In this document: piece after piece, positions 1 through 64,000 of the stretch | Numbering within the stretch: position 1 is the stretch's first letter | How the letters are laid out: the number at the start of each line of letters is the position of its first letter | From: Dyella sp. | GTDB lineage: Bacteria; Pseudomonadota; Gammaproteobacteria; Xanthomonadales; Rhodanobacteraceae | Length of the DNA stretch: 64,000 nucleotides | Direction: 5' to 3' | NCBI RefSeq assembly: GCF_035503745.1 | Contig: NZ_DATJTC010000002.1 | Coordinates: forward strand, 14,736 to 78,735 | Notes under the pieces: generated by a model | Databases searched by the model: none | Told to the model about the DNA's origin: nothing | The model's input: only the letters and a program-made list of their open reading frames with translations | Translations under genes and position numbers: made by a program

Positions 1-1680
<1,680 letters not shown>

Positions 1681-1869
1681 CGAAGTGCGGAAAATTAAGG
1701 TTGGGACAAGGACTTATGATAACCCAGCAGGCCTTGTAGGGGGTCGCCTACCTAAACATGGCATGTTTTCTGCTTGCTAATCACCGCACTTTCACGGGCA
1801 GATGCCGCGCAATTCGCGCGCTGAGATAGGGCGACAGGGGCCCCTTCGCGTACCGGGACAGGAAGCAAA

Positions 1870-1902
1870 GACGGCGCCCGAAAGGGCGCCGTCGTTATTT
1901 TT
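1870..1902 (+). terminator. Rho-independent terminator-like hairpin (possibly bidirectional)
   Basis: GACGGCGCCC-GAAA-GGGCGCCGTC followed by GTTATTTTT. Confidence 0.7.
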
Positions 1903-2156
1903 GATCTCTTGCAAGAGAGATCTGGCGCCCGGCGGTCTCAGGAACAGGGGGAATCCAGGATGACCGTGTTGCCGGGCGCCAGAAACTGAAAAACCGTCAC
2001 GCATCACGGGCTGCATGGCAACCATGGCATCCCCTTGGCGTAGGGCGATCATCGCCCCGTACGTGTGAACATTGGGTGACTAAAACGCAAAAATATGCCG
2101 GTATTTGGCAGCTGATGACGTAATAGGTCACAGCGTGATCGAGAGCAAAAATGTTG

Positions 2157-2172
2157 TGTGATGTGCATCACA
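2157..2172. promoter_or_regulatory. CRP/Clp-type binding site
   Basis: Perfect TGTGA-N6-TCACA (TGTGA TGTGCA TCACA). Confidence 0.65.
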
Positions 2173-2175
2173 AGT

Positions 2176-2191
2176 TGGCACGCCTAATGCA
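2176..2191 (+). promoter_or_regulatory. sigma54 (-24/-12) promoter-like element
   Basis: TGGCACG-CCTA-ATGCA, one mismatch to TGGCACG-N4-TTGCW, about 35 bp upstream of an RBS and ATG. Confidence 0.6.
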
Positions 2192-2225
2192 GCGCTTCCG
2201 TGCAAGCAAAAGTCGGAGGGGTGTC

Positions 2226-2411
2226 ATGGATAACAGTAACGAGTTCGCACCGGTTTACCTGCGGCACGATCTGATGATCGAAATCGGTCGCCTTGAAATG
2301 GCGATGGATCATCTGGTCGAGCGCGAGCCTGCCCAACAGCAGCAGCTGCGCCCGCGCCTGGAATCGCGCATGAATCATCTGCTCACCGAGCTGGATCATC
2401 TGCCCGGCTGA
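2226..2411 (+). CDS. small hypothetical protein (61 aa, helical)
   Basis: GGAGGGG RBS before ATG 2226; MDNSNEFAPVYLRHDLMIEIGRLEMAMDHL...; high-GC3 codon usage; followed by a hairpin. Confidence 0.75.
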   Translation: MDNSNEFAPVYLRHDLMIEIGRLEMAMDHLVEREPAQQQQLRPRLESRMNHLLTELDHLPG

Positions 2412-2438
2412 ACAAGCCCTTTTTCAGTGCCGCCCTGC

Positions 2439-2467
2439 GACGGCGCCCCCTGTGGGAGGGCGCCGTC
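2439..2467. terminator. hairpin between convergent genes, same stem as 1870-1893
   Basis: GACGGCGCCC-N9-GGGCGCCGTC. Confidence 0.55.
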
Positions 2468-2493
2468 CAAGTCTCAGGCGGGCGTTAAGAGGC

Positions 2494-5136
2494 TCAGCGC
2501 TGCAGCACGTTGCCGATGATCTCGCCCAGGTTGCGCGATAAGTCCTGCCGCCGGGCCAGATCCTCAAGCGCCGCATGCGCCGCTTCCCGCCGAACCGGCT
2601 CCAGCCGTTGCCACCCGTTGAAGGCCGTGGCCATGCGCGCGGCGATCTGCGGGTTAAGTGCATCCAGCGCGGCCAGCCGTTCGGTCAGCCAGCGATAACC
2701 GGCGCCATCGTCGCGGTGGAAGCCACTGGGATTGTTGCTGGCGAACGCGCCGATCACGGCGCGCGCGCGGTTGGGATTTTTCAGCGTGAAGGCCGGATCG
2801 CTTTCCAATGCCTTGACGATGGCGAGCGCCGGCTCGCCGGGCACCTGCGCCTGCACGGCGAACCATTTATCCAGCGCGAGCGGGTTGTCGGCATAACGCT
2901 GGCGGAAATCCGAAAGCGCCGCCGCGGCCTGCGCCGCGCGATCGCGGACCAGTACGCCCAGTGCGGCGAGGCGGTCGGTCATGCCGCTGGCCGTTGCGTA
3001 TTGCTGCGCCGCCAGCGCATGCGCGCCGTCGGCATCCACCAGGGCCAGCAGTTCGAGCACGCGGCGTTTGAGCCGGCGCCGGGCCTGGCTGTCGGCATCG
3101 AGCGACTGGCCGGCCTGCGATGCCAGTGCGCGATAGCGCGCAAGCAATGCCGGCGCGCCGATGTGTTTGGCCAGATGATGCTGCAACGCCTGGCGTTGCG
3201 CGTGAATGCTGACCGGATCCACTTCGGCCTGGCGATCGGCGAATTCGATTTCGCCGGGCGGTGTAAGCAGATCGGCCAGCAGGGCATCGTCGATCGTGTC
3301 CTGCTCGAACAACACGCCCAAGGCATCGCACCAGGCTTTGCATGCCTGCGTTTCGCCCTCGCGCAAGCTTTCGAACGCAAGCACAGCCAGCTGCTGGCCG
3401 GCCTCCCAGCGATTGAAGCCATCCGCGTCGTGCGTCAACAGCAGCGCCAGTTCGGCCGGCGAGTGGTTGTATTGCAGCACCACGGGCGCTGAGAAGTCGC
3501 GCAGCAACGAAGGTACCGGGTGGCTTGCGACATCGCGGAAAACAAGCTGCTGCGATGCTTTGTCGATCACTACGACCGTTTCCGTGCCGCCGTCGCTTCC
3601 CTCCAGGTGCAGCGGCAGCAACTGTCCGTTGCGATCGAACAGCGATAGCTTCACGGGAATCGGCACGGGTGCTTTCTCCGGCTGTCCGGCCGTGGCGCGC
3701 GTGTGTTGCGAGAGGGTCAGCGTGTATTGGCGTTTGGCCGCGTCGTAGTCGCCGTGCGCGTGCAGATGCGGCGTACCGGCTTGCGCATACCAGGCCAGGT
3801 ACGGCATCAAGTCGGTGCCGTTGGCATCGCCTAGCGCGCCGAGGAAATCCTCGATCGTCGCCGCGCTGCCGTCGTGGCGTTCGAAATAGGTGTCCATGCC
3901 GCGCCGGAAACCTTCAGGTCCAAGCCGGCCCGCGAGCATGCGCACCAGTTCGGAGCCTTTCTCGTAGACGGTGGCGGTGTAGAAGTTGTTGATCTCCCGG
4001 TACTCGGCCGGACGCACCGGGTGCGCCAGGGGGCCTGCGTCTTCGGGAAACTGCGTGCGGCGCAGCAGCGAGACGTCTTCGATGCGCTTGAGCGGCGCGG
4101 AGTTCATGTCCGCGGAAAACTGCTGCTCGCGGAACACGGTAAGGCCCTCCTTCAACGACAGTTGAAACCAGTCGCGGCAGGTCACGCGGTTGCCGGTCCA
4201 GTTATGGAAATACTCGTGGGCGACCACCGCTTCGACGGCGCGGTATTCCTCGTCGGTGCTGCTGTCAGGATCGGCCAGCAGGTACTTCGCGTTGAAGATG
4301 TTCAGGCCCTTGTTTTCCATGGCGCCCATGTTGAAGTCGTGCGTGGCCACGACGTGGAATACATCCAGGTCGTAGTTGCGACCATAGTTGCGCTCGTCCC
4401 AGCGCATCGAGCGTTCCAGCGCATCCAGCGCGTAGTGGCAGCGGTCGATGACGTTCGCTTCGGACCACATCACCAGTTTTACCGCGCGACCGTCCGCCGC
4501 AAGGTAATCGCGCTGAATGCTTTCCAGCCGCCCGGCCACCAGCGCGAACAGGTAGCTCGGTTTGGGATGCGGATCGACGAAGCGCGCCCAATGACGCCCC
4601 TCCGGCAACTCGCCGCTGCCATCGGGATTGCCGCCGGCCAACAGCACGGGAAAGCGTGCGCGATCGGCACGCAGCGTCACAGTGAAACGGGCGAGCACAT
4701 CGGGACGGTCCGGGAAAAAAGTGATGTGACGAAAGCCTTCCGCTTCACATTGGGTCAGAAGGAAGCCGCTCTCGCGCGAACCGGACAGGTACAGGCCCTC
4801 CAGCGTGGTATTGGCGGCCGGCTTAACCCGTACGCGGGTTTCCAGCACGCTGCCATCGTGTGCGCCATCCACTTCCAGCCCGTTGTCGTGGATGCGGTAG
4901 CTGCCCGTATCGAGCGGGCGGCCGTCCAGCGAGATCGCCAACAGCTCCAGGCCCTCGCCATCCAGTCGCAGCGGTTGGGGCTGGGTGGGATCGTGGCGCA
5001 CGTTGAGCCGGGCGCTGATCTCGGTGCTGTCGATGCCCAGGTCGACGTCCAGTTCGATGGCGTCCACGCTCCATGCGGGTCGGCGGTAGTCGTGCAGGCG
5101 GATGGGGGCGGGGGCAGTTTCGTTGGCGAGGGTCAT
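2494..5136 (-). CDS. pepN: aminopeptidase N (M1 family)
   Basis: FLLTQCEAEGFR, FNMGAMENKGLNIFN, HEYFHNWTGNRVTCRDWFQLSLKEG, C-terminal NPNRARAVIG; start taken at MTLANE. Confidence 0.96.
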   Translation of the reverse strand: MTLANETAPAPIRLHDYRRPAWSVDAIELDVDLGIDSTEISARLNVRHDPTQPQPLRLDGEGLELLAISLDGRPLDTGSYRIHDNGLEVDGAHDGSVLETRVRVKPAANTTLEGLYLSGSRESGFLLTQCEAEGFRHITFFPDRPDVLARFTVTLRADRARFPVLLAGGNPDGSGELPEGRHWARFVDPHPKPSYLFALVAGRLESIQRDYLAADGRAVKLVMWSEANVIDRCHYALDALERSMRWDERNYGRNYDLDVFHVVATHDFNMGAMENKGLNIFNAKYLLADPDSSTDEEYRAVEAVVAHEYFHNWTGNRVTCRDWFQLSLKEGLTVFREQQFSADMNSAPLKRIEDVSLLRRTQFPEDAGPLAHPVRPAEYREINNFYTATVYEKGSELVRMLAGRLGPEGFRRGMDTYFERHDGSAATIEDFLGALGDANGTDLMPYLAWYAQAGTPHLHAHGDYDAAKRQYTLTLSQHTRATAGQPEKAPVPIPVKLSLFDRNGQLLPLHLEGSDGGTETVVVIDKASQQLVFRDVASHPVPSLLRDFSAPVVLQYNHSPAELALLLTHDADGFNRWEAGQQLAVLAFESLREGETQACKAWCDALGVLFEQDTIDDALLADLLTPPGEIEFADRQAEVDPVSIHAQRQALQHHLAKHIGAPALLARYRALASQAGQSLDADSQARRRLKRRVLELLALVDADGAHALAAQQYATASGMTDRLAALGVLVRDRAAQAAAALSDFRQRYADNPLALDKWFAVQAQVPGEPALAIVKALESDPAFTLKNPNRARAVIGAFASNNPSGFHRDDGAGYRWLTERLAALDALNPQIAARMATAFNGWQRLEPVRREAAHAALEDLARRQDLSRNLGEIIGNVLQR

Positions 5137-5202
5137 GCGGCACGTGGACAAGGCAAAGTTGGATCAGGCTAACATGCGGGTTTTTCCCGTCGGGACAAGC
5201 GC

Positions 5203-6210
5203 ATGACCGTATTCAGCATCGAGTCGGACCAGCTGGGCGCGCACGAAATACTCGTTTTGCGCGACATTAAGCGTGGTCGCTGCGTCCGCCTGGCGCGCCG
5301 CGGCGCCGTCCTGATCGGTCTGGAGCAGGCGGTGGACGGGGGCGTGCGCCAGCTTGCGGACGGTTATCGGGACAGTGCCGAGCTGGAAAGCCGCCCCAGC
5401 TCGCGCTTCGCCATCATGGCGCCGTTCGCCAATCGCATCGCCGATGCGCGCTACCGCTTCGATGGCCGTGACTACGACCTGCAGCCGGGGGTGGAAGGCG
5501 CGCAACGCGCCGCCCGGCACGGTTTCGTGCGCGGCGTGGATTTCGACGTCGCGCACAAGCATGCGGACGAATCGGGCGCGCATGTCACCTTCGCCACCTC
5601 GGTGATCCGGCCCGGCAAGTTCGACGGCTATCCGTTTGCGGTCGATGTGCTGGTGACCTATACGCTCGATGCCAGCGGACTTACTCTCCAGGCGCACCTG
5701 CGCAACGTCGGCCAAACCGCGGCACCGTGTTTCTTCGGCTGGCATCCGTATTTCCGGCTGGGCGATCAGGGCATCGATGCGTGGGAGCTTACGGTTCCTG
5801 CCACGACGCTGGTGCGCACCGATGGCGATTTCATTCCGCTGCCGGGCGCGCAAGCGTATCAACCGCTCGACGAAGCGCCGCGCGAACTGGACTTCCGTCG
5901 CGCCAGGCCGATCGGTGCCACCGACATCAACCACGCCTACGCGAATCTCGCCAAAGATGCCGATGGCCGCGCGCGCACCAGCCTGCGCGACCCGGTCAGC
6001 GGCATGCGCATCCATGTATGGCAAGAGAGCGGCGTCATGCTGGTGTTCACCGCCGATACGGTGACGCGCGACGCGCGCCGTGCGGTGGCGCTGGAGCCGA
6101 TGGAAAGCATGTCCGACGCCTTCAACCGTGCCGATTGCGCCAGCGCCGTCCGCCTGGAACCGGGCGCGGAGCGGCTGTTTCGCTGCGGCGTGGAGATCGA
6201 CCCGGCATGA
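5203..6210 (+). CDS. aldose 1-epimerase family protein
   Basis: PFANRI..., HG motif, FGWHPYF, VALEP motifs of the galactose mutarotase-like family. Confidence 0.85.
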   Translation: MTVFSIESDQLGAHEILVLRDIKRGRCVRLARRGAVLIGLEQAVDGGVRQLADGYRDSAELESRPSSRFAIMAPFANRIADARYRFDGRDYDLQPGVEGAQRAARHGFVRGVDFDVAHKHADESGAHVTFATSVIRPGKFDGYPFAVDVLVTYTLDASGLTLQAHLRNVGQTAAPCFFGWHPYFRLGDQGIDAWELTVPATTLVRTDGDFIPLPGAQAYQPLDEAPRELDFRRARPIGATDINHAYANLAKDADGRARTSLRDPVSGMRIHVWQESGVMLVFTADTVTRDARRAVALEPMESMSDAFNRADCASAVRLEPGAERLFRCGVEIDPA

Positions 6211-7157
6211 GCGCATCGCTACCCACGCTCCAGCACATTCGCGATGCCGCCGCGCGGATCGCGCCCTACGCCACCCTGACACCGGTGTTGCGCAGCGATG
6301 AACTCGATGCCGTGGCCGGTGCCCAGCTGCACTTCAAATGCGAAAACCTGCAGCGCGGCGGTGCGTTCAAATTCCGCGGCGCGTGCAACGCGGTGTGGTC
6401 GTTGAGCGATGAAGAGGCCGCCCATGGCGTGGTGACGCACTCGTCCGGCAATCACGGCAACGCACTCGCGCTGGCGGCGGCGACGCGCGGCATTCCCGCA
6501 CATGTGGTGGTGCCCGAAGGCGCCGTGCGCGCCAAGCTCGAAGCGATCGAGCGCGCGGGCGCGATCCTGCATCGCTGCGCCCCCACCATCGCCGCGCGCG
6601 AAGCCAAGGCGGCCCAGGTGCAGCAGGCCACGGGAGCGATCATGGTGCATCCCTATGCCGATGCGCGCGTCATGGCCGGGCAGGGCACGCTGGTGCTGGA
6701 GCTGCTGCACCAGTGCGCAAGCCTCGATGCCCTGGTCACGCCGATCGGCGGTGGCGGCCTCTCCGCCGGCTGCGCCATTGCCGCGCACGGTTTGCAGCCA
6801 TCCATCGCGATCTACGGTGCGGAACCGGCCGGCGCGGCCGATACCGCGCAATCGCTGGCGCGCGGCGCGCGCATCGACAGCTTCACGCCGGACACGATGT
6901 GCGACGGCCTGCGCGCTTTCGTCGGCGAACCGAACCTGCAAGCGCTGCGCGAGCATGGCGTCAGCGTCATCACCGTAAGCGACGAGGAAACCGTCGCCGC
7001 AATGCGCCAGCTATGGCAGGCCTTGAAGATCGTGGTGGAAGTGTCGAGCGCCACGGTATTCGCCGCCGTGCTCAAGCAGCGCGAACGTTTCGCCGGCAAA
7101 CGCGTGGGGCTGGTACTTACCGGCGGCAATGTCGATCTTGATGCGCTGCCCTGGTAA
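6207..7157 (+). CDS. PLP-dependent Ser/Thr dehydratase / serine racemase-like protein
   Basis: FKCENLQRGGAFKFRGA, THSSGNHG, GGGGL, LTGGNVD; ATGA overlap with upstream gene; no ACT domain. Confidence 0.9.
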   Translation: MSASLPTLQHIRDAAARIAPYATLTPVLRSDELDAVAGAQLHFKCENLQRGGAFKFRGACNAVWSLSDEEAAHGVVTHSSGNHGNALALAAATRGIPAHVVVPEGAVRAKLEAIERAGAILHRCAPTIAAREAKAAQVQQATGAIMVHPYADARVMAGQGTLVLELLHQCASLDALVTPIGGGGLSAGCAIAAHGLQPSIAIYGAEPAGAADTAQSLARGARIDSFTPDTMCDGLRAFVGEPNLQALREHGVSVITVSDEETVAAMRQLWQALKIVVEVSSATVFAAVLKQRERFAGKRVGLVLTGGNVDLDALPW

Positions 7158-7291
7158 TGGTGCGTCGCATCGCCCGGCGAGCACGTTTTAGCGGTGCGTT
7201 ACTTTCAACCGACCGTGTAGGCGCGGGATTATCCAAACAACTGTCCCTGGCTGGTTTGGCTGGAGCCTGCGCCAAGAGCGTCGAGGGGCGG

Positions 7292-7345
7292 CTCCGCTTT
7301 GTAGAGTCCGTTGATGGGCTTGGCCAGCGCGTAGTCGTAGGAATC
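7292..7345 (-). pseudogene. IS3-family transposase relic
   Basis: Minus strand reads DSYDYALAKPINGLYKAE, close to the conserved DSYDNALAETINGLYKAE motif; flanks are degenerate. Confidence 0.65.
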
Positions 7346-7594
7346 ATGGCATCAATCGGTTGAGACGGTCGGTACGGAGCTGTCGATTCATCCGATCCAG
7401 CGATGACGGCGCGGTCTTGCCACTGAGCGTGGTGCGTATCCTTTGACCCTCTTTCCAAGGCCGCTCTTGTAGGAAAACCCTTATATCCGCGCCAGAAATA
7501 TCGTAACGGTCGCCCTGTAGGCTACTTATCACGATTCCTTCACAAGTTGGTGCTTACGTTTCCCGACATCGCAAGGGGTGGGAAGGACAAGCAA

Positions 7595-7918
7595 ATGGAT
7601 TTGGTTCGGTGCATCCTGCGGATGTGTCTGGGTTGGGCATGGAATGTTCGGGGCAACGCTGCCACCCGTCAGCGATCAAGAATCCCCGGCCCAGGTTTCC
7701 AGCGCTTAGGCGCATTGCTCGCGCTTGCGTTAGTAGCCATCAGCCACCCGGCATCCGTCATGGCGGACAGTGCTTCCTGCATTTCACCCTACGGATGCTT
7801 CTACAGCTTCGAAGGTCAATATGAAAACTGCGTGCAAGACATGCAGGCCGTGACGCATTGGACGCTCATCAAACCTTGCTATCTGCGCGGTTCGCGCGCT
7901 GACTCCGTTAAAGTATGA
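7595..7918 (+). CDS. hypothetical exported Cys-rich protein; possible orphan Rhs N-terminal module
   Basis: AAGGA RBS; hydrophobic LGALLALALVAISHPASVMA then a segment with 4 Cys; ATGA overlap with next ORF. Confidence 0.45.
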   Translation: MDLVRCILRMCLGWAWNVRGNAATRQRSRIPGPGFQRLGALLALALVAISHPASVMADSASCISPYGCFYSFEGQYENCVQDMQAVTHWTLIKPCYLRGSRADSVKV

Positions 7919-8151
7919 AGGCAGGTTTGGACTTTGAGGGGTTCCGAGTACCTAGGGCAGCCTGGTCGTTCAATGGCTCGATCCACGCTTTATTCAACGC
8001 CAGTGCGAGCGGCAGTTGCGACGCGGACGGCAACCAGGTGCAGGGCATGGGCGGATTAGGTATCCAACGGCAGTTAGGTTGCGACGTGATCAATCGCTTG
8101 TGCAAACCATCGACAACTCCAATGACACGAACTGACAGGGATATCAAATGA
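7915..8151 (+). CDS. hypothetical protein (78 aa), ATGA-coupled on both sides
   Basis: Start overlaps the upstream stop and stop overlaps the Rhs start; no clear RBS; may be a frameshifted continuation of the upstream ORF. Confidence 0.3.
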   Translation: MKAGLDFEGFRVPRAAWSFNGSIHALFNASASGSCDADGNQVQGMGGLGIQRQLGCDVINRLCKPSTTPMTRTDRDIK

Positions 8152-11100
8152 CTCGTATTTTTGGACTGATTCTCGGTGCGCTGTTGGCTGTTTCTTGCAG
8201 CGCCATTTCGATAAACGCGCATGCCGCCGATCAATCTGGTACGTATGAGACTCAAGGTGAGGCATATGCAGCGTGTAATGGGTTTGTTGCGTGGTTGAAT
8301 TCGCACGGACCTCTGAGTCCACCTTACTACTACACGTGCGAGGATGTGGTTCGCGGATCTTCTCCGCCTAGTCCACCTTGTCTAGGCAAGCCATTTGAAG
8401 GCGTAAATTACAGCTATGCCTATACGGTTTATTCCGAGCCAAATCATGACGATGGTGGTTGGGCGGGTTGGTACTTCTGGTGCGCTCCTACGTTTAGCCC
8501 AAGCAAGAACAATGGCTGCTCCTGTAGCGTAGCGGGTGACCCCATCAATCTGGGTACCGGTAACGAATACGAGGATCAAAAGGATTACTCATCCAGTGAC
8601 TCTCTACGGTTCGAACGCTACTACAACAGCAGCAATTCGATTACCCCGACCAACATCGGCGCGCAGTGGCTGGATAATTACGACCGCAGCATTCAATATC
8701 AGACCAGCACCACCCCTGTCGCGACTGTTTTTCGACCCGATGGGAAAGAGTTTGCCTTCCAGAAGGTCAATGGGGTGTGGGCCGCTGATCCAGATGTCAG
8801 CGATACGCTCACTGAGAGCGACAATGCCCTAGGCCAGGTTCAAAGCTGGACATATTTCGATGCCCAGACGCAGCAATACGAAAATTACAACGCAGGCGGC
8901 GCGCTAACCTCGATCGTTGATCTGAGCGGTCAAGTTACAACACTGACGTATAGCGATGGGACGACACCCACGACCATCGCACCGATGGCCGGGTTATTGA
9001 TTACCGTCACGGCACCCAGCGGGCGACAGCTCCAGTTCGTTTACAACGCCAGTAGCCAGATCACGCAGATCACCCTGCCTGACGGCGGCACGCTTGCGTA
9101 TGCATACGACACGTCTGGAAACTTGACTCAAGTGACCTATCCGGATGGCCGTACGCGCGTCTACAAGTACGACGAAAGTGGCAATGCCCCATCGGGGTCA
9201 CCGAATCTTTTGACGGGCATTATTGATGAGGCGGGGCAACGCTATGTGGACATCCACTACGACAGCCAGGGTCGTGCCATGTCGTCGCAGATAGGAGGCA
9301 TAGCCAATCTCACTCAGGTGGCTTACAACTCGGATGGAACGTCTGCCGTTACCTATCCGAGCGGAGTCCAAACCACGATTGGATTTGCAACCCCCTATGG
9401 CCGAGCGCAGATCGCGTCAGTGAGCCAGCCTTGCGGACCGGGTTGTGATCAGACGGCGGCGGCGCGTACGTATGACGCCAATGGCAATCCAGCGAGTGCC
9501 ACGGACTTCAACGGCAACGTCACTACCACCACCTACGACGTCAACGGCCTGCTCGATCAACAGATCGACGCGTCCGGATCTCCGGCCCAGCGCACCACCA
9601 ACTTCACCTGGAACACCACACTGCGCGTACCGCTGACGCGCACCGTGCTCGATGCCAACGGCAACACAGTGAGCAACACGCAATGGGTCTACAACGCCAC
9701 CGGCCAGACCCTGGCCCGCTGCGACATCGACCCGGCCAACAGCGCCGATAGCGGCTACAGCTGCTCGAACACCGGCGCGGTGCCGGCCGGCGTGCGCCGC
9801 CGCACCTACACCTACTGCACCGCCGTCGGAAGTAACTGCCCGCTGGTGGGCCTGATGCTCACCGCCACCGGCCCCCGTACCGATCTCACCCAGACGACGA
9901 GCTACAGCTACTACACCAGCAGCAGCACGACGGGTTGCGGCACGCCCGGCGCCGCCTGCTACCAGCCCGGCGATCTCTACCAGGTCACCGACGCCCTGGG
10001 CCACGTCACCACCATCGCCTCCTACGACGCCGACGGCCGCATCACCCGCCTCACCGACGCCAACGGCGTCAACACCGATCTCACCTACACCCCGCGCGGC
10101 TGGCTCGCCTCGCGCACGGTGGGCGGGGCCACCACTCGCTTCACCTATACCGCCTACGGGGCCGTGCAAACCGTCACCGATCCCGATGGCGTCACCACCA
10201 CCTACGGCTACGATGCCGCCCATCGCCTGACCACCATCACCGATGCCCTGGGCAACACCATCCAGTACACCCTGGATGCCGCCGGCGACAAAACCGCCGA
10301 ACAGGTCTATGACTCGTCGGGCACCTTGCACCAAAGCCTCACCCGCACCTTCAACACCCTGGGCCAGCTCACCAGCGTGGTCGATGGGCTTAGCCACACC
10401 GTGTTCAACGCCAGCGCCACGGGCAGCTACGACGCCAACGGCAACCTGATCCAGAGCAGCGACGGCCTGGGCATCGCGCGCCAATTGGGCTACGACGCCC
10501 TGAACCGCCTGGTGCAGACCCTGGACAACTACAACGGCAGCGACCCTGCAACGAAGAACACCACCACCCAGTACAGCTACGACAGCCTGGACCGCCTCAC
10601 CCAGGTCACCGACCCCAGCAACCTCGCCACCACCTACAGCTACGACGGCCTCAGCGACGCCACCGGCCAGGTGAGCCCCGATACGGGCACGACCAGTCGC
10701 ACCTTCGATGCCGCCGGGAATGTGCTGACACGGACCGACGCCAAGGGCATCACCGCCAGCAACACCTACGACGCACTGGATCGGCTTGTCAGCACCCGCT
10801 ACCCCGACAGCACGCAGAACGTTACCTACAGCTACGACGATCCCAACGGCACCACCGGCTGCAGCACCAGCGATCCGGTCGGCCGGTTGACGCGGATCAT
10901 CGAAAGCGCCGTCACCACCGTCTACTGCTACGACGCCCGCGGCAACGTGATCCAGAAACAACAGATCACCAGCGCCGGCACCGACACCACCGGCTACGCC
11001 CTCACCAACGCCGGCCGCCTCAGCGGCATCGTCTACCCCGACAGCACCCTGGTCAGCTACAGCCGGGATGGCGATGGGCGCATCACCGGCATCAGCGTGA

Positions 11101-12614
11101 CGCCGCCCAGCGGCAGCGCCGGCACGGCGGTGAGCGCGGTCACCTACCAGCCCTTTGGCCCGGTCAGCGGCTACACCCTGGGCAACGGCCAGCAGATCGC
11201 CCGCACCTACGACGCCAACTACCGGCTGACGGACCTCACCAGCCCCGCGTTCACCCTGCACGTGGCACGCGATGCGATGGGCGACATCACGGCCATCGGC
11301 AACAGCCCCGGCGCCAGCCCGGCGACGGAGACCTATAGCTACGACCCGCTATACCGCCTCACGGCGGTGACGGAGGCCAACGGCACGACGCTGGAAAGCG
11401 TCACCTACAACCAAACGGGTGATCGCCTGACCAAGACCGGCAGCGGCCTCGCTACCGGCACCTACAGCTACACCCCGAACACGCATCAACTCATTGCCAC
11501 GGGCAACGCCACACGAACGGTCGATGCGGACGGCAACACCACGGCGATCAGCGAAGCCGGCAGCACGTATGGCTTTGGGTACAACGACCGCAACCGCATG
11601 AGCACCGCGCAACTGGGTGGGAGCACGGTTGCCAACTACACCTACAACGCGCTGAACCAGCGCATCCAGAAGGTTGCCGGCAGCAACGCCGAGCGTTACG
11701 ACTACAACGAAGGCAGTGGGATACTTGCCGAATACGGTGCTACCAACCGGGACTATATCTGGATGGATGGCATTCCGGTGGCCAACGTGGACACGGCCAA
11801 TGGCACAAGCACGATCGCTTACGTCACCGCCGACCAGTTAGGCACGCCACGCGCCATTGCAGACAGTTCCGGAAACACCGAGTGGCAGAATGCCTACCAG
11901 GGTAATCCGTGGAACGAAGTAGCGCCGACGAGTAGCGGTTATGTCTATAACCTTGGGTTCCCAGGGCAGTATTTCGACGCCGAAACGGGGCTCAGTTACA
12001 ACGTCAATCGTGATTACGACTCAAGCACTGGGCGGTACGTGCAAAGTGATCCGTTTGGTCTGAATGGTGGTCTAAGTACGTACGCATATGCCATCAGTGA
12101 CCCACTGAGTACATTTGACTCTCTCGGTCTCCGCCCATTGACCGCCGGTGAAGTTGCGATGCTTACTCCGATTTTCAACAATACAGTAAATTTTTCGCAG
12201 GTCGATATCGAATCGGGCACAGATGGTGATTTTCGCGCAGCCATACCACTGGCTAACGGTGATGCCGTAACGATAAACAACACGATTCACTTTCCATCAT
12301 CGCAGTACCTGCCGGACTTCTCACAGGGTGACTTGAGTGATCAGGCGTGGCTTGCACACGAAGTGACACACATTTTTCAGCACCAAAATGAACCGGGCTA
12401 CACATACGGAAAAGCCATGAGAGAAACGTGGAAGTATGGCAAGCATGTCTACGACTACTCGCTGACAGAACACAAATGCTTCACTGATTACCGATACGAG
12501 CAGCAAGCTGCGATAGTCCATGACTACTTCGTTGCCTTGCATCAAGGAACTCCTGATCTGAGCGGATTTGAAAATTTGCTTGGTCCTATGGGCCTTGGCA
12601 TGAACCACAATTAA
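8148..12614 (+). CDS. rhs: Rhs/YD-repeat polymorphic toxin with N-terminal signal peptide, DUF6531-like domain and C-terminal HEXXH metallopeptidase
   Basis: Signal peptide MTRIFGLILGALLAVSCSAISINAHA; GDPINLGTGN...FERYYNS; many YD repeats; core YNLGFPGQYFDAETGLSYNVNRDYD...DPFGL...DSLGL; C-terminal AHEVTH and YEQQA. Confidence 0.93.
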   Translation: MTRIFGLILGALLAVSCSAISINAHAADQSGTYETQGEAYAACNGFVAWLNSHGPLSPPYYYTCEDVVRGSSPPSPPCLGKPFEGVNYSYAYTVYSEPNHDDGGWAGWYFWCAPTFSPSKNNGCSCSVAGDPINLGTGNEYEDQKDYSSSDSLRFERYYNSSNSITPTNIGAQWLDNYDRSIQYQTSTTPVATVFRPDGKEFAFQKVNGVWAADPDVSDTLTESDNALGQVQSWTYFDAQTQQYENYNAGGALTSIVDLSGQVTTLTYSDGTTPTTIAPMAGLLITVTAPSGRQLQFVYNASSQITQITLPDGGTLAYAYDTSGNLTQVTYPDGRTRVYKYDESGNAPSGSPNLLTGIIDEAGQRYVDIHYDSQGRAMSSQIGGIANLTQVAYNSDGTSAVTYPSGVQTTIGFATPYGRAQIASVSQPCGPGCDQTAAARTYDANGNPASATDFNGNVTTTTYDVNGLLDQQIDASGSPAQRTTNFTWNTTLRVPLTRTVLDANGNTVSNTQWVYNATGQTLARCDIDPANSADSGYSCSNTGAVPAGVRRRTYTYCTAVGSNCPLVGLMLTATGPRTDLTQTTSYSYYTSSSTTGCGTPGAACYQPGDLYQVTDALGHVTTIASYDADGRITRLTDANGVNTDLTYTPRGWLASRTVGGATTRFTYTAYGAVQTVTDPDGVTTTYGYDAAHRLTTITDALGNTIQYTLDAAGDKTAEQVYDSSGTLHQSLTRTFNTLGQLTSVVDGLSHTVFNASATGSYDANGNLIQSSDGLGIARQLGYDALNRLVQTLDNYNGSDPATKNTTTQYSYDSLDRLTQVTDPSNLATTYSYDGLSDATGQVSPDTGTTSRTFDAAGNVLTRTDAKGITASNTYDALDRLVSTRYPDSTQNVTYSYDDPNGTTGCSTSDPVGRLTRIIESAVTTVYCYDARGNVIQKQQITSAGTDTTGYALTNAGRLSGIVYPDSTLVSYSRDGDGRITGISVTPPSGSAGTAVSAVTYQPFGPVSGYTLGNGQQIARTYDANYRLTDLTSPAFTLHVARDAMGDITAIGNSPGASPATETYSYDPLYRLTAVTEANGTTLESVTYNQTGDRLTKTGSGLATGTYSYTPNTHQLIATGNATRTVDADGNTTAISEAGSTYGFGYNDRNRMSTAQLGGSTVANYTYNALNQRIQKVAGSNAERYDYNEGSGILAEYGATNRDYIWMDGIPVANVDTANGTSTIAYVTADQLGTPRAIADSSGNTEWQNAYQGNPWNEVAPTSSGYVYNLGFPGQYFDAETGLSYNVNRDYDSSTGRYVQSDPFGLNGGLSTYAYAISDPLSTFDSLGLRPLTAGEVAMLTPIFNNTVNFSQVDIESGTDGDFRAAIPLANGDAVTINNTIHFPSSQYLPDFSQGDLSDQAWLAHEVTHIFQHQNEPGYTYGKAMRETWKYGKHVYDYSLTEHKCFTDYRYEQQAAIVHDYFVALHQGTPDLSGFENLLGPMGLGMNHN

Positions 12615-12628
12615 GAGAGGGACGATTG

Positions 12629-13027
12629 ATGAAGTTCATTTCAAAGGTCTGCGTTGCCCTGTTATTTGTCGTCTTACTTTGCGGGCTCTCATCTCGATTC
12701 GCTATCGTGGTATCTCAGTCACAAGGTCAAGCACCCTCTTTTGTAATCAAAAGGACAAGCCATGGCCTACTTGGTGAAAGCGTTGAAATCAACTCGTTCT
12801 CCGTAGTCAAGAAGAATGACGCCGGGCAGTGGGACTATAAGCATCCCGTCTGGGCATTCGATCTTCCTCCTGGCACGGGAAAAGAGTTGTCAAAAGTCAA
12901 TTATGGCCAAGTCCCTGCGGGTTTCATTGAAAGAACAAAGGCATTAAAGCTAACTAGTGGTATTACATATTTGGTGCTTGGTTTTGGTCTTGGATCTGAT
13001 GGTTCTGTCCAATTCGTTGCCAAATGA
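12629..13027 (+). CDS. candidate cognate immunity protein, exported
   Basis: 14 bp after the Rhs stop, GAGG RBS, N-terminal hydrophobic stretch, low GC. Confidence 0.7.
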   Translation: MKFISKVCVALLFVVLLCGLSSRFAIVVSQSQGQAPSFVIKRTSHGLLGESVEINSFSVVKKNDAGQWDYKHPVWAFDLPPGTGKELSKVNYGQVPAGFIERTKALKLTSGITYLVLGFGLGSDGSVQFVAK

Positions 13028-13045
13028 TCGCGCCACAGGGTGCTG

Positions 13046-13074
13046 AAAAAAAAGCGCCATACGGGCGCTTTTTT
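13046..13074. terminator. bidirectional Rho-independent terminator
   Basis: A-tract AAGCGCC-ATACG-GGCGCTT T-tract. Confidence 0.75.
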
Positions 13075-13131
13075 GTTTTGGAACATCCGATTCCCGGGGG
13101 CAATACTTCGATGCAGACGTAAGCTCCCCCG

Positions 13132-13431
13132 TCAAGCGGACATTTCAGAAGTAGAACTTTTGGCGTAGTGATCGCGATATTCGGCCGGCGTCATAGCGCC
13201 GAGTGCATCATGGGGACGTTGCTCGTTGTAGTCGATGAGGAACTGCCACGTGGCCTCGCGCACGTCGTCGAGACGGGTGAAAAGGTATTGATCGAGCACC
13301 TCTTCACGATAGGTGCGGTTGAAGCGTTCGATGTAAGCGTTCTGGTTCGGCTTTCCCGGCTGGGTGTACCGGATGGCCATGCCATGCGCCTTGGCCCATT
13401 GCGTGAACACTTCGCCAAGGAACTCCGGCCC
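13132..13431 (-). pseudogene. IS3 orfB 3' part (GPEF...GKPNQNAYIERFNRTYREE)
   Basis: Integrase-core C-terminal motifs; separated from the 5' part by IS110. Confidence 0.9.
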
Positions 13432-13523
13432 ATAGTACATCTGGAAGTATGGTTAGCAGATGGGCAGTCACCGTCATTGAGATCATCCTGAGGGTTCTCA
13501 CACGCCTTAGGAGTTCAACGACG

Positions 13524-14801
13524 ATGACTGCCCCTACTGATGCTACGCCCGTTGCCACCTGGGTGGCGATTGATATCGCCAAACGCCACCATGCGGTGTT
13601 GATCGAAGTGCCGGATGAGAAGCGCCGACGTTTTAGGATGGCTAGTTCATCTGAAGATCACCAAGCATTGGTCGCATTGCTCCACTCATTACCTCAGCCC
13701 ATCCGGGTCGCCATGGAGCCGACTGGTGACTGTCACCGCACTTTGGCCTATCGGCTGGTTGATGAAGGTTTTGACGTTTTCCTCGTTTCATCGATTGCCG
13801 GGGCTCGCTATCGAGAGGCCATGTTCAACTCGTGGGACAAGAACGATCCCAAGGACGCAAGCGTGATCATGGCCTTGCTCAAGCAGGGGATGACGATGCG
13901 TTATGTCGATCCACTCGTAGCGGGGCATCATGGCTTGCAGGAGCTGTCCAAAACGTATTACCAGATTAGCCTTGCTCGCACACGGCTGCAGCACAGCCTT
14001 CTAACCCATTACCTTCCACTGTATTTTCCCGAGATGGAGCGCTACTTCAACACGTCTCATGCAGATTGGTTTGTTCGCTTCCTGCTCCGGTTTCCCACTG
14101 CCGCTTCGGTTCATCGACTCGACCGCGAAACCTTCCGGCAACAAGCCTGGGAACTGGTGGGAAGAAAGGTGAATAAGACAACGTGGCTAAGCGAATTGTA
14201 CGATTGTGCAGGCCACAGTATCGGTTTACCCGTTGCTGAGGACTCACTGGCGATCACGACCTTTCGCCTTCAACTTGAGCGATACCAAGTACTGATTGAG
14301 CAGCGCGACGCTTTGTCCGCACAAGCCCATCAACTTTTGAATGGCAACCCCGATTATGACGTCCTGTGTTCTCTCCCAGGCGTGGGACCAGTCATCGCGT
14401 TGACCATCTTGGCTGAGGCCGGCGACATGCGTCGCTTTGCTCATCATCGACAATTTCTCAAGTACTGCGGACTGGACCTGGCCAAGTCTCAATCAGGCGA
14501 ACGCCGCGGTCAGGAGCGCTTGTCCAAACGAGGCAATGCGAGACTCCGTTTTGCCTTTTGGTTTGCGGCCACTATCGCTGTGCGGATGCGTGAAAACAGC
14601 TTCCGAAACAAGTATGAGCGCTATATCCAAAATGACCCGAAAAATGCTGATCGAAAACGTAAGGCGCTCACCGCCGTCGCTGCCAAAATGGCGCGCGTCG
14701 CTTATGGATTAGTCAAGCATCAGACCCTTTACCGCTGTTACTTCGAGACCGCTTTACCCCGTGGATCGATCCCGCTCAGTAGGGCCGTTGGGACCGCTTA
14801 G
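13524..14801 (+). CDS. IS110 family transposase/recombinase (425 aa)
   Basis: AGGAG RBS; DEDD RuvC-like motifs AIDIAK, MEPTG, KNDPKDA; C-terminal LPGVGP...SQSG...SKRGNARLR. Confidence 0.95.
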   Translation: MTAPTDATPVATWVAIDIAKRHHAVLIEVPDEKRRRFRMASSSEDHQALVALLHSLPQPIRVAMEPTGDCHRTLAYRLVDEGFDVFLVSSIAGARYREAMFNSWDKNDPKDASVIMALLKQGMTMRYVDPLVAGHHGLQELSKTYYQISLARTRLQHSLLTHYLPLYFPEMERYFNTSHADWFVRFLLRFPTAASVHRLDRETFRQQAWELVGRKVNKTTWLSELYDCAGHSIGLPVAEDSLAITTFRLQLERYQVLIEQRDALSAQAHQLLNGNPDYDVLCSLPGVGPVIALTILAEAGDMRRFAHHRQFLKYCGLDLAKSQSGERRGQERLSKRGNARLRFAFWFAATIAVRMRENSFRNKYERYIQNDPKNADRKRKALTAVAAKMARVAYGLVKHQTLYRCYFETALPRGSIPLSRAVGTA

Positions 14802-15026
14802 GATCCTGTAGATAATGCTCGGACCTTCCACGGGTTCTCCATGCTGTTTTAGGCACGTTCGAGGCCGCTTCGGACCTCGTGTTCACTATGGTTAGATTAG
14901 GAGACCTTGACGACGTGGAAGCCCATGGGACATCGCGGATGAAGGTTGCGGTAGTTGTCCAACAGACGCTAAAAGCGGCTGCGCATTGCTGTAACCTGAT
15001 TACGTACTTGACTCCAGAGTTAGCAC
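14802..15026 (+). ncRNA. putative bridge/seek RNA in the IS110 downstream non-coding end
   Basis: 225-bp non-coding end; nested stems enclosing an internal loop with segments matching the element's donor junction. Confidence 0.55.
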
Positions 15027-15587
15027 GTTGTCCGTTCGTAGCACTTGAGGCAACGCACGCTCCTGGGCGATACGCTCGAAGATGCGCACCAAGCGTGCCG
15101 ACGTGATCGAGGTATCGATCTCGATATGCACAGCCTCGCGATTAAAGTCATCGACGATGTTGAAGGTACGCAATGGGCGCCCGCAGATCAGGGCATCCAG
15201 CATAAAGTCGGCCGACCACACCATGTCCGGGCGCTCCGGCACGTACAAGGGCACACGTTCACGCTTGGGCAAGCGCCGCGTCGCGGCCCGGCGCAGGTTG
15301 AGTTTCATGTCACAGTACACCCGGTAAATACGCTTGTGGTTCCATTGCGGATGGGTTCTTTCAAGGATCTGGCAACACTTGTCGAAGCCGCGGCTAGGCT
15401 TGGCCTCGATCAACTTGGACAATGCCGCGATAACCTCAGCGTCCCGCACCGTCCAATCCAATGGCGGCGCGTACCACGCCGCGCGGGACAGGCCGACGCA
15501 GTCGCAGGACCGGCGCAAGGGGCGTGCATGCACCTCAACGAGAAAACGCACCGCCTCGCGCTTCTGCGCCGGCCCTACAATTTTTTT
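15027..15587 (-). pseudogene. IS3 orfB 5' part
   Basis: HTH_21-like region, WNHKRIYRVY, WSADF, RTFNIVDDFNRE, QVLRTDN; begins at the A7 slippery site 15581-15587. Confidence 0.9.
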
Positions 15588-15841
15588 GCGATCAGGTCCT
15601 TCATCGCCGCATTGTCCAGCGCCAGCTCGGCATACATTCGCTTGAGCTTGGCGTTCTCCGCTTCCAGCTCCTTGACCCGTTTCAGGTCCGAAGCGTCCAT
15701 GCCCCCGTACTTCGATTTCCACTGGTAGTACGTCGCCGAGCTGATCCCCGCCTGCCGGCACAAATCCTTTACCGGTACACCGGCATCACCCTGCTTGAGA
15801 ATCGAGACGATCTGCGCCTCGCTGAATTTGGATTTCTTCAT
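15575..15841 (-). CDS. IS3 orfA
   Basis: MKKSKFSEAQIVSILKQ...GISSATYYQWKSKYGGM...LKRMYAE; GGAGG RBS. Confidence 0.93.
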   Translation of the reverse strand: MKKSKFSEAQIVSILKQGDAGVPVKDLCRQAGISSATYYQWKSKYGGMDASDLKRVKELEAENAKLKRMYAELALDNAAMKDLIAKKL

Positions 15842-16030
15842 GGAACCTCCTAGCGGAAAAGATGCCAGAAAGTTCTACTTGCTGTGTGTCCAGGAACTGG
15901 GGGAGCTTACGCAGAGACCGGGCTCGAATACAACGGCGCACGCTATTACGACTCGGCGTCGGGACGCTTCCCGCAAGCCGACCCGATGCACATCAAACTG
16001 CTGGGCCAGTTCGGCCGGCGACAGTGATCC

Positions 16031-16187
16031 GCATTCCTATGACCGGTCAATAAATAATCCGGCCGCCAACCTTGCTCAGTTCTAAGCTAGGTATAAGAAC
16101 GGTAATTATGAAGCACAAGCACAGATGTGGCAGAGCTATGTGTATTCGAAGCTAACGGAGTGGAGATGTAAACCAAGCCACGTTTAA
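16031..16187 (+). pseudogene. degenerate C-terminal toxin remnant resembling the Rhs metallopeptidase tail
   Basis: PHSYDRSINNPAANLAQF*ARYKNGNYEAQAQMWQSYVY resembles VYDYSL...YRYEQQAAIVHDYF; in-frame stop at 16083. Confidence 0.45.
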
Positions 16188-16212
16188 TCGAAGGTTCATG
16201 CGAGTGCAAACA

Positions 16213-16569
16213 ATGAACATTGTGAAGAATTTTCTGATATCCGGTGTCGTGATTTTTTCTGCATGTGTCGCACCTGGAGATGGCGTCAAGGCAAAGAGCG
16301 GCTATGCAGCCGCTGCACCTGTGATTAAAGCACTTGACGCGTATCATCAGGTCAATGATGCCTATCCCTCTTCGTTGAATCAGCTAGTTCCAAAGTTCAT
16401 TGCCGGCGATAGGTTGGTAGCTACCACGCCAGATAGAAAAGTAACGCCGTTTAAGTATCGACAAGTCGATAACGGTTATGAGCTATCGTTTTCTTATACG
16501 GGTCCCGGTACGAACCAATGTGTGTACAGGGAAAGTGCCAAAGCGTGGAAATGCTACGGCGCTTACTAG
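16213..16569 (+). CDS. lipoprotein with GspG/pilin-like helix; orphan immunity candidate
   Basis: Lipobox-like IFSAC; IKALDAYHQVNDAYPSSLNQLV; C-terminal Cys pair; low GC. Confidence 0.65.
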   Translation: MNIVKNFLISGVVIFSACVAPGDGVKAKSGYAAAAPVIKALDAYHQVNDAYPSSLNQLVPKFIAGDRLVATTPDRKVTPFKYRQVDNGYELSFSYTGPGTNQCVYRESAKAWKCYGAY

Positions 16570-16816
16570 GACTGCCCGAACACCATAAGCGGTCGTGCCA
16601 CGGAAAACCGTTGCGATCGGTGCATTACGGTGAGCAGAAATTCATACAGCAACACTCTCTATAAAAACATTGAAAATTTTCTCGGCCGCACGATGACAAC
16701 GACGATTGCCGATAAGGCGCAAGATCGCTCATCCCTGGGTCTTGGCTGTTGCCCTTTGATCAGCCGCTTGGAACACTCGTGACCTGCTACGGAAAATTGG
16801 TCGTACCACCAGGAAA

Positions 16817-17173
16817 ATGGCGCATATGTCACCGACATTGAGGGGTGGGCTGATATCCATTTTCCTGACCGCTGTCGCGTTCGTCGCGGCAGTTCAATGT
16901 GCTTACACTTTTGGTCAGCTCTATCACGTCGCGATCATGGCGTATAAAACAGGAGAAGTGCAGCCGCATCTGGTTAGCTTCGGCCGACTTGGCGTTTATT
17001 CATATTTTTCATTGGCAACCATTATCGCGGTCACAATGCTTTTATTCATAAAGTCTAAAGGAGGCGTTAGGCGTGCAAAGGTCGCCAGCGCGTTCTTAAT
17101 AATCTCTCTCGTCAGTGCCGCTGTCTTCGCGGTGCTGGTCCTACTCCCGGTCTCTGATGTGGTCATTAGGTAG
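16817..17173 (+). CDS. small membrane protein (about 3 TM); orphan immunity candidate
   Basis: AGGA RBS; three hydrophobic segments; low GC; co-oriented in the Rhs tail. Confidence 0.6.
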   Translation: MAHMSPTLRGGLISIFLTAVAFVAAVQCAYTFGQLYHVAIMAYKTGEVQPHLVSFGRLGVYSYFSLATIIAVTMLLFIKSKGGVRRAKVASAFLIISLVSAAVFAVLVLLPVSDVVIR

Positions 17174-17408
17174 CCGCAAAGCGCTCCTACACCGTTCGGT
17201 TTTCGCGACAAGAACAACGAGAACAAAGGAGTCAGAACCTGAGGTTTCCCAGCGTTTCATGCTGTCGCTGTCATCTGGTCTGGTCCCTTTGTTAAATGTG
17301 ACTGTCGGGATGTCTGTTCCCCTGCAAGGAGAGTCCCATTCTCGAACGCAAGTGCAGCTCGCAATAAACACGTGGCTTATCCCCATAACTCAATTTCGAG
17401 AAGAGGTT

Positions 17409-17600
17409 ATGATCAAAAATAAGATAGCGGAGAGTGAAATTAGCGCTCTGATGCTTGAGATAAATGCAAAACTGAATGAGTCCGTTCGAGGGGTTCAAGA
17501 GACCTGTGACGACGATGATTTCAGAGCCTATCGACGAGCGGTTGGGGAAATTATGGGCGAGATTTTATTTGAGATTGCCAAAAGGGGAGAGTTGCGGTGA
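17409..17600 (+). CDS. small helical protein, probably C-terminally truncated at the island border
   Basis: AGAGG RBS; MIKNKIAESEISALMLEINAKLNESV...FRAYRRAVGEIMGEILFE, then runs into the tag RBS. Confidence 0.55.
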   Translation: MIKNKIAESEISALMLEINAKLNESVRGVQETCDDDDFRAYRRAVGEIMGEILFEIAKRGELR

Positions 17601-18178
17601 CCACACGCATACGTTGTCATTGGGCGGCCGATGGGGAGTTGATGCAGGCGTATCACGACGCCGAATGGGGCGTGCCGCTGCACGACGATCGCATGCTGTT
17701 CGAATTTCTGTGCCTGGAAGGTGCGCAGGCGGGGCTTTCGTGGCGTACGGTGTTGCACAAGCGCGACAATTATCGGGGCGCTTTCCACAATTTCGACATC
17801 GCGCGCGTTGCGGCAATGAAGGATCGCGAGCTGGAAAAGTTGCTGCTCGATCCCGGCCTGATCCGCAACCGCCTGAAGATGACCTCGGCGCGCGGCAATG
17901 CGAAGGCGGCGCTGCAGGTCATCGAGGAGTTCGGCAGTCTCGATGCGTATCTGTGGTCTTTCGTCCAGGGCAAGCCGGTGCAGAACCGCTGGCGCGCGAA
18001 GGGCGAGGTGCCGGCCAGCACGCCGCTGTCCGATCGCATGAGCAAGGATCTGAAAAAGCGCGGCTTCCGCTTTGTCGGCACCACCATCTGCTACGCCTTC
18101 ATGCAGGCCACCGGCATGGTCAACGATCATCTGGTGGATTGCTTCCGGCACAAGGCGTGCGCCGCCAAGCGCGCATAG
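17597..18178 (+). CDS. tag: DNA-3-methyladenine glycosylase I
   Basis: RCHW...YHDAEWG, FEFLCLEGAQAGLSW, VGTTICYAFMQATGMVNDHLVDC. Confidence 0.96.
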   Translation: MTTRIRCHWAADGELMQAYHDAEWGVPLHDDRMLFEFLCLEGAQAGLSWRTVLHKRDNYRGAFHNFDIARVAAMKDRELEKLLLDPGLIRNRLKMTSARGNAKAALQVIEEFGSLDAYLWSFVQGKPVQNRWRAKGEVPASTPLSDRMSKDLKKRGFRFVGTTICYAFMQATGMVNDHLVDCFRHKACAAKRA

Positions 18179-18209
18179 CGGTCACGCTTGCATCGCCAGG
18201 CGGGGCGTT

Positions 18210-19091
18210 TCAGCGGCGGCGCGAGCCGCGCAGGCTGTCGATGGAAAAGCTGGCGATTTCGCCGCCGTCTTTCGCGCGACGCGATTGCCCTGGCGGCGGG
18301 CCCCAGGCATGCGCTGTCACCACTTCCCAGGTGGCGGGAATGAGCCCGTCCACGCGCATCGCTTCGTAGGCGGCCAGCATGCCGCGGAAGTGCCGCTTGC
18401 CGGTGAGGCCGCGCTCGCGTCCGCGGTCGGCATGCGTGGCGCCCAGGCCCTTGAGTTCGCGCAGCAACGCCTGCGGATCGCTATAGGTGAGGGTGTAGCG
18501 ATCCACGTCCAGCACCGGATCGCGCAGCCCCGCCGCGATCATCGCATCGCCCAGGTCGTGCATGTCCAGGAAGCGGCCCACGTGCGAATGCTGGTCCACC
18601 GAGGCCCATGCGGCGCGAAGCTCGCGCAAGGTGTCCGGGCCGAAGGTGGAGAACAGCAGCATGCCGCCGGGCTTGAGTACGCGCACGCATTCGCCGAACA
18701 ACGCGGGCAGATCGTCGATCCACTGAAAGCACAGGTTCGAATGCAGCACCTCGACGCTGTGATCGGGCAGCGGCAACGCCGTCGCCTCGCCGCACACGCG
18801 CAGAAACGGCTTGAGCCAACCGGCGTGTGCCCTGGCCGTGCGCAGCATCGGCAGCGCGGCGTCCACGGCGATCACCTGCGCTTTGGCGTAGCGCTTTTTC
18901 AGCAGCGCCGAGCCGCGCCCGGTGCCTGCGCCGACGTCGATCACCCGCGACGGTTGCTGCAGATAGAAATCCAGCCGCTCCAGCAACAGTTGCTGCACCT
19001 CGCGCTGCAGGGCGTCGTGTTTTTCGTAGCTGTCGGCAGCGTGGCCGAAGTTGGCGCGCACGCGTTGCGTGTCGAGGTGGAAATCGCTCAT
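18210..19091 (-). CDS. bioC: malonyl-ACP O-methyltransferase
   Basis: VRANFGHAADSY, VIDVGAGTG, HSNLCFQW, FSTFGPDTLRELR; in bio operon. Confidence 0.93.
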   Translation of the reverse strand: MSDFHLDTQRVRANFGHAADSYEKHDALQREVQQLLLERLDFYLQQPSRVIDVGAGTGRGSALLKKRYAKAQVIAVDAALPMLRTARAHAGWLKPFLRVCGEATALPLPDHSVEVLHSNLCFQWIDDLPALFGECVRVLKPGGMLLFSTFGPDTLRELRAAWASVDQHSHVGRFLDMHDLGDAMIAAGLRDPVLDVDRYTLTYSDPQALLRELKGLGATHADRGRERGLTGKRHFRGMLAAYEAMRVDGLIPATWEVVTAHAWGPPPGQSRRAKDGGEIASFSIDSLRGSRRR

Positions 19092-19861
19092 CGGTGGGCC
19101 TCGAGCCAGGGCAGCAGCGTTTGGGCAACGGCATCGGCATGGCTCAGAAAAGGGGCGTGGCCGGCGTGCGCGATGACGTGGAAGGGGCCGGCACTCGCCG
19201 CGGCCGACCATTCCATGGCCTGCGGATGCACCAGGCGGTCGAGCCGGCCGGCGGCCCACCAGCTGTTGCCCGGTTTCAAGCGCTGCAACGCGGCGCGCAG
19301 GTCGGTTTGATCGAGCAGGCGGATACCTTCCTGCAACACGCGCAGATTCGGTTCGCCGCGCGAAAAGACCTGCTCGCGCAGCTTGCGCAGCTCGCCGCGC
19401 GGATCGCGGCTGCCCATCACTTCCAGCGTCAGGAAACGATCGACGGTGGCGTGGTAGTCGGTCTCAAGATCCGTTGCCAATTGTTGCACCAGCGCTTGTT
19501 CGCGGCCCTGCGGCCAGTCCGGCGCGCTGACGAAGCGCGGCGTGGCGCATAGCATGGCCAGTCCACGCACTTGTTGCGGGAGGTCCAGCGCGGCGCGCAG
19601 CGCGACCAGCCCGCCCATCGACCAGCCCAGCCACGCTGCCGGTGGCGTGGCGTCGGCGATCGCGTGCGCGCAGATGGCCGGATCCAATGGCAGCTCGCTA
19701 TCGCGCGAGTAGCCGTGTCCGGGCAGGTCCACCAGATACAGGGTGCAGTGTTCGGCCAGCGCCTGCACCAGCGGCGCGAAGATGCCGCCGTGCATGGCCC
19801 AGCCGTGGATCATCACCAGCGGGATCGGGCCGCTGCCGTGCGTCTGGATATGCAGGCTCAT
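19088..19861 (-). CDS. bioH: pimeloyl-ACP methyl ester esterase
   Basis: [24 protein letters not shown]. Confidence 0.93.
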
Positions 19862-20634
19862 GCGGCGCCGGCCTTTGCGGTGTCTTCCCACGCGCGGGCC
19901 GATGGCGCTGCCGGCGCCAGCGCGTGATCCACCGCGCCGCGCTCGTCGAACACGAAGCAGTCGCCCTGCCAGTGCGCAGCGCCGACTTGCTCGAAGTATT
20001 TCAGGATGCCGCCTTCCAATTGATAAACGCGCTGCATGCCGGCGTCCTGCATGTGCAGCGCGGCTTTTTCGCAGCGAATGCCGCCGGTGCAATAGGAGAC
20101 GACCGTCTTGTCCGCGTAACGCGCCCGATCGGCGGCCAGCGCCGCCGGCAGTTGCGTGAAGCTGGCGATGCGATAGTCGATGGCCTGCGCAAACATGCCC
20201 ACGTCGGTTTCGTAGGCGTTGCGCGTGTCCAGCAACAGCACCTCGCGGCCGTCGTCGTCATGACCCTGATCGAGCCAGCGCTTGAGCGTGATGGCATCCA
20301 CCGCGGGCGCGCGGCCGCCTTCGGGGCGAATGGCGGGATGGCGCAGCGTGATGATTTCCTTCTTCAACCGCACGCGCATGCGCTTGAAGGGTATTTCGTC
20401 GGACAGCGATTCTTTCGTCTCAAGGTCGGCAAAGCGCGTGTCCTCGCCAAGCCAACGCATGAACGCTGCGATGGCCTGGCGGGAGCCGGCCAGGAACAGG
20501 TTGATGCCCTCCGGCGCCAGCAGGATCGTGCCCTTCAACGCGAGCGCATGGCATTGCGCCAGCACGCGTTCGCGCAGCGCCGGCAAATCGTCCAGGCTGA
20601 CGAAGCGGTAGGCGGAAATATTGAGGATCGACAT
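19858..20634 (-). CDS. rhodanese-domain sulfurtransferase, TrhO/YceA-like (short form)
   Basis: [50 protein letters not shown]. Confidence 0.88.
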
Positions 20635-20662
20635 AGGCAAGGCGGGGACGCTGGACTGGCCA

Positions 20663-21847
20663 TTATACCGGCGCGTCTGCCAGGCGCAGGGCGGCGAGCG
20701 CTTCCAGCAGCCTGTCGACGTGGGTTTCTTCGTGCGCGGCGGTCAGCGTAATGCGCAGCCGCGCCTGGCCCTGCGGCACGGTGGGCGGGCGGATCGCCAC
20801 CACCAGCAAACCCTTCGCTTCCAGCGCCTTGGATGCTTCCAGGGCGCGCCCGGCATCGCCGAGCAAAAGCGGCTGGATGGCGGTGTGCGAGGGCATCAGG
20901 GGCAGGCCCAGTTCGGTGGCGCCGCGCCGAAAGCGTTGGATCAGGCCGGCGAGTTTTTCGCGCCGTCCGCTTTCCTGGCGGGCGAGCGCCACGGCGCGCC
21001 GTGCCGCTGCCGCCAGCGCGGGTGGCATGGCGGTGGTGTAGATGTAGGTGCGCGCAAATTGCGTCAGTCCGTCGATCAAACCAGCCGAACCGGCGACGAA
21101 GGCGCCGCTGCATCCCAGCGCCTTGCCGAGCGTGGCCATCAGCACCGGCACCTCGCCTGCGTTCAATCCGGCGTGCGCCACGCTGCCGGCGCCGTTATCG
21201 CCCAGTACGCCCAGGCCGTGCGCATCGTCGACCATCAAGGTGGCGCGTTCGCGGCGACACAGTGCGGCCAGTTCGCGCAGGGGCGCGATGTCGCCGTCCA
21301 TGCTGAACACGCCATCGGTGGCCAGCAGTGCGCAGGCGTCCGGGTTGCCGCGCAGCTGGCGCTCGGCGGCATCCACGTCCGCATGCCGGTAGCGCTTGAG
21401 GTCCGCGCCGGAAAGCTGCGCGCCGTCGAGCAGGCAGGCGTGGTTGAGTTTGTCCTGCACGCACAGGTCGCCGCGCTGCAATAGCGCCTGCATGGTGCCC
21501 AGATTGGCCATGTAGCCGGTGGAAAAAAGCAGGGCGCGTTCGCGGCCGGTCCATTCGGCCAGCGCTTCTTCCAGCGCGGCATGCTCGCGGCGATGGCCGC
21601 AGATCAGGTGCGCGGAACCGCTGCCCACGCCATCGGCATCGGCCGCTTCTTTCAATGCGGCGATCAGTTGGGGATGTTGCGCCAGGCCCAGGTAATCGTT
21701 GGTGCAGAAAGCCAGCAGGCGGCGCCCCTGGCTTTCCACCCACGGGCCATCGGCGCGCGCGATGGTGCGCAGGTGCCGTTGCAGCCGGGCTTGCGCGCGT
21801 TCGGCCGTCTGGACGGCCAGGCGCGCAAGCAGTTCAGGCCGCGGCAT
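20663..21847 (-). CDS. bioF: 8-amino-7-oxononanoate synthase
   Basis: [43 protein letters not shown]. Confidence 0.96.
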
Positions 21848-22883
21848 GGCAGCCGCAGCCGTTGCCGCAGCTGCCCGCTTGGGTCTCCAGGATGTCGGCG
21901 TGCACGGTGTCGGTGTCCTGGGCGACCTCCAGTGCGTGCAGGTCCAGGCGGCGGAACAGGGCGCGATCGTGCTCGACGTCGGGGTTGCCGGTGGTCAGCA
22001 GCTTTTCGCCGTAGAAAATCGAATTGGCGCCGGCGAAGAAGCACAGCGCCTGCACCGCGTCGTCCATCTGCTGGCGGCCGGCGGAGAGGCGCACCATCGA
22101 GGCCGGCATCAGGATGCGTGCGACGGCGATGGTGCGTACGAACTCGAACGGATCCAGCGCCTCGGTGCCGTGCAGCGGCGTGCCTTCCACCTGCACCAGC
22201 TGGTTGATCGGCACCGACTGCGGGTGCTCGGGCAGGTTGGCCAGCGTCTGCAGCAGGCCGGCGCGCTGCGTACGCGTTTCGCCCATGCCGACGATGCCGC
22301 CGCAGCAGGTTTTAAGGCCCACTTCGCGGATATGTTCGAGCGTATCCAGGCGATCCTGATAATGGCGCGTGTGGATGATCTGGTCGTAGAACTCCGGCGC
22401 GGTATCGAGGTTGTGGTTGTAGTAGTCGAGCCCGGCCTGCTTGAGCGTCTTGGCCTGCGGCTCGGTCAGCATGCCCAGCGTGGCGCAGGTTTCCAGGCCC
22501 AGCGCCTTGACCGCCGAGACAATGTCGGCGACTTGGGCGACATCGCGGTCCTTGGGGCTGCGCCAGGCCGCGCCCATGCAGAAGCGGCTGGCGCCGGCGT
22601 CCTTGGCGGCCTGGGCGCGGGCCAGGACGGCGTCCACCGACATGAGCTTTTCGGCCTTGACGCCGGTGTGGTAGCGCGCGGCCTGCGGGCAATAGCCGCA
22701 ATCCTCCGGGCAGCCGCCGGTCTTGATCGACAGCAGCGTGGACACCTGCACCGCATTCGGGTCGTGGTGCTGGCGATGCGTGCTGTGCGCCCGGTGCAGC
22801 AGTTCGTTGAACGGCAGGGCGAACAGGGCGACGACTTCATCGCGCGTCCAGTCATGGCGAAGTGCGGCTACGGACATGGGCAT
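21834..22883 (-). CDS. bioB: biotin synthase
   Basis: [10 protein letters not shown] radical SAM motif, [22 protein letters not shown]; alternative start 22877. Confidence 0.98.
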
Positions 22884-22932
22884 CGGTTCCGGAAAACGTG
22901 CGGCGCATAAGTGTGGAAGTGACCCGGAAGGC

Positions 22933-22964
22933 TGTCAACTCAATACGGGGTGGAATGGTTGACG
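22933..22964. promoter_or_regulatory. BirA-type biotin operator overlapping the bioB -35
   Basis: TGTCAACT-N16-GGTTGACG, same geometry as E. coli bioO TGTAAACC-N16-GGTTTACA; left arm is TTGACA on the minus strand. Confidence 0.7.
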
Positions 22965-23095
22965 GAAGGGGATGCCAAACCCGCTACCATCCGGCCTCTG
23001 TCCATCCCAAGGAAAGGATTCGTGGCTACAGACCAGGGCGGTATGCCGCGCGCACGCATACCCAGGTTGCGCGGTTAGGCCGGCACTCCCACTGC

Positions 23096-23806
23096 ATGAG
23101 CGCGGCAAAACATCTGCTGGATGCCTGGCACCGCTGGCTGCTGCCATGGCGCTGCCTGCTGTGCGGCGACGCGGGCATGGACGGCATCGACCTTTGCGCC
23201 GCCTGCATCGCCGAATGGCCACGCAACACGCCATGCTGCGCACGTTGCGCATTGCCCTTGCCCGCATCGGCGCCGCAATGCGGCCGCTGCCTGCTCAAGG
23301 CGCCGCCGTGGGATGCGGCGTGGGCGCCGTTCCGCTATGCATGGCCGCTGGACCGGCTGGAAACGCGTTTCAAGTTCGGCCGCGATCTCGCCGCGGGCCG
23401 GGCGCTGGCGCAGGTGTGGCGGCATGAAACCCCGCGCGCGCTGCCGCAGCTCATCTTGCCGGTTCCGCTGCATCCGCGGCGACTGCGCCAGCGCGGCCAC
23501 AACCAGGCGCTGGAATTGGCCCGGCCGCTGGCGCGCTCGCTGCGCATTCCGTGCCGGTGGGACGTGCTGCAACGCGTACGACATACCGACGCGCAAACCA
23601 GCTTGACGGCGATCGAACGGCGCCGCAATTTGCGCAACGCCTTTGCCCTGCGCAAGGGTGCGCAGCTACCCGCGCACGTGGCCGTGCTGGACGATGTCTT
23701 CACCACCGGGGCGACGCTCGCCGAATGCGCGGCTGTGCTCAAGCGGGCCGGCGTGGCGCGGGTCGATGTATGGGCGCTTGCGCGAGCGCCGATACCCGGT
23801 CGCTAG
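23096..23806 (+). CDS. comF: ComF family protein (double zinc ribbon + PRTase)
   Basis: CLLC...C..C, CARC...CGRC, PVPLH, RGHNQA, VLDDVFTTGATL. Confidence 0.92.
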   Translation: MSAAKHLLDAWHRWLLPWRCLLCGDAGMDGIDLCAACIAEWPRNTPCCARCALPLPASAPQCGRCLLKAPPWDAAWAPFRYAWPLDRLETRFKFGRDLAAGRALAQVWRHETPRALPQLILPVPLHPRRLRQRGHNQALELARPLARSLRIPCRWDVLQRVRHTDAQTSLTAIERRRNLRNAFALRKGAQLPAHVAVLDDVFTTGATLAECAAVLKRAGVARVDVWALARAPIPGR

Positions 23807-23816
23807 CATCGAAAAT

Positions 23817-24848
23817 TCAACGCACGGCCACGGCCACGGCCAGTGCGATGCCGATCCACAAGGTCAGGCCCACCCAGTTGTTGTGCCGGAATGCGGCCAG
23901 GCATGCGTCGCGCTCGCGATGGCGGATCAGCCACTGCTGCCAGCCGAACAGTCCCGCGCAGGCCGCCACCGCCAGCCAGTAGGGCCAGCCGAGGTGCGCG
24001 CGGGTGCCAATCATCGCCAGCGCCACCATGAAGGTGCCCATCAGTACGCCGATGATCAGAAGATCCGCGTCGCCGAACAGGATCGCGGTGGAGCGCGCGC
24101 CGGCCTTCAAGTCGTCCTCGCGGTCGACCATCGCGTATTCGGTGTCATAGATCACCGACCACAGGATGTTGGCGATGAACAACAGCCAGCCCAACGGCGG
24201 CACGCCGTTGCCCACCGCGGCGAACGCCATCGGGATCGACCAGCCGAATGCCGCGCCCAGCACCACCTGCGGCAGATCGGTATAGCGCTTGGTGAACGGA
24301 TACAGCGCCGCCAGGCCCGCGCCAATGAAAGAGAGTTTGATGGTCAGCGGATTGGTCAGCAGCACCAGCAGGAAGGCGAACGCCAGGAGGGCGGCGAACA
24401 CGATCAGGGCTTGGCGTGGCGTGATCCGTCCGGCCGCGATCGGCCGTCCAGCCGTCCGTGCGACCTGGGGGTCGAGCTTGCGGTCGGCGAAATCGTTGAT
24501 CGCGCAACCCGCCGCGCGCATGGCGAACACGCCCAGGGTAAAGATGATCAGTGGCTTCCACGGCGGAAAATCGCCAGCCGCCAGCCACAGCGCCCACCAG
24601 GTCGGCCACAGCAGCAGCAAGGCGCCGATCGGCCGGTCCATGCGGGTCAGTACCAGGATATCGTGCGCTTTCTGGCGGTGGCGTTCGGGCAGCGGACGCA
24701 GCAGCCCATCCAGCACGCGGGCGGCACGGGTGGAGCTGTCGGCCGGCTTTTGCGCCTTGCGCACCGTCGGCGTGGCGGCGGTGCGCGTGCGCGTGGAGGT
24801 CGGCGCCGGGGGATTGCGCCGGGGGCGCTTGCGGGAAGTGGGAGACAT
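23817..24848 (-). CDS. ubiA: 4-hydroxybenzoate octaprenyltransferase
   Basis: RMDRPIG, GCAINDFADRKLD, YDTEYAMVDREDD; start uncertain (basic N-terminal extension). Confidence 0.93.
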   Translation of the reverse strand: MSPTSRKRPRRNPPAPTSTRTRTAATPTVRKAQKPADSSTRAARVLDGLLRPLPERHRQKAHDILVLTRMDRPIGALLLLWPTWWALWLAAGDFPPWKPLIIFTLGVFAMRAAGCAINDFADRKLDPQVARTAGRPIAAGRITPRQALIVFAALLAFAFLLVLLTNPLTIKLSFIGAGLAALYPFTKRYTDLPQVVLGAAFGWSIPMAFAAVGNGVPPLGWLLFIANILWSVIYDTEYAMVDREDDLKAGARSTAILFGDADLLIIGVLMGTFMVALAMIGTRAHLGWPYWLAVAACAGLFGWQQWLIRHRERDACLAAFRHNNWVGLTLWIGIALAVAVAVR

Positions 24849-24978
24849 TGACCAAGTGTAGCGTGCCGCTCCGGCCCGGAAACGGTGCGTTGTCCCACCA
24901 GGCGCGCGGGGGGAGTACATTGCCCCTGCCGGTGCGATCAGTCTAGGATCGTGCACCGTTTTGGGGGGTGGGGTGTTC

Positions 24979-25353
24979 ATGGTCTCGTCAATCAGTCACA
25001 TTGCACTGATCGTGCGTGACCCTGCGCGTACCGCAGAGCTGTTTGCCAGCGTCCTTGGGGCTCAAGTCGTGGCCGATTGGCCCGACGGCAACGGCCATCA
25101 GCAAAGTTGCGCCAGGTTGGGCGGCGTGTGGTTCCTGCTGCGGCAGGGCACGGGGCCCTCGTGCCGCAACGGCGACCACATCGCACTTGGCGTGAGTCGC
25201 GATGAGCTGGCGGTCTGCGCGGACAAACTGGCCACCTCCGACGTCGAACACTTCATGGCGCGAGAAGACACCGCGCTGTACTTCATGGATTACGACAACC
25301 ACGTGTTCGAGCTGGACGCGGGCCGGTCGTTCGACGACATGCTGGACGCCTGA
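24979..25353 (+). CDS. VOC/glyoxalase protein, FosX-like
   Basis: ISHIALIVRD, DHIAL, LYFMDYDNHVFELDAG resemble FosX motifs. Confidence 0.75.
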   Translation: MVSSISHIALIVRDPARTAELFASVLGAQVVADWPDGNGHQQSCARLGGVWFLLRQGTGPSCRNGDHIALGVSRDELAVCADKLATSDVEHFMAREDTALYFMDYDNHVFELDAGRSFDDMLDA

Positions 25354-25368
25354 CGCAAACGCCGCGCC

Positions 25369-26934
25369 TTACGCGCGCAACAGCAGTCGATAAGCCGGAT
25401 TGTCGCTTTCGTCGATGTGCGGATAACCCAGGCTGTCGAGAAACCCCCCGAGCAGGGCATGCTCGCTGGGCGGCACCTGCATGCCGACCAGGATGCGCCC
25501 GTAGTCGGCGCCATGATTGCGATAGTGGAACAGGCTGATGTTCCAGTCCGGATGCATGCGCTCCAGGAAGCGCGCCAGCGCCCCGGGGCGTTCGGGAAAG
25601 TCGAAGCGATAAAGCCGCTCATCGCGCGCCAGCGGCGAGCGTCCGCCGATCATGTGGCGAAGGTGCAGCTTGGCCAGTTCATCGTCGGTGAGATCCAGCA
25701 CCCCGAAACCGTTCGCGCGAAAGGCCTCGGTCAGCGCTTCGCGTTCGCCGCGCTGGCCAGTCTGCACACCCACGAAGATGTGCGCCGCCTGCGCATCGCC
25801 GATGCGGTAATTGAACTCGGTGATCGCATGCTGCCCCAGCGCGGCGCAAAAACGCCGGAAACTGCCGCGTTGTTCGGGAATGGTCACCGCAAACACGGCC
25901 TCGCGCTGCTCGCCCACTTCCGCGCGTTCGGCGACGAAGCGCAAGCGGTCGAAATTCATGTTGGCGCCCGATACCACCGCCACCAGCGCGCCGCCCTTTG
26001 CGCCATGCGCGGCGACGTATTGCTTGAGCCCCGCCACCGCCAGCGCGCCCGAAGGCTCGGGGATGCTGCGGGTATCCTGGTAAATGTCGCGGATCGCCGC
26101 GCAGATGGCGTCGGTATCCACGCGCAGCACCTCGTCCACGTATTGCCGGCACAGCGAAAACGTCAACGTGCCGACCTGCTTGACGGCGGTGCCGTCGGCG
26201 AACAGGCCCACGTCGTCCAGGACCACGCGTTCGCCCGCGTCGAGCGCGCGCGCCATCGAATCGGCATCGCTGGCCTGTACGCCAATGACCCGGATATCGG
26301 GCCGGCGCGCCTTGATCACCGCGGCGACGCCCCCGATCAGTCCGCCGCCGCCGATCGGCACGAATACGGCGTGCAGGGAGCCGGGGTGCTGCGCCAGCAA
26401 TTCCAGCGCAATGGTGGCCTGGCCGGCGATCACCTCCAGATCGTCGAAGGGATGCACGAAGGTGGCGCCGAGCGCATCGCGCAGGCGTTGCGCCTGGGCT
26501 TGTGCGTCGCTGTAGGAGTCCCCCGCCAGCACGACCTCGGTATGGCGCCCGCCCAGGCGGCGCACGGCGTCGACCTTTACCTGCGGCGCGGTCACCGGCA
26601 TCACGATGGTGGCCTGGACGCCCAGCCGCGCGGCCGCCAGCGCCACGCCCTGTGCATGATTGCCGGCGGACGCGGCGACCACGCCGCGCGCGCGCTGCGC
26701 GGGATCGAGTTGCGCCATGCGGTTGTAGGCGCCGCGCAGCTTGAACGAGAACACCGGTTGCTGGTCCTCGCGCTTGAGCAGCACGGTGGCGCCCAGCCGT
26801 TCGGACAGCAGCGAGGCCGGTTCCAGCGCGGTGTGGTGCGCCACCTCGTACACGCGCGCCGCTTCGGCGCGCCGCAATACCGCTGCGGCCGTCAGCACGG
26901 TTTCGGTTTCGCCGGATGCAAGCCTTGCATTCAT
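25369..26934 (-). CDS. ilvA: threonine ammonia-lyase, biosynthetic
   Basis: [28 protein letters not shown], two C-terminal ACT-like domains, [11 protein letters not shown]. Confidence 0.97.
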
Positions 26935-27170
26935 GGTTGCGCGGGATGCTCCACCTGCAGCACGTCGACCAGTTTGCGCGTCTGCTGCAGGATCTGGGTC
27001 AGCTTGGCGTCGTCGCCGCGCACGGTGAGCGTGAGCCGCGAGACCGCCGGATCATGGGTGGCCGCGACCGTCAGCGTGTCGATATTGTGGCCGCGCGCCG
27101 CGAACAGCCCGGCGACGCGAACCAGCGCGCCGGCTTCGTTCTGCAGCAAGATGGAAAGCGTGTGTTGCAT
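26931..27170 (-). CDS. ilvN: acetolactate synthase small regulatory subunit (single ACT domain)
   Basis: [25 protein letters not shown]...KLVDV. Confidence 0.88.
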
Positions 27171-27197
27171 GGCCTTGGCTCCGGTGATTCGGGCGGG

Positions 27198-29072
27198 TTA
27201 GAAGCTGTCGGTGGCGGCCGCGTCGCCGGCGTGCGAGGCGTGCCGTGCGGGGATGAATGGGCCGGTGATCATCTGCGAGTAGTTGCTGCCCGGGCCAACC
27301 ATCGGATACACGCCGGCATCGGGATCGATCATCACTTCCAGGAAGGCGGGGCCGTCGAAGTGCAGGAAATCGGCGATGGTGGAGGCCAGTTCCGCCGGGT
27401 TTTCCAGGCGCCGCGACCAGGTGAATCCATCGGCCTCGGCGGCGCGGACGAAATCCTTGCGATGCAGGCTTTTGTCCGATGAGGCGAAGCGTCCCTTGAA
27501 AAACAGCTTCTGCCACTGCCGCACCATGCCGTCGCCGACGTTGTTGAGCACCAGGATCTTCACCGGCAGGCCGTAGGTGGTGACCGTTTCCAGCTCGCCC
27601 AGGTTCATGCGGATGCTGGCGTCGCCGTCGATGTCGATTACCAGCGCATCGGGCCGCGCCAATTGCGCGCCGATCGCCGCCGGCAGGCCGAAGCCCATCG
27701 TGCCCATCGAACCGGAGGTCAGCAGATGGCGTGGCGCACGGAAATCGAGATATTGCGCGGTCCACATCTGGTGCTGGCCCACGCCGGTGGTGACGATGGC
27801 GCGGCCCTGCGCGTGGCGATTGATTTCCTCCAGCACCGCGTATGGCTGGATCAGCGTGCTGGCGTGGTCGTAGTTCATCGCGTGCGTGCGCTTGAGTGCG
27901 GCGACGTGTGCGTGCCAGTCGCCCAGCGACAGGCGCACGCGATGGTCCTTGCCGTATTGGATCAGGCGCTGCAGCGCGCGGTCCAGCGGGCCCACGTGAT
28001 GCCAATGGGTCTGCTTGACCTTGTCGATTTCCGCCGGGTCGATGTCGATGTGCGCGATGAACTTTGCGTGCGGCGCAAACTGCGCCGGTACGCTGGCTAC
28101 GCGATCGTCGAAACGCGCGCCCAGCGTCAACAGGAAGTCGCAATCGTCCACCGCATAGTTGGCGTAGGCGGTGCCGTGCATGCCCAGCATGTGCAGGGCC
28201 AGCGGCTGGGTGGTGTCGTAGCCGCCGATGCCCATCAGTGTGGTGGTGACGGGCAGGCCGAATGCATCGACGAACGCCCGCAACGCAGGTGCCGCACCAC
28301 CGGCGATGACGCCACCGCCGGCATAGATCAGCGGACGCTTGGCATGCGACAGGGCGTCGAAAAATGTCGCGCAGTCGGCGTCGTCGAGCATCGCGTGTTC
28401 GACGGTGCGCAGGCGGGCGCGATAGCCGGGCAGCGGCAGTTCGCCTTCGCCCTCGAAGCGGATCAGGGCGTTCTGCACGTCCTTGGGAATGTCCACGACC
28501 ACCGGCCCCGGCCGTCCGCTGCGCGCGATGGTGAAGGCGGTGCGCAGGGTGGCTTCCAGTTGCGCCGTTTCGGTGATCAGGAAGACATGCTTGGCGCACG
28601 CGCTCATGATGTTGCTGATCGGTGCTTCCTGGAACGCGTCGCTGCCGATCGCCTGGGTGGCGACCTGGCCGCTGATCACCACGATCGGTATCGAATCGGC
28701 CATCGAATCGCGCACCGGGGTCACCATGTTGGTGGCGCCGGGGCCGGAGGTAACCACGGCCACGCCGACCTTGCCCGACGCGCGCGCGTAGCCGGCGGCC
28801 ATGAAGCCCGCACCCTGCTCGTTGGCGGGCACGATCAGCGGCATCGCTTCGCGGCCGTCGGCGCGCGCATGCTCCACGTTGTGCCGGAACACCGCATCGT
28901 AGACCGGCAGGATCGCGCCGCCGGAGTAACCGAACAGTACCTCGACACCTTCGTCGGCCAGCACTTGTACGACGATGTCCGCGCCGCTCAGGTCCTTTCC
29001 TGCGAGCGGGTGACGCGCGGCGCGCGGATCGGCGTCGGCGGCGAACGATGGTTTCGGCAGTGGCGTGTTCAC
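27198..29072 (-). CDS. ilvB: acetolactate synthase large subunit
   Basis: FGYSGGAILP, EQGAGFMAAGYAR, TSGPGATN, GVGQHQMW, DGDASIRMN; GTG start. Confidence 0.96.
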   Translation of the reverse strand: MNTPLPKPSFAADADPRAARHPLAGKDLSGADIVVQVLADEGVEVLFGYSGGAILPVYDAVFRHNVEHARADGREAMPLIVPANEQGAGFMAAGYARASGKVGVAVVTSGPGATNMVTPVRDSMADSIPIVVISGQVATQAIGSDAFQEAPISNIMSACAKHVFLITETAQLEATLRTAFTIARSGRPGPVVVDIPKDVQNALIRFEGEGELPLPGYRARLRTVEHAMLDDADCATFFDALSHAKRPLIYAGGGVIAGGAAPALRAFVDAFGLPVTTTLMGIGGYDTTQPLALHMLGMHGTAYANYAVDDCDFLLTLGARFDDRVASVPAQFAPHAKFIAHIDIDPAEIDKVKQTHWHHVGPLDRALQRLIQYGKDHRVRLSLGDWHAHVAALKRTHAMNYDHASTLIQPYAVLEEINRHAQGRAIVTTGVGQHQMWTAQYLDFRAPRHLLTSGSMGTMGFGLPAAIGAQLARPDALVIDIDGDASIRMNLGELETVTTYGLPVKILVLNNVGDGMVRQWQKLFFKGRFASSDKSLHRKDFVRAAEADGFTWSRRLENPAELASTIADFLHFDGPAFLEVMIDPDAGVYPMVGPGSNYSQMITGPFIPARHASHAGDAAATDSF

Positions 29073-29136
29073 TTCTGTCCCTTGGTGTTTTTTGCAATGC
29101 GCGTTGCGCTGTTGTTGGATCAATGCCGGCCGCGCG

Positions 29137-29451
29137 CTACGCATCGACCGGTATGCCGTACGTCTGCACGATGCGCTCGTCCTGCGCACTGGCACAGAAG
29201 TGTTCCCATTCGATCCCGTTCACGTCCTGCGTGCTGGTAAAGCCTTGCGCGGCTTCGTCTTCGAAGCCGACATGGCGCAGCTGGCCGGCGCGCTCGGGGT
29301 GCCGGTTGATCGAAAAATTCAAAAGCTCGGTGCGCCACATCGCGTACTTGCCCGCCACCACCGCGTTGGGGCGTTGCCCCAGGCGCGTGCTGTAGTCGGC
29401 GATGGAAGCGTCCAGGTCGCGTACGGCCAGGGCGATGTGAAAGCGTTTCAT
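29137..29451 (-). CDS. small VOC/glyoxalase family protein
   Basis: RFHIALAVRDLDASIADYSTRLG, LRHVGF, DVNGIEWE. Confidence 0.8.
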   Translation of the reverse strand: MKRFHIALAVRDLDASIADYSTRLGQRPNAVVAGKYAMWRTELLNFSINRHPERAGQLRHVGFEDEAAQGFTSTQDVNGIEWEHFCASAQDERIVQTYGIPVDA

Positions 29452-29532
29452 CGACAATTTCCCTGTGTAAAAAGGGCCATGCGGCGCTCTTCCTGCCGGA
29501 GGGATGGGGGTGAGGAAGAGCGCCGCATGGAT

Positions 29533-30549
29533 TTAACCGGCCTTCTTCAACGGTGCGGGCTCGGACTTCGCGCCGGCTTGCAGCCATGGCATGCGCGCGC
29601 GCAGCTTGGCGCCGACCTGTTCGATCGGATGATCCAGGTCCGCCTGCTTGAGCTTGGTGTAGTTGGGCAAGCCCGCGTTGTATTCGGCGATCCAGTTGCG
29701 CGCGAAAGTGCCGTCCTGGATGTCCCGCAACACGCCCTTCATGCGCTCCTTGGTGGCGCTGTCCACCACGCGCGGGCCGCTGACGTAGTCGCCGTATTGC
29801 GCGGTCTCGGAGACAAATTGCAGCATGCGCGTGATGCCGCCTTCGTAGAACAGGTCCACGATCAGCTTCAGCTCGTGCAGTACTTCGTAATAGGCGATCT
29901 CCGGCTGGTAGCCCGCTTCCACCAGGGTCTCGAAACCCTTGATCACCAGTTCGCTGGCGCCGCCGCACAGCACGGCCTGCTCGCCGAAGAGATCGGTTTC
30001 GGTTTCTTCCTTGAAATCGGTCTTGATCAGCATGGCGCGCGCGCCGCCGATGCCGGCGGCATAGGCCTTGGCTTTTTCTTCGGCGTGGCCGGTGCTGTCC
30101 TGGTGCACGGCATACACGCACGGCACGCCGCGGCCGCGTTCGTATTCGCTGCGCACCAGCGCGCCCGGACCCTTGGGCGCGACCAGGATCACGTCGATGT
30201 CGCTGCGCGGCTCAATTTGCTTGAAGTGCACGTTGAAGCCGTGCGCGAACAACAGCGCCGCGCCGGGCTTGATATTCGGCGCGATCGATTCGGCGTACAG
30301 CTTCGGCTGCACCATGTCCGGCGTCAGCACGGCGACCAGGTCGGCGCCGCGCACCGCCTGGGCCGCTTCCACGACGTGGAAGCCATCGGCGACGGCTTTG
30401 CTCCAGGTGGGGCCGTTCGGGCGTAGGCCGATCACGACATCGAGTCCTGAATCCTTCAGATTGAGGGCGTGGGCGCGGCCCTGGCTGCCGTAGCCGAGAA
30501 CGGCGATGCGCGCCTTGGCCAGCGTGTCGGTGGTGGCGGTGCTGCTCAT
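29533..30549 (-). CDS. ilvC: ketol-acid reductoisomerase
   Basis: [48 protein letters not shown]. Confidence 0.98.
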
Positions 30550-32258
30550 GCGGTAACTCCTGCTTGGGTGTCTTGCGTGGTTGAAGGGGAAGGCGGAACG
30601 GCAACGGCGGTTTTCGGATGGGTGGTGGCGCCATCGGACGCCGAACCGACCAGACGCGCGTATTTGGCGAGCGCGCCGTGGGTGACCTTGGCGGCGGGCG
30701 GCGTCCAGTGCGCGCGGCGGCTTTGCAGGTCGGCATCGGTGCGCAGCTCGCGGCGGTCGCCGTCGATAACGATGCGGTCGCCATCGCGCAGCAGCGCGAT
30801 CGGGCCGCCGCGCGCGGCTTCCGGTGCAATGTGGCCCACCATGAAACCGTGGGTGGCGCCGGAGAAGCGCCCATCGGTGATCAGGCCGACATCATTGCCA
30901 AGGCCGCGACCGACCAGCGCCGCGGTGACGCCGAGCATTTCGCGCATGCCGGGGCCGCCGGCCGGACCTTCGTTGCGGATCACGATGACGTCGCCCGCCT
31001 TGATGCGGCCGCCCTGCACGGCGGCGAAGGCTTCTTCCTCGCTTTCGAACACGCGCGCGACGCCTTCGAAGTGATTGGCGCCTTTGCCGGCGAGCTTGAG
31101 GATGCAGCCTTCGGGCGCGAGATTGCCGTAGAGAATCGAATAGCCGCCGCGCGGTTTCAGCGGCTGGCGCACCGGATGCACCACGTCCTGTTGCTCGGCG
31201 CGCGGGGCGGCGGCGCATTCTTCGAACAGGCTGCGGCCGGTGACGGTGGGACGATCTTCAAGCATGCCCGCGGCGATCAACTCCTGCGCCACGCGCGCGC
31301 TGCCGCCTGCGCCAAACAGTTCCACCGCGGTATAGCGGCCGCCCGGCAGCAAGTCGGCGATCACCGGCGTGTGCACCGAGGCCGGTTCGAAATCCTCGAT
31401 CGTCCATGGCACGCCCGCTTCGCGCGCGATCGCCAGCAAGTGCAGCACGGCGTTGGTGGAACCGGCCGTGGCGGCGACCATGCGCGCGGCGTTGCGGAAC
31501 GCGGTGACGTTGAGAATATCCAGCGGCTTGCGCTGCTGGCGCAGGCAATCCATCACCAGCTCGCCGCAGCGGAAGGCGGCGTGCGTTTTGGCCGGATGGG
31601 TGGCGGGAATGTCGTTGAAGCCCATCGGCGACAGGCCCAGCGTCTGCATCACCATCGCCATGGTGTTGGCGGTGAACTGGCCGCCGCAAGCGCCGGCACC
31701 GGGGCAGGCGTCTTTTTCGACGGCGGTGAGTTCGGCATCGTCGATCTTGCCCGCGCCGTGCGCGCCGACCGCCTCGAACACCTGCTGGATGGTAATGGGA
31801 TGGTTGTCGTGCGTGCCGTGCGCGATGCTGCCGCCGTAGAGCGCCACCGCGGGAATGTTCAGCCGCGCCATCGCCATCGCGGCGGCGGGAATGGTCTTGT
31901 CGCAGCCGCACAGCACCACCATCGCATCGAGGCAATGGCCGTCCACGGCCAGCTCGATCGAATCGGTGATCACCTCGCGGCTGATCAGCGAGGCGCGCAT
32001 GCCGGGCGTGCCCATCGCAATGCCATCGGTCACGGCAATGGTGTTGAATTCGATCGGCGTGCCGCCCGCGGCGCGGATGCCGGCGGCGGCGTGCTCGGCC
32101 AGTTCGCGCAGATTCAAGTTGCACGGGCTGACGTTGGACCAGGTGTGCACCACGGCCACCAGCGGTTTGGTGATGTCGCCATCGTTGAGGCCGGTGGCGC
32201 GCAGCATGGCGCGCGCGGGGGCGCGGTCGGGGCCGGTTTTGATCAGGTCGCTACGCAT
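30546..32258 (-). CDS. ilvD: dihydroxy-acid dehydratase
   Basis: [50 protein letters not shown]. Confidence 0.97.
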
Positions 32259-32269
32259 CGTGCCCTCGC

Positions 32270-33361
32270 TCAGCCGCACGCGCGCAGGCCGCACAGAAAG
32301 GCCGGCGTGGCTACGTCGTCCAGCGCCTGGATCACCGCGTCGCGGATCTCGGCGGTGCCGGCCTTGCCGCCGATGTCGCGGCTGTGCGGACCGTTGCTGA
32401 GCACGTGGCTCACGGCCGCCTCGATGGTGGTGGCTTCCACGTCCAGTTCCAGCGAGTGGCGCAGCAGCAGCGCGGCGGAAAGAATCGCGCCCAGCGGATT
32501 GGCGGCGCCCTGGCCGGCGATATCCGGTGCCGAGCCATGGATGGGTTCGTACAGGCCGACTTTGCCGTCACCCAGCGAGGCCGAGGGCAGCAGGCCCAGC
32601 GAGCCGGCCAGCGCGGCGGCTTCGTCGGTGAGGATGTCGCCGAACAGGTTTTCGGTGACGATCACGTCGTAGCGCGAGGGTTGCGTCAACAGCAGCATCG
32701 CCATCGAATCGACCAGCTGGTGTTCGAGCTTCACGTCCGGGTATTGGGCCGCGATGCGCGTGACGGTGCTGCGCCACAGGCGCGAGGTTTCCAGCACGTT
32801 GGCTTTGTCTACCGAGGTGACGTGCTGGCGGCGCTCGCGCGCCAGTTCGAAGGCGCGGCGCGTTACCCGCTCGATTTCGGCGACGGTGTACTTGCATTCG
32901 TCGGTGGCGGCGTCAGCGGTGCGGGTCTTGGCGCCGAAGTAGGCGCCGCCGGTCAGTTCGCGCACGAACAAGACATCGACATTCTTGAGCTTTTCGTTCT
33001 TCAGCGGCGACAGCGAGGCCAGCGCCGGATGCACCTGCAGCGGGCGCAGGTTGGCGAACACGCCCAGCGCCGCGCGCAAGGCCAGCAGGCCTTGTTCGGG
33101 GCGCACTTTGGCCTGCGGATCGGACCACTTGGGGCCACCCACCGCGCCCAGCAGTACGGCATCGGCCTGCTTGCACGCGGCCAGCGACGCGGCCGGCAGC
33201 GGCTCGCCCGTGGCGTCGATGGCGCAGCCGCCGATCGCGTGCGATTCAAATTCGAACGTGTGGCCGCTGCGCTCGGCGACGGCTTTCAGTACGGCAACGG
33301 CCGCGTCGGTAACTTCCGGACCTACGCCGTCGCCGGGCAGGGTAACGATACGCGCCTTCAT
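32270..33361 (-). CDS. leuB: 3-isopropylmalate dehydrogenase
   Basis: [54 protein letters not shown]. Confidence 0.97.
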
Positions 33362-33942
33362 GCCGCTTTCTCCTGTTGTTGTTCGTAATGAGCGATGGCC
33401 GCCTCCTGCTGCAGCAGAAAGCCGAGCTGATCGACGCCGTTGAGCAGGCAATGCCGTGCGAACGGCTCAAGCTGGAAACGGATGCGTCCGCCGTCGGGCA
33501 ACTCGATGGTTTGCTCGCGCACGTCGATGGACAGTTCCACGCCGGGGTTTTGCAGCAGCCAGCGGTGTTCGGCTTCGTCCAGCACAATGGCGAGCAGGCC
33601 GTTCTTCAGCGCGTTGCCGCGGAAGATGTCGGCGATCTCGCTGCACAGCACCGCCTTGATGCCGTAGTCGAGCAAGGCCCACGGCGCGTGTTCGCGCGAG
33701 GAGCCACAGCCGAAATTGCGCCCGGCGACGAGGATGCCGCAGCCGCGGGCTTCGGATTTGTTGAGCGGAAATGCCGGGTTGTCGCTGCCGTCCTGGTTGT
33801 AGCGCCAGTCCTCGAAGCAGTGCTTGCCCAGGCCGCTGCGCTCGGTGGTGGTGAGGAAGCGCGCCGGGATGATGCGATCGGTGTCGATGTTCTCATCGAC
33901 CAGCACGGCGGTGCGCGAATGAATGCGGGTGATGGGCTTCAT
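33358..33942 (-). CDS. leuD: 3-isopropylmalate dehydratase small subunit
   Basis: [30 protein letters not shown]. Confidence 0.97.
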
Positions 33943-35351
33943 GCGGCCACCTCCGTCAGGTATTGGCGTGGATCGGCGATCGCGCCGGCGATGGCCGAGG
34001 CGGCGGCGGTGGCGGGACTGGCCAGCACGGTGCGCGCGCCCTTGCCCTGGCGACCTTCGAAATTGCGGTTGGACGTGCTGACGACCAGCTGCCCCGGCTG
34101 TGCGAGATCCCCGTTCATGGCGATGCACATCGAGCAACCCGGGATGCGCCATTCCGCGCCGGCGGCGAGAAATACTTCGTGCAGGCCTTCGCGTTCGGCA
34201 TCGCGGCGCACGGCTTCGGAGCCCGGCACCACCAGCATGCGCACGCCCTGGGCGACCTGTCGGCCGCGCAATACGTTGGCCGCTTCGCGCAGGTCCGAAA
34301 GGCGCGAGTTGGTGCAGCTGCCGATGAACACGACGTCCACGGCAGTGCCTTGCATCGGCTGGTTGGGCTTGGCCTGCATGTAGTCGAGCGCGCGCTGTTC
34401 CGGCGCGTTGCGTGCGGCCGGTACCGGCTTGTCCATCGCGATCGCCATGCCCGGATGCGTACCGTAGGTGACCGTGGGACGGATCTGGCTGGCGTCGATG
34501 CGCACCTGGCGGTCGTAGACCGCGTCCGTATCGCTGCGCAGCGCGCGCCAGCGAGCGACGGCCGCGTCCCATGCTGCGCCCTGCGGCGCACCGGGGCGGC
34601 CTTTGAGCCAGGCGAAGGTGGTGTCGTCCGGAGCGATCAGTCCGGCGCGCGCGCCCGCTTCGATCGACATGTTGCACACGGTCATGCGCTCTTCCATCGA
34701 CATCGCTTCGATGGCTTGGCCGCGATACTCCAGTACGTAGCCGGTGCCGCCATCCACGCCGATCTCGCCGATGATGTGCAGGATCAGGTCCTTCGCGCCG
34801 ACCCCGCGCGGCAGCGTGCCATCGACGTGGATGGCGAAGGTTTTCGGCTTGCGTTGCAGCAGGCACTGCGTAGCCATCACGTGGCCGACCTCGGTGGTGC
34901 CGATGCCGAACGCAAGCGCGCCGAACGCGCCGTGGGTAGAGGTGTGGCTGTCGCCGCAGACGATGGTCATGCCCGGCTGGGTGGCGCCCAGTTCCGGACC
35001 GATCACGTGCACGATGCCGCGGTCCTGGCTATCCCAGCCGTACAGGCGCACGCCAAATTCGCGGCAGTTCACTTCCAGTTGCGCCACCTGCGCCTTGGCT
35101 TCGGCGTTGGCGTAGGGGCGTTCACCGTCCGCGCTCGGCGGCAGCGTGGGCGTGGAGTGATCGAGCGTGGCCAGCGTGCGGTCGGGGCGGCGCAGTGTCA
35201 GGCCGCGCGCGCGCAGTTCGCTGAAGGCCTGCGGCGAGGTGACTTCGTGCACCAGATGCAAGTCGATGTACAGCACCGAGGGGGTGGCGTCGGTTTCGGG
35301 TGCGACGACGTGGCCGTCCCAGATTTTTTCGAACAGCGTACGGGGACTCAT
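33939..35351 (-). CDS. leuC: 3-isopropylmalate dehydratase large subunit
   Basis: [55 protein letters not shown]. Confidence 0.98.
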
Positions 35352-36352
35352 GTCGCGGCCTCCATCGTGGCCTGGCTTTGTTGAGGCGTGCGGCCGTGAC
35401 TGGCCGCATTTTGATTTTCGCGGTCGGCGGCGAGCGCGCTCGATACGTGCGTGAGCCAGCCGTAGCGGTCCTGCGTGCGACCATCGAACAGGCCGAAGAA
35501 GGCATCGCGCAGCGCGCGCGTGACCGGGCCGGGCGTGCCGTTGCCGACCTGCTTGCGATCGACCGAACGTACCGGCGTGATTTCCGCGGCGGTGCCGGTC
35601 ATGAACACTTCGTCGGCCCAGTACAGCGCCTCGCGCGGCAGATCGCGTTCTTCCACCGCGATGCCCAGGTCGTCGGCGAGCGTGATCACCGTGTCGCGCG
35701 TGATACCGGACAAAATGCCCGCGCTCGACGGCGGCGTGAGCAGCTTGCCGCGCTTGACCAGGAACAGGTTCTCGCCCGCGCCCTCGCTCAACAGGCCGTT
35801 GTGGCCCAGGGCAATGCCTTCGTCGAAGCCGCCGCGGCGCGCTTCCAGCCCGATCAGCTGGCTGCTGAGGTAGTTGCCGCCGGCCTTCGCCCAGCTCGGC
35901 AAGGTGTTCGGGGCGGGGCGATTCCACGAGGACACGCACACATCCGCGCCGGTTTCGGCGGCGTCGCCCAGATAGGCGCCCCATTCCAGCGCGAGGATCG
36001 CGACGTCGACGGGCGCGCCGTCCCTGGGGAGTACGCCGAGCCCGCCGGCGCCGCGAAAAACGATGGGGCGTACATAGGCCGAAGCCATGCGGTTGGCGCC
36101 AATCAGTTCCACGCACGCTTCGTCGATCTGTTGCTCGGTGTAGCCGATCTCGATGTCGTAGATGCGCGCCGATTCGAACAGCCGGCGCGTGTGATCGGCC
36201 AGGCGGAAATACGCCGGGCCGTCCGGCGTGTTGTACACGCGCTCGCCCTCGAACACCGAGGAGCCATAGTGCAGGGCGTGCGCGCTGACGTGGACGGTAG
36301 CCTCGGCCCAGGGCTTGATGCGCCCGTTGTGCCACAGGAACGGCGTGTTCAT
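35348..36352 (-). CDS. ilvE: branched-chain amino acid aminotransferase
   Basis: [42 protein letters not shown]. Confidence 0.96.
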
Positions 36353-37956
36353 GCGGAAGCTCCTTGTGACGTGGGGATCTGGGCAGGGCGTTGGCCGGGC
36401 TGCCGTTCGATGCGGTTGACGATGGCGAGCGCGGCGTGCGCGGTCGCCTCGATGATGTCGGTGCTGACGCTGCTGCCGCTCCAGTCGCGCTCGGCGTGGC
36501 GCGCGGTGAGCCGCGCGTGGCCCTGCGCATCGCCGCCTTCGCTGATGGCGCGGACCTGGAAGCGCGTCAGCACCATGTCGGTGCCGGTGGCGCGCTCGAT
36601 CGCGCGCAGCACGGCGTCCACCGGACCGTCGCCGATCGCCGCTTCGCCCACCACGCGGCCGTCTTCGTGGCTCAGCTTCACCGTGGCCGAGGCGCTGCCG
36701 CCCAGGTGCGAATGGGTGTTGAGCAGGTCCAGGTGCCACGGGCCCTTGGCATCGGGATCCTGACCCAGCGCGAGCGCCTCGAGGTCCTCGTCGCGGATCT
36801 CGCGCTTGCGATCGGCCAGCGCCTTGAAGCGCGCGAAGATCTCATCCATCGCCGCCTCCTCCACCGCGTGGCCGAGCGCCTGCAAGCGCTGGCGCAGGGC
36901 ATGGCGGCCCGAATGCTTGCCCAGCACCAGTGTCGTTTCGGCAATGCCCACATCTTGCGGGCGCATGATTTCGTAGGTGCTGCGATGCTTGAGCATGCCG
37001 TGCTGGTGGATGCCCGATTCGTGCGCGAAGGCGTTCTCGCCCACCACCGCCTTGTTGCGCGGCACGGCCTGTCCGGTGATCTGCGTGAGCAGGCGCGAGG
37101 TGGGGTAGAGCTTGCGCGTGTCGATGCCGGTGTTCAGGCCAAAATGCGGTGCGCGGACCTTCAGCGCCATCACGATTTCTTCCAGCGCCGCATTGCCGGC
37201 GCGTTCGCCGATGCCGTTGATGGTGCATTCGACCTGGCGCGCACCCGCACTGACCGCGGCAAGGCTGTTGGCCACGGCCATGCCGAGGTCGTCGTGGCAA
37301 TGCGCGGAAAATACCGCCTTGTGCGCGTCGCGCACGTTTTTGCGCAGATAGGTGAACAGTTCCACCATTTCGGCCGGCGTGGTGTAGCCGACCGTGTCGG
37401 GCGCGTTGAGCGTGGTCGCGCCGGCGGCGACGGCGGCGCTGAACACTTCGACCAGGAAATCCGGTTCGGTGCGCAGTGCGTCCTCGGCGGAAAACTCCAC
37501 ATCGGCGCAGTATTTGCGCGCGCGTTCAATCGACGCTACCGCAGTGTCGAGCACCTGCGCCTTGCTCATGCCCAGCTTGTGCTCGCGATGCAGCGGACTG
37601 GTGGAGAGGAACAGATGGATGCGTGAGCGATGCGCCTGTTCCAGCGCGCGCGCGGAGGTGTCGATATCGCCGTTCTGGCAGCGTGCGAGTGCGCACACGG
37701 TGGTGGTGCGCAAGGTGCGCGCGATTTCCGCCACGGCGGCGAAATCGTCCGGCGAAGCCTGCGGAAAACCCGCTTCCAGGATGTCCACGCCCAGCGTTTC
37801 CAGCGCTTGTGCCATGCACAATTTCGCGCGCCGGTCCATGGAAAAACCCGGTGCCTGCTCGCCGTCGCGCAGGGTGGTGTCGAAAATGCGTACGCGGTCC
37901 TCGGCGTTGTCGCCGGCTTCGTCCTGGTGCTTGGGTGGTGTCGTTTCGGTGGTCAT
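36349..37956 (-). CDS. leuA: 2-isopropylmalate synthase
   Basis: [38 protein letters not shown]-terminal regulatory domain (GDGPVDA). Confidence 0.98.
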
Positions 37957-37989
37957 GCCTGGCTCCGTTTGGACGGTGCCGAGGGCAAC

Positions 37990-38021
37990 AAAAAACCCCG
38001 CATCCTGGTGGGTGCGGGGTT
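37990..38021 (-). terminator. attenuator terminator of the leu/ilv operon
   Basis: Minus strand AACCCCGCA-loop-TGCGGGGTTTTTT. Confidence 0.92.
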
Positions 38022-38066
38022 CTTCGGGGTATCTAGGTCAGTTTTGCTTTACCTGGACACGCGCCC

Positions 38067-38204
38067 TCAGCCCGCACCTCCGTTGGTAATAAGGAGTACG
38101 AGTACAAGGGAAATAAGAAGGAGGCCGGCAAACGGCAGCGTGTCCGTAACCGTCGGGGGACGGATCGCTCGGGTCACGTAGCGGTGGCTGTTGCGCTGCG
38201 GCAT
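38067..38204 (-). CDS. leu/ilv leader peptide (45 aa)
   Basis: MPQRNSHRYVTRAIRPPTVTDTLPFAGLLLISLVLVLLITNGGAG; 11 of 12 consecutive codons are Leu/Ile/Val; the 3' GGTGCGGG is complementary to the terminator arm CCCGCACC. Confidence 0.88.
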   Translation of the reverse strand: MPQRNSHRYVTRAIRPPTVTDTLPFAGLLLISLVLVLLITNGGAG

Positions 38205-38211
38205 GTCGTTG

Positions 38212-38241
38212 ACCCTAAGGCACCGTTCATGAGGCTGTCAA
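38212..38241 (-). promoter_or_regulatory. sigma70 promoter of the leu/ilv leader
   Basis: TTGACA-N18-TAGGGT. Confidence 0.6.
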
Positions 38242-38568
38242 CCATTTTTTTATGAAAAATTTTCCGAATTGCCAATTCGCACACGTACGGACGGCTGGAC
38301 GTCCATATGTACCAACGTGTTTCGTATTTATTCGTTTCAAAAGAAACCAATAAAAAGTAGCGCGCGATGTAGGCACGATTGCCAATTTGCCGGTCGCGCA
38401 TGCATCCATCGGGGCCCAATGAGGCGACGAGCACGGCGCATGCAGGGGCTGACATGCGGTCGGATGATCCCGAGTCTGTTGCTGGCGTCGGCTGTCCCGC
38501 AGCAATGTGCGTTAGGCAGCGCGGCCCCGCCGGATTGAGCTCTGGAGAGGACTCGGTACCATAGCGAC

Positions 38569-39966
38569 ATGAATGTTTCCCGCCTCTTGACGCCTCGTCG
38601 CCTGACTCGGCGGTTGTTGCCGTTGCGCCGTTTCCTGCGTCCGCAACTGAATGCGCTGCACGCCTTTGCGGTGCCGGCCGATGGCATCCGCGTGCTGGAC
38701 GGCCCGGCCGCGTTCCGCGCGGCGCTGCTGGCGTCGATCGCGCGGGCGCAGCGGCGGATCGTGATCGTGGCGCTGTACCTGCAGGACGATGACGTCGGCC
38801 GCGAAGTGCTCGATGCGCTGTATGCGGCAAAGCGCGCCAATCCCGCATTGGCAGTGGAAATCTATGTCGACTGGCATCGCGCCCGGCGCGGACTGATCGG
38901 CCATGCCGACAGCGATGGCAATGCCGCGATGTATCGCCAGTACGCCGCGCGCTTGGGCGACGGCGTGGCGATCCACGGGGTACCGGTGCAAAACCGCGAA
39001 GTGTTCGGCGTCCTGCATCTGAAAGGTTTCGTGATCGACGACGAAGTGCTCTACAGCGGCGCCAGCCTCAACGAGGTTTATCTGGCCCGGCACGGACGCT
39101 ACCGGCTCGATCGCTACCATCTGCTGCGCCATGCGGGCCTTGCCGATAGCCTGGCCGGCTTCGTGCACCGGCATTTCAAGGGCAGCGACGCGGTGATCCG
39201 GCTGGACCGGCCGCCGTTGCCGCCCACCCGCGAGCTGCAGAATCCGATCCGGCACCTGCGCCGGCAATTGCAACGGGCGCATTACCAGGTGCCGCACGAG
39301 GCGTTGCCGGACGGGGCGGTGGCGGTGACGCCGCTGGTCGGCTTCGGCCGCACCGACAACCAGCTCAACGATGTGCTGCTGGCGTTGCTGCGCGACACGC
39401 GGCGGCGCGTGGTGCTGTTCACGCCCTACTTCAACCTGCCGCGGCCGGTGCGCGCGGTGCTGGGCCACTTGCTGCGCCGCGGCTGCAGCATCGACATCAT
39501 GGTGGGGGACAAGACCGCGAACGATTTCTACATTCCACCCAGCGAACCCTTCCGTAAGACCGGCTTGCTGCCGTATCTATACGAAAGCAATCTGCGCCGC
39601 TTTCTGCGACTGCATCGCACGCACGTCATGCGCGGCCAGCTCAATGTCTGGCTGTGGCGCGACGGCGATAACAGTTATCACCTCAAGGGCCTGCTGATCG
39701 ACGAGGAGGTCGCCGTGCTCACCGGCAACAACCTCAATCCGCGCGGGTGGGGGCTGGACCTGGAGAACGGTCTGCTGTTGCGCGATCCCGCGCATCTGCT
39801 GACGGCGCGTCACGAAGCGGAGTGGGCCGCCCTGCGCCGCCACGCCACCCGGTTGGACGATTACAGCGCGCTGGACAATCCGCGCCACTATCCGCCCCAG
39901 GTGCGCCGGCTGCTGCGCCGGCTCAGCCGGGTGCGGCTGGACCGGTTGCTCAATCGGCTGCTTTGA
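38569..39966 (+). CDS. pssA: CDP-diacylglycerol--serine O-phosphatidyltransferase (PLD superfamily, E. coli type)
   Basis: Two HxK(x4)D motifs (HLKGFVID, HLKGLLID); ALYLQDD, DWHRARRG, GDKTANDFY, DLENG. Confidence 0.92.
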   Translation: MNVSRLLTPRRLTRRLLPLRRFLRPQLNALHAFAVPADGIRVLDGPAAFRAALLASIARAQRRIVIVALYLQDDDVGREVLDALYAAKRANPALAVEIYVDWHRARRGLIGHADSDGNAAMYRQYAARLGDGVAIHGVPVQNREVFGVLHLKGFVIDDEVLYSGASLNEVYLARHGRYRLDRYHLLRHAGLADSLAGFVHRHFKGSDAVIRLDRPPLPPTRELQNPIRHLRRQLQRAHYQVPHEALPDGAVAVTPLVGFGRTDNQLNDVLLALLRDTRRRVVLFTPYFNLPRPVRAVLGHLLRRGCSIDIMVGDKTANDFYIPPSEPFRKTGLLPYLYESNLRRFLRLHRTHVMRGQLNVWLWRDGDNSYHLKGLLIDEEVAVLTGNNLNPRGWGLDLENGLLLRDPAHLLTARHEAEWAALRRHATRLDDYSALDNPRHYPPQVRRLLRRLSRVRLDRLLNRLL

Positions 39967-40561
39967 GCGCGTGCAGGCGCGCCAGGCGCATCTGAAGCCA
40001 GCGCGATACGTCCGGCCACTCGCTGGCGATGATCGAATAGCACACCGTATCGCGCAGGGTGCCGTCGGGACGGCGCTTGTGGGCGCGCAGCACGCCATCG
40101 CGATGGGCGCCCAGGCGTTCGATCGCGCGCTGCGAGTCTAGATTGCGGCCGTCGGTGTGCAATTCCACCGCCACGCATTGCAGGCGCTCGAAGGCGTGCT
40201 GCAGCAACAGGCGCTTGCAGGCGGTGTTCAGGTGGCTTTTCTGCCAGCGCCGGGCGTACCAGGTGTAGCCGATGGCGATACGCGGCAGCGCCGGATCGAA
40301 TTCGTAGAAGCGGGTAGTACCGACGATCTCGCCGCTGCTTTTTTCGCGCACGGCGAACGGCAGCATGGTGTTGGCGGCCAGGCCATCCAGCGCTTTCTGG
40401 ATGTAGGCCGGGGCCTGCCCGGGGGCCGGGGCGCTGGTAAACCACAGTTCCCACAGCTGGCCATCCGCGGCGGCCGCTTCCAGGTCGGAGGCGTGATGCG
40501 GGGCGAGGGGTTCGAGCAGGACGTGCTCGTCCTGGAGTGAGACCGGAGTCAGGGTGGGCAT
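39950..40561 (-). CDS. GNAT N-acetyltransferase (RimJ/RimL family)
   Basis: IAIGYTWY, SQRAIERLGA, DGVLR, RDTVCYSI. Confidence 0.9.
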   Translation of the reverse strand: MPTLTPVSLQDEHVLLEPLAPHHASDLEAAAADGQLWELWFTSAPAPGQAPAYIQKALDGLAANTMLPFAVREKSSGEIVGTTRFYEFDPALPRIAIGYTWYARRWQKSHLNTACKRLLLQHAFERLQCVAVELHTDGRNLDSQRAIERLGAHRDGVLRAHKRRPDGTLRDTVCYSIIASEWPDVSRWLQMRLARLHALKAAD

Positions 40562-40565
40562 CGGA

Positions 40566-40772
40566 TCAGGCGTCGAGGTCGGGAATCAGCTTGCTTTCCA
40601 GCCGCGCGATGGTGTCTTTCAGCAGCAGCTTGCGCTTCTTCAGGCGGGTGATCTGCAGCTCGTCGCTGCCCAGCGAGTGACCCATCTGCTCGATTGCCGC
40701 GTCCAGGTCGCGATGCTCCTGGCGCAGTTCGGCCAGGAGATGGACGATCTGGGACTGATCCTGGGCCTGCAT
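40566..40772 (-). CDS. DUF465/YdcH-like small coiled-coil protein
   Basis: LRQEHRDLDAAI...RLKKRKLLLKD. Confidence 0.88.
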   Translation of the reverse strand: MQAQDQSQIVHLLAELRQEHRDLDAAIEQMGHSLGSDELQITRLKKRKLLLKDTIARLESKLIPDLDA

Positions 40773-40878
40773 GGGGGCAATCAATCGCTTGGGCGGCGGA
40801 AGATAGCCAATTGTAGCGCGCAAAAATGGCGGGAGAGAGGCAGGTACACTATGCGCTTGCCCGTCCGACGCTGTGCCC

Positions 40879-41763
40879 ATGTCCGCCCATCCCGACCTCA
40901 TTCCTTCGGAACCCACACGCAAGCAGGCCTACGAGGCCGGCAAGCTGGCCAAGCGCCTGCGCCATCAGGTGGGTCAGGCGATCGCCGACTTCAACATGAT
41001 CGAAGACGGCGACAAGGTGATGGTGTGCCTGTCCGGCGGCAAGGACTCCTACACGATGCTGGACGTGTTGCTGTCGCTGCAGGCCAAGGCGCCGGTGCGC
41101 TTTGAGCTGGTCGCGGTGAACCTGGACCAGAAACAGCCGGGCTTTCCCGAGCACGTGCTGCCGCAGTACCTCAGCGAACGCGGCGTGCCCTTCCACATTA
41201 TCGAGCAGGACACCTACAGCACCGTGACGCGGGTGATTCCCGAGGGCAAGACCATGTGCAGCTTGTGCTCGCGACTGCGTCGCGGCGCGCTGTACACGTG
41301 GGCGGCGGCCAACGGCGTCAGCAAGATCGCGCTGGGGCATCATCGCGACGACATCCTCGGCACGTTTTTCCTGAACCTGTTCTACCAGGCCAGCCTGAAG
41401 GCGATGCCGCCGAAATTGCGCTCGGACGACGGGCGCCATGTGGTGATTCGCCCGCTGGCCTATTGCAAGGAAAGCGACATCGCCGACTACGCGGCGCACA
41501 GGCAGTTTCCGATCATTCCCTGTAACCTGTGCGGCTCGCAGGAAAACCTGCAGCGCAAGGCAGTCGGCCGCATGCTGCATGAATGGGAACGTACCCACCC
41601 CGGACGCAGCGAAACCATTTTCCGCGCGCTGGCGAATGTGGCACCCTCCCAGCTTGCCGACCGCCGGCTGTTCGACTTCGCGAATTTAGGTTCGCGCGAA
41701 GGCGCCCATCGCGCCGACGCGCATGGCTGGCTGGCAGGAGCCGAAAGCGACGGCCAGCATTGA
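40879..41763 (+). CDS. ttcA: tRNA 2-thiocytidine(32) synthetase
   Basis: SGGKDS PP-loop, [26 protein letters not shown]. Confidence 0.96.
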
Positions 41764-41818
41764 TCTTCCAGCGGACGTTTGGACGTCCATCCATCCATTT
41801 ATCACATCGAGTAAAGCC

Positions 41819-43018
41819 GTGTCCTCCTTTGCATCCGTTGAAATGACCCCGGGCGATCCGATCCTGGGCCTTACCGAGGCGTTCGTGACCGATACGCGTC
41901 CGGGCAAGGTCAATCTGGGCGTGGGTATCTACTACGACGAAACCGGCCGCATTCCGCTGCTCAACGCCGTGCGCGAAGTGGAAGAGGCGCTGGCGCGCGA
42001 GGCCAAGCCGCGCGGCTACCTGCCGATCGACGGCCTGCCGGCCTACAACCAGGCCACGCAGAAACTGGTGTTCGGCGCCGAGTCGCCGCTGCTGGCGGCC
42101 GGCCGCGTGGCGACCTCGCAAACCATCGGCGGCAGCGGTGCGTTGCGCGTGGGCGCGGAATTGCTGCGCAAGGCGCTGCCCAACGCCAAGGTCGCCATCA
42201 GCACGCCGAGCTGGGAAAACCATCGCGTGGTGTTTGCCGCGGCCGGTTTCGAGGTGCTCGACTACGCTTACTATGATGCCGCCACGCACGGCCTGGATTT
42301 CGCGGGCATGCTCGCCGATCTTGGCAAGCTGGAGCCCGGCACCGTGGTGCTGTTGCACGCGTGCTGCCACAACCCCACGGGTGTGGATCTCACCGTCGAG
42401 CAGTGGAAGCAGGTGGTCGCGCAGGTCAAGGATCGCGGCCTGGTGCCGTTCATCGACATGGCGTACCAGGGCTTCGACAAGGGCATCGATGAGGATGCCG
42501 CGGCGGTGCGCCTGTTCGCCGAGTCGGGCATCGAATCGTTCGTGGTCGCCAACTCGTATTCGAAGTCGTTCTCGCTGTATGGCGAGCGCGTGGGCGCGTT
42601 GTCGATCGTGGGCGCCAACCGCGAGGAAGCGCTGCGCGTGCAGTCGCTGGTCAAGCGCATCATCCGCTCGATCTATTCCAGCCCTTCCACGCATGGCGGT
42701 GCACTGGTGGCCGGCGTGCTCAACAGTGTCGAGCTGCGCGCGATGTGGGCGAAGGAGCTTACGCAGATGCGCGAACGCATCCACGCCATGCGCGCAGGCA
42801 TGGTGGAGAAGCTGGCCGCCAGCGGTGCACCGCAATTTGGCTTCATCCAGCAGCAGGCAGGCATGTTTTCCTATTCGGGCCTTAGCAAGGCACAGGTGGA
42901 CCGCTTGCGCGAAGAGCACGCCATCTATGCGATCGGCACCGGTCGCATCTGCGTGGCGGCGCTCAACCAGGGCAACCTCGACAACGTGGTTGCGGCGGTC
43001 GCCGCGGTTATCCGCTGA
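41819..43018 (+). CDS. tyrB: aromatic/aspartate aminotransferase (AspC/TyrB family)
   Basis: NLGVGIY, HACCHNPTG, DMAYQGF, SYSKSFSLYGERVG; GTG start. Confidence 0.9.
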   Translation: MSSFASVEMTPGDPILGLTEAFVTDTRPGKVNLGVGIYYDETGRIPLLNAVREVEEALAREAKPRGYLPIDGLPAYNQATQKLVFGAESPLLAAGRVATSQTIGGSGALRVGAELLRKALPNAKVAISTPSWENHRVVFAAAGFEVLDYAYYDAATHGLDFAGMLADLGKLEPGTVVLLHACCHNPTGVDLTVEQWKQVVAQVKDRGLVPFIDMAYQGFDKGIDEDAAAVRLFAESGIESFVVANSYSKSFSLYGERVGALSIVGANREEALRVQSLVKRIIRSIYSSPSTHGGALVAGVLNSVELRAMWAKELTQMRERIHAMRAGMVEKLAASGAPQFGFIQQQAGMFSYSGLSKAQVDRLREEHAIYAIGTGRICVAALNQGNLDNVVAAVAAVIR

Positions 43019-43033
43019 TTCCCTGTAACCGGT

Positions 43034-43143
43034 GCTCCCTCCCCTGCGTGCAGGGGAGGGTTGGGGTGGGGTAAAGCAATCTTGCGTCCAGGCTGGTGCA
43101 AGACACCCCCACCCAGACTCCCGCTGCAAGCAGGGGGAGGGGC
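43034..43143. repeat. REPIN-like element: two inverted REP-like units around a central hairpin
   Basis: CTCCCTCCCCTGCGTGCAGGGGAGGGTTGGGGTGGGG ... CCCCCACCCAGACTCCCGCTGCAAGCAGGGGGAGGGG; internal TCTTGC/GCAAGA stem. Confidence 0.75.
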
Positions 43144-43176
43144 TAAAACAAACGCACGCATCACGACAAGGTCTTC

Positions 43177-44094
43177 ATGTTTTTCCGCAACCTCACGCTG
43201 TTCCGCTTTTCTCCCGCCGTTGCCGAAGATCTCAAACGCCTCGAAGAGGTGTTGGGCGAGCATCGGCTGCGTCCGTGCGGCCCGATGGAAATGGGTACGC
43301 GCGGCTTCGTGCCGCCGGTCGGGCGCGGCGAAGATGCCGCGATGACGCACCTCGTCAACGCTTGCACGTTGCTCACCACCGGTAGCGAGGAAAAGCTGCT
43401 GCCTGCCGCCGTGATCAACGACGAGTTGCAGCGCAAGGTGCAGAAGATCGCCGAAGAAGAAGGCCGCAAGGTCGGCGGGCGCGAGCGCAAGCGCATGAAG
43501 GAAGACCTGCTCAACGAACTGTTACCGCGCGCGTTCGTGCGCAGTTCGCGCATGTCCGCCTACGTCGACCGCAAGCATGGCTGGCTGGTGCTTGACACCG
43601 CCAGTCGTAAATCCGCCGAAAACGCCTTGACGCAGGTGCGCGAGGCGCTCGGCAGTTTTCCCGCGGTGCCGCTTGCGCCCGAGGAAGGTCCGCGCGTGTT
43701 GATGACCGACTGGCTGGCCGGCGGCAAGCTGCCCGGCGGCCTGGTGCTGGGCGACGAATGCGAACTGCGCGATCCGGCCACCGCCACCGGTGCCATCGCG
43801 CGCTGCCGCCGCCAGGACCTGGACGCGGAAGAGGTCAAGGAGCATCTGCGCAACGGCAAGCAGGTGTTCCAGCTGGGCCTGGTGTTCGACGATCGCATCA
43901 GCTTCGTGCTGGGCGAAGACCTGGTGGTGCGCAAGCTGAAGTTCCTCGATGCGGTACTCGACGAGCTCGGCGACGGCCAGCAGGATGCGGCCGCCGAGAT
44001 GGACGCCCGCTTCGCCCTGCTGACCCTGGAACTGGAGCGTTTGCTGGCCAAACTGGAAGAATGGTTCGGCCTTCCCCGTCCCACTGACAGCTGA
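43177..44094 (+). CDS. rdgC: recombination-associated protein RdgC
   Basis: MFFRNLTLFRF, EEKLLPAAVI, LLPRAF, DECEL, HLRNGKQV..L. Confidence 0.95.
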   Translation: MFFRNLTLFRFSPAVAEDLKRLEEVLGEHRLRPCGPMEMGTRGFVPPVGRGEDAAMTHLVNACTLLTTGSEEKLLPAAVINDELQRKVQKIAEEEGRKVGGRERKRMKEDLLNELLPRAFVRSSRMSAYVDRKHGWLVLDTASRKSAENALTQVREALGSFPAVPLAPEEGPRVLMTDWLAGGKLPGGLVLGDECELRDPATATGAIARCRRQDLDAEEVKEHLRNGKQVFQLGLVFDDRISFVLGEDLVVRKLKFLDAVLDELGDGQQDAAAEMDARFALLTLELERLLAKLEEWFGLPRPTDS

Positions 44095-44223
44095 GACGCG
44101 CGCCAGGCCGGGCTTCCCGCCGGCTAGGCAAAATAGCCCTTGCGCGGGGCCCCCGCCGCCCCACATTCTGCTTGCAACCGGGGGTTATTTCGGCCCCCGG
44201 CGGTAGTACCGAAGGGCAGGATC

Positions 44224-44991
44224 ATGGCGTACCTCGACGGCGACTGGCTGGAGCTGGCCACACCCAGCGGCAACACGATTCGCGTGCTCAAAGCGGCGCA
44301 CCCGCGGGCGCGCCGGCTGCGTCTTACCGTTTCGCCGAAGGGCGCGCGGATCACCTATCCGCAGGGCACCCATCCGTCGCAGGTCAACGCATTCCTGCGC
44401 CACAACGCGGATTGGCTGGAAAAGAAACTGGACGAGCTGAACCTCGTCATCGAACCGCTGCCGCCGCTGCGCGTGGGTACGCCGATCGAATTTCCCTTCC
44501 GTGGCGAAACCACCACGCTGGACTGGGCCGAAGGCGCCTATCCGCGCGTGATGGCCTTCGAGGGCGGCCTTACGCTGGAAATTCCGCGTCCGCACAGCCG
44601 TGCCTTGCCGGTGGCGCGCGGCCTGCTGGCCTCGTATTTCGAAACGCAGATTCGCCGCGACGTATCGCGCTGGCTGGCCGGTTACGTGCCGCAGCTCGGG
44701 CTGGCGCCGACCGCCTTGCGCATCCGCCCGATGAAGAGCTTGTGGGGCAGCCTCGATACGCGCGATCGCATCAATCTCGATCTGGCGCTGGCGCTGGCGC
44801 CGTCGTCCGCCTTGCGTTACGTGCTGGCGCACGAGCTGTGTCACCTGAAGGTGCGCAATCATTCGCCGCGCTTTTGGGCGCACGTGGAGTCGATCTTCCC
44901 CGATTGGCGCGAACAGCGCGACTGGCTGCGCCAGAACGGCGCGATGTTGAAGGCGGAACTGGATCGGCTGATCGCCGACGTCGCCGACTAA
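44224..44991 (+). CDS. YgjP/DUF45-like zinc metallopeptidase
   Basis: MKSLWGS, INL, YVLAHELCHL, NHSPRFW. Confidence 0.88.
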   Translation: MAYLDGDWLELATPSGNTIRVLKAAHPRARRLRLTVSPKGARITYPQGTHPSQVNAFLRHNADWLEKKLDELNLVIEPLPPLRVGTPIEFPFRGETTTLDWAEGAYPRVMAFEGGLTLEIPRPHSRALPVARGLLASYFETQIRRDVSRWLAGYVPQLGLAPTALRIRPMKSLWGSLDTRDRINLDLALALAPSSALRYVLAHELCHLKVRNHSPRFWAHVESIFPDWREQRDWLRQNGAMLKAELDRLIADVAD

Positions 44992-45105
44992 GGGCCCGCG
45001 CGGCGCACCGGCCGTTTACGCGGTGCTCACCTGTGCTGCACCTGCCAGCGGCTACGCTGCCGTACCGTGTATAACTTCACTTAACTTCAACGCAGGGGAA
45101 AGGCG

Positions 45106-45678
45106 ATGCCGTTCGGTACTCTGTTCGTGGGCGTGTGGCTGTTGTGGCTGGGGTACTGGGGCATCAGCGCGCTTGGGGTGAAGCGTGCGGCGCGGGTGGA
45201 ATCGATGTGGTCGCGCTTTGGCAAATACTGGTTGCCGCTGATCGTGGCGATCCTGTTGTTGCGCGGTTTGCCGCCCTTTCGCAGCGCGCTGCTGAACGAA
45301 CGCTTCGTGCCCGAGCTGCTGTGGATCGTGTGGCTGGGTTTTTTCCTCACCGTCGTGGGCCTTGGTTTCGCATGCTGGGCGCGCGTAACGCTGGGCCGCA
45401 ACTGGAGCGGCGTGGTGCAGATGAAGCAGGATCACGAGTTGGTGGTGCGCGGCCCCTACAGCCTGGTGCGCCACCCCATCTACACGGGCCTGCTGTTGGC
45501 TCTCTTGGGCACGGTGCTGGCCGTCGGCGTGTGGCGTGCGCTGCTGGCGCTGGCGATCGTGGCCTTGTCGTTCTGGCGCAAGCTGCGGTTGGAAGAGCGC
45601 TGGATGTGCGAGTTGTTCGGCGATCAATACCGGCAATACATGTCGCGCGTCAAAGCGCTGGTGCCATGGCTGTTGTAG
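45106..45678 (+). CDS. isoprenylcysteine carboxylmethyltransferase family protein
   Basis: LGRNWS, HELVVRGPYSLVRHPIYTG, EERWM; multi-TM. Confidence 0.88.
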   Translation: MPFGTLFVGVWLLWLGYWGISALGVKRAARVESMWSRFGKYWLPLIVAILLLRGLPPFRSALLNERFVPELLWIVWLGFFLTVVGLGFACWARVTLGRNWSGVVQMKQDHELVVRGPYSLVRHPIYTGLLLALLGTVLAVGVWRALLALAIVALSFWRKLRLEERWMCELFGDQYRQYMSRVKALVPWLL

Positions 45679-45686
45679 AGGCTTGA

Positions 45687-46103
45687 TCAGCCTGTGCGCG
45701 GCCCGGGCCATTGCGGCCGCGCGGCCGGATCTTCGACGCTCATGCCCGCGCCTTCGGTGGCGCGAACGGGAACCGAGGCGGGGTCGAACCCCGCCAGGCA
45801 GAACACGTTGATCCCGAAGTGATCGGGTGCGGCGCGCTTGCGATGAAACACGTAAATGCCGCAGTGCCGGCAGAAGTAATGCCTGGCGCGGTGCGTGTTC
45901 CATTGATAGAGCGTCAACGCGTCCTCGCCCTGCACGATGCGCAAATCCCGTTCGGGCACCTTGAGCATCAGCGCGTGGCGCATACGGCACAGCGAACAGT
46001 CGCAGGTGGTGAGTTCGGTGACGGTCGCCCGCACGCAAAACCGCACCGCGCCGCAATGGCAGGAGCCATCGAACGACTGCGGCGCGCGATCCTGCGTGGG
46101 CAT
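45687..46103 (-). CDS. GFA/CENP-V family protein
   Basis: GSCHCGAVRF, CDCSLC, FCRHCG. Confidence 0.9.
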   Translation of the reverse strand: MPTQDRAPQSFDGSCHCGAVRFCVRATVTELTTCDCSLCRMRHALMLKVPERDLRIVQGEDALTLYQWNTHRARHYFCRHCGIYVFHRKRAAPDHFGINVFCLAGFDPASVPVRATEGAGMSVEDPAARPQWPGPRTG

Positions 46104-46105
46104 TC

Positions 46106-47095
46106 CTAGTGCGCCAGCGCGAAGCTGGTCAGCGACTGGGCGAATTCCTGCGGTTTCTCCAGCTGCGGCATGTGATTGCAGCCGTTGAGGATGCTGGTGT
46201 TGATCGAAGGCGCATGGGTCAGGCCGTTGCGCAGGCTGTCGAGCGCGGAGATGTCGATGATCTTGTCATCGCGGCACCACAGGCCCATCGTCGGCATGGT
46301 CAGCTTGTCCAGGCGATTCTGCAGCGACAGTACCTGCGAATCCTCGCGCAGCTCTCTGAAGGTATTGTCGATAAACGTGTGATTGGCGATGTTTTCCTTC
46401 ACGAAAACATCGATGAAGCGTCCCGGCACATAGGGCACGTGCAGGAACGCCAGCGACGTCGCACGTTCGAAACCTGCACGATCGTGGTAGACGAAGGGGT
46501 CGATGCCGGCCATGACTTGCTTGGCGAAGTCGTTTTCCTTGAACTTCAAGCCGAACGAATCGATCAACGCCAGCTCGGCAACGTCATCGGGATGCTCGGC
46601 CGCGTACACGCCGGCGATCGCGCCGCCCATCGAATGGCCCACGAACAGTGCGTGCTGAAGGTGCAGCGTCTGGACGAAATCATTGAGGCGCTCGGCCTGG
46701 TTGTCGATGTTGTAGCTTGCGCCGGCGATGCGCGAGGATTCGCCCCAGCCCGGCAGGTCGGGGATGACGACGCGGAAATGCGCGGTGAGCATCGGCGCGA
46801 CTTTCAGCCACACTTCCTTGTTGGCGGCAAAGCCGTGCAGCAGGACGATGGTCGGACCCTGGCCGCCTTCGTAGTACACCCAGCGCGTGTCGCCGGCCTG
46901 CACGGCGTGCTTTTCCAGTTGCGCATTCATCGCCTCGCGCGCCACCTCGGCCTTCATCAGCCATTGCGGCGCGAACAGGTAGCTGCCGCCGAGCAGGACG
47001 ACAAGCAGCGCGGCGACGATGCCGAGGAATTTCAGCCGGCGCAGCAACAGTCGCTGCCATAGCGGGCGGGCTTGGGGATTGGGTGGCGTGTTCAT
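46106..47095 (-). CDS. alpha/beta hydrolase (lipase-like, N-terminal anchor)
   Basis: LLHGF, PDLPGWG, GHSMGG, CNHMPQLE. Confidence 0.9.
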   Translation of the reverse strand: MNTPPNPQARPLWQRLLLRRLKFLGIVAALLVVLLGGSYLFAPQWLMKAEVAREAMNAQLEKHAVQAGDTRWVYYEGGQGPTIVLLHGFAANKEVWLKVAPMLTAHFRVVIPDLPGWGESSRIAGASYNIDNQAERLNDFVQTLHLQHALFVGHSMGGAIAGVYAAEHPDDVAELALIDSFGLKFKENDFAKQVMAGIDPFVYHDRAGFERATSLAFLHVPYVPGRFIDVFVKENIANHTFIDNTFRELREDSQVLSLQNRLDKLTMPTMGLWCRDDKIIDISALDSLRNGLTHAPSINTSILNGCNHMPQLEKPQEFAQSLTSFALAH

Positions 47096-47176
47096 GATGG
47101 CAAGGCTCGTGCGTAGACGGAACTCGATGCCCCACGCCGGTGCGGTTCGCGCCGGCGTGGGGCGTTGTTTCGAACT

Positions 47177-49033
47177 TCAATGCTGGCCTGGCGTGGCTTT
47201 CGCCAGCAAGGTTTCGACCGCCTGCTGCGTCAGCGGGTGATAGCCGTCCTTCGCCTTGGCATACACCTGCCGTGCAAAGGCGAGGCCGTCCAGCGTCGCG
47301 CTCAGCGCGCGGTACACCGGCACGGTCAAGTACAAGCGGCCGATGCGCGTCATGTGCTCGGCGGCGGCGGGCCACACGGCTTTGTCGCCCGCGCCGATCG
47401 CATGCACGTACCAGCGCATGCCGATTTCCGCATTTGGCGTGCCGGTGAGATGCCATGCCGCATCGAGCGCCTGCATCTTGTCCAGCGGGGGCGTGTTCGG
47501 CAGGCCGTCCAGGAAGTACATCCATTCCTGCGTGTTCCAGTCGTGCGCATCGAGTTTGCCGGCCGGCAGCGTACCGGCGAGGAACGTGGCGCGTTCCTTG
47601 TCGATCGCATCAAAGCGCGGCGAATCGGGAATCGGCGCGTTCTTGGGAATGCCCGTGCCGTAGACCCAGTCCTGCACTTCGTCCCAGCTCATCTTGCCGG
47701 GGTATTTGTCGATCAGGTTGGGCTTGAGGAACGCGAGCATCTGTTCGGTGGTAATGCTCTGGAAAGCGAAGTGGTTGAAGTAGCTTTTCAGGTAATTGTC
47801 GAAGGTGGCGCGGCCGAAGCGTTGCTCCAGCGTGCGCAGAAACCAGGAACCTTTGTTGTAGGCGACATCGGAGAGCGAATCGTCGGCGTCGATGCCGCCG
47901 GGCTTGGGAGCCAGGCGCTGCGCGTTGGGCGGCAGCGTGGCGATTTCGCGCTGCAGCGCATGGATGTCCAGCAGCGCTTCCTCGTCGGCCTGGCGCTTGC
48001 CGTACAGCGCCTGGGTGATGCGGCCCTGCACGTAGGTGGTCACCCCTTCGTTGAGCCAGATGTCGCGCCACGAGGCCGCCGTCACCAGGTTGCCCGACCA
48101 AGAATGGGCCAATTCATGCGCGACCAGCGAGACCAGACTCTTGTCGCCGACCAGTACCGTGGGCGTGGCGAAGGTCATGTTCGGATTTTCCATGCCGCCG
48201 TAAGGGAAGCTCGGCGGCAGCACCAGGATGTCGTAGCGGCCCCAGCGATACGGTCCGTACAACTGCTCGGCGGTCTGGATCATCTTTTCGGTATCTTCGA
48301 ACTCGTGCGCGGCCTTGCCGACCACGGAAGGTTCGGCATACACCGCCGAGCGCGGACCGGTTTCCCTCACATCGAGATCGCCCGCGGCGATGGCCAGCAG
48401 GTAGGACGGAATCGGGTGCGCCTGATGGAAGTCGAAGCTGCCGTTCAAGGCATGCTTGGGATCATTGGGTGCGCTCATCGCCACGCGCACGTCCTGCGGT
48501 GCGCTCACGTGAGCATCGTAGGTGAAACGAATCGCGGGCGAATCCTGCAGCGGCACCCACGAGCGGGCGTGGATGGATTCCGATTGCGAGAACATGAACG
48601 GCTGCTTCTTGTCCGCCGTCTGTGCCGGCGGCAGCCATTGCAGGCCCGAGGCGTCGGGCGAGGTGGTGTAGACGATGCGCACCTCGTGCGGATGCCGCGG
48701 CGCCTGGATGGTGAGCTTGCTGCCCAGCTGCTTGTCGCGCGGGGCCAGTGCATAGGGCAGCGGCGAGGTTTTGCCCTGCGCATCCACCGCCTGCACGCTG
48801 GCGATGTGCAGGTCGCGCGTGTCCAGCACCAGCGAGGCGGCCTTGGGGTTCTTCCAGTCCAGCGTCAGGGTCGCCTGGCCGGCGAGCTGACGGTGCGGAA
48901 AGTCCAGCTTCAGGCTCAGATCGAGGTGGGTGACGCGCACCGCGTCGGGCTGGGCGTAGGAATAGGGGTCGTTGGCATAGGCGGCCACAGGCAAGAGCAG
49001 GGTGCCTAGGGCCAGGGTGCGGAGCGGGGGCAT
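47177..49033 (-). CDS. secreted M1 aminopeptidase (leukotriene A4 hydrolase-like)
   Basis: Signal peptide; SQSESIHARSW, PYGGMEN, HELAHSWSGNLVT...WLNEG. Confidence 0.92.
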   Translation of the reverse strand: MPPLRTLALGTLLLPVAAYANDPYSYAQPDAVRVTHLDLSLKLDFPHRQLAGQATLTLDWKNPKAASLVLDTRDLHIASVQAVDAQGKTSPLPYALAPRDKQLGSKLTIQAPRHPHEVRIVYTTSPDASGLQWLPPAQTADKKQPFMFSQSESIHARSWVPLQDSPAIRFTYDAHVSAPQDVRVAMSAPNDPKHALNGSFDFHQAHPIPSYLLAIAAGDLDVRETGPRSAVYAEPSVVGKAAHEFEDTEKMIQTAEQLYGPYRWGRYDILVLPPSFPYGGMENPNMTFATPTVLVGDKSLVSLVAHELAHSWSGNLVTAASWRDIWLNEGVTTYVQGRITQALYGKRQADEEALLDIHALQREIATLPPNAQRLAPKPGGIDADDSLSDVAYNKGSWFLRTLEQRFGRATFDNYLKSYFNHFAFQSITTEQMLAFLKPNLIDKYPGKMSWDEVQDWVYGTGIPKNAPIPDSPRFDAIDKERATFLAGTLPAGKLDAHDWNTQEWMYFLDGLPNTPPLDKMQALDAAWHLTGTPNAEIGMRWYVHAIGAGDKAVWPAAAEHMTRIGRLYLTVPVYRALSATLDGLAFARQVYAKAKDGYHPLTQQAVETLLAKATPGQH

Positions 49034-49228
49034 CGTGCGGCTTCCGGAGCGTTTTGGAAGCGGCGAGTATGCCACTCCCAACCCGGTCCTGCCCCGTGGC
49101 GCAAGTCCATCAGCACCGCGCGCGGACGCCGCCGGCCGCAGGTTTCGGGGGCAGCTCCCTATCTGTCGCGCGGCCGGCAGCGGCCTATGTTCAGGCATCG
49201 CACCTTTGCGCCGCGCGCCGCGGGAGAC

Positions 49229-49705
49229 TCAATGCCACAGCGGCGGCTTGGCCACCATCAGCCAGAAAATCGCGATGACCGACAAGAATGCCGGCCAGCC
49301 GAGTGCGAACCAGATGCGCATGTATCGGAAATACGCCGCCGGCAGCGCGTTGCCATCGCGCAGCGCGGCGGCGGCCAGTTGTGCCGCGCGCCATTGCAGC
49401 CACACGACCGGCAGCCAGCACAGGCCGGTGAACAGGTACAGCAGCATCGCCGCCTGCAGCCACGGCGCATGCAGGTCCAAGCCCATCAGCCGCATCAGCG
49501 CATAGCCGGTAAGCGGCTGCGCGATGACTGCCGGCGTAGTGAACAGGAAATCGGCGCGCACCGTCAGGCGCGTGGCGGTGGCGATGGCCGCGACCTCGCC
49601 GGTGCGATGCGTGAACCACATGAAAAACGCCGTGCCCAATCCGGTACCAAACAGCAGCGTGGAAGAAAGTATGTGCAGCGTTTTCAGCACGACATAGGCA
49701 TTCAT
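49229..49705 (-). CDS. DUF2269 family membrane protein
   Basis: LKTLHILSSTLLFGTGLGTAF, QPLTG, WLMVAKP. Confidence 0.85.
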   Translation of the reverse strand: MNAYVVLKTLHILSSTLLFGTGLGTAFFMWFTHRTGEVAAIATATRLTVRADFLFTTPAVIAQPLTGYALMRLMGLDLHAPWLQAAMLLYLFTGLCWLPVVWLQWRAAQLAAAALRDGNALPAAYFRYMRIWFALGWPAFLSVIAIFWLMVAKPPLWH

Positions 49706-50994
49706 CGGCGTTCGTCCGTGGCGATCAGCATGGTCAGCGCGACGATGAGCGGCAGATTCTTCAGCAGGCCGCCGAACGGATCAAGCCAGTGCGCCGGCCA
49801 GAGTGTGCCGATGCCCACGGTATAGCCCAGCAACATCGCCAGCATCAGCGAAAGCACCCACCTCCAATGCCAGCGCAGCAGGCATAGTGCGCCCAGCAGC
49901 AGATCAGCCGTGGCGGTGGTTCTTGCCAGCCAAAGCGCCAGATGGGGCGCGATCGCGTGTCCGGATGCGGCGGGCACAACATCGGTTTCGGGCAGCCACC
50001 AGCCCACGATGCCCGAACCGAGCCACAGCAGCGCCACGGAGACGCGCAGTAGCGGCAGCAGAAAATAGAGCCGCGCATGCCAGCGGTCCTGCACGTGGCT
50101 GGGCGATGCACGCAGGACCTGGGCCAGCGGTTGCGGTGCCAGGCCCAGGCTGTCGCGCATCTGTGCCAGTGCGCCGACCGAGCCGACGCTGCCGCGGTCG
50201 AGCATGCGCGAAATGGTCTGGCCCAGCGGACCGCGACCGATCCGTTCGCCGATGGCCGCCGCGATCCGCACCCACACCGGCGACACATTCCAGATGCGCG
50301 GTGTGGCGAAGCCGAACCAGTGCCGCCAGGCGAGCAGATAATCGCGCAGAGGCATTACCTGCGGCCCGACCACCTCGATCACTTGCCGCGCGCAGGCCGG
50401 TGTCGCCAGTGCCGCCGCCACGGCAGCGCCCACGTCGTTGGCCGACACCGGCTGCAGCGGCTGCTCGCCCTTGCCGGGCAGCGGCAATACCCAGGGCAAT
50501 GACGCCAGCGCACGCAGCAGCGATGTGCCGCCATAGGAGCCGTATGCGCTGTATACCAGCGACGGCCGCAGGATCAGCCAGTCCAGCGCGAGCTTGGAAA
50601 GTGCCGCATCGCCGCGATGCTTGGAAGCGATGAACTCGCCATCGGCGGGATCGCCCAGCGCAGAGATCTGGATTGCGCGCCGGATGCCTCGTTGTTCGCA
50701 TGCGCGGAACAAGGCCAGCGGCGCATCCTCGTGGACGGCGCGGAACGTGTTGGCGCCGTCTTCGCGCAGAATGCCGGCGCAGTTGACCACCGCGTCGATG
50801 TGTTCGAGCCGCGGTAGCCAGTCCGATACGCGCGTATCGCGCGCCATGTCGCAGGCGATGGCCTTGAGGCCGGGAAAGCGCGAATCGATGCGCGCGCCGC
50901 GCACTGCGCAAGTCACCTCATGCCCGGCAGCCGTCAACGCGGCAACGATATGCGCGCCGATGAATCCGTAGGCCCCGACTACCATGACGCGCAT
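49702..50994 (-). CDS. NAD-dependent epimerase/SDR with C-terminal DoxX-like membrane domain
   Basis: GAYGFIG, VVNCAG, RPSLVY; C-terminal TM helices with DPFGGLLKNL. Confidence 0.88.
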   Translation of the reverse strand: MRVMVVGAYGFIGAHIVAALTAAGHEVTCAVRGARIDSRFPGLKAIACDMARDTRVSDWLPRLEHIDAVVNCAGILREDGANTFRAVHEDAPLALFRACEQRGIRRAIQISALGDPADGEFIASKHRGDAALSKLALDWLILRPSLVYSAYGSYGGTSLLRALASLPWVLPLPGKGEQPLQPVSANDVGAAVAAALATPACARQVIEVVGPQVMPLRDYLLAWRHWFGFATPRIWNVSPVWVRIAAAIGERIGRGPLGQTISRMLDRGSVGSVGALAQMRDSLGLAPQPLAQVLRASPSHVQDRWHARLYFLLPLLRVSVALLWLGSGIVGWWLPETDVVPAASGHAIAPHLALWLARTTATADLLLGALCLLRWHWRWVLSLMLAMLLGYTVGIGTLWPAHWLDPFGGLLKNLPLIVALTMLIATDERR

Positions 50995-51087
50995 GCGCTC
51001 GCTCCCTGTCGCGCCATGGTTTCAATATCGCAGGGGCACGTCAATCGCCCGGACTTGGCGTTGCGATGGCCAAGTCCCGGGCAGGCA

Positions 51088-52248
51088 TCACTCCACAGGG
51101 TGCGCGATGCCGCCGATCCAGGTTTCGCGCACCGTCAGCGTATCGTCCATGACTGCGAAATCGGCGCTGTAGCCTGCGGCGATACGTCCATGCGTGCGCT
51201 CCAGGCCGATCCACGCGGCGGGATAGGCGCTGGCCATGCGAGAAGCCTCGGCCAGCGGCACCCCAAGCATGTGCACGGTGTTGCGCAAGGCGCCGGCCAT
51301 GTCCAGGCCCGAGCCTGCCAGCACGCCGGCCTCGTTCTGGCAGATGCCCTCGCGCATCACGATGGTCTGGCCGTTGAGCACGTAGTCGGGGCGGTCGCTG
51401 CCCACCGGCGGCATCGCGTCGGTGACCAGTACGCACTTGCCGCGCGCTTTGGCGGCCAGTGCCACGCGCAAGGTTGCCGGGTGCACGTGGTGGCCGTCCA
51501 CGATCAATCCGCACCAGCTGTGCGGATCGTCCAGCGCCGCGCCGACCACGCCGGGATCGCGGCTCGCCAGCGGCGTCATGGCGTTGAAAAGATGCGTGAA
51601 GCCGCTTACGCCGGCATCGAGTGCGGCGCGGGTGGTGGCGTAGTCGGCGCCGGTGTGTCCGGCCACGACGATCACGCCGGCCGCGCTGAGGCGGGCGATG
51701 ACTTGCGGCGACACTTCGTCGGGCGCGAGCGTCAGCATCACCGGTCCGCGGTGCGCGGCGATCAGTGCTTCGATGTCGCTCTCGTCGGGATGCCGGAACA
51801 GCGCGGCGTTATGGATGCCCTTGCGTGCGCTGGCGAGGAACGGCCCTTCCACGTGAATGCCCAGGATGCCTGGGACCCGTTGTTCGATCGCCTCGTCCAC
51901 CGCTGCGAGCGCGGCGTGCATCTGCTCGGCGGTATCGGTGATCAGCGTGGGCAGCATGCCGGTGGTGCCGTACTTGCGATGCGCCTGCGCGATGCCGCGC
52001 AGCGTTTCCACCGTCGGCGCGTCGTTGAACAGCAGGCCCCCGCCGCCGTTGACTTGCACGTCGATGAAGCCGGGCAGCAGCAGATGGCCGTGCAGATCGT
52101 GCCGCTGCGCATCGTTCACGCGCGGATCGTCGTGCGCGACGATGGCCACGATGCGCCTGCCGCGCACCAGCACGGCAAGGCCCTCGCGCGGGCCGTGGTC
52201 GCCCAGCACGCGTCCATGGACCAGGGCAATCAGCGGATTGGCGGGCAT
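51088..52248 (-). CDS. nagA: N-acetylglucosamine-6-phosphate deacetylase
   Basis: PGFIDVQVNG, HVEGPF, THLFNAM, DGHHVHP, VTDAM, LAGS. Confidence 0.96.
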   Translation of the reverse strand: MPANPLIALVHGRVLGDHGPREGLAVLVRGRRIVAIVAHDDPRVNDAQRHDLHGHLLLPGFIDVQVNGGGGLLFNDAPTVETLRGIAQAHRKYGTTGMLPTLITDTAEQMHAALAAVDEAIEQRVPGILGIHVEGPFLASARKGIHNAALFRHPDESDIEALIAAHRGPVMLTLAPDEVSPQVIARLSAAGVIVVAGHTGADYATTRAALDAGVSGFTHLFNAMTPLASRDPGVVGAALDDPHSWCGLIVDGHHVHPATLRVALAAKARGKCVLVTDAMPPVGSDRPDYVLNGQTIVMREGICQNEAGVLAGSGLDMAGALRNTVHMLGVPLAEASRMASAYPAAWIGLERTHGRIAAGYSADFAVMDDTLTVRETWIGGIAHPVE

Positions 52249-53282
52249 CACACGGTCTCCGTGACCTTGCGCAGGTGCGGCGGCACATCCGGGTCGTAGC
52301 CGCGCGCGAGCGACAAGGCGCTGGCCGCGCGATAGAAACTCTGCACCGCCAGCAACGGCGTCACGATCGGTTCGATGCCGGTGGGCAGCGGCAACGCATC
52401 GTCGCCTTGCGCGCCGGGTGCGGCCACCCATACGCGTGCGCCGCGCGCGCGAAATTCGGCCGCCAGCGCCAGGGTGTTTTGCAACGTGCCGTCGTCCTGC
52501 GCGAGGAACAGCACGGGAAAACCCGCGCCGACCAGCGCCATCGGTCCGTGCTTGACTTCGGCCGCGCTGAACGCCTCGGCGTGCAGGCCGCAGGTTTCCT
52601 TCAATTTCAGCGCCACTTCCAGTGCGGCGCCGAAGCCGTAGCCGCGGCCGACGACGTAGAGATTGTGCACCTGGACCAAGCCGCGCTCGAGCGCACTCCA
52701 GTCGCCTTCCCAGCCGCGGCGAAGATCGCCGGGCAGGCGTGCGATTGCCGCATGCAGGGCGTCGTCGTTGTTCCAATGCGCAGTCAGCTGCAGGATCGCG
52801 GCGAGCGTCGCCAGATAACTTTTGGTCGCCGCCACGCTTTGTTCGGGGCCGGCGCGCAGCGGAATCACCGTATGCGCGAGCGCGGCCAGCGGCGAATCTT
52901 CCACGTTGACCATCGCCACCACATAGGCACCGGCATCCTTGGCCGCCTGTGCGCTGCGCAAAAGATCGGGGCTTTTGCCCGATTGCGAGATGGCCAGGAA
53001 CAGCGCGCCCTCCACCTTGAGGTTGGCGTCGTAGATCGATGCGATCGAGGGCGACGCCGACGCCGTGACCAGGCCAAGGCGCGTTTCGAACACGTATTTG
53101 GCGTACGCCGCCGCATGATCGGAACTGCCGCGTGCGCAGGTCACGATGAAGCGCGGCGGCTGCGCGCGCAGCCGTTCGCCCAGCGCTTTGAGCAGCGATG
53201 CGTTCTGCGCCAGCTGGCGCTCCACCGCTGCGGCGCTTTCCTGCGCCTCGTTGTACATCAGGGTGTCAGGAGCGGATTTCAT
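52248..53282 (-). CDS. nagB: glucosamine-6-phosphate deaminase, SIS type (NagB-II)
   Basis: ARGSSDHAA, SQSGKSPDL, AGPEQSVAATKSY, LKLKETCGLHAEAFS. Confidence 0.9.
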   Translation of the reverse strand: MKSAPDTLMYNEAQESAAAVERQLAQNASLLKALGERLRAQPPRFIVTCARGSSDHAAAYAKYVFETRLGLVTASASPSIASIYDANLKVEGALFLAISQSGKSPDLLRSAQAAKDAGAYVVAMVNVEDSPLAALAHTVIPLRAGPEQSVAATKSYLATLAAILQLTAHWNNDDALHAAIARLPGDLRRGWEGDWSALERGLVQVHNLYVVGRGYGFGAALEVALKLKETCGLHAEAFSAAEVKHGPMALVGAGFPVLFLAQDDGTLQNTLALAAEFRARGARVWVAAPGAQGDDALPLPTGIEPIVTPLLAVQSFYRAASALSLARGYDPDVPPHLRKVTETV

Positions 53283-53414
53283 GGGGACTCCGGGGAAAAG
53301 AAAAAGTGCAGCAGGCGCCGCCACGCATCGCGGTGCGATGCGCGCGAACGGCTCGCTGGGTGGGGTGACAAAATGAGCATGGCGCGCCGACGCGAGGATG
53401 CCGGCGCAACGGCA

Positions 53415-54443
53415 TCAGGTCTGGCGCGGCGGCGCGGTCGAACCGCGCACCACCAGTTCGGGCATGAAGCCTTCGTTGGCCGGTTCCGGACCTTGGTTCT
53501 GCAAGCTGGTGATCAGGTGCAGGGCGGCATGCGCGCCAATTTCGCTGGTCGATTGCCGCGCGGTGGTCAAGGCGGGCCACGCCTGCTTGGAAAACGGACT
53601 GTCCTCGAACCCGGCGATGGAAAGATCCCAGGGCACGTCCAGCCCCGCCGAGCGCGCGGCGGCCAGCACACCCGCGGCGATCTCGTCGTTGCAACCGAAG
53701 ATCGCGGTGGGCGGTTCTTTCAGGGCAAGCAGTTTGCGCGCGCCGCGGAAGCCATCGTCGAACGCATAGCGGCCGGGCAGGATCAGCTTGCGGTTGATCG
53801 GGATGCCGTAGTCCTTCAAGGCGTCCGCGTAGCCTTGATAGCGCTCCGGGCTGGAGCGGTGGTGCGGTTCGCCCCACAGGAAGCCGATACGCGTATGGCC
53901 CAGTTGAATCAGGTGCTCGGTAATCGCGTAGGCCGCGTCGTGGTCGTCCACGTAGACGCAGGGCATGCCGTCCTGCGGATCCTCGCGCGAGGCAATGATG
54001 CGCACGAAGGCCACGCCGCTGGCTTTGAGCTTGGCCAGCAGCGTGGACTGTTCGGACATCGGCGGCGCCAGGATCAGCCCGGCCAGGCGCGCACGCTGCA
54101 CCAGCGCGATCAGGTCCTCGGCCAAATGCGGGGCGGTCGAATCGCACGGGTAGATCTGCAAGCCGAAGCCGCGTTCGCGGCAGGCCGAAAGCACGCCGTT
54201 CTGCATGTCGATCACGTAGTGCGCGTTCGGGTTGTCGTAGACCAGGCCGATCGCATAAGCGTGCGAGCTGCTGCGCAGGCTGCGTGCGGAGGGGTCCGGG
54301 TGGTAGCCCAGTTGCTCGATCGCCCGTTCCACTTTCTCGCGGGTTTCCGGGCGAACCGCTGCCTCGTGATTGATTACGCGCGACACCGTTTTCAGCGAAA
54401 CGCCGGCGTGTCTGGCGACATCCTTGATGGTGGGACTGTGCAA
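53415..54443 (-). CDS. nagR: LacI family regulator NagR
   Basis: TIKDVARHAGVSLKTVSRVIN; TTG start; inside the nag locus. Confidence 0.88.
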   Translation of the reverse strand: MHSPTIKDVARHAGVSLKTVSRVINHEAAVRPETREKVERAIEQLGYHPDPSARSLRSSSHAYAIGLVYDNPNAHYVIDMQNGVLSACRERGFGLQIYPCDSTAPHLAEDLIALVQRARLAGLILAPPMSEQSTLLAKLKASGVAFVRIIASREDPQDGMPCVYVDDHDAAYAITEHLIQLGHTRIGFLWGEPHHRSSPERYQGYADALKDYGIPINRKLILPGRYAFDDGFRGARKLLALKEPPTAIFGCNDEIAAGVLAAARSAGLDVPWDLSIAGFEDSPFSKQAWPALTTARQSTSEIGAHAALHLITSLQNQGPEPANEGFMPELVVRGSTAPPRQT

Positions 54444-54541
54444 CGAAAAATCCTCCCGGGTGTCGGGTGGGCATCGTAGCCCAGTCACCGGGTGTAGTGG
54501 TGGCCGCAAGGGTGCCGGCGCCTGACATCGCTAAGTATGCC

Positions 54542-55828
54542 TCAGCCTGCGTGGTTGCCCACGTTATGTCCGCGCATCCCGTAGTAAAGGATGTAGAGAT
54601 AACACGGCACTATGACAATCAGGAAGGCGAGCTGGAAGTCGATGTGCTGCTTGAGGTGCACGAACACCTGCGGCAACAGCGCGCCGCCGACGATGCCCAT
54701 CACCAGCACGGCCGAGCCCAGTTCGGTGTGGCTGCCCAGGCCCTTGATCGCCAGCGGGAAAATGGCCGGCCACATCATGGCGTTGGCGAAACCCAGCGCG
54801 GCGACGAATGCCACCGATACATAGCCGTGTGTGACGTAGGCGCCGAAGGCTAACACTACGCCCAGCACCGCCGAAACGGCCAGGTAGCGCTGCTGCGAAA
54901 TGAACCGCGGAATCAGCACCGAACCGACCAGGTAGCCGGCCAGCATCGAGGCCATGGTGTAGGTGGTGAAATGCGAAGTCACCTGCAGGGGCAGTCCAAA
55001 GCCCTGGCCGTAGGTATTGATCGCATCGCCCGCCATCACTTCCACGCCCACGTACACGAACAGGCACAGCACGCCCAGCCACAGATGCGGGAAGCTGAAA
55101 ATGCCGCCCTGGGCATGGCCGATCGAACGTTCGCTGTTGGCGCCGGAAGGCTTGATCTCCGGCAGCGAGGAAAACACGATCCAGATCGCCAGTACCACCA
55201 GCAGGCCGGCCAGGCTCATATACGGCCAAAACACGCGGGCGGCGAATTCATTGAGCAGGGCTTCGCGGGCCGGGCCCTGGGCCATGGTGGTCACCTGGCC
55301 AAGGAAGGCATCGATGCCCGCCATCACCAGCGCGCCGAACGCCAGCGGCGCCAGCGCGCCGGCCACCTTGTTGCAGATGCCCATCAGCGCGATGCGCTGC
55401 GCGGCGCTATCGATCGGCCCGAGAATGCTGATGTACGGATTGGATGCGGTCTGCAGCAGCGACAGCCCCGCGCCGATCACGAACAAGCCGGCCAGCGCGC
55501 CCGGATATACGCGGATGCGGACGAATTGGCCGAACACCGCCGCGCCGATGGCCATGATGAAAAGCCCCAGCACCATGCCTTTTTTCATGCCGGTGCGCTT
55601 GAGCACGGCGCCCGCGGGCAAGGCAAGAAAGAAGTAGGACATGTAGAACGCAAAGGGCACCAGGAAAGCATTGATGTCGTCGAGCGTAAAAGCCACCTTC
55701 ACGAACGAAATCAGCGGACCGTTGAGCCAGGTGAAAAATCCCATGACGAAAAACAGCACGCCGATGATCAGCATGGGCAGCAGTGTCGACGTGCGAGGCG
55801 CGTCGGCGGTGTACGTGGTGGACGACAT
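54542..55828 (-). CDS. nagP: MFS GlcNAc transporter (FucP/GluP family, NagP)
   Basis: 12-TM pattern, WLNGPLI, LQTASNPY, YVGVEV, MWPAIFPL. Confidence 0.88.
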   Translation of the reverse strand: MSSTTYTADAPRTSTLLPMLIIGVLFFVMGFFTWLNGPLISFVKVAFTLDDINAFLVPFAFYMSYFFLALPAGAVLKRTGMKKGMVLGLFIMAIGAAVFGQFVRIRVYPGALAGLFVIGAGLSLLQTASNPYISILGPIDSAAQRIALMGICNKVAGALAPLAFGALVMAGIDAFLGQVTTMAQGPAREALLNEFAARVFWPYMSLAGLLVVLAIWIVFSSLPEIKPSGANSERSIGHAQGGIFSFPHLWLGVLCLFVYVGVEVMAGDAINTYGQGFGLPLQVTSHFTTYTMASMLAGYLVGSVLIPRFISQQRYLAVSAVLGVVLAFGAYVTHGYVSVAFVAALGFANAMMWPAIFPLAIKGLGSHTELGSAVLVMGIVGGALLPQVFVHLKQHIDFQLAFLIVIVPCYLYILYYGMRGHNVGNHAG

Positions 55829-55902
55829 TTACGATTCCCCGTGGATAACGCGATGCCGACGATCATGCGACATCACCGTGACGGTCTTTATTGTCCTCAA
55901 GG

Positions 55903-55916
55903 CATAACGTTGTCAA
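55903..55916. promoter_or_regulatory. NagR-type operator (nagP side)
   Basis: CATAACGTTGTCAA, imperfect copy of the TGACAACGTTGTCA palindrome. Confidence 0.55.
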
Positions 55917-56134
55917 TGAAGGTGGACAAATTGGCCCCGACAACGTGCGTCATTTTACCTCGCCCGATTTAATTTCTTGGTGCGCCGCAACAGTTTGCCA
56001 CATAGGTCTTTTGGCCTAAATGGCATTCGGTAATGTATAAACAAATCAATAATTTAAATATCTAATCCCGCCCCGTCCGGCGATTATGTTTCGCGGCGCG
56101 GCAAACAGTCTTTGAAGGCCATCTTTACGACCTG

Positions 56135-56150
56135 TTGACAGCGTTGTCAT
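56135..56150. promoter_or_regulatory. NagR-type operator (nagK/TBDR side)
   Basis: TTGACAGCGTTGTCAT, one mismatch from a perfect 14-bp palindrome. Confidence 0.75.
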
Positions 56151-56243
56151 TCGTGACCAGACTCCGTCAACGAAAGTCGCGCAGAGCAGACCAGTGCCCA
56201 CGGATCGATCGGGCAGGCGCGACAGGCAACGCGAGGAGGGGGC

Positions 56244-57275
56244 GTGATACAGGCTGTAACACATGGCAACGTGCATTCGATGCCGTCGGCAGAGCTGGCG
56301 TTCCTCGCCGCCGATGTGGGCGGCACGCACGCGCGCATCGGCCTGGTCAGCCCGCGTCCGGATGGCCACCGTCCCGTCACGGTGCTGGAATACCGCCGCT
56401 ACGCCTGCGCCGAATGGCCCAGCCTCACCGCGGTGCTGAAGGATTTCGTTTCGCAGATGGCCGTCAACGTGCGCCTGGAACATTGCGCGGTGGCCAGCGC
56501 CGGTTATGTGCTGGGCGATGCGATCGTCAACGACAACCTGCCGTGGCCGGTATCGATCCGCGACATCCGCGAAACGCTCGGCATCTCCAGCCTGGCGGTG
56601 ATCAATGATTTCGAAGCCGTGGCCTATGCCACGCAGTTCATGACCCAGGCGGACACCACGCCGGTGATCGAGACCAGTTCGCCGCAGGTGAGCGGCCCGG
56701 TACTGGTGATGGGCCCGGGCACGGGCCTGGGTTCGGCCGTGCTGCTGCCGGGCAAACCGCACGCCACGGTGCTCGCCACCGAGGCGGGGCAGGTGGCGCT
56801 GGCGCCCGGCAACGAACTGGAGATCGAGATTCTGCGGCTGTTCGCGCGCGATCGTTCGTATGTGTCGTTCGAACAGGCCCTGTCGGGCCCGGGGCTGGTC
56901 AATCTCTACAACGCCATCTGCACGCTGCGCGGCATGAGACCTGCCTTGCGCATCCCGGCCGAGGTGACGCGCAGCGCGGTAGAAAAATCCGATGCCGCCG
57001 CCGTGGAGGCGCTGCACGTGTTTTGCGGATTGCTCGGCAGTTTCGTCGGCGATCTGGTGCTGCTCTACGGCGCGCGCGGCGGCGTGTATCTGGCCGGCGG
57101 GATCCTGCCGCAGATCCGCGATCTGCTGCTGACCAGCACGTTCGCCGAGCGGTTCTTCAACAAGGGCGTGATGCGCCCTTTCCTGCAACAGGTTCCCGTA
57201 CGACTGATGGAGCACGGCCAGCTGGGTGTCATCGGCGCTGCTGGCCTGTATTTGGACGGACAGCAGGCCCAGTGA
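56244..57275 (+). CDS. nagK: glucokinase-family sugar kinase (GlcNAc kinase NagK-II)
   Basis: ADVGGTHAR, INDFEAVA, GPGTGLG, TEAG, SGPGL, GGVYLAGG. Confidence 0.85.
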   Translation: MIQAVTHGNVHSMPSAELAFLAADVGGTHARIGLVSPRPDGHRPVTVLEYRRYACAEWPSLTAVLKDFVSQMAVNVRLEHCAVASAGYVLGDAIVNDNLPWPVSIRDIRETLGISSLAVINDFEAVAYATQFMTQADTTPVIETSSPQVSGPVLVMGPGTGLGSAVLLPGKPHATVLATEAGQVALAPGNELEIEILRLFARDRSYVSFEQALSGPGLVNLYNAICTLRGMRPALRIPAEVTRSAVEKSDAAAVEALHVFCGLLGSFVGDLVLLYGARGGVYLAGGILPQIRDLLLTSTFAERFFNKGVMRPFLQQVPVRLMEHGQLGVIGAAGLYLDGQQAQ

Positions 57276-57404
57276 GGGGCGCGCCGAGGTCATTTAGGAA
57301 CGAGGTTTTTTTCAACTAAACCGGGCGCAAGCCCATACGCCACACAGCACAGGCATGCCGCGAACATTTCCTGTGCTGAAAAACGCCTCTGAGGGGAGGA
57401 AGCC

Positions 57405-60212
57405 ATGTCACATCGTAAGACTCTACTAGCCGCGAGCATCTTCGCCGGATTGTGTATATCCGGTGCCCTGCATGCGCAGGACCAGAACCAGAACCAAAAC
57501 CAGAGCACGACCAACAACGGCGTCGGTGCCATCACCCAGAGCCAGCAGGACACCGCCCAGACGCACGGCGCCAGCGCGGCCAATGCCAAGCAGCTGGCTA
57601 CGGTTACGGTGACCGGCATCCGCGCCAGCTTGCAGGCGTCGATGGACACCAAGCGCAACGCCGACGCCATCGTCGATGCGATCACCGCCGAGGACATCGG
57701 CAAGTTCCCCGCCACCAACGTGGCCGAAGCGCTGGCCCAGGTACCGGGCGTCACGCTCGACCGCAGCATTCCGGGTACCCAGCGCGTCAGCATCGATGGC
57801 CTGGACCCCAGCCTCAACCTCAGCCTGCTCGACGGCCACCCGGTAGCGCAGGCGATCTGGCTGTTCGGCGACAACCCCAACCGCGGCTTCAACTATTCGC
57901 TGCTGCCGCCGGAAATCCTTGGCCAGCTGGAAATCGTCAAGAGCCCCGAGGCGCGCCTGGTTGAAGGCAGCCTGGGCGGCACGGTGCTGATGCACACGGT
58001 GCAGCCGCTGGACGTGGCGCCCAACACGTTGTCCGGTTCGTTCGGCACGAACTACAACGACATGGTCGGCCAGCAGCGTCCGAACGGCTCGGTGTTCTAC
58101 TCCTGGCACAACGCCGACAAGACCTTCGGCGTGGACGTTTCCGCCCAGCACTATGAGGAATACACCTCGCGCGAGGGCATGGAGAACTACGGCTACAGCA
58201 CCGTCGGTTCGATCGCCGCCGGCAACCCCGACATCGAGGCCGAGCTTGCGTCGGGCAAGATCAAGGCCAGCGACCTGATCCCCAACCAGCTGAGCGCCGC
58301 CAACTTCCAGCAGATCGAAAAGCGCAACAGCATCCTGGTCAACCTGCAGTACAAGCCCAACGAGAGCATCGAGAGCACGCTCAGCCTGATGTACATGAAG
58401 GACGGGCTGGATAACACCAACCAGTCGATGTATCCGTGGGCGACCAACCGGCCGGCGGGCATCACCTCGCTGACCGAAGGCCCCAACGGCATCATCACCG
58501 GCGGCACCTCGGTGGGTACGCCCTGCTACAACTCCACCTCCTGCACCAGCACCGCCTCCACCTTCTCCGATAACTACGCGCGCCAGTCGATGGTGAGCAC
58601 CAAGGGTATCGACTGGAAGGGCACCTACTTCGGCGACGGCTGGCGCCTGGCCGCAGACGTGGGCGTAAGCTCTTCGCGCAACCCGATGACCTCCTTCATC
58701 AAGGAGATCTACTACGGCGGCGGCTTCACCTGGAACATCAACAACGGTGTGCAGTTCACCGATCCGTCCACCGCCAACAATCCCAACTACTGGGCCGACA
58801 ACGGCTGGGGCGGCAACGAGGAAACCCTGCTCTACAAGGCCAGGGACACCTACGGCCAGCTCGATTTCAGCAAGGATTTCGACGGCTTCTTCAATGAACT
58901 GCTGGTCGGCGTGCGCTGGGCCAGCCACTGGGAAAGCCAGGTCGAACAGGCCTATACCGGTCCGCAGCAGCTGACGCTGAACCAGATCGGCTACGGCGGC
59001 CTGACCAATCTGTCGGGCCTGAGCGACCTGGGCCTTTCCGACAGCTTCGTCACCCACGTGCAGACGCTGGGCTTGAACGCGATCAAGAACGCCGTGCTCA
59101 GCACGCCCGGTTTCGGCGCTTCGCGCGATGCGAACGTGTACTTCGACAACACCTGGGCCGTGCAGCAGCAGAATGAAGCGGCCTATGCGCAGCTGAACTT
59201 CGGCAACGACGACGTGCACGGCAACTTCGGCCTGCGTTTCGTGCGTACCCAGTTCAACTCCTCGGGCTACAACGTTCCCAGCACGTGCTCCGCCGACGAT
59301 ACGTTCAACTGCTACTTCCCGGCGGGCTTTGGCTGGGTCACGCAGAAAACCACCTACGACAACGTGCTGCCCGCGGCCAACATCGCGTGGAACGTCACGC
59401 CGGATGTCATCCTGCGTGCTGCAGCGTCGGAAACCGTTGCGTATGCGCCGTACAACCAGCTGGCCCCGTACTTCGAAGCCAACGACACGGTGCTCACGGC
59501 CAGCGGCGGCAATCCCAACCTCAAGCCCTATCGTTCGGCGAACTTCGACGCGTCGGCCGAGTGGTACTTCAACTCCGAGTCGGTGCTTGCCGCGTCCGTG
59601 TTCTACAAGGACGTGCTCAACTACATCGTCAACGCAGCCACCACCCAGTCGCGCATCAACGGTTCCTGGACCCTGCCCGGCTATCTGCAGAGCGAAGGCA
59701 ATGCACAGATCGCGGCGGGCCTTTGCACCGCGGCGGGTATCTGCCAGTACGACGTGACTGCGCCGGTGAACGGCGGTCGCGCCAAGGTGAAGGGCGCCAC
59801 GCTGAGCTATCAGCAGGCCTTCGGTGAAAGCGGCTTCGGCATGCGCGCCAACTACACCTACTCCGACGGCCGCACCGAAAGCGGCGGCTGGCTGCCGTAC
59901 AACTCGAAGAACTCCTACAACATCGGGCCGTACTTCGAGAAGGGACCGTACAGCGCAAGCGTGTCTTACAACTACCGCGACGATTATCTCGCCGGCGGTT
60001 ACGTGGCCGGCGCGCCGTCCACCTATGTGTCCGGCTTCAAGGAGTTGGATGGTTCGGCCGGCTATCAGTTCAACAAGAACTTCGGCCTCACGCTCAACAT
60101 GCTCAACCTGCTCAACGAAAAGTACTACGCGTACCTGGGCAGCAAGACGCAGTTGTCGGAAGAGTATGTAACCGGTCGCCAGTTCATGCTCGAAGCGCAC
60201 TTCAAGTTCTGA
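57405..60212 (+). CDS. TonB-dependent receptor (carbohydrate/chito-oligosaccharide uptake)
   Basis: Signal peptide, TonB-box-like TVTVTG, plug AEDIGKFP.TNVAEAL, NPNLKPY, C-terminal Phe; GGAGG RBS. Confidence 0.95.
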   Translation: MSHRKTLLAASIFAGLCISGALHAQDQNQNQNQSTTNNGVGAITQSQQDTAQTHGASAANAKQLATVTVTGIRASLQASMDTKRNADAIVDAITAEDIGKFPATNVAEALAQVPGVTLDRSIPGTQRVSIDGLDPSLNLSLLDGHPVAQAIWLFGDNPNRGFNYSLLPPEILGQLEIVKSPEARLVEGSLGGTVLMHTVQPLDVAPNTLSGSFGTNYNDMVGQQRPNGSVFYSWHNADKTFGVDVSAQHYEEYTSREGMENYGYSTVGSIAAGNPDIEAELASGKIKASDLIPNQLSAANFQQIEKRNSILVNLQYKPNESIESTLSLMYMKDGLDNTNQSMYPWATNRPAGITSLTEGPNGIITGGTSVGTPCYNSTSCTSTASTFSDNYARQSMVSTKGIDWKGTYFGDGWRLAADVGVSSSRNPMTSFIKEIYYGGGFTWNINNGVQFTDPSTANNPNYWADNGWGGNEETLLYKARDTYGQLDFSKDFDGFFNELLVGVRWASHWESQVEQAYTGPQQLTLNQIGYGGLTNLSGLSDLGLSDSFVTHVQTLGLNAIKNAVLSTPGFGASRDANVYFDNTWAVQQQNEAAYAQLNFGNDDVHGNFGLRFVRTQFNSSGYNVPSTCSADDTFNCYFPAGFGWVTQKTTYDNVLPAANIAWNVTPDVILRAAASETVAYAPYNQLAPYFEANDTVLTASGGNPNLKPYRSANFDASAEWYFNSESVLAASVFYKDVLNYIVNAATTQSRINGSWTLPGYLQSEGNAQIAAGLCTAAGICQYDVTAPVNGGRAKVKGATLSYQQAFGESGFGMRANYTYSDGRTESGGWLPYNSKNSYNIGPYFEKGPYSASVSYNYRDDYLAGGYVAGAPSTYVSGFKELDGSAGYQFNKNFGLTLNMLNLLNEKYYAYLGSKTQLSEEYVTGRQFMLEAHFKF

Positions 60213-60244
60213 TCCAAAGCTCGACCTTTCTTCTTCCCCGCCAA

Positions 60245-60277
60245 GGACCTGGCGATCTTGCCAGGTCCGTTTTTTTT
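60245..60277 (+). terminator. Rho-independent terminator
   Basis: GGACCTGGC-GATCTT-GCCAGGTCC then GTTTTTTTT. Confidence 0.88.
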
Positions 60278-60357
60278 CAAGCGGGGACGTCGATCGCAAC
60301 AAAGGCCCGCAACGCCGGCTACCGGCGTTGCCGCGGCCGCCTTGCCGGAGAGGCTGC

Positions 60358-62193
60358 ATGAAGTTCCTCGCGCAATGCGTCCTGGCCAGCTTCGCACTGC
60401 TCGCGCTCAACGCATGGGCGGGGGAACCGAAGGTGCTGGTCGATCAGGTGGGATACGAGCTCAATGCCGGCAAGCAGGCTATCGTGGAGGCTGACGCGGG
60501 GCAGGCGCTGCACGCGCTGGACGTGATCGACGCCGACGACGGCAAACCCGTTCTCACCGCACTGCTGCAAGACACCGGCCCGGTGGCCAAGTGGGGCAGC
60601 CAGCATTACTGGCGCGCCGATTTCTCCGCGCTCAAGAAACCCGGACGCTATTACCTGCGACTGGACCTGCCCGGCCAGTGCGTGCGCTCGGATGAATTTC
60701 TGGTGCAGCAGAACGTACTGGAGCGCGACACGTTCTCCAACGTCATCTATTACTTCAAGGGCCAGCGCGCCAGCGGTTTGCTGGACAAAGCCGATCGCCA
60801 TTTAGCCGATCCGTACGGCGGCTCCGGAACCTTGGACATCCACGGCGGCTGGTACGACGCGACGGGCGACTATGGCATCCATCTGTCGCACCAGAACCTC
60901 ACCTCGTATTTCAACACCCAGCAGTTGCCGCTGGTGGTGTGGAGCCTGTTGCGCAGCCTGCAGCAGATGGACGCGCGCCACGATCCGGATTTCAGCCAAT
61001 ACCAACGGCGCTTGCTGGACGAAGGTTTGTTCGGCGCCGATTTCCTGGTCCGCGACAAGCGGCCGGACGGTTCGTTCTATCAATCGATCGACGCGCCCGG
61101 CAGCGGCAAGCTGCCGCAGGATCGGCGCATTGGCGATCCCAATTGGCGCACGCAGATCAAGCGCTCGGCCAGCGACACCGGTGCGCGGGTGGAAGAGCCT
61201 GCGCGCGGTCCGCATGCCTATGAGGCGAGTTTCCGTGCCGGCGGCGGCATGGCGATCGCCGCGCTGGCGCTGGCCGGCACCGCCGATGCCGATGGCGATT
61301 TCAGCAGGCAGGACTACCTGCATGCCGCCGAGTCGGCGTATCGGTTTCTCGACGCGCACAACAAGGAACTGCTCAACGATGGTGTGGAGAACATCGTCGA
61401 CGACTACTGCGCGCTGCTGGCAGCCACCGAACTTTACCGCGCTACGCACGACCAGGCGTGGCGAAACGCCGCCGAAAAGCGTGCGGCAAGCCTGATGGCG
61501 CGCCTGGTCACGCACGCCGGACAACACGATTACTGGCGCGCCGATGCCGGTACGCGGCCGTTCTTCCATCCTACCGACGCGGGCCTGCCGGTGGTGGCGC
61601 TGCTCGAATACGCATCCATTGCTTCGCCCGCCCAGCAACGCGCCGTGCGTGATGTGGTGAGGCGCTCGCTGGCTTACGAATTGCGCGTCACCGGCGAGGT
61701 GAACAATCCCTTCGGCTACGCGCGGCAACTGGTGCGCATGGGCGATGGCCGCGTGCGTACCGCGTTTTTCTTTCCGCACGACAGCGAAGCGGCGCCGTGG
61801 TGGCAGGGCGAAAATGCGCGCCTGGCGTCGCTCGCCGCCGCCGCACGCATGGCCGCGCCGCTGTTTGCCGACGATCCTGCGTTCCAGGCGCAACTGGAAC
61901 GCTACGCGTGGAACCAACTGCACTGGATCCTCGGCCGCAATCCCTACGACACCAGCATGTTGATGGGCAGCGGCCAGCGCAATGCGCAATACATGTATTT
62001 CCGTTCCTACCAATACACCAGCGCGCCCGGCGCGATCATCAACGGCATCACCGCGGGACTGGACGATGAGGACGGGATCGCCTTCAATCTCGGCTATGCC
62101 CAGACCGGACGCGACGACGACTGGCGCTGGACCGAACAATGGCTGCCGCACGATGCGTGGTACCTCTACGCCGTGAGCCTGCCGCACGATTAA
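60358..62193 (+). CDS. GH9 glycoside hydrolase, exo-beta-glucosaminidase-like
   Basis: Signal peptide, VDQVGY Ig-like module, GGWYDATGDYG, WILGRNPY, WRWTEQWLPH. Confidence 0.85.
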   Translation: MKFLAQCVLASFALLALNAWAGEPKVLVDQVGYELNAGKQAIVEADAGQALHALDVIDADDGKPVLTALLQDTGPVAKWGSQHYWRADFSALKKPGRYYLRLDLPGQCVRSDEFLVQQNVLERDTFSNVIYYFKGQRASGLLDKADRHLADPYGGSGTLDIHGGWYDATGDYGIHLSHQNLTSYFNTQQLPLVVWSLLRSLQQMDARHDPDFSQYQRRLLDEGLFGADFLVRDKRPDGSFYQSIDAPGSGKLPQDRRIGDPNWRTQIKRSASDTGARVEEPARGPHAYEASFRAGGGMAIAALALAGTADADGDFSRQDYLHAAESAYRFLDAHNKELLNDGVENIVDDYCALLAATELYRATHDQAWRNAAEKRAASLMARLVTHAGQHDYWRADAGTRPFFHPTDAGLPVVALLEYASIASPAQQRAVRDVVRRSLAYELRVTGEVNNPFGYARQLVRMGDGRVRTAFFFPHDSEAAPWWQGENARLASLAAAARMAAPLFADDPAFQAQLERYAWNQLHWILGRNPYDTSMLMGSGQRNAQYMYFRSYQYTSAPGAIINGITAGLDDEDGIAFNLGYAQTGRDDDWRWTEQWLPHDAWYLYAVSLPHD

Positions 62194-62203
62194 GGATCAT
62201 GCA

Positions 62204-64000
62204 TTGAATACATTCTTGCGCCTGGCCGGTTTGGCTTTTTGCTTAGCATGCTGCGGCCTCGCGCAGGCGGCTTCGGCGCCACGGGCCGCCATACCGGTGA
62301 TCCCGCTGCCGGCGCAGGTGCGTGCCGTGGCCGGATCGTTCACGGTGGATGAGCACACCGTCATCGTGCCCGCTTCGCACGATGCGGCGACACGGCAGTC
62401 GGCGGCCTATTTCTCCGACCTCCTGGCGCGCACGCGCGGCCTTAGGTTGAAGGTGGTGGACGATGGCGCCGGATCGAACGCGATCGTGTTCGCCAGGGAC
62501 GCCAAGGCGGCGGTGGCGCACGCCGAAGGCTACACGCTGGACGTTACCGCCAAGGGCATCCGCATCGGCGCGCGCGACGATGCCGGTGTGTTCTACGGCG
62601 CCGTCACGCTGTGGCAAATGCTTACGCCCGACGCCGCGCAGGGCGCGGTGCGCGTGCCGGCCGTGCATATCGCGGACTGGCCGCGCTTCGCCTGGCGCGG
62701 CGTGATGCTCGACTCCGCGCGCCATTTCCAGTCGGCGGCCGAGGTGGAGTCATTGCTCGACCAGATGGCCCAACACAAGCTCAATGTCCTGCATTGGCAT
62801 CTCACCGACGACCAGGGCTGGCGCATCGAGATCAAACGCTATCCCGACCTTACGCGGCTGGGCGCATGGCGCACCCCGCCCGACGCGGGGCACGACGGCG
62901 AACCGCTGCGTTATGGCGGCTACTACACGCAGGATCAGATTCGCCAGGTGGTGGCCTATGCCGCCGCGCGGCACATCACGGTGGTGCCGGAAATCGACAT
63001 GCCCGGCCATGCGCAGGCGGCGGTGGCGTCGTATCCGCAGCTTGGCGTCACCGGCAAGCGTCCGCCGGTGTCGGTGGACTGGGGCGTCAATCCGTATCTG
63101 TACAACGTTGACGATCCGACGTTCCAGTTCATCGACAACGTGCTGGACGAGGTGATGGCCTTGTTTCCCTCGCACTACATCCACGTCGGCGGGGACGAGG
63201 CGATCAAGGATCAATGGAAGGCCTCCCCGGCCGTGCAGGCCAAGATCAAGGCGCTGCACCTGAAGGACGAGGATGCGCTGCAAGGCTGGTTCATCGGTCG
63301 CATCGGTACCTACTTGTCCGCGCATGGACGCCGCCTGATCGGCTGGGATGAAATTCTCGACGGCGGCGTGCCGGCCGATGCGACCGTGATGTCCTGGCGT
63401 GGCACCGATGGCGCGATCAAGGCGGCAAAGATGGGGCACGACGTCGTGATGTCGCCCTCGCCGGACCTGTACCTGGACAGCGTGCAAAGCGACCGCGCGG
63501 ATGAAACGGCCGGGCGCCTGCCCGTGCGCGATCTGGCCAGCATCTACGCCTTCAATCCGGTGCCATCGGCCTTGACGCCCGCGCAGGACAGCCATGTGCT
63601 GGGTGCGCAGGTGAACGTGTGGACCGAGCATATGCCCACCATGCGGCACGTCGAGCATGCGGTCTTTCCCCGGCTCGATGCCTTGAGCGAAGTGGTGTGG
63701 TCGCCGGCCTCGGCCAGGAACTGGAAAGGTTTTCTCGCGCGCCTGCCGGCGCAGCTGGAGCGCTACGCCGACCAGCGCATCGACTATGCCGATAGCGCGT
63801 TCGCGCCGGACATCCAGGTCGATGCCGATCGCGCATTGAAGAGCGGCAAGGCGGACATCGTATTGTCGAACCAGGCCCACTTCGGTGCCATCCACTACAC
63901 CCTCGACGGCAGCGTACCGACCTTGCATTCGCCCTTGTACAGCGGCGCGCTGGTGTTGCAGTGGCCCATCACGATCACCGCCGCAAGCTTCGCGCCCGAC
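62204..64000 (+). CDS. GH20 beta-N-acetylhexosaminidase (runs off window)
   Basis: TTG start 7 nt after TAAGGA; signal peptide; FAWRGVMLDSARHF, HWHLTDDQGWR, EIDMPGH, HVGGDEA, WTE. Confidence 0.94.
   Translation, partial: MNTFLRLAGLAFCLACCGLAQAASAPRAAIPVIPLPAQVRAVAGSFTVDEHTVIVPASHDAATRQSAAYFSDLLARTRGLRLKVVDDGAGSNAIVFARDAKAAVAHAEGYTLDVTAKGIRIGARDDAGVFYGAVTLWQMLTPDAAQGAVRVPAVHIADWPRFAWRGVMLDSARHFQSAAEVESLLDQMAQHKLNVLHWHLTDDQGWRIEIKRYPDLTRLGAWRTPPDAGHDGEPLRYGGYYTQDQIRQVVAYAAARHITVVPEIDMPGHAQAAVASYPQLGVTGKRPPVSVDWGVNPYLYNVDDPTFQFIDNVLDEVMALFPSHYIHVGGDEAIKDQWKASPAVQAKIKALHLKDEDALQGWFIGRIGTYLSAHGRRLIGWDEILDGGVPADATVMSWRGTDGAIKAAKMGHDVVMSPSPDLYLDSVQSDRADETAGRLPVRDLASIYAFNPVPSALTPAQDSHVLGAQVNVWTEHMPTMRHVEHAVFPRLDALSEVVWSPASARNWKGFLARLPAQLERYADQRIDYADSAFAPDIQVDADRALKSGKADIVLSNQAHFGAIHYTLDGSVPTLHSPLYSGALVLQWPITITAASFAPD

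Follow-up and report, generated by a model that had tools for sequence, protein, structure and literature searches.

What does the DNA immediately upstream of mnmG encode in Dyella? In the window (the whole 64,000-nt stretch of Dyella sp. DNA that we analyzed), a preliminary description had assigned positions 1735-1990 to one or two Rsm/Csr-type small RNAs, headed by a GacA-type box and a sigma-54-like promoter. Its reading of this interval as non-coding RNA territory is supported, and each feature that it listed is found where it was placed, including three consecutive hairpins: one at 1870-1893 followed by GTTATTTTT, one at 1903-1922 and a long one at 1921-1983 that encloses CAGGAAC, GGGGAAT and CAGGATG. 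Likewise, the proposed lack of a convincing open reading frame was borne out, as indels among relatives are not multiples of three and no frame is plausible; the small ORFs that do cross the region (53 aa on the plus and 86 aa on the minus strand) were ruled out by frame-breaking indels and stem covariation. The fold of 1785-1995 has a z-score of -4.6, with none of 200 shuffled sequences equally stable. The identity of the RNAs is where our analysis departs from the earlier proposal: the 1786-1983 interval (Table 1) probably contains a pair of distinct small-RNA genes whose transcription converges on a single bidirectional terminator, and neither RNA is an RsmA sponge.

Table 1. Genes, predicted RNAs and sequence elements of the mnmG-upstream region, in window coordinates (strand "." for features listed on neither strand in particular).
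Feature	Position	Strand	Remarks
mnmG (gidA), 5' part	1..1680	-	ATG at 1680; runs off the window; from the ORF list
Candidate -10 box of proximal mnmG promoter	1716..1721	-	TATCAT on the minus strand; putative
Imperfect palindrome TGTAGG-N6-CCTACC	1735..1752	.	not a conserved GacA box
Putative sigma-54-type promoter TGGCATGTTTTCTGCT	1759..1774	+	GG 1760-1761, GC 1772-1773; predicted start near 1785-1786
asX1-like sRNA, ~116 nt	1786..1901	+	predicted transcript, from Rfam alignment, position and joint alignment
Hairpin of asX1-like RNA	1829..1843	+	stem GGGC/GCCC, loop GACAGGG
Proposed minus-strand RNA, ~180 nt	1862..2041	-	5' end placed by the candidate -10 box, 3' end by the shared terminator
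Bidirectional intrinsic terminator	1870..1893	.	10-bp GC-rich stem-loop; GTTATTTTT on +, TCTTTGCTT on -
Small hairpin GATCTCT/AGAGATC	1903..1922	-	stacks against the base of the long hairpin; genus-specific
Core hairpin of minus-strand RNA	1921..1983	-	outer stem 1921-1933/1971-1983, 13-bp perfect inverted repeat
Invariant 16-mer	1941..1956	-	plus sense GGAACAGGGGGAATCC; RNA sense GGAUUCCCCCUGUUCC
Candidate promoter of minus-strand RNA	2048..2081	-	AGTCACC (2081-2075)/GTTCACA (2070-2064), 10 nt, -10-like GATGAT (2053-2048); putative
Candidate activator-site palindrome TGACGTAATAGGTCA	2116..2130	.	TGAC-N7-GTCA; almost every locus has an equivalent to the right of the hairpin
TGTGA-N6-TCACA palindrome	2157..2172	.	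CRP/Clp-like consensus; abuts second sigma-54 promoter; family-conserved
Second sigma-54-type promoter TGGCACGCCTAATGCA	2176..2191	+	TGGCAC/TGC invariant in genus
61-aa ORF (MDNSNEF...)	2226..2411	+	without Pfam family

The first of the two genes lies on the plus strand. In an all-family search, the Rfam model for asX1 (RF02235) aligned over its full length (model positions 1-115) to 1787-1901 with 23.8 bits and an E-value of 0.39. The asX1 gathering threshold is 70 bits, so the primary sequence in Dyella is too diverged for the Rfam cut-off, and a search of its own genome for asX1 under stricter filters returned no match. The likeness resides in position and architecture. All eight above-threshold asX1 matches, which score 89-107 bits and belong to Xanthomonadaceae, are located 100-170 nt upstream of mnmG and divergent from it, behind a promoter of the form TTGGCACG-N4-YTGC; the predicted Dyella RNA, at asX1's length, is also divergent from mnmG, about 100 nt upstream and behind a sigma-54-type promoter. 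Its parts follow in the order 5' GCAC, closing helix, GC-rich hairpin, GACAGGG-loop hairpin, single-stranded ACAGGAAGCA and terminator, of which the GCAC, the closing helix, a CAGGGG-loop hairpin, GGAAGC and the terminator are shared with asX1. A joint alignment of 22 sequences from two families yields one architecture with lengths of 112-128 nt, from which RNAalifold recovers the closing helix, and across families the loop motif (R)CAGGG(G) is carried on more than 15 different stems, some of them with plus-strand G.U pairs. The Dyella RNA differs from asX1 in its loop, which is shorter than the AAUUGGAACAGGGG of asX1, and in sharing its terminator with a convergent RNA. Judged by position and architecture, the predicted plus-strand RNA is the Rhodanobacteraceae ortholog of asX1.

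Previous work used dRNA-seq and Northern blots to define asX1 as a 116-nt RNA of X. campestris pv. vesicatoria 85-10, and Schmidtke et al. classed it as cis-antisense and reported Northern signals of up to 900 nt (PMC3300014). Its expression was shown for Xcv, and it has been detected in Xylella RNA-seq (PMC3300014, PMC12189769). In the literature searched, we found no function, regulator or sigma-54 dependence for asX1 and no publication on sigma-54-dependent sRNAs in Xanthomonas.

The sigma-54-like promoter of the preliminary description, TGGCATG-N4-CTGCT, is present with the canonical GG/GC spacing, and its conservation supports a predicted sigma-54-type promoter ahead of the sRNA: the GG and GC are invariant among 24 Dyella genomes, intergenic conservation begins exactly at this element, and across five families almost every locus has a corresponding promoter ahead of its asX1-like RNA. 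The motif match by itself is not significant (1 match versus 0.30 expected, with at least one match in 26 of 100 shuffles). One rpoN gene and six bEBP genes are found in the genome. No sigma-70-like promoter was detected in 1500-2700. No upstream activator site was identified for the promoter, the TGAC-N7-GTCA palindromes lying about 350 nt downstream. In 3 of 4 genera this palindrome form also precedes the sigma-54 promoter of pilA; as a genome-wide regulon marker it sits next to sigma-54-like motifs at 3 loci, which is not significant against the 2.4 expected by chance.

Could this RNA, alone or with a second one, nonetheless offer GGA motifs to RsmA and be activated in GacA fashion at the 1735-1752 palindrome? 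We consider this most unlikely, although the genome does hold one CsrA/RsmA gene and a UvrY/GacA-like response regulator (217 bits, below the 280-bit cut-off). Like RsmY/RsmZ/RsmX, CsrB/CsrC and RsmU, the locus is predicted to specify small intergenic non-coding RNA, with a few plus-strand GGA triplets. The additional GGA motifs that had been noted, GGGACAGGAAGC at 1855-1866, are present, and one GGA, in AGGAAGC / GGGGAAGC just before the terminator, is kept across families; the Xanthomonas asX1 loop has two more. It is the only one so kept, however, and the Dyella RNA has 2 GGA (2-3 in this RNA overall) versus the usual at least 4-5 of Rsm/Csr sponges. There is no array of GGA loops, the invariant loop reads CAGGGG, or more generally CAGGG(G), rather than A(N)GGA, and an Rfam scan of 1600-2600 on both strands at E <= 10 gave no Rsm/Csr family. 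As detailed below, the three GGA motifs that had been assigned to the loop of the long hairpin are antisense to its RNA. The regulatory signals differ as well. Rsm/Csr sponges have GacA-dependent sigma-70 promoters, with TGTAAG-N6-CTTACA well upstream, whereas the Dyella promoter is of sigma-54 type and the palindrome abuts it, ending 6 nt before the -24 box. The palindrome itself is present and reads GTAAG-N6-CTTACA in one Dyella genome, but conservation within the genus is limited to the right half, CTTAC(A/G), and other genera lack the palindrome at the equivalent place. Finally, RsmU, the known RsmA-binding sRNA of Xanthomonas, has no relation to this locus, its source being the 3' UTR of comEA (PMC7694677).

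The second gene is marked by the long hairpin. Inside its outer stem are the pairs GGTC/GACC (1934-1937/1962-1965) and GGA/TCC (1941-1943/1954-1956), closing an apical loop, UUCCCCCUGU. The hairpin is 100% identical in the 24 Dyella genomes, and its 16-mer tip is found as a single copy in 172 of 401 genomes of the order, as opposed to one match for the reversed control. Outside the order, 397 genomes gave 2 matches, both without the stem and without mnmG and thus attributable to chance. In 47 of the 48 loci checked the hairpin is located upstream of mnmG, which was identified in related loci by tblastn with the MnmG protein of the window. An oriC-linked element was considered and rejected, as in complete genomes the distance between the locus and the contig start is 25-535 kb and as the stem evolves in an RNA-like manner. 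Rfam 15 has no family matching the hairpin, including its versions from Xanthomonas and from families f12 and f4; the 16-mer was not found in either sense in the literature searched, and the supplements of the Xcc sRNA screen contain neither gidA/mnmG nor the hairpin sequence. The minus-strand RNA is, by these comparisons, a predicted hairpin RNA conserved throughout the order and absent from Rfam 15 and the literature searched.

The strand on which this hairpin is expressed can be read from its substitutions. All 12 pairs of the outer stem (12/12) have compensatory changes and 98% of cells are paired, a level reached by none of 500 shuffles, with slid controls at 30-52%. The non-Watson-Crick cells are highly asymmetric: 39 are G.U pairs in a minus-strand reading versus 3 in a plus-strand reading, and an independent helix finder counted 45 versus 9. 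Because G.U pairs occur almost only in the minus-strand reading, the hairpin RNA is, on the evidence of its sequence evolution, minus-sense, and its loop therefore reads UCC/CCCCC instead of GGA. Folding energies follow the same pattern, with the minus strand held at -28 to -41 kcal/mol while the plus strand drops to -20.

Two other readings of the hairpin turn on these data. In one, it would be plus-sense, belonging either to the 3' end of an asX1-like RNA lengthened by read-through or to another plus-strand RNA in tandem with it, and both RNAs would share CAGGGG(GAAUC) for a common partner. Such an arrangement would fit the long Northern signals of asX1, the occurrence of a CAGGGG-containing motif twice on the plus strand, the 10-nt spacing in f12 between the T-tract of the short sRNA and the start of the hairpin, and family f4, which has no terminator between the asX1-like RNA and the hairpin, has plus-strand G.U pairs in the inner stem and has a plus fold that is 1-7 kcal/mol more stable. 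We nevertheless hold it to be very unlikely: on the plus strand the non-Watson-Crick cells of the outer stem are almost all A.C/C.A, in f12 as elsewhere, stability falls to -20 to -25 kcal/mol in Xanthomonadaceae, a plus-strand terminator follows the hairpin in no family, and an inversion in one genome has turned asX1 away from the hairpin. In the other reading, the hairpin would not be RNA at all, being a protein-binding site or cruciform at the DNA level. An invariant 16-mer with flanking inverted repeats, set amid regulatory palindromes and two sigma-54 promoters, could suggest as much. Decay of a DNA palindrome, however, should produce G.T and A.C equally; the asymmetry observed, together with compensatory changes at every pair, instead indicates selection on a single-stranded transcript of one sense, and leaves a DNA-level role hardly credible.

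As for how the minus-strand RNA might be produced, the candidate promoter has a geometry, AGTCAC-N5-GTTCAC-N10/11-NATNAT, that is constant in 9 genera of the family, and family f12 has a TATACT box 25-45 nt before the stem. It matches neither a standard sigma-70 nor a standard sigma-54 promoter: a minus-strand sigma-54-like site was rejected for a spacing one base short, and a -35/-10 reading for its 10-nt spacer. At the other end, the 1870-1893 terminator is called on both strands, and within the genus its stem is kept while the loop varies. Other genera of the family have a GC-rich terminator hairpin in place of the small 1903-1922 hairpin, and Xanthomonadaceae have a terminator after the hairpin with its U-tract on the minus strand; no minus-strand terminator was found after the hairpin in families f4 and f12. 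The predicted 3' ends of the two Dyella RNAs overlap by about 40 nt. The earlier suggestion of two tandem sRNAs is supported as to number, but the predicted arrangement is convergent with a shared terminator rather than tandem. The two genes also keep company across the order, as families without the hairpin are also without a sigma-54 sRNA upstream of mnmG, and in other families both co-occur.

The main competitor to a free-standing minus-strand RNA is one in which the hairpin is a cis element in a long mnmG 5' leader, where, together with the following terminator, it would control mnmG expression as an attenuator or as an operator bound by protein, and the sigma-54 sRNA would be a cis-antisense regulator of that leader. 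The constancy of the hairpin favors this explanation: it has the matching orientation upstream of mnmG in nearly every locus despite insertions that shift it by 150-680 nt, and it keeps that orientation in the genome where asX1 is inverted. In addition, f12 and f4 have no minus-strand stop between hairpin and mnmG, and the published cis-antisense class and Northern signals of up to 900 nt for asX1 would suit it (Schmidtke et al., PMC3300014). On the other hand, a candidate -10 box of a proximal promoter belonging to mnmG itself is conserved in all families, 30-40 nt ahead of the start codon (TACCAT, TAACAT or TAAAAT outside the family of Dyella, where the surrounding block GCTTATGGTAAT is kept in the genus), and one or two strong terminators separate the hairpin from mnmG in Xanthomonadaceae, f5 and most Rhodanobacteraceae. 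Furthermore, no sequence complementary to the loop lies close to the ribosome-binding site of mnmG, and a simple hairpin with a 10-nt loop is atypical for a metabolite aptamer. Taken together, we regard a leader element as unlikely and retain two converging small-RNA genes as the preferred interpretation.

Beyond the hairpin, many loci have the second sigma-54-type promoter, at a distance of +215 to +275 from the hairpin motif, and the 61-aa ORF has tblastn homologs at the equivalent place in loci L041, L026 and L027.

The conserved loops offer a possible connection between the two RNAs. Both are invariant, and the asX1 loop is complementary to the hairpin loop over 6-14 nt in every family. 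In Dyella the complementarity covers 7 nt, between ACAGGGG (1834-1840) of the asX1-like RNA and CCCCUGU of the minus-strand loop, with a duplex energy no better than that of shuffled asX1: 26-55 of 200 shuffles are equally good in most Dyella genomes and 4 of 200 in one. The duplex is significant only in f12, f5 and some f2, and in f4 it is no better than shuffles. The case for pairing comes from the positions of the motifs rather than from duplex energy.

The minus-strand loop resembles those of other C-rich sRNAs. It contains UCCCCCU, the motif of sX13 loop 3, and C-rich loops of the sX13 type pair with G-rich, RBS-proximal mRNA motifs (PMC3771888). As in sX13 (RF02232), the C-run is in an apical hairpin loop, and in this genome the best complements are at ribosome-binding sites; C-rich loops are also a feature of RepG/HPnc5490 and RNAIII-type RNAs. 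The hairpin is not homologous to sX13, whose model has no match here and whose own copy in this genome is on contig C18 (60.9 bits). Moreover, sX13 has three stem-loops, whereas here there is one long hairpin whose 16-nt tip is invariant, with a constant place next to mnmG and a convergent sRNA as its partner that bears the loop complement. The longest loop complements in this genome are located at ribosome-binding sites, among them those of a pilin gene (12 nt) and of pilM (10 nt). The pilin match of 12 nt is particular to this genome, neither complement is conserved outside Rhodanobacteraceae, and related 5' UTR motifs occur only inside that family; we rejected the pilin RBS as a conserved target, its complementarity being confined to Rhodanobacteraceae.

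These features allow a mechanism to be proposed. The ~116-nt asX1-like sRNA would be transcribed from the sigma-54-dependent promoter, and its conserved (R)CAGGG(G) hairpin loop would be its business end. The minus-strand RNA would present the C-rich loop GGAUUCCCCCUGUUCC, which may pair with G-rich, RBS-like mRNA sequences as an anti-RBS. The G-rich loop of the sigma-54-induced RNA could in turn pair with this C-rich loop, such that one RNA titrates or destabilises the other, with the overlapping 3' ends as a further potential contact in Dyella. Vibrio Qrr sRNAs with the QrrX sponge, and GlmY/GlmZ, are examples of sigma-54-dependent sRNAs with an RNA antagonist. Here too a sigma-54 promoter would drive a short sRNA that a second RNA may mimic or sponge; the systems have no sequence relation, and in Dyella a single locus encodes both proposed partners, in tail-to-tail orientation. 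A more specific version would be an RNA-RNA switch in which the minus-strand anti-RBS sRNA represses genes with a (C)AGGGGGAAUC ribosome-binding site, including type IV pilin genes and pilM of Rhodanobacteraceae, while the asX1 RNA, as an RBS mimic, sponges the repressor. The sigma-54-induced RNA would carry the repressor-matching G-rich motif in its loop, or at its 5' end in f12, and its activator may be the one that drives pilA, because TGAC-N7-GTCA sites are found at both loci. We regard this switch as speculative and on balance quite unlikely.

These observations bear on one of the most widely conserved sRNAs of Xanthomonadaceae, present in Xanthomonas, Xylella and Stenotrophomonas. What is new for asX1 is that a putative sigma-54-type promoter can be placed before it, that the family extends to Rhodanobacteraceae and three further families, and that it is always accompanied by another predicted structured RNA, unannotated so far, with an invariant loop complementary to asX1. 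Dependence on rpoN, a hairpin RNA of minus sense and pairing between the loops are the predictions of our analysis, which also takes the locus off the list of candidates for the missing RsmA antagonists of Xanthomonadales. If true, the switch would provide the first function for asX1 and a new order-wide sRNA.

All features that a preliminary description had placed in the gap between mnmG and a 61-aa ORF are present where it had located them (see table), and the fold of 1785-1995 is much stronger than those of shuffled sequences (z = -4.6). A homolog search of 40 relatives, 24 of them genomes of the same genus (Dyella), recovered the region in 23 of the 24, and in 6 genomes from other families of the order Xanthomonadales the match was restricted to the long hairpin (1921-1983). 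In the alignment of the 24 Dyella genomes, conservation sets in exactly at the sigma-54-type promoter motif, whose GG and GC are invariant. Beyond it, 1786-1900 is well conserved, with the terminator stem kept and its loop variable, and 1915-1988 is 100% identical in 24/24 genomes. Of the palindrome at 1735-1752, the right half alone is kept.

Features of the mnmG-upstream region and its flank, in window coordinates
Feature	Position	Strand	Remarks
mnmG	start at 1680	minus	
Intergenic gap, mnmG to 61-aa ORF			545 nt
Palindrome TGTAGG-N6-CCTACC	1735-1752		
Sigma-54-type promoter TGGCATGTTTTCTGCT	1759-1774		sigma-54 spacing
GC stem-loop with T-tract	1870-1893		10 bp; terminator predicted on both strands
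Small hairpin	1903-1922		
Perfect inverted repeat	1921-1933/1971-1983		13 bp
Candidate NATNAT box	2053-2048	minus	
Candidate promoter repeat AGTCAC-N5-GTTCAC	2081-2064	minus	
TGAC-N7-GTCA palindrome	2116-2130		
Perfect CRP/Clp-type palindrome TGTGA-N6-TCACA	2157-2172		directly ahead of second sigma-54-type promoter
Second sigma-54-type promoter TGGCACGCCTAATGCA	2176-2191		invariant; predicted to drive 61-aa ORF
61-aa ORF	2226-2411	plus	no Pfam family
Stem-loop GACGGCGCCC/GGGCGCCGTC	2439-2467		between 61-aa ORF and aminopeptidase N gene; stem sequence identical to 1870-1893 terminator
Aminopeptidase N gene	2494-5151		convergent with 61-aa ORF; 885 aa; Peptidase_M1, DUF3458

In other genera (L041, L026, L027), homologs of the 61-aa protein are found at the corresponding position, each with its own sigma-54 promoter.

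The locus had been read as an RsmA-sponge sRNA behind a GacA box. We rejected this reading, since no Rsm/Csr covariance model of Rfam matched the region, the plus-strand RNA has few GGA (2 in this genome, 1 conserved overall), a search for a sigma-70-like promoter in the region found none, the promoter there being sigma-54-type, and the supposed GacA box, which adjoins the -24 box, lacks conservation. The genome encodes CsrA and a GacA-like regulator and may have an Rsm pathway, with no link to this locus; the best UvrY/SirA/GacA-family regulator (G000:C28:55675-56307; 217 bits, cut-off 280; next, a NarL-type regulator, 127 bits) is possibly a diverged GacA. RsmU, the known RsmA-binding sRNA of Xanthomonas, differs from the RNAs considered here in being a fragment of the comEA 3' UTR (PMC7694677).

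The sole noteworthy Rfam match was asX1 (RF02235), which aligned over its full length to 1787-1901 of the plus strand, scoring 23.8 bits where the cut-off is 70 bits. When 80 genomes of the order were scanned, 8 matches exceeded the threshold (89-107 bits, all in one family); all 8 are divergent from mnmG, 100-170 nt upstream of it, and preceded by a TTGGCACG-N4-YTGC promoter, the same arrangement as in the window. By this comparison, we take the plus-strand RNA to be the asX1 ortholog. From predicted start to terminator, 55 loci share a common plan: a 5' GCAC, a closing helix, a GC-rich hairpin, a hairpin with a (R)CAGGG(G) loop, single-stranded GGA(A/C)GC and the terminator. Overall length is 112-128 nt, and the CAGGGG loop is carried by more than 15 different stems, several containing plus-strand G.U pairs. 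In family f12 the RNA is only ~55 nt long and is made up of 5'-GUGUCAGGGGGAAUC and a terminator; this single-stranded 5' end equals 11 nt of the 16-mer at the tip of the long hairpin, the terminator follows directly, and the hairpin begins 10 nt past its T-tract (L069-L075). In Xanthomonadaceae (L031-L038), a G-rich loop, GUCGGGGGAC, also occurs in the asX1 terminator hairpin. In Xcv, dRNA-seq and Northern blot showed asX1 as a 116-nt RNA, which was assigned to the cis-antisense class and gave additional signals up to 900 nt (PMC3300014); it was also detected in Xylella RNA-seq (PMC12189769). Our literature search found neither a function nor a sigma-54 promoter reported for asX1. The Dyella genome codes for one sigma-54 and six enhancer-binding proteins.

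A single copy of the invariant tip of the long hairpin, the 16-mer GGAACAGGGGGNATCC in plus-strand reading, is present in 172 of the 401 genomes searched from the order (f1, 63/64; f2, 61/65; f4, 26/41; f5, 4/4; f12, 17/27; none in f7, f8, f9 or f10), and the reversed 16-mer gave 1 match. Outside the order it occurs in 2 of 397 genomes, both times without stem and without mnmG. No Rfam family covers any version of the hairpin. Among 50 distinct aligned hairpins, 98% of cells pair and the outer stem has compensatory changes at 12 of 12 pairs; none of 500 shuffles attained any of these measures, and sliding the partner lowered pairing to 30-52%. Non-Watson-Crick cells comprise 39 G.U on the minus strand and 3 on the plus strand (45 versus 9 with a helix finder weighting both wobble kinds equally). 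On the minus strand the fold energy is -28 to -41 kcal/mol in all groups; the plus-strand value weakens to -20 to -25 kcal/mol in Xanthomonadaceae, where the hairpin is also followed by a terminator with a minus-strand U-tract. Together these observations point to a minus-sense RNA, in the sense of mnmG and separate from the asX1-like RNA. The wobble asymmetry speaks against a plus-sense hairpin made by asX1 read-through, which we consider improbable, and against a DNA-level element, which is very improbable indeed. The minus-strand apical loop is GGAUUCCCCCUGUUCC, with GGA/UCC closing pairs; the three "GGA loops" described earlier are the antisense of this loop.

The strongest rival, a long mnmG leader that would include the hairpin and be regulated in antisense by asX1, draws on near-universal synteny (mnmG lies 150-680 nt from the hairpin, on the same side and in the same orientation, in 47 of 48 loci checked) and on f4 and f12 having no minus-strand terminator. 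However, a proximal mnmG -10 box is conserved and strong terminators separate hairpin from mnmG in most families, and we judge a leader unlikely. For a separate minus-strand RNA, the sole terminator downstream of the hairpin in Dyella is the shared stem-loop (1893-1870, then UCUUUGCUU), so that the 3' ends of both RNAs would overlap by ~40 nt. Upstream, AGTCAC-N5-GTTCAC, a 10-11 nt spacer and NATNAT recur in 9 genera of the family, a geometry suggestive of a response-regulator direct repeat in place of a -35 box; f12 has an nnTGA-N6-TCACA site 19-20 nt ahead of a TATACT box, itself 25-45 nt ahead of the stem. No sigma-54 site was found on the minus strand. In L031-L038, a minus-strand gene for a Pro/Gln/Arg-rich low-complexity protein ends ~110 nt upstream of the hairpin, so the hairpin RNA there could derive from a 3' UTR. 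Transcription, strand, ends and regulation of both RNAs are inferred from sequence comparison and published Xanthomonas asX1 work.

Hairpin-bearing families have both the sigma-54 promoter and the CAGGGG hairpin upstream of mnmG; hairpin-less families have neither. In one Xanthomonadaceae locus (L081, G381:C14:687802-688717), asX1 and its promoter are inverted and the hairpin keeps its orientation to mnmG, making the two separable units. Comparative evidence thus argues that they are separate genes kept together as a module. The asX1 loop shares a stretch of 6-14 nt with the plus-sense 16-mer (ACAGGGG in Dyella, GGAACAGGGG in f2 and f5, CAGGGGGAAUC(C) in f12) and is therefore complementary to the hairpin RNA loop. 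Predicted duplexes beat shuffles in f12, f5 and part of f2 only, and both loops are invariant, which leaves covariation blind to this pairing.

The hairpin RNA loop includes UCCCCCU, the loop 3 motif of sX13, an sRNA that represses mRNAs in which G-rich motifs lie close to the start codon (PMC3771888); a similar C-rich-loop mode of action would be the likely one here. A true sX13 is encoded on another contig of the Dyella genome (RF02232, 60.9 bits; G000:C18:110892-111004), so the hairpin RNA would be an analog, not a copy; the loops of this sX13 (CCUCCCUGG, UCCCCUGGG, CUCCCCCUAA) likewise show complementarity to the CAGGGG loop in the asX1-like RNA. Apart from its own locus, the longest loop complements in the genome lie at ribosome-binding sites: a 12-nt complement ending 4 nt short of a type IV pilin gene ATG, a 10-nt complement ahead of pilM and 11-nt complements ahead of three other genes. 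Sequences resembling (C)AGGGGGAAUC lie at the ribosome-binding sites, or close to them, of two adjacent type IV pilin genes (L101, G000:C10:52067-53283) and of pilM (G000:C47:114951-116009). Behind the sigma-54 promoter of the major pilin gene is a conserved 5' UTR of ~125 nt with two G5 motifs, containing UAGGGGGAU and UCAGGGGGCAUC in 4 genera of the family; these matches are not conserved in other families. TGAC-N7-GTCA, conserved right of the hairpin in nearly all loci, also precedes the pilA sigma-54 promoter by ~170 nt in 3 of 4 Rhodanobacteraceae genera (in this genome at L101), its genome-wide co-occurrence with sigma-54 sites being at chance level (3 loci, 2.4 expected). We regard the pilus link of the hairpin RNA as a lead only; the hairpin and pilA loci may have a common activator.

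Follow-up and report, generated by a model that had tools for sequence, protein, structure and literature searches.

Rhs toxins are the textbook case of C-terminal polymorphism, and their front ends have usually been treated as fixed delivery handles. WapA of B. subtilis is a Sec-exported one-piece toxin with an N-terminal signal peptide and a DUF6531 domain. A Sec-type Rhs/WapA toxin is likewise known from S. suis (WapA; PMC12704120), displaced orphan rhs-CT/immunity modules have been described downstream of main rhs genes, for example in Salmonella Typhimurium (PMC3967940), and Yersinia entomophaga has several alternative partners for one Tc shell component (PMC11067744). Our literature search gave no account of an Rhs shell divided between two signal-peptide genes, or of arrays of upstream N-terminal modules, and the split Rhs organisation that we observe in Rhodanobacteraceae is apparently undescribed. 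In the 64,000-nucleotide stretch of Dyella sp. DNA analysed here (the window), two small ORFs lie directly upstream of an intact Rhs gene. We find that they are very probably the two surviving ends of one front-half Rhs pseudogene, a class of gene that is intact and under selection in relatives.

Two small ORFs upstream of the window's Rhs gene

The original prediction had noted two small ORFs chained to the Rhs gene by ATGA overlaps, at 7915-7918 (ORF1 stop and ORF2 start) and at 8148-8151 (ORF2 and Rhs), and its coordinates and quoted peptide strings were all found in the window. The two ORFs lie at the left edge of a low-GC island of approximately 7150-17600, with 46-59% GC compared to ~67% outside and GC content falling from ~7000 onwards. 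The island contains an intact 1488-aa Rhs gene, a candidate immunity gene, and IS-disrupted orphan material. The features of the locus are as follows:

7344-7450, minus strand: IS3-family transposase fragment (OrfB region), from a blastn match to the genome's own contig C36 (163425-163493)
7595 (ATG) or 7547 (TTG) to 7918, plus strand: ORF1, from reading of the sequence
7595-7885, plus strand: probable front-half Rhs 5′ relic (ORF1 minus its tail), from tblastn with the D. nitratireducens 804-aa front half
7886-7971, plus strand: probable deletion scar, ~85 nt of unassignable sequence with no match to aa 79-750 of intact front halves
7915-8151, plus strand: ORF2, from reading of the sequence
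7972-8135, plus strand: probable front-half Rhs 3′ relic, the last 55 codons, from BLASTP, six-frame comparison and DNA alignment
8136-8147, plus strand: 12-nt spacer, from pairwise DNA alignment with Rhodanobacter lycopersici
8148-12614, plus strand: Rhs gene, by sequence reading, encoding a one-piece signal-peptide Rhs toxin of 1488 aa (Pfam, NCBIfam)
12626-13027, plus strand: candidate exported immunity protein of the one-piece Rhs, from an N-terminal hydrophobic segment and a position directly after the toxin gene

The IS3-family fragment marks the decayed left edge of the island; the C36 frame that it matches contains PLDRVNRQFRTDIPDRLWISDHT, which we take to be an IS3 OrfB motif. The extent of this fragment has also been given as 7290-7450 on the minus strand. 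The candidate immunity protein had no Pfam family match. Further into the island, after IS3/IS110 insertions, the fragment GLEYNGARYYDSASGRFPQADP at 15884-16027 carries the Rhs-associated core motif and looks like a broken downstream orphan tip.

The ORF1 region has a start codon, a leader of the MD.V.CIL type, a signal peptide (...SHPASVMA-D), and the first ~40 residues of a Cys-containing head, which is kept only as far as the PCYL block. It is matched best by an 804-aa Dyella nitratireducens gene, whose aa 1-78 align by tblastn with window 7595-7885 from the first Met (42% identity, E 7e-20). When ORF1 is aligned with six other heads of the same type, Met1, two Cys, and the PCYL block are conserved. 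The original prediction took ORF1 for an older Rhs-type N-terminal module and proposed looking for homologues fused to DUF6531-YD cores. Both expectations were borne out: ORF1 homologues are the N-termini of DUF6531 plus YD-repeat proteins in the same genus, and among 60 related genomes the significant matches all begin long open frames (807, 836, 846, 851, and, in one case, 1532 aa). The head itself has no intact close orthologue, the best being 42-48% identical, and the deletion end points given above are therefore approximate. There is no paralogue of ORF1 in its own genome, and a search of genome contigs with ORF1 gave no confirmed relative. An HMMER search of the whole library with ORF1 as query returned 0 hits, likely because the 50%-identity cluster representatives bear other heads.

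A parallel had also been drawn between ORF1 and the start of the window's Rhs. The two do have a motif in common, but the resemblance is statistically weak, with 11/24 identities lying inside the signal peptides (BLASTP, E 0.14). Profile-profile comparison of ORF1-type heads with heads of the window's Rhs type, another of the checks proposed, aligned only the 15-column motif G..YS.E.AY..C at a probability of 18%. We read this as a motif that the two head types appear to share and do not claim homology.

ORF2 was compared with the Rhs gene next to it. By BLASTP, its aa 20-64 match aa 746-790 of that Rhs with 26/45 identities (58%, E 3e-14). In a six-frame comparison the similarity resumes in a different frame at 8100-8132 (LVQTIDNSNDTN and then a stop), which reads VQTIDNSNDTN followed by TGA at 8133-8135 and aligns onto Rhs aa 788-799 (LVQTLDNYNGSD). 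DNA alignment with five intact gene ends places a 1-nt deletion between 8099 and 8100, seen as a single-base gap ahead of the conserved stop plus CAGGG (TGACAGGG). The D. nitratireducens 804-aa gene shows the same break: its aa 751-793 match window 7972-8100 with 63% identity, and its aa 793-804 match window 8097-8132 in the shifted frame with 83% identity. Overall, the 3′ relic is 78% identical in nucleotides to the intact 3′ end (E 1e-29). Intact front-half genes end in ...LVQTIDNYNGTN followed by TGA and CAGGG, and 8100-8135 has this ending in degenerate sequence, aligning column by column with the five intact ends and with R. lycopersici.

On these alignments, ORF2 corresponds to a YD segment from the mid-shell, read after a frameshift. 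Its last 17 residues translate conserved YD sequence in the wrong frame, and both the tail (CKPSTTPMTRTDRDIK) and the overlap with the start of Rhs stem from the frameshift. The ATGA chaining to Rhs might imply coupling, but ORF1 and ORF2 are not a coupled pair: the chaining is no sign of function, and the overlap with Rhs is accidental. The proposed likeness of ORF2 to a motif just before DUF6531 did not hold either, as SCDADGNQV against SCSVAGDPI scores 11.9 bits with E 27. ORF2 thus has a similarity to Rhs that is far beyond chance but is other than had been described: rather than an N-terminal piece, it would comprise the last 55 codons of a lost gene, from the middle of the shell.

Since ORF1 and ORF2 match aa 1-78 and aa 751-804 of one and the same gene, we take them to be two ends of one gene. 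No significant match to the counterpart of intact front-half aa 79-750 was found in the window, where ~672 codons are missing (for the remainder of the head, DUF6531, and most of the YD repeats) and ~85 nt stand in their place. The 3′ relic differs from the consensus of 11 intact genes at 44/164 nt, compared to 9-29 in the intact genes themselves; 11 of its changes are at codon position 2, compared to 0-5 in intact genes, and both of its YD motifs have a Tyr-to-Cys change. This substitution pattern indicates relaxed constraint, as read from the alignment. The uninterrupted 790-888-aa frame with DUF6531 and YD repeats that characterises front-half genes is absent from the relic. Pfam and NCBIfam gave no match for ORF1 or ORF2, and their exact sequences are absent from a 15-billion-protein collection. 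Neither ORF has the Rhs-associated core or the C-terminal toxin and immunity gene of a one-piece Rhs toxin, and Pfam and NCBIfam find no adaptor or chaperone domain in them of the kind borne by T6SS accessory genes (PAAR, EagR/DUF1795, DUF4123). The relic is almost certainly inert, without protein function today, and would at most serve the Rhs gene as a promoter region or transcribed leader of ~550 nt. ORF1, which retains a start codon, a signal peptide, and three conserved cysteines, could yield a short exported peptide.

Front-half and back-half genes in relatives

The intact front halves of D. nitratireducens, D. lipolytica, and a Dyella MAG begin with a leader and a signal peptide, continue with a variable Cys-containing head, DUF6531, and YD repeats, and all end in DNYNGTN plus TGA. 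In all 11 loci with enough flanking sequence (11/11) the frame is intact and measures 790-888 aa. DUF6531 and RHS repeats are the only Pfam families above thresholds in front halves, which have no Rhs-associated core, toxin, or immunity gene; these are present with the back halves and with the window's Rhs. The heads are of at least six unrelated types, and head types are mixed between one-piece and split genes. The gene that follows a front half is either another front half (a tandem pair, ~2.5 kb apart) or a back-half gene, as in the Dyella MAG, where frames of 834 aa and 828 aa are followed by a back half. The back-half gene encodes 679-763 aa: a conserved MDQG... leader and a classical signal peptide (...AAPVAAQ-TANTK) are followed by what remains of the YD shell, by the Rhs-associated core, and by a toxin tip that varies. 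In D. nitratireducens DHG59, a front half at 3985-6396 of locus L029 and a back half at 1839-3875 both lie on the minus strand. When mapped on the window's one-piece Rhs, the front halves extend to aa 799 and the back halves, past their signal peptide, begin at aa 802, with no overlap. The two genes therefore equal one Rhs with a single fixed cut. The split is genuine and not read-through, because stops interrupt the in-frame continuation and the back half starts with a signal peptide of its own.

TGA read-through or a fixed programmed frameshift was considered for the junction and ruled out: relative to the front half, the frame of the back half is +1 at most loci but +2 at others.

Tandem arrays of at least two intact front halves with unrelated heads were observed in D. 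nitratireducens, the Dyella MAG, D. monticola, D. agri, D. humi, and one further locus (L031). D. monticola has at least three front halves in a row, plus a 5′-truncated remnant (a 163-170-aa frame) at the upstream end; its arrays are split over several small contigs and their length is a lower bound. The N-terminal polymorphism that the original prediction anticipated is in this respect real, as relatives have arrays of upstream modules with unrelated heads.

Between the front-half TGA and the back-half signal peptide (loci L013-L032) lies a conserved leader of ~100 nt that encodes (A)MDQG(H/Q)xVK..., and second front halves are likewise preceded by it (MDMDQGR...). This segment may be either an unusually long N-region of the signal peptide or a conserved regulatory or recombination segment. 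In D. nitratireducens, short pieces similar to the IS3-family fragment of the window were found downstream of a back-half gene (locus L029, 686-764 and 1045-1097).

The end motif DNYNGTN plus TGA was found at 22 sites in 9/26 genomes of the genus. In a sample of 401 genomes from 99 genera of the order, only one further genus has it, the one containing D. agri. Among 185,579 species, represented by one genome each, it was found only in Dyella spp., Rhodanobacter lycopersici, and Fulvimonas soli, all of them Rhodanobacteraceae. We calculated dN/dS (Nei-Gojobori) for front halves and obtained 0.09-0.25. A paralogue pair in D. choica is unsaturated, with a dS of 0.21 and a ratio of 0.11 (0.29 for the head), and the upstream, non-adjacent copies in two arrays gave 0.12. 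Back halves gave 0.12-0.16. By these ratios, both front-half and back-half genes are maintained by purifying selection. Front- and back-half genes form a conserved, selected two-gene architecture with front-half arrays.

A counterpart of the window's arrangement is in R. lycopersici, where an intact 802-aa front half is followed by TGACAGGG, a ~155-nt leader (MDMDQGQ...), and a gene with the head type of the window's Rhs. This downstream gene is 61% identical to window Rhs aa 2-494. The 12-nt spacer of the window sits where R. lycopersici has its ~155-nt leader, and after the indel both read ACTCGTATTTTTGGACTG. Because the sequences match on both sides of the indel, the window keeps the layout of a front half followed by the next Rhs gene.

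In the window, that next gene is an intact one-piece Rhs that is unbroken across the split point at aa 799/802. It starts with a signal peptide and DUF6531, continues through the YD shell to the Rhs-associated core (Pfam, NCBIfam), and ends in a zinc-metallopeptidase-like tip. The tip (12132-12611) resembles the P. aeruginosa VgrG2b metallopeptidase effector domain (6h56, E 1e-9). Over aa ~540 to 1330, the protein is ~88% identical, as estimated from the alignment, to a one-piece paralogue in D. nitratireducens whose tip is of the same family and which has no front-half end within 12 kb upstream. Neither a back-half gene nor a back-half leader was found in the 99%-complete assembly of the window's genome, whose 48 contigs leave gaps that may hold a back-half gene.

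Alternative origins and decay of the relic

Could the relic be the former N-terminus of the present Rhs gene, pushed upstream when an incoming module recombined into the gene, in a mirror image of the C-terminal orphan tips? The present gene looks like a recombinant mosaic. Its N-terminal third is foreign-looking, with 53% GC in the first ~450 codons (8148-9500) and 67% in the core (9500-11500). Recombination in the shell is plausible, with the N-terminal third 22-55% identical to the front halves sampled and aa 600-800 75-94% identical, and one-piece and split genes do mix head types. However, a displaced piece would end at an arbitrary recombination point, without the last 55 front-half codons that the relic retains, and the relic's own stop falls exactly at the stop site of intact front halves and is followed by the conserved CAGGG. 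Additionally, R. lycopersici and the Dyella MAG have the two-gene layout with an intact upstream gene, and no relative so far has the 3′ end of the relic running in frame into a full shell that lacks the TGA. We consider such an origin very unlikely. What stands of the displaced, frameshifted earlier N-terminus that had been predicted is a decayed N-terminal module; it belonged to a separate upstream gene with its own conserved stop and not to an earlier version of the present Rhs start.

It is less likely again that ORF1 and ORF2 are functional small genes, such as an exported adaptor or chaperone and its partner, translationally coupled to Rhs through the ATGA overlaps. The last 17 residues of ORF2 are out of frame, the 60 relatives have no small-ORF homologues, with all significant matches in frames of at least 800 aa, no entries exist in Pfam, NCBIfam, or the protein collection, and the substitutions show relaxed constraint. 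These outweigh the presence of both overlaps, the start codon and plausible signal peptide of ORF1, and a weak SD-like GGGA before the Rhs start. An assembly artefact could also be imagined, in which a collapsed repeat merged an intact front-half shell with the downstream Rhs, given a 48-contig draft and the long similar shell segments common to front-half and one-piece genes. The 3′ relic is nevertheless too diverged for collapse, with 71% DNA identity to the matching Rhs segment and with its own frameshift and Tyr-to-Cys changes, and unique sequence separates the copies, which are 2.4 kb apart on the same contig, leaving this explanation with a negligible probability.

A decayed front-half gene very probably accounts for the locus, in the following way. 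The ancestor encoded a leader, a Sec signal peptide, a small Cys-containing head, DUF6531, and a YD-repeat shell of ~650 residues with the fixed end ...LVQTIDNYNGTN and TGA. It stood directly ahead of the following Rhs gene, an arrangement still seen for intact copies in Dyella, Rhodanobacter, and Fulvimonas. About 2 kb, the equivalent of aa 79-750, were lost from its interior, and the later loss of 1 nt put the last 12 codons out of frame. What was left has drifted, with conserved YD tyrosines changed to cysteines and an excess of changes at second codon positions. As the window's genome has a one-piece downstream gene and no back-half gene was found in it, the front half may have been left without a partner and decayed; we infer an order in which the downstream gene became one-piece and decay came after.

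In relatives, the front half would be exported as one protein and the back half, with a separate signal peptide ahead of the remaining shell, the Rhs core, and the toxin, as another; the two would form one cocoon, and alternative front halves would share one back half. An AlphaFold model of a front half as a single chain has a pLDDT of 64, with a head composed of a helix (53-63) and three strands (71-113) at pLDDT 46-63; the relic would lack most of this predicted head domain. By Foldseek, the front-half model groups with the shells of Rhs, teneurin, and Tc proteins, which speaks to an Rhs-type sheet only. The back-half single chain reached a pLDDT of 49, too poor for use. Our wider proposal is tentative: Rhs toxins of Rhodanobacteraceae may routinely be made as two Sec-exported half-shells, with interchangeable, selected front halves bearing different heads that would give a combinatorial N-terminal polymorphism, and ORF1 and ORF2 of the window would be the fossil of such an array.

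Comparison with known systems

The relic points to a lineage in which the front end of Rhs is modular, with selected signal-peptide half-shell genes that carry unrelated heads and stand singly or in tandem. If the halves assemble, an Rhs cocoon could be built in trans outside the Tc toxins, and the system would offer a natural setting for the roles of head domains in receptor choice, export, or entry. The split point would then also tell protein engineers where the shell tolerates cutting. For annotation, this explains why many of the 'Rhs family proteins' of ~800 aa and ~700 aa in these genomes are no artefacts of truncation, and the two small ORFs of the window are best labelled as a pseudogene.

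The window's intact Rhs gene (8148-12614) is of the Sec-exported Rhs/WapA kind, in which a signal peptide replaces the PAAR/VgrG adaptors and is followed by DUF6531, the YD shell, the Rhs core, a variable tip, and an immunity gene. What distinguishes the relic and its intact counterparts is that they break off mid-shell, with the remainder led by a second signal peptide.

Orphan rhs-CT modules resemble the front halves as an extra partial Rhs module beside a main gene, with a conserved shell segment as a possible recombination handle and one end of the toxin diversified. Unlike these orphans, front halves lie upstream and supply the N-terminal end (signal peptide, head, plug, and half shell) without a toxin or immunity gene. 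The orphans are silent, start-less fragments with variable break points, whereas the front halves of relatives are complete genes with their own start and signal peptide and with one fixed end codon, and their maintenance, seen as low dN/dS, sets them apart from the silent C-terminal modules. The relic, too, is unlike an orphan rhs-CT/immunity module: it lies upstream, has no toxin or immunity gene, and keeps a start codon and signal peptide.

The Tc toxin BC complex (TcB plus TcC; 4o9x, 4igl) is likewise a YD/Rhs cocoon from two genes, of which the second bears the Rhs core and a variable toxin. By Pfam, the front halves do not have the beta-propeller of TcB, and in split Rhs each half has its own Sec signal peptide. 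The split-Rhs halves, whose assembly into one cocoon is a prediction, are colinear with ordinary one-piece bacterial Rhs proteins. Finally, the variable partner in the split-Rhs arrays is the front half and not, as in the Tc toxins, the toxin-bearing half.

Follow-up and report, generated by a model that had tools for sequence, protein, structure and literature searches.

Organization of the Locus

The analyzed window, a stretch of 64,000 nucleotides from the genome of a Dyella sp. strain, contained a low-GC island of 10.4 kb (7156..17585, no strand assigned), which was delimited by composition, by the collinearity of the flanks and by Pfam assignments of the flanking genes. The GC content was 47–59% in the island versus approximately 66% in the flanks. 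The island was bordered by a gene for a PLP enzyme (5727–7157) and by tag (17597–18178), both assigned with Pfam, and these neighbors are core genes of the Dyella genome. The flanking genes were found in collinear order in, among other species, Dyella psychrodurans, D. humi and D. choica, and in Dyella sp. RRB7 the same flanks were ~150 bp apart.

Domain Structure of the Rhs Protein

The rhs gene (8148..12614, plus strand), identified as an ORF and by Pfam, was intact and encoded a protein of 1488 aa. An in-frame stop codon was located 5′ of the ATG, and because only four codons separate the two, a PAAR domain or any other N-terminal extension is impossible. The Pfam scan of the protein revealed DUF6531, 11 RHS repeats, an RHS core and eCIS_core/DUF4157, whereas PAAR was absent; it should be noted that the RHS core match (24.1 bits) was under the Pfam cut-off of 27.9 bits. 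Residues 1–26 (8148..8225, plus strand) formed a predicted Sec signal peptide with a signal peptidase I site AHA/A, assigned from sequence features and conservation. They consisted of MTR, IFGLILGALLAVSCSAI and SINAHA, followed by A, that is, of n-, h- and c-regions and an AxA site. Equivalent signal peptides were found in 24 of the 32 related loci scanned (30 distinct genes), the calls being made by a heuristic scan of sequence features; in the other eight loci, the motif used for locating the head was not found. The first-pass annotation, which had proposed a signal peptide with an AHA-A site, is in agreement with this prediction, whereas the lipobox AVSC that it had offered as an alternative was not conserved. 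The closest relative had AFMC in place of AVSC and retained the AxA site, and others had no Cys at the position of Cys17; consequently, the Rhs protein was rejected as a signal peptidase II lipoprotein.

The signal peptide was followed by a variable head (residues 27–129; 8226..8534, plus strand) with no known domain according to Pfam, homology searches and AF2 modeling. The head contained 6 Cys and 14 Tyr and Trp residues, and its earlier description as a short Cys/Tyr/Trp-rich region, not PAAR, was upheld. In the heads of the 24 related loci, the Cys counts were even (4, 6 or 8). The head had no match in Pfam; a word-based search with residues 1–135 against 5.8 billion proteins returned the query alone, and a HMMER search with residues 25–130 against 1.84 billion representatives gave three spurious, repeat-driven matches. 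Weak relatives of the head were seen only by a six-frame search within the family. In the AF2 model of residues 1–330, which was built on a 21-sequence alignment, the head had a pLDDT below 50, and a confident beta-sheet was predicted from residue ~141 on.

DUF6531, the N-terminal plug region of the shell, occupied residues 130–204 (8535..8759, plus strand; Pfam E-value = 1.5 × 10−11). The YD-repeat shell and RHS core extended from there to residue 1328 (8760..12131, plus strand), as assigned from Pfam, Cys conservation and alignment of the core end; the RHS_repeat family matched in 11 stretches (E-value = 1.5 × 10−65). Five close Cys pairs of the shell (429/433, 525/539, 557/564, 597/604 and 905/927) were conserved in four homologues. 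The core ended with SDPFGL and DSLGL followed by RP (residues ~1296–1329), where the DPxGL autoproteolysis motif precedes the variable tip.

The tip itself (residues 1329–1488; 12132..12611, plus strand) was assigned by PDB 6H56 and Pfam eCIS_core to the DUF4157 zinc metallopeptidases of the VgrG2b-Cter/Tpe type. The domain was homologous to that of VgrG2b-Cter/Tpe1-Tpi1 (PMC6899460), with E-values against PDB 6H56 of 6.4 × 10−11 for the single sequence and 1 × 10−15 for the profile, and the HExxH motif was kept in the form HEVTH (12357–12371). This motif was invariant in eight homologues, with H, E, H and the YEQQAAIV motif unchanged. Five of six close toxin homologues were carried by Rhs proteins with a signal peptide, and the sixth (P0010) was apparently cut at the N-terminus. 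The family was originally described as a T6SS effector, and experiments have shown it to be toxic solely in the periplasm (Wood et al. 2019, PMC6899460). In the systems described, the domain rides VgrG/PAAR or is T6SS cargo, whereas in Dyella it is the payload of an Rhs protein with a signal peptide.

Putative Immunity Gene and Downstream Region

The putative cognate immunity gene (12629..13027, plus strand; 132 aa), assigned from gene pairing, alignment and an AF2 model, began 14 nt past the rhs stop codon. Its product began with a hydrophobic helix, in which the motif LCG(L/F)SSRF was invariant, and had a body predicted to be a periplasm-facing Ig/FN3-like beta-sandwich (pLDDT 84.8). The fold search with this model returned generic Ig/FN3-like matches only, with no specific PDB match, and no Pfam match was obtained. 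The sole homologues found were encoded directly 3′ of the same toxin type, namely in the L115–L117 locus and in L118, and this conserved pairing supports the gene as the predicted immunity partner of the metallopeptidase tip. The known immunity proteins of the VgrG2b/Tpe family, of the PA0261/Tpi type, are periplasm-facing and are soluble, lipoproteins or anchored in the inner membrane (PMC6899460). Since the tip is of a type active only in the periplasm and the product of the partner gene is predicted to face the periplasm, the data support the prediction that the toxin attacks the envelope of competitor bacteria. The first-pass annotation had proposed this mode of action, with eukaryotic or fungal targets as the alternative; the latter were set aside, because a bacterial target is indicated by the toxin family as well as by the periplasm-facing immunity.

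An IS3-family element split by an IS110 element was located further downstream (13132..15841, minus strand; Pfam HTH_Tnp_1, rve and rve_3). It consisted of orfA (15575–15841, minus strand) and of orfB in two pieces (15000–15761 and 13132–13440, minus strand), both recognized by Pfam, and was disrupted by an IS110-family transposase gene (13449–14801, plus strand; Pfam DEDD_Tnp_IS110 and Transposase_20). An orphan Rhs core-end fragment (15911..15997, plus strand) containing GLEYNGARYYDSASGRFPQADP, with a stop codon soon after it, was detected by tblastn and matched Rhs residues 1278–1306 with 55% identity; to judge from its sequence, it is a dead, displaced toxin cassette. It was followed by an ORF for a candidate lipoprotein of 123 aa with a lipobox-like IFSAC (16198..16569, plus strand), recognized from its sequence. 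This ORF had no Pfam match, and its homologues were absent from its own genome and from every fetched locus; position alone makes it a possible immunity gene for the dead orphan cassette. The next ORF encoded a protein of 118 aa with three hydrophobic segments (16817..17173, plus strand; from sequence) and had no Pfam match and no homologue in the fetched data. The last listed ORF (17115–17600, 161 aa) is probably too long; the real one, probably 17409–17600 (plus strand, 63 aa), is a putative orphan immunity-like gene for a cytoplasmic protein. It was recognized by tblastn, in which the 161-aa query had 30% identity over 119 aa to an 81-codon frame of the same genome (contig C13, 25436–25681) that sits directly 3′ of an Rhs C-terminal toxin.

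These four small genes had been interpreted earlier as an envelope-localized immunity array. The statement that three of the four products are exported, lipoprotein or membrane proteins was consistent with the hydrophobic N-terminus (12629–13027), the IFSAC motif (16198–16569) and the three hydrophobic segments (16817–17173). The array as such was not retained, since the IS3/IS110 elements and the orphan Rhs remnant part the first ORF from the rest; an immunity role is supported for the first gene only, the last is orphan immunity-like, and two are without supporting evidence.

Upstream Remnants and Split Relatives

Two short ORFs upstream of rhs were identified as the remnants of a second Rhs module comprising an N-terminal half of the shell (N-half). 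ORF-A (7595..7918, plus strand; sequence comparison), the start of this module, contained a signal peptide ending in HPASVMA/DS and ~50 residues of a Cys-rich head, after which it was truncated, and shared 42% identity over 99 aa (E-value = 7.5 × 10−13) with the head encoded by the second N-half gene in a Dyella locus (L110). ORF-B (7915..8151, plus strand; tblastn) was the end of the same module, corresponding to shell residues ~746–790, with a frameshifted tail. Comparison of the Rhs protein with the window by tblastn gave a match of residues 746–790 at 7972–8106 (58% identity, E-value = 2 × 10−9), and ORF-B had further matches in many loci, where N-half genes end. ATGA overlaps linked ORF-B with ORF-A on one side and with rhs on the other.

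The shell of many relatives was encoded by two genes, both of which had a Sec signal, and one to four N-halves were arranged in tandem 5′ of a single C-half. The N-half comprised the signal peptide, the hypervariable Cys-rich head, the plug and half of the shell, and the C-half comprised the remaining shell and the toxin, with its own signal peptide. Eight of nine C-half genes had a signal peptide cut just before QTANTKT (approximately shell residue 800); for the ninth (L126), the stretch compared ended before this site. Two further C-half genes with a signal peptide were present in L110 and L114. The literature search yielded nothing relevant on split Rhs proteins or on Rhs in Dyella or Rhodanobacter.

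The decayed upstream N-half module and the dead downstream orphan cassette show that the island was remodeled by cassette exchange at both ends. The decayed upstream module is the most novel aspect of the locus and suggests that cassettes were exchanged at either end of the putative toxin gene. A broader reading can be offered tentatively, with somewhat less than even confidence: the Rhs protein may belong to a lineage of Rhodanobacteraceae whose cage is modular at both ends, its first ~800 residues being exchangeable, with two separately secreted proteins assembled after export and with the heads setting the target range. If this is true, the alternative heads would act like the receptor-binding domains of colicins or CdiA, and the fused rhs behind a decayed N-half would be the record of one exchange.

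Secretion Route

The 152-kb contig that holds the window had no match to TssC, VgrG, PAAR or Hcp, and DUF1795/EagR (PF08786) had no match in the whole genome, which confirms the earlier observation that vgrG, eagR and hcp are missing from the window. The other contigs of the genome contained 2 TssC, 4 VgrG, 4 Hcp and 5 PAAR matches and two T6SS clusters. Relatives of the Rhs protein were present in 112 of 301 Rhodanobacteraceae genomes, 53 of these 112 being without TssC, and ten genomes with a signal-peptide Rhs were without TssC, Hcp and VgrG. In these ten, the signal peptide was called by the scan in eight, and that of G154 and of one of three G022 genes was read from the N-terminus. Across the family, the presence of Rhs and that of TssC were positively associated (odds ratio 2.4). 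A search of 35 related loci (365 kb) revealed no VgrG, PAAR or Hcp. No gene family recurred beside approximately 20 independent relatives, and a dedicated transporter or adaptor was rejected on these grounds. GspG, used as the T2SS marker because T2SSL (PF05134) was too insensitive in the family, was present in all 11 genomes examined, including the ten without T6SS markers; it is universal and hence does not discriminate for the T2SS.

Owing to the phyletic pattern and to the split relatives with signal peptides on their C-terminal halves, the predicted export of the Rhs protein via Sec, independently of the T6SS, is well supported. The T6SS-independent Sec system of the first-pass annotation was thus borne out by the 53 Rhs-positive genomes without TssC and by the split C-halves. 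The island is probably a horizontally acquired toxin–immunity island of Dyella encoding a Sec-dependent, T6SS-independent Rhs cage toxin.

The strongest competing explanation, which is nevertheless unlikely, is that the protein is exported by Sec but remains cell-associated, either periplasmic or surface-bound, and acts only by contact, or as an adhesin resembling WapA or XadM, instead of being a released bacteriocin. It would be in line with the proposal that lineage-specific domains after the signal peptide are surface anchors (Zhang 2012, PMC3482391), with the prediction that teneurin-like YD proteins of Gram-negative bacteria are surface lipoproteins (PMC13018210) and with the lack of release genes in the island. 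However, the lipobox was not conserved, no conserved anchoring partner gene was found beside the relatives, and the one tested Rhs bacteriocin of Xanthomonadales was in the supernatant and not in the cell fraction (PMC7259588).

It is quite improbable that the locus is a decaying relic that has lost its expression, in which case the broken 5′ module may have held the promoter. The nested IS3/IS110 elements, the dead orphan cassette and the degenerate N-half that overlaps rhs at an ATGA would fit such decay, as would the lack of a convincing promoter in the consensus scan, although this promoter/terminator scan was uninformative. Against it, the 4.5-kb ORF and the immunity gene are both intact, and the AxA, DPxGL and HExxH motifs and the conserved Cys pairs are all retained. 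Slimmer still is the chance that the Rhs protein is T6SS cargo carried by one of the four VgrG spikes, its hydrophobic N-terminus being inserted into a membrane or bound by a chaperone: the T6SS genes of this genome, the original description of the toxin family and the association of Rhs with TssC speak for it, but the protein has no PAAR or prePAAR motif, the genome has no Eag chaperone and the 152-kb contig no vgrG, 53 genomes with relatives have no TssC (ten of these confirmed with three markers), C-half genes with their own signal peptides fit Sec export only, and the conserved Cys pairs suggest an oxidizing folding compartment.

For the Sec-exported Rhs cage toxin, the following sequence of events can be proposed. 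The precursor would pass the inner membrane by Sec, and signal peptidase I would cut after AHA, as suggested by the sequence and its conservation. Folding would take place in the oxidizing periplasm, where the six Cys of the head and the five Cys pairs of the shell would probably form disulfides. The YD shell would enclose the toxin, which, according to the motif, may be set free after DSLGL by the aspartyl autoproteolysis typical of Rhs proteins. By homology, the released toxin would be a VgrG2b/Tpe-type zinc metallopeptidase of a family that kills from the periplasm only, and the membrane-tethered, periplasm-facing beta-sandwich encoded by the next gene, with its conserved pairing, would neutralize it. 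Exit from the cell, the weakest step, would most likely proceed via the T2SS by analogy with Bcn-A of Xanthomonas, and the hypervariable head would, as a guess, most likely select the target cell.

Relation to Known Systems and Significance

The first-pass annotation had considered the locus the best candidate for an undescribed system, and this view was not sustained. RHS toxins of the Sec/T2SS class were already listed in 2012 (Zhang, de Souza, Anantharaman, Iyer and Aravind, Table 1, PMC3482391) and share with the Dyella locus the signal peptide, the RHS repeats, the variable C-terminal toxin and the adjacent immunity gene; a lineage-specific domain right after the signal peptide (MafB-N and others) is discussed there as well. 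That class is a computational catalogue, and the present head family is not named in it (PMC3482391). A precedent with T2SS dependence is Bcn-A of Xanthomonas perforans, an Rhs-type bacteriocin whose activity disappeared when xpsD (T2SS) was mutated (Marutani-Hert et al. 2020, PMC7259588). [quoted passage not shown] Bcn-A differs in that it was modeled with a beta-propeller and needs ORF2–4, and for ORFA no signal sequence was reported by the authors (PMC7259588).

As in the TcB + TcC cocoon, the shell consists of two separate proteins in many Rhs relatives; unlike in the Tc toxin, both halves have Sec signals, and the rhs gene of the window is in one piece. TcA, SpvB and beta-propeller families were found neither in the Pfam scan of the Rhs protein nor among the 25 most frequent of the 79 neighbor families of its relatives. 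WapA of Bacillus subtilis and other YD toxins of monoderms combine a signal peptide, a YD shell, a polymorphic toxin and immunity independently of the T6SS; they differ in that an outer membrane is absent from monoderms and WapA is attached to the cell wall. MafB of Neisseria is similar in its signal peptide, genus-specific N-terminal domain, polymorphic C-terminal toxin and unknown route through the outer membrane, but has no Rhs shell and is always accompanied by a gene for the lipoprotein partner MafA. Thus, the Dyella locus is a further example of a catalogued toxin class, real but no new kind of system.

In this locus, a toxin type that acts in the periplasm and was initially known from a T6SS spike domain (VgrG2b) is also placed on a predicted Sec-exported Rhs cage, and the bacteria that carry such cages are often without a T6SS. 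This sharpens the question of how Sec-dependent polymorphic toxins of diderms exit from the producer and cross the outer membrane of the target. Rhodanobacteraceae provide many natural variants for tests of this question, with one- and two-piece cages, one to four N-halves, and both T6SS-positive and T6SS-negative genomes; all of these variants occur in non-pathogenic soil bacteria.

Domain composition and predicted signal peptide of the Rhs protein

The rhs ORF (8148–12614, + strand) was intact and encoded 1488 aa; only four codons separated the upstream in-frame stop from its ATG, and the protein therefore had no hidden N-terminal domain. The Pfam search identified DUF6531 (residues 130–204), eleven RHS repeats, the RHS core and eCIS_core/DUF4157 (residues 1348–1414), while PAAR was not found. 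Residues 1–26 resembled a Sec signal peptide (MTR, then 17 residues of hydrophobic character and SINAHA↓A, the arrow marking cleavage) and were followed by a head (residues 27–129) with six Cys and 14 Tyr and Trp residues. For this head, a word search of 5.8 billion proteins detected no relatives, HMMER against 1.84 billion representatives returned only three matches, spurious and repeat-driven, and the AF2 model was unusable (pLDDT below 50). Several six-frame matches in Rhodanobacteraceae to the first 260 Rhs residues extended over the head.

Signal peptides were called with a simple scan (n/h/c regions plus AxA) in about 30 fetched relative genes. A classical signal peptide was found in 24 related loci, followed by a head of 70–150 residues in most of them with an even Cys count (4, 6 or 8), and then by KNxG..C..GDPIN, the motif at which DUF6531 begins. 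Since the AxA site was kept in the alignment of relatives (AHA↓A, ARA↓G, AMA↓Q/D, VHA↓Q) and the Cys in the proposed lipobox, AVSC, was not, the Rhs protein is read as a predicted signal peptidase I substrate, and the lipoprotein reading was dropped. Thus, the signal peptide without PAAR noted in the first-pass annotation was borne out by the sequence itself, the 24 related loci and the Pfam composition. The shell contained five closely spaced Cys pairs, conserved in four homologues, a pattern that fits folding in an oxidising compartment.

It should be noted that two related loci, L089 (genome G223) and L093 (genome G111), and the homologous protein P0012, with a tip of the same VgrG2b type as the Rhs studied here, had a head of 320–380 aa after the signal peptide (GVPF..GDVVVT..G.G..WD...). 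These heads look like an NHL-like beta-propeller, in which case these relatives would be teneurin-like. A second signal-peptide YD protein was present in the same Dyella genome (C15:4490–10192, − strand; 1901 codons stop-to-stop; ..WVLAGSCHA↓QT); its C-terminus appears to consist of repeated FN3-like modules rather than a toxin.

Toxin tip and downstream genes

The tip, which begins after DSLGL at residue 1329, matched the structure of the P. aeruginosa VgrG2b effector domain (6H56; E-value = 6.4e-11, and 1e-15 with a profile of eight homologues), and HExxH and the distal YEQQAAIV were invariant among tip homologues. All six closest homologues (identity 55–61%) were located on Rhs proteins, five of which had a signal peptide, the sixth (P0010) being apparently cut at the N-terminus. 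Members of the VgrG2b family kill from the periplasm but do no harm inside the cytoplasm, require the HExxH glutamate for toxicity, and appear to free lipoproteins from membranes and disturb division; their immunity proteins are periplasm-exposed, being soluble, outer-membrane lipoproteins or inner-membrane-anchored (Wood et al. 2019, PMC6899460).

The gene next to rhs (12629–13027) encoded a 132-aa protein with a hydrophobic N-terminal helix that bears an invariant LCG(L/F)SSRF, and after it an Ig/FN3-like beta-sandwich, which was modelled with confidence; the fold search with this model gave no specific structural match. The protein search revealed three homologues only, and a fourth was found by tblastn (L115–L117); the two placeable homologues and L115–L117 were each located directly 3′ of the same toxin type. 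The tip and this product are well supported as a putative toxin–immunity pair aimed at the bacterial envelope. The proposed action on the bacterial envelope is supported, given the tip homology to a family toxic only in the periplasm and the paired immunity gene, and no evidence pointed to the eukaryotic targets also proposed.

Downstream of the immunity gene there was an IS3-family element (13132–15841), with an IS110-family element (transposase 13449–14801) inserted within its integrase-core gene (pieces 15000–15761 and 13132–13440), and then a 29-residue orphan Rhs core-end fragment running into a stop, which is predicted to be a dead displaced cassette. For the 123-aa lipoprotein-like and the 118-aa membrane ORFs, no Pfam match was found, nor any homologues in the fetched data. 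The last ORF, probably only 63 aa (17409–17600) and cytoplasmic, resembled an 81-codon frame that immediately follows an Rhs toxin on another contig, C13, of this genome; it was therefore read as an orphan, immunity-like gene that would belong to another toxin. Thus, of the envelope-localised immunity array claimed earlier, the first gene stood and the last remained as orphan immunity-like, but the insertion elements and the dead cassette intervene and two ORFs lack homologues. Contig C13 carried an array of Rhs C-terminal fragments (24327–26649, − strand) followed by small genes, one of which (25436–25681) was homologous to ORF 17409–17600.

Relation to T6SS and probable exit route

The 4.1 Mb genome encoded two TssC, four VgrG, four Hcp and five PAAR proteins, none of them on contig C2 (152 kb), which carries rhs, and the DUF1795/Eag chaperone was absent across the whole genome. 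The absence of T6SS adaptors asserted previously is therefore correct for the contig and, as regards Eag, for the genome, although T6SS genes are present on other contigs. A six-frame search with the first 260 Rhs residues revealed relatives in 112 of 301 Rhodanobacteraceae genomes, while TssC was found in 119. TssC was lacking in 53 of the 112 Rhs-positive genomes, ten of which carried a signal-peptide Rhs (as judged by the same scan and by direct reading of the N-termini) and were without exception also devoid of Hcp and VgrG; this distribution among genomes weighs more for the claimed T6SS independence than the gene content of the Dyella genome itself. Genes for VgrG, PAAR and Hcp were all absent from the related loci surveyed (365 kb), and no gene family recurred beside about 20 independent Rhs relatives, which argues against a conserved adaptor or dedicated transporter. 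The presence of Rhs and that of TssC were positively associated (odds ratio 2.4); this may come from lifestyle or genome size and is not a dependency. The reading of the protein as Sec-exported, T6SS-independent and envelope-directed is supported.

The earlier suggestion of an undescribed system is not supported. A signal-peptide-marked 'T2SS/Sec-dependent' route of polymorphic toxins, RHS repeats included, has been delineated, with discussion of lineage-specific domains directly after the signal peptide (Zhang et al. 2012, PMC3482391), and Sec signals have been predicted for Gram-negative teneurin-like YD proteins (2026 paper, PMC13018210). The most relevant precedent is Bcn-A of Xanthomonas perforans, an Rhs/YD bacteriocin of ~1400 aa; the culture supernatant contains its activity, chiefly in the fraction above 100 kDa, mutation of the T2SS gene xpsD eliminates this activity, and the corresponding immunity protein has a predicted inner-membrane location (Marutani-Hert et al. 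2020, PMC7259588). GspG was present in all 11 genomes checked, and by analogy with Bcn-A the T2SS would most likely be the exit route of the Dyella Rhs.

Genomic island, split relatives and probable cassette exchange

The adjacent tag gene, used as a query, assigned the organism to Dyella (Rhodanobacteraceae), with top matches in D. psychrodurans, D. humi and D. choica (85–89% protein identity). DNA comparison with seven relatives showed collinear flanks up to ~7156 and again from ~17586, and in Dyella sp. RRB7 these two flanks were only about 150 bp apart, which places rhs within a 10.4-kb island (GC 47–59% vs about 66% outside).

The shell was encoded by two genes in many relatives, always split at residue ~800 of the Rhs studied here. 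The N-half genes (~800 aa) comprised a signal peptide, head, plug and half of the shell, with uniform ends (..NRLVQT(L/I)DNYNGTN), and one to four of them stood in tandem before a single C-half, which matched residues 802 to ~1330 and added a toxin. In eight of the nine inspected C-halves, the predicted cleavage site of a signal peptide lay immediately N-terminal to QTANTKT (e.g., ..AAPVAA↓QTANTKT and ..ATPVMA↓QTANTTT), and L110 and L114 provided two further signal-peptide C-halves. A Sec signal on an internal piece of the cage would make sense only if the lineage is Sec-exported and then assembled. Split loci (L110 (G175:C1:3479600–3490200), L114, L119–L127, L130 and L131) were widespread in Rhodanobacteraceae, and no description of this layout was found in the literature searched. 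P0013, a 962-aa protein from a metagenome, corresponds to the C-terminal part of an Rhs and has a separate signal peptide; it began at another position in the shell (about residue 575 of the Rhs studied here), suggesting a possible second split site.

Immediately upstream of rhs, ORF-A (7595–7918) was 42% identical to the beginning of one N-half gene at Dyella locus L110, and ORF-B (7915–8151) matched N-half ends as well as residues 746–790 of the Rhs itself; ATGA overlaps link ORF-A to ORF-B and ORF-B to rhs. Both ORFs are interpreted as the decayed trace of a split layout, of which only this relic would be kept here. GC content within rhs was mosaic: about 0.53 over the 5′ third (first kilobase), it rose to 0.63–0.66 over the core and dropped to 0.47 for the tip, as for the immunity gene. 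Together with the ORF-A and ORF-B remnants this indicates probable cassette exchange by recombination at both ends of rhs. This two-ended modularity, with the two-piece, doubly signal-tagged cages of the relatives, is the more novel lead.

What the first reader, a model, noticed from the sequence alone, without database searches (positions are those of the whole stretch)
13420..15045. IS110 inserted exactly in the catalytic DNGPEF motif of an IS3 transposase
The junctions split GAC AAC / GGG CCG GAG TTC, one codon after the second catalytic Asp, with no TSD. Known: IS110 elements are sequence-specific and RNA-guided, and some are reported to target conserved IS3 transposase codons. Inference: an IS that parasitises and inactivates another IS family. 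The hexamer TAGCAC ends the element (15021-15026) and recurs 18 bp away in the target (15039-15044).
Basis: partly seen in the sequence, partly recalled or inferred. Interest (0 to 1): 0.6.

Follow-up and report, generated by a model that had tools for sequence, protein, structure and literature searches.

The report
RNA-guided IS targeting transposase codons
A small RNA-guided jumping gene sits in the codons next to a catalytic aspartate of another jumping gene's transposase, and its relatives do the same across many bacteria; the habit is already published for an unrelated element (ISEc21), but this lineage's target and guide RNA were not found in the papers searched.

Summary
Confirmed. A 1,595-bp intact IS110-family element (13434-15028; 425-aa transposase, 52% identical to ISfinder's ISMex12) splits an IS3 orfB in its D-N-G-P-E-F motif, on the opposite strand. 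Of 113 distinct reconstructed sites of relatives, 106 read D-N-G, in IS3, IS481 and IS30 transposases. A predicted bridge RNA lies downstream and overlaps the transposase 3' end (about 14758-14910). It has an IS621-like two-loop layout with covarying stems. Its donor guides follow the element's ends. Its target guide changes when relatives retarget to D-H/Q-G (136/136 concordant, but only 3 independent changes). G:U wobbles would let it read both Asp and both Asn codons. Corrections: the cut is inside the Asn codon; a 2-nt core (A/G-T) is involved, with one shared T; the TAGCAC repeat is chance (1 of 129 loci). Targeting of this Asp is published for ISEc21 (2024), and this scan noted similar nestings on other DNA. 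This clade is a separate lineage (opposite strand, different junction, 3' RNA), and Durrant et al. list no bridge-RNA location for its ISfinder members. A bulged distal guide reading the Glu codon is plausible but unproven. All RNA function is inferred; there is no experiment.

The parts
13434..15028 (+). IS110-family element, 1,595 bp (equally 13433-15027, because one T is shared by the two junctions)
   Evidence: a 98.9%-identical 1,595-bp copy in another IS3 (L109). Single copy in this assembly.
13524..14801 (+). DEDD recombinase/transposase, 425 aa; motifs IDIAK (16), AMEPTG (63), NDPKDA (107), KSQSG (321) intact
   Evidence: start chosen from RBS and homolog lengths
13432..13433 (+). Left copy of the 2-nt core (A-T), inferred to come from the target Asn codon
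   Evidence: Left junction G-T 92, A-T 47, C-T 3, T-T 1; differs between near-identical copies
15027..15028 (+). Right copy of the core (G-T), invariant, inferred to belong to the element
   Evidence: 67/67 with a search that allowed A or G; 98/101 with an anchor using no target letters
14758..14910 (+). Predicted bridge RNA (ends approximate); its 5' part overlaps the last transposase codons
   Evidence: Three stems: 90.7% of cells paired, 18 of 21 pairs with two-sided changes, slid controls 51% or less; no relevant Rfam match
14781..14788 (+). Left target guide (core part GCCGT, 14784-14788)
   Evidence: Matches target NCCRT; GCC codon 110/110 vs 39% Ala usage; becomes GCCCT in D-Q-G-targeting relatives
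14775..14777 (+). Candidate distal guide CTC, proposed to read the Glu codon across a 3-nt RNA bulge
   Evidence: Covaries with target position -7 (z 8.0; C/C 99, G/G 8, discordant 10); CTC in 97/110 vs 21% Leu usage; only 2 independent changes
14811..14818 (+). Right target guide GATAAT plus handshake bases
   Evidence: 447/448 positions pair with G:U allowed; position 4 vs flank 136/136 concordant
14852..14858 (+). Left donor guide (matches the element's right end)
   Evidence: 345/402 identical vs 239 shuffled, maximum 259
14885..14891 (+). Right donor guide plus handshake GG (complementary to the left end and the target CC)
   Evidence: 315/345 vs 256 shuffled; ACT/GCT/AAA track left-end types AGT/AGC/TTT
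13462..13533 (+). Left-end hairpin covering the RBS and start codon
   Evidence: Inverted repeat I6; mean P(paired) 0.81 over the first 9 coding nt in 98 left ends
15008..15017 (+). -35-like TTGACT and a 5-bp subterminal repeat arm (partner 13441-13445)
   Evidence: Seen in the sequence. A circle-junction promoter is inferred; its -10 is weak.
13118..15911 (-). Host IS3-family element (1,199 bp once the IS110 is removed), 13-bp terminal IR, 4-bp TSD CAGA
15029..15575 (-). IS3 orfB 5' half (HTH_21, rve) up to the second catalytic Asp
13132..13433 (-). IS3 orfB 3' half (rve_3)
15575..15841 (-). IS3 orfA (HTH_Tnp_1)

Best explanation
This is an IS110-family bridge-recombinase element of the ISMex12/ISRel25/ISYps2 cluster. 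Its 3'-encoded bridge RNA programs insertion into the antisense strand of the Asp-Asn-Gly codons at the second catalytic Asp of integrase-core (IS3, IS481, IS30) transposase genes. Shown by comparison: target consensus, orientation, RNA stems, and covariation of four guide segments with target and donor. Inferred from IS621 and ISEc21: the element circularises, a junction promoter transcribes transposase plus RNA, the top strands are cut 3' of the core T and exchanged, and handshake bases pair with the new partners. G:U and G:T wobbles at third codon positions make the guide indifferent to synonymous codons, so one guide reaches transposases only 22-78% alike. The insertion splits the host transposase. 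The likely benefit is a ubiquitous, dispensable landing site that travels on mobile DNA (inferred).
For: Many relatives are split at the same OrfB residues 183/184. 47/48 and 106/113 sites read D-N-G; an anchor using no target letters gives 98/101. 81 of 93 rejoined flanks give a continuous OrfB match, and most of the rest are rve/IS481 genes. RNA stems covary. Donor guides follow the ends. The right target guide switches with D-H/Q-G targets in 136/136 cases, over 3 independent tree changes including a reversion in L139. The layout maps onto IS621's LTG/RTG/LDG/RDG, core and handshake scheme (PMC11208158). Catalytic motifs are intact.
Against: There is no experimental evidence for the RNA or for mobility. 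The main-clade target guides are nearly invariant, and 3 independent changes cannot reach significance (p 0.25). Shuffle tests ignore relatedness. The lone window RNA is not unusually stable (z -0.15). The 8-nt core motif has 399 sites in this genome, so it alone does not explain the near-exclusive presence in IS genes. Off-target sites exist (L012, L033, L065).
Confidence: 0.88

Rival explanations
1. Protein-directed or structure-directed site preference. The transposase recognises CCRTTRTC or a feature of IS DNA, and the matches in the 3' region are end-maintenance signals rather than guides.
For: No RNA was observed here. Target-guide changes rest on 2-3 independent events. A structural layer of specificity is reported for ISPpu10 (bioRxiv 10.64898/2026.03.19.712850, abstract only).
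Against: A single base about 200 nt inside the element tracks the flank in 136/136 cases, including among roughly 86-90% identical transposases (L139 vs L133/L140). Synonymous codons in the guide are frozen.
Confidence: 0.06
2. Recognition is only the 8-nt motif, and the concentration in IS genes comes from selection: insertions in host genes are purged, and IS3::IS110 composites spread as units.
For: There are 399 motif sites in this genome and 9 with the distal YTC, against one IS site. Off-target insertions exist. The same composite recurs in many S. maltophilia genomes.
Against: There are more than 100 different host transposases from at least three families, so these are independent insertions. 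Purging alone is unlikely to give about 95% IS sites, since most genes are dispensable (general knowledge). The distal base covaries with the target. This rival concerns how long the recognised site is and is compatible with RNA guidance.
Confidence: 0.3
3. Chance nesting of one IS in another, or an assembly artefact.
For: Only one copy of each element in this assembly.
Against: The same codon, strand and junction occur in more than 100 independent sites.
Confidence: 0.01

Closest known systems
ISEc21 (IS110 family; Siddiquee et al. 2024, PMC11187229)
   Same: RNA-guided insertion at the codons around the second Asp of the IS3 DDE motif, without a target duplication.
   Different: 358 vs 425 aa; BLASTP E 0.021; a joint clade is rejected, marginally (AU p 0.04). 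ISEc21 lies in the same orientation as IS3 orfB and inserts between Asp and Gln, with an upstream RNA. This element is antisense, inserts inside the next codon and has a 3' RNA.
ISMex12 / ISRel25 / ISYps2 cluster (ISfinder, IS110 group)
   Same: ISMex12 is 52% identical, falls in the same 100/100 clade, has the same RNA layout, and sits at the same D-N-G site (L082/L083).
   Different: Durrant et al. 2024 Supp. Table 5 leaves the bridge-RNA location blank for all three. No paper found describes their target. ISRel25 and ISYps2 were not examined here, and ISfinder's own entries could not be read.
IS621 bridge RNA system (PMC11208160, PMC11208158)
   Same: Two loops in the order LTG-hairpin-RTG, then LDG-hairpin-RDG; 2-nt core ending in T; handshake bases next to the core; D-E-D-D plus Ser; short subterminal repeat.
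   Different: The RNA is 3' of, and overlapping, the transposase gene instead of in the left end. The first core base is free in the target. The contiguous left-guide match is short, with a possible bulged distal segment.
IS1111 group and ISPpu9
   Same: RNA downstream of the transposase gene. ISPpu9 is an IS110-group precedent with a right-end RNA.
   Different: The transposase is 425 aa rather than 330-350 aa, the subterminal repeat is only about 4-8 bp, and it does not group with IS4321/IS5708.

Membership tests
IS110 family (bridge recombinases) | PF01548 + PF02371 domains with D-E-D-D and Ser | tested here: met
IS110 family (bridge recombinases) | No terminal inverted repeats, no DDE-type TSD, short core at the junctions | tested here: met
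IS110 family (bridge recombinases) | Structured non-coding RNA with segments matching target and donor | tested here: met
   Comparative only:
IS110 family (bridge recombinases) | RNA expressed, bound by the recombinase and required for insertion; circular intermediate with junction promoter | not testable with these tools
   -35-like TTGACT present and -10 weak; needs experiment
ISEc21 group | 345-385 aa transposase clustering with ISEc21 | tested here: not met
   425 aa; E 0.021; AU p 0.04
ISEc21 group | Guide RNA in the upstream non-coding end; insertion in the sense of IS3 orfB | tested here: not met
   Guides downstream; antisense insertion
ISEc21 group | Target at the second Asp of the IS3 DDE motif | tested here: met
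   1-2 nt from the ISEc21 site
IS1111 group | RNA in the right end, right end longer than left | tested here: met
   Right end about 227 nt vs left end 90 nt
IS1111 group | Subterminal inverted repeats of 7-17 bp | tested here: not met
   5 bp in the window; mostly 4-8 bp in relatives
IS1111 group | 330-350 aa transposase in the IS1111 clade | tested here: not met
   ISMex12 is listed as IS110 group
ISMex12 cluster (IS110 group) | Transposase clade, end architecture and target shared with ISMex12 | tested here: met

The most novel reading that the evidence does not exclude
This clade evolved, independently of ISEc21, a codon-aware bridge RNA. A discontinuous left guide (a distal trinucleotide across a 3-nt bulge) plus wobble pairs read the protein motif D-[N/H/Q]-G-x-[E/Q] whatever the synonymous codons, which lets one RNA home into the catalytic core of at least three transposase families and be retuned between motif variants. 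The one-sided core inheritance (target base always left, donor base always right) would record that the top strand alone decides the product in nature.
Probability: 0.45. Interest if true: 0.62.

Novelty: new variant of a known kind. Interest (0 to 1): 0.42.

Why it matters
The headline (an IS110 aimed at the IS3 catalytic Asp) is published. What this adds is a second, apparently independent lineage on the same site from the opposite strand, which points to conserved transposase codons as a repeatedly chosen niche. It also supplies a target and a bridge RNA for an ISfinder cluster for which a published model listed none, probably because the RNA starts inside the transposase gene (inference). 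If the bulged distal guide is real, bridge RNAs can read non-contiguous sites, which bears on specificity in bridge-recombinase design. The junction asymmetry gives a natural test of top-strand-only integration, an open question (bioRxiv 10.1101/2025.10.25.684509; 10.64898/2026.08.31.748434).

Tried and rejected
TAGCAC as a functional repeat: rejected (1/129 loci; altered in the intact IS3). Guide in the left end as in ISEc21 or IS621: rejected; the conserved left-end feature is a hairpin over the start codon. Identity with ISEc21: rejected. Other copies of either element in this genome: none. An exact uninterrupted allele of this IS3 in metagenomes: none, so AAT vs AAC before insertion is not settled directly; the 94%-identical intact copy has AAC. 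Rfam: nothing relevant. Folding the window RNA alone was uninformative. The first pair count used a mistyped structure and was redone. Donor-guide counts had some regex mis-hits and were redone. Junction regexes contain target letters, so invariance there is partly built in; searches are the less circular checks. The distal-guide test kept only rows with T at the anchor position. Middle positions of the left guide covary only weakly (z 3-4), and L109 inserted without matching them. Papers naming ISMex12 or ISRel25: none; the ISYps2 paper gives no target. The tree of distant IS110s has long branches and no IS621 row, so deeper placement is unresolved.

Full report
Observation. The + strand carries an IS110-family transposase gene (PF01548 and PF02371; NF033542 at 224 bits against a cut-off of 140). 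It is 425 aa from the ATG at 13524, with the D-E-D-D and Ser motifs intact. It is flanked by the two halves of an IS3 orfB on the - strand. Removing 1,595 bp restores an open OrfB reading VLRTDNGPEF and a 1,199-bp IS3 with 13-bp terminal repeats and a 4-bp duplication. An intact, gap-free, 94%-identical IS3 exists in a congeneric genome. Each element is single-copy in this assembly. G+C is 0.54 for the IS110 against 0.64 for the window.

Is the site specific? Relatives at about 50-81% identity were fetched from genomes, plasmids and metagenomes. OrfB matches break at the same residues, 183/184, again and again, always antisense, in host transposases only 22-78% like the window's. Of 48 distinct rejoined sites from genomes, 47 match CCRTTRTC. 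In the larger set, 113 distinct sites read D-N-G 106 times, D-H-G 4, D-Q-G 2 and D-H-A once. Those regexes contain target letters, so I repeated the right junction with an anchor that uses element sequence only: 98 of 101 read G-T followed by TRTC (91) or GRTC (7). 81 of 93 rejoined flanks give one continuous OrfB match. Most others are IS481-like or other rve genes, and some left flanks are IS30 transposases. Clear or likely off-target sites are L012, L033, L065 and L216. A 98.9%-identical copy of this element sits in a different IS3 at the same motif (L109).

Exact junction. The right junction is G-T in 67 of 67 loci where A was allowed. The left junction is G-T, A-T, C-T or T-T (92, 47, 3, 1). 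It differs between near-identical copies (L025/L027 at 99.9%; window vs L109), and A goes with lower flank G+C (0.53 vs 0.60, p 0.0005). The left base is therefore the target's third codon position and the right G is the element's. The cut falls inside the Asn codon, one T is shared, and the window's IS3 probably read AAT before insertion. The caveat is that the intact relative has AAC and no exact empty allele was found. This fits a 2-nt core cut 3' of its T, as in IS621 (PMC11208158), with the product following the top strand. The TAGCAC repeat is unique to the window among 129 loci and is chance.

The guide RNA. The left end holds a hairpin over the RBS and start codon, conserved across 98 left ends, and no guide. 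The conserved guide-like segments lie from the last transposase codons into the right end. Three stems are supported by two-sided changes in 18 of 21 pairs, with 90.7% of cells paired against 51% or less when slid. Between them lie four segments in IS621 order. The left target guide (14781-14788) copies NCCRT. The right target guide (14811-14817) pairs with the right junction at 447 of 448 positions when G:U is allowed; its two U's face the third positions of the Asp and Asn codons. The left donor guide copies the right end (345/402 vs 239 shuffled), and the right donor guide complements the left end (315/345 vs 256), switching with left-end types AGT, AGC and TTT. The bases next to the core in both right guides match the partner DNA, as IS621's handshake guides do. 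Where the left guide is coding, its Ala codon is GCC in 110 of 110 genes against 39% usage.

Natural retargeting. A subclade and one separate lineage insert at D-H-G or D-Q-G. Position 4 of the right guide is A with a T flank 126 times and C with a G flank 10 times, with no exception. On a transposase tree these are 3 independent changes, all concordant, including a reversion (L139); three cannot reach significance (p 0.25). All four targets with C or T at the first core base have a left guide ending CCT, though four such guides sit at A/G sites.

Unexplained specificity. The 8-nt motif occurs 399 times in this genome; adding YTC four bases upstream (the Glu codon) leaves 9 sites, and 42 of 48 targets have it. 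The RNA has a conserved CTC three bases further from the core than contiguous pairing would put it. Its third base covaries with target position -7 (z 8.0; C/C 99, G/G 8, discordant 10), and it is CTC in 97 of 110 genes although CTG is the commoner Leu codon. That suggests a bulged distal guide, but it rests on 2 independent changes, and flank conservation also follows from the targets being homologous genes. Selection against insertions in host genes probably contributes.

Comparison with what is known. Siddiquee et al. 2024 showed experimentally that ISEc21 targets the codons around the second Asp of IS3 transposases (PMC11187229), so the concept is known. ISEc21 is 358 aa, barely alignable (E 0.021), in the sense orientation, inserts between Asp and Gln and has an upstream RNA. 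A clade joining it with this group is rejected marginally (AU p 0.04, long branches). The nearest named element is ISMex12 (52%), which shares the site and RNA layout. Durrant et al. list ISMex12, ISRel25 and ISYps2 as IS110 group with no bridge-RNA location, and no paper found gives their target. A right-end RNA in an IS110-group element has a precedent in ISPpu9. This scan noted similar nestings before, including two look-alikes of this element; those notes are unchecked and were not used as support.

Verdict. It is a new variant of a known kind: an apparently convergent, codon-tolerant bridge-RNA clade with a broader host-gene range. Gene disruption is shown. Whether it is permanent is open: excision would be scarless, but copy-out models leave the donor in place. 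A benefit to the element is inferred. Interest 0.42.

Noticed in passing
window 13118-13130 and 15899-15911: The IS3-family host ends in 5'-CG...CG-3' rather than the usual TG...CA (usual form from my own knowledge), with a 4-bp duplication. Relatives L090, L094 and L095 agree.
   Followed up: partly
window 8148-13117 and 15912 onward: The IS3 sits in an orphan Rhs core remnant downstream of a 1,488-aa Rhs gene (C-terminal eCIS_core-like domain) and a putative immunity gene (12626-13027). Another relative (P0165) also lies next to Rhs genes.
   Followed up: no
window 13462-13480 / 13515-13533: A hairpin that sequesters the transposase RBS and start codon, conserved with differing sequences across the clade; probably translational repression.
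   Followed up: partly
window 4873-4887 (+) and 16468-16482 (-): Two unoccupied matches to the extended target motif in non-IS genes: natural decoy sites.
   Followed up: no
window 14822-14829 with 14758-14765 or about 14914-14920: The 3' arm of the first RNA stem can also pair with a conserved downstream segment (133 vs 122 of 135 loci; no chance control run): a possible alternative fold.
   Followed up: partly
L121-L132: A 78-80%-identical element sits in one IS3 next to psiE in many Stenotrophomonas maltophilia genomes.
   Followed up: partly
L018, L065, L133-L143: The subclade retargeted to D-H/Q-G has a much longer left end (about 250-410 nt) of unknown content.
   Followed up: no
L054, L055, L074, L077: Copies associated with IS30-type transposases. 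L055 shows a rejoined target next to a left end lacking its first bases, possibly an aberrant excision product.
   Followed up: no
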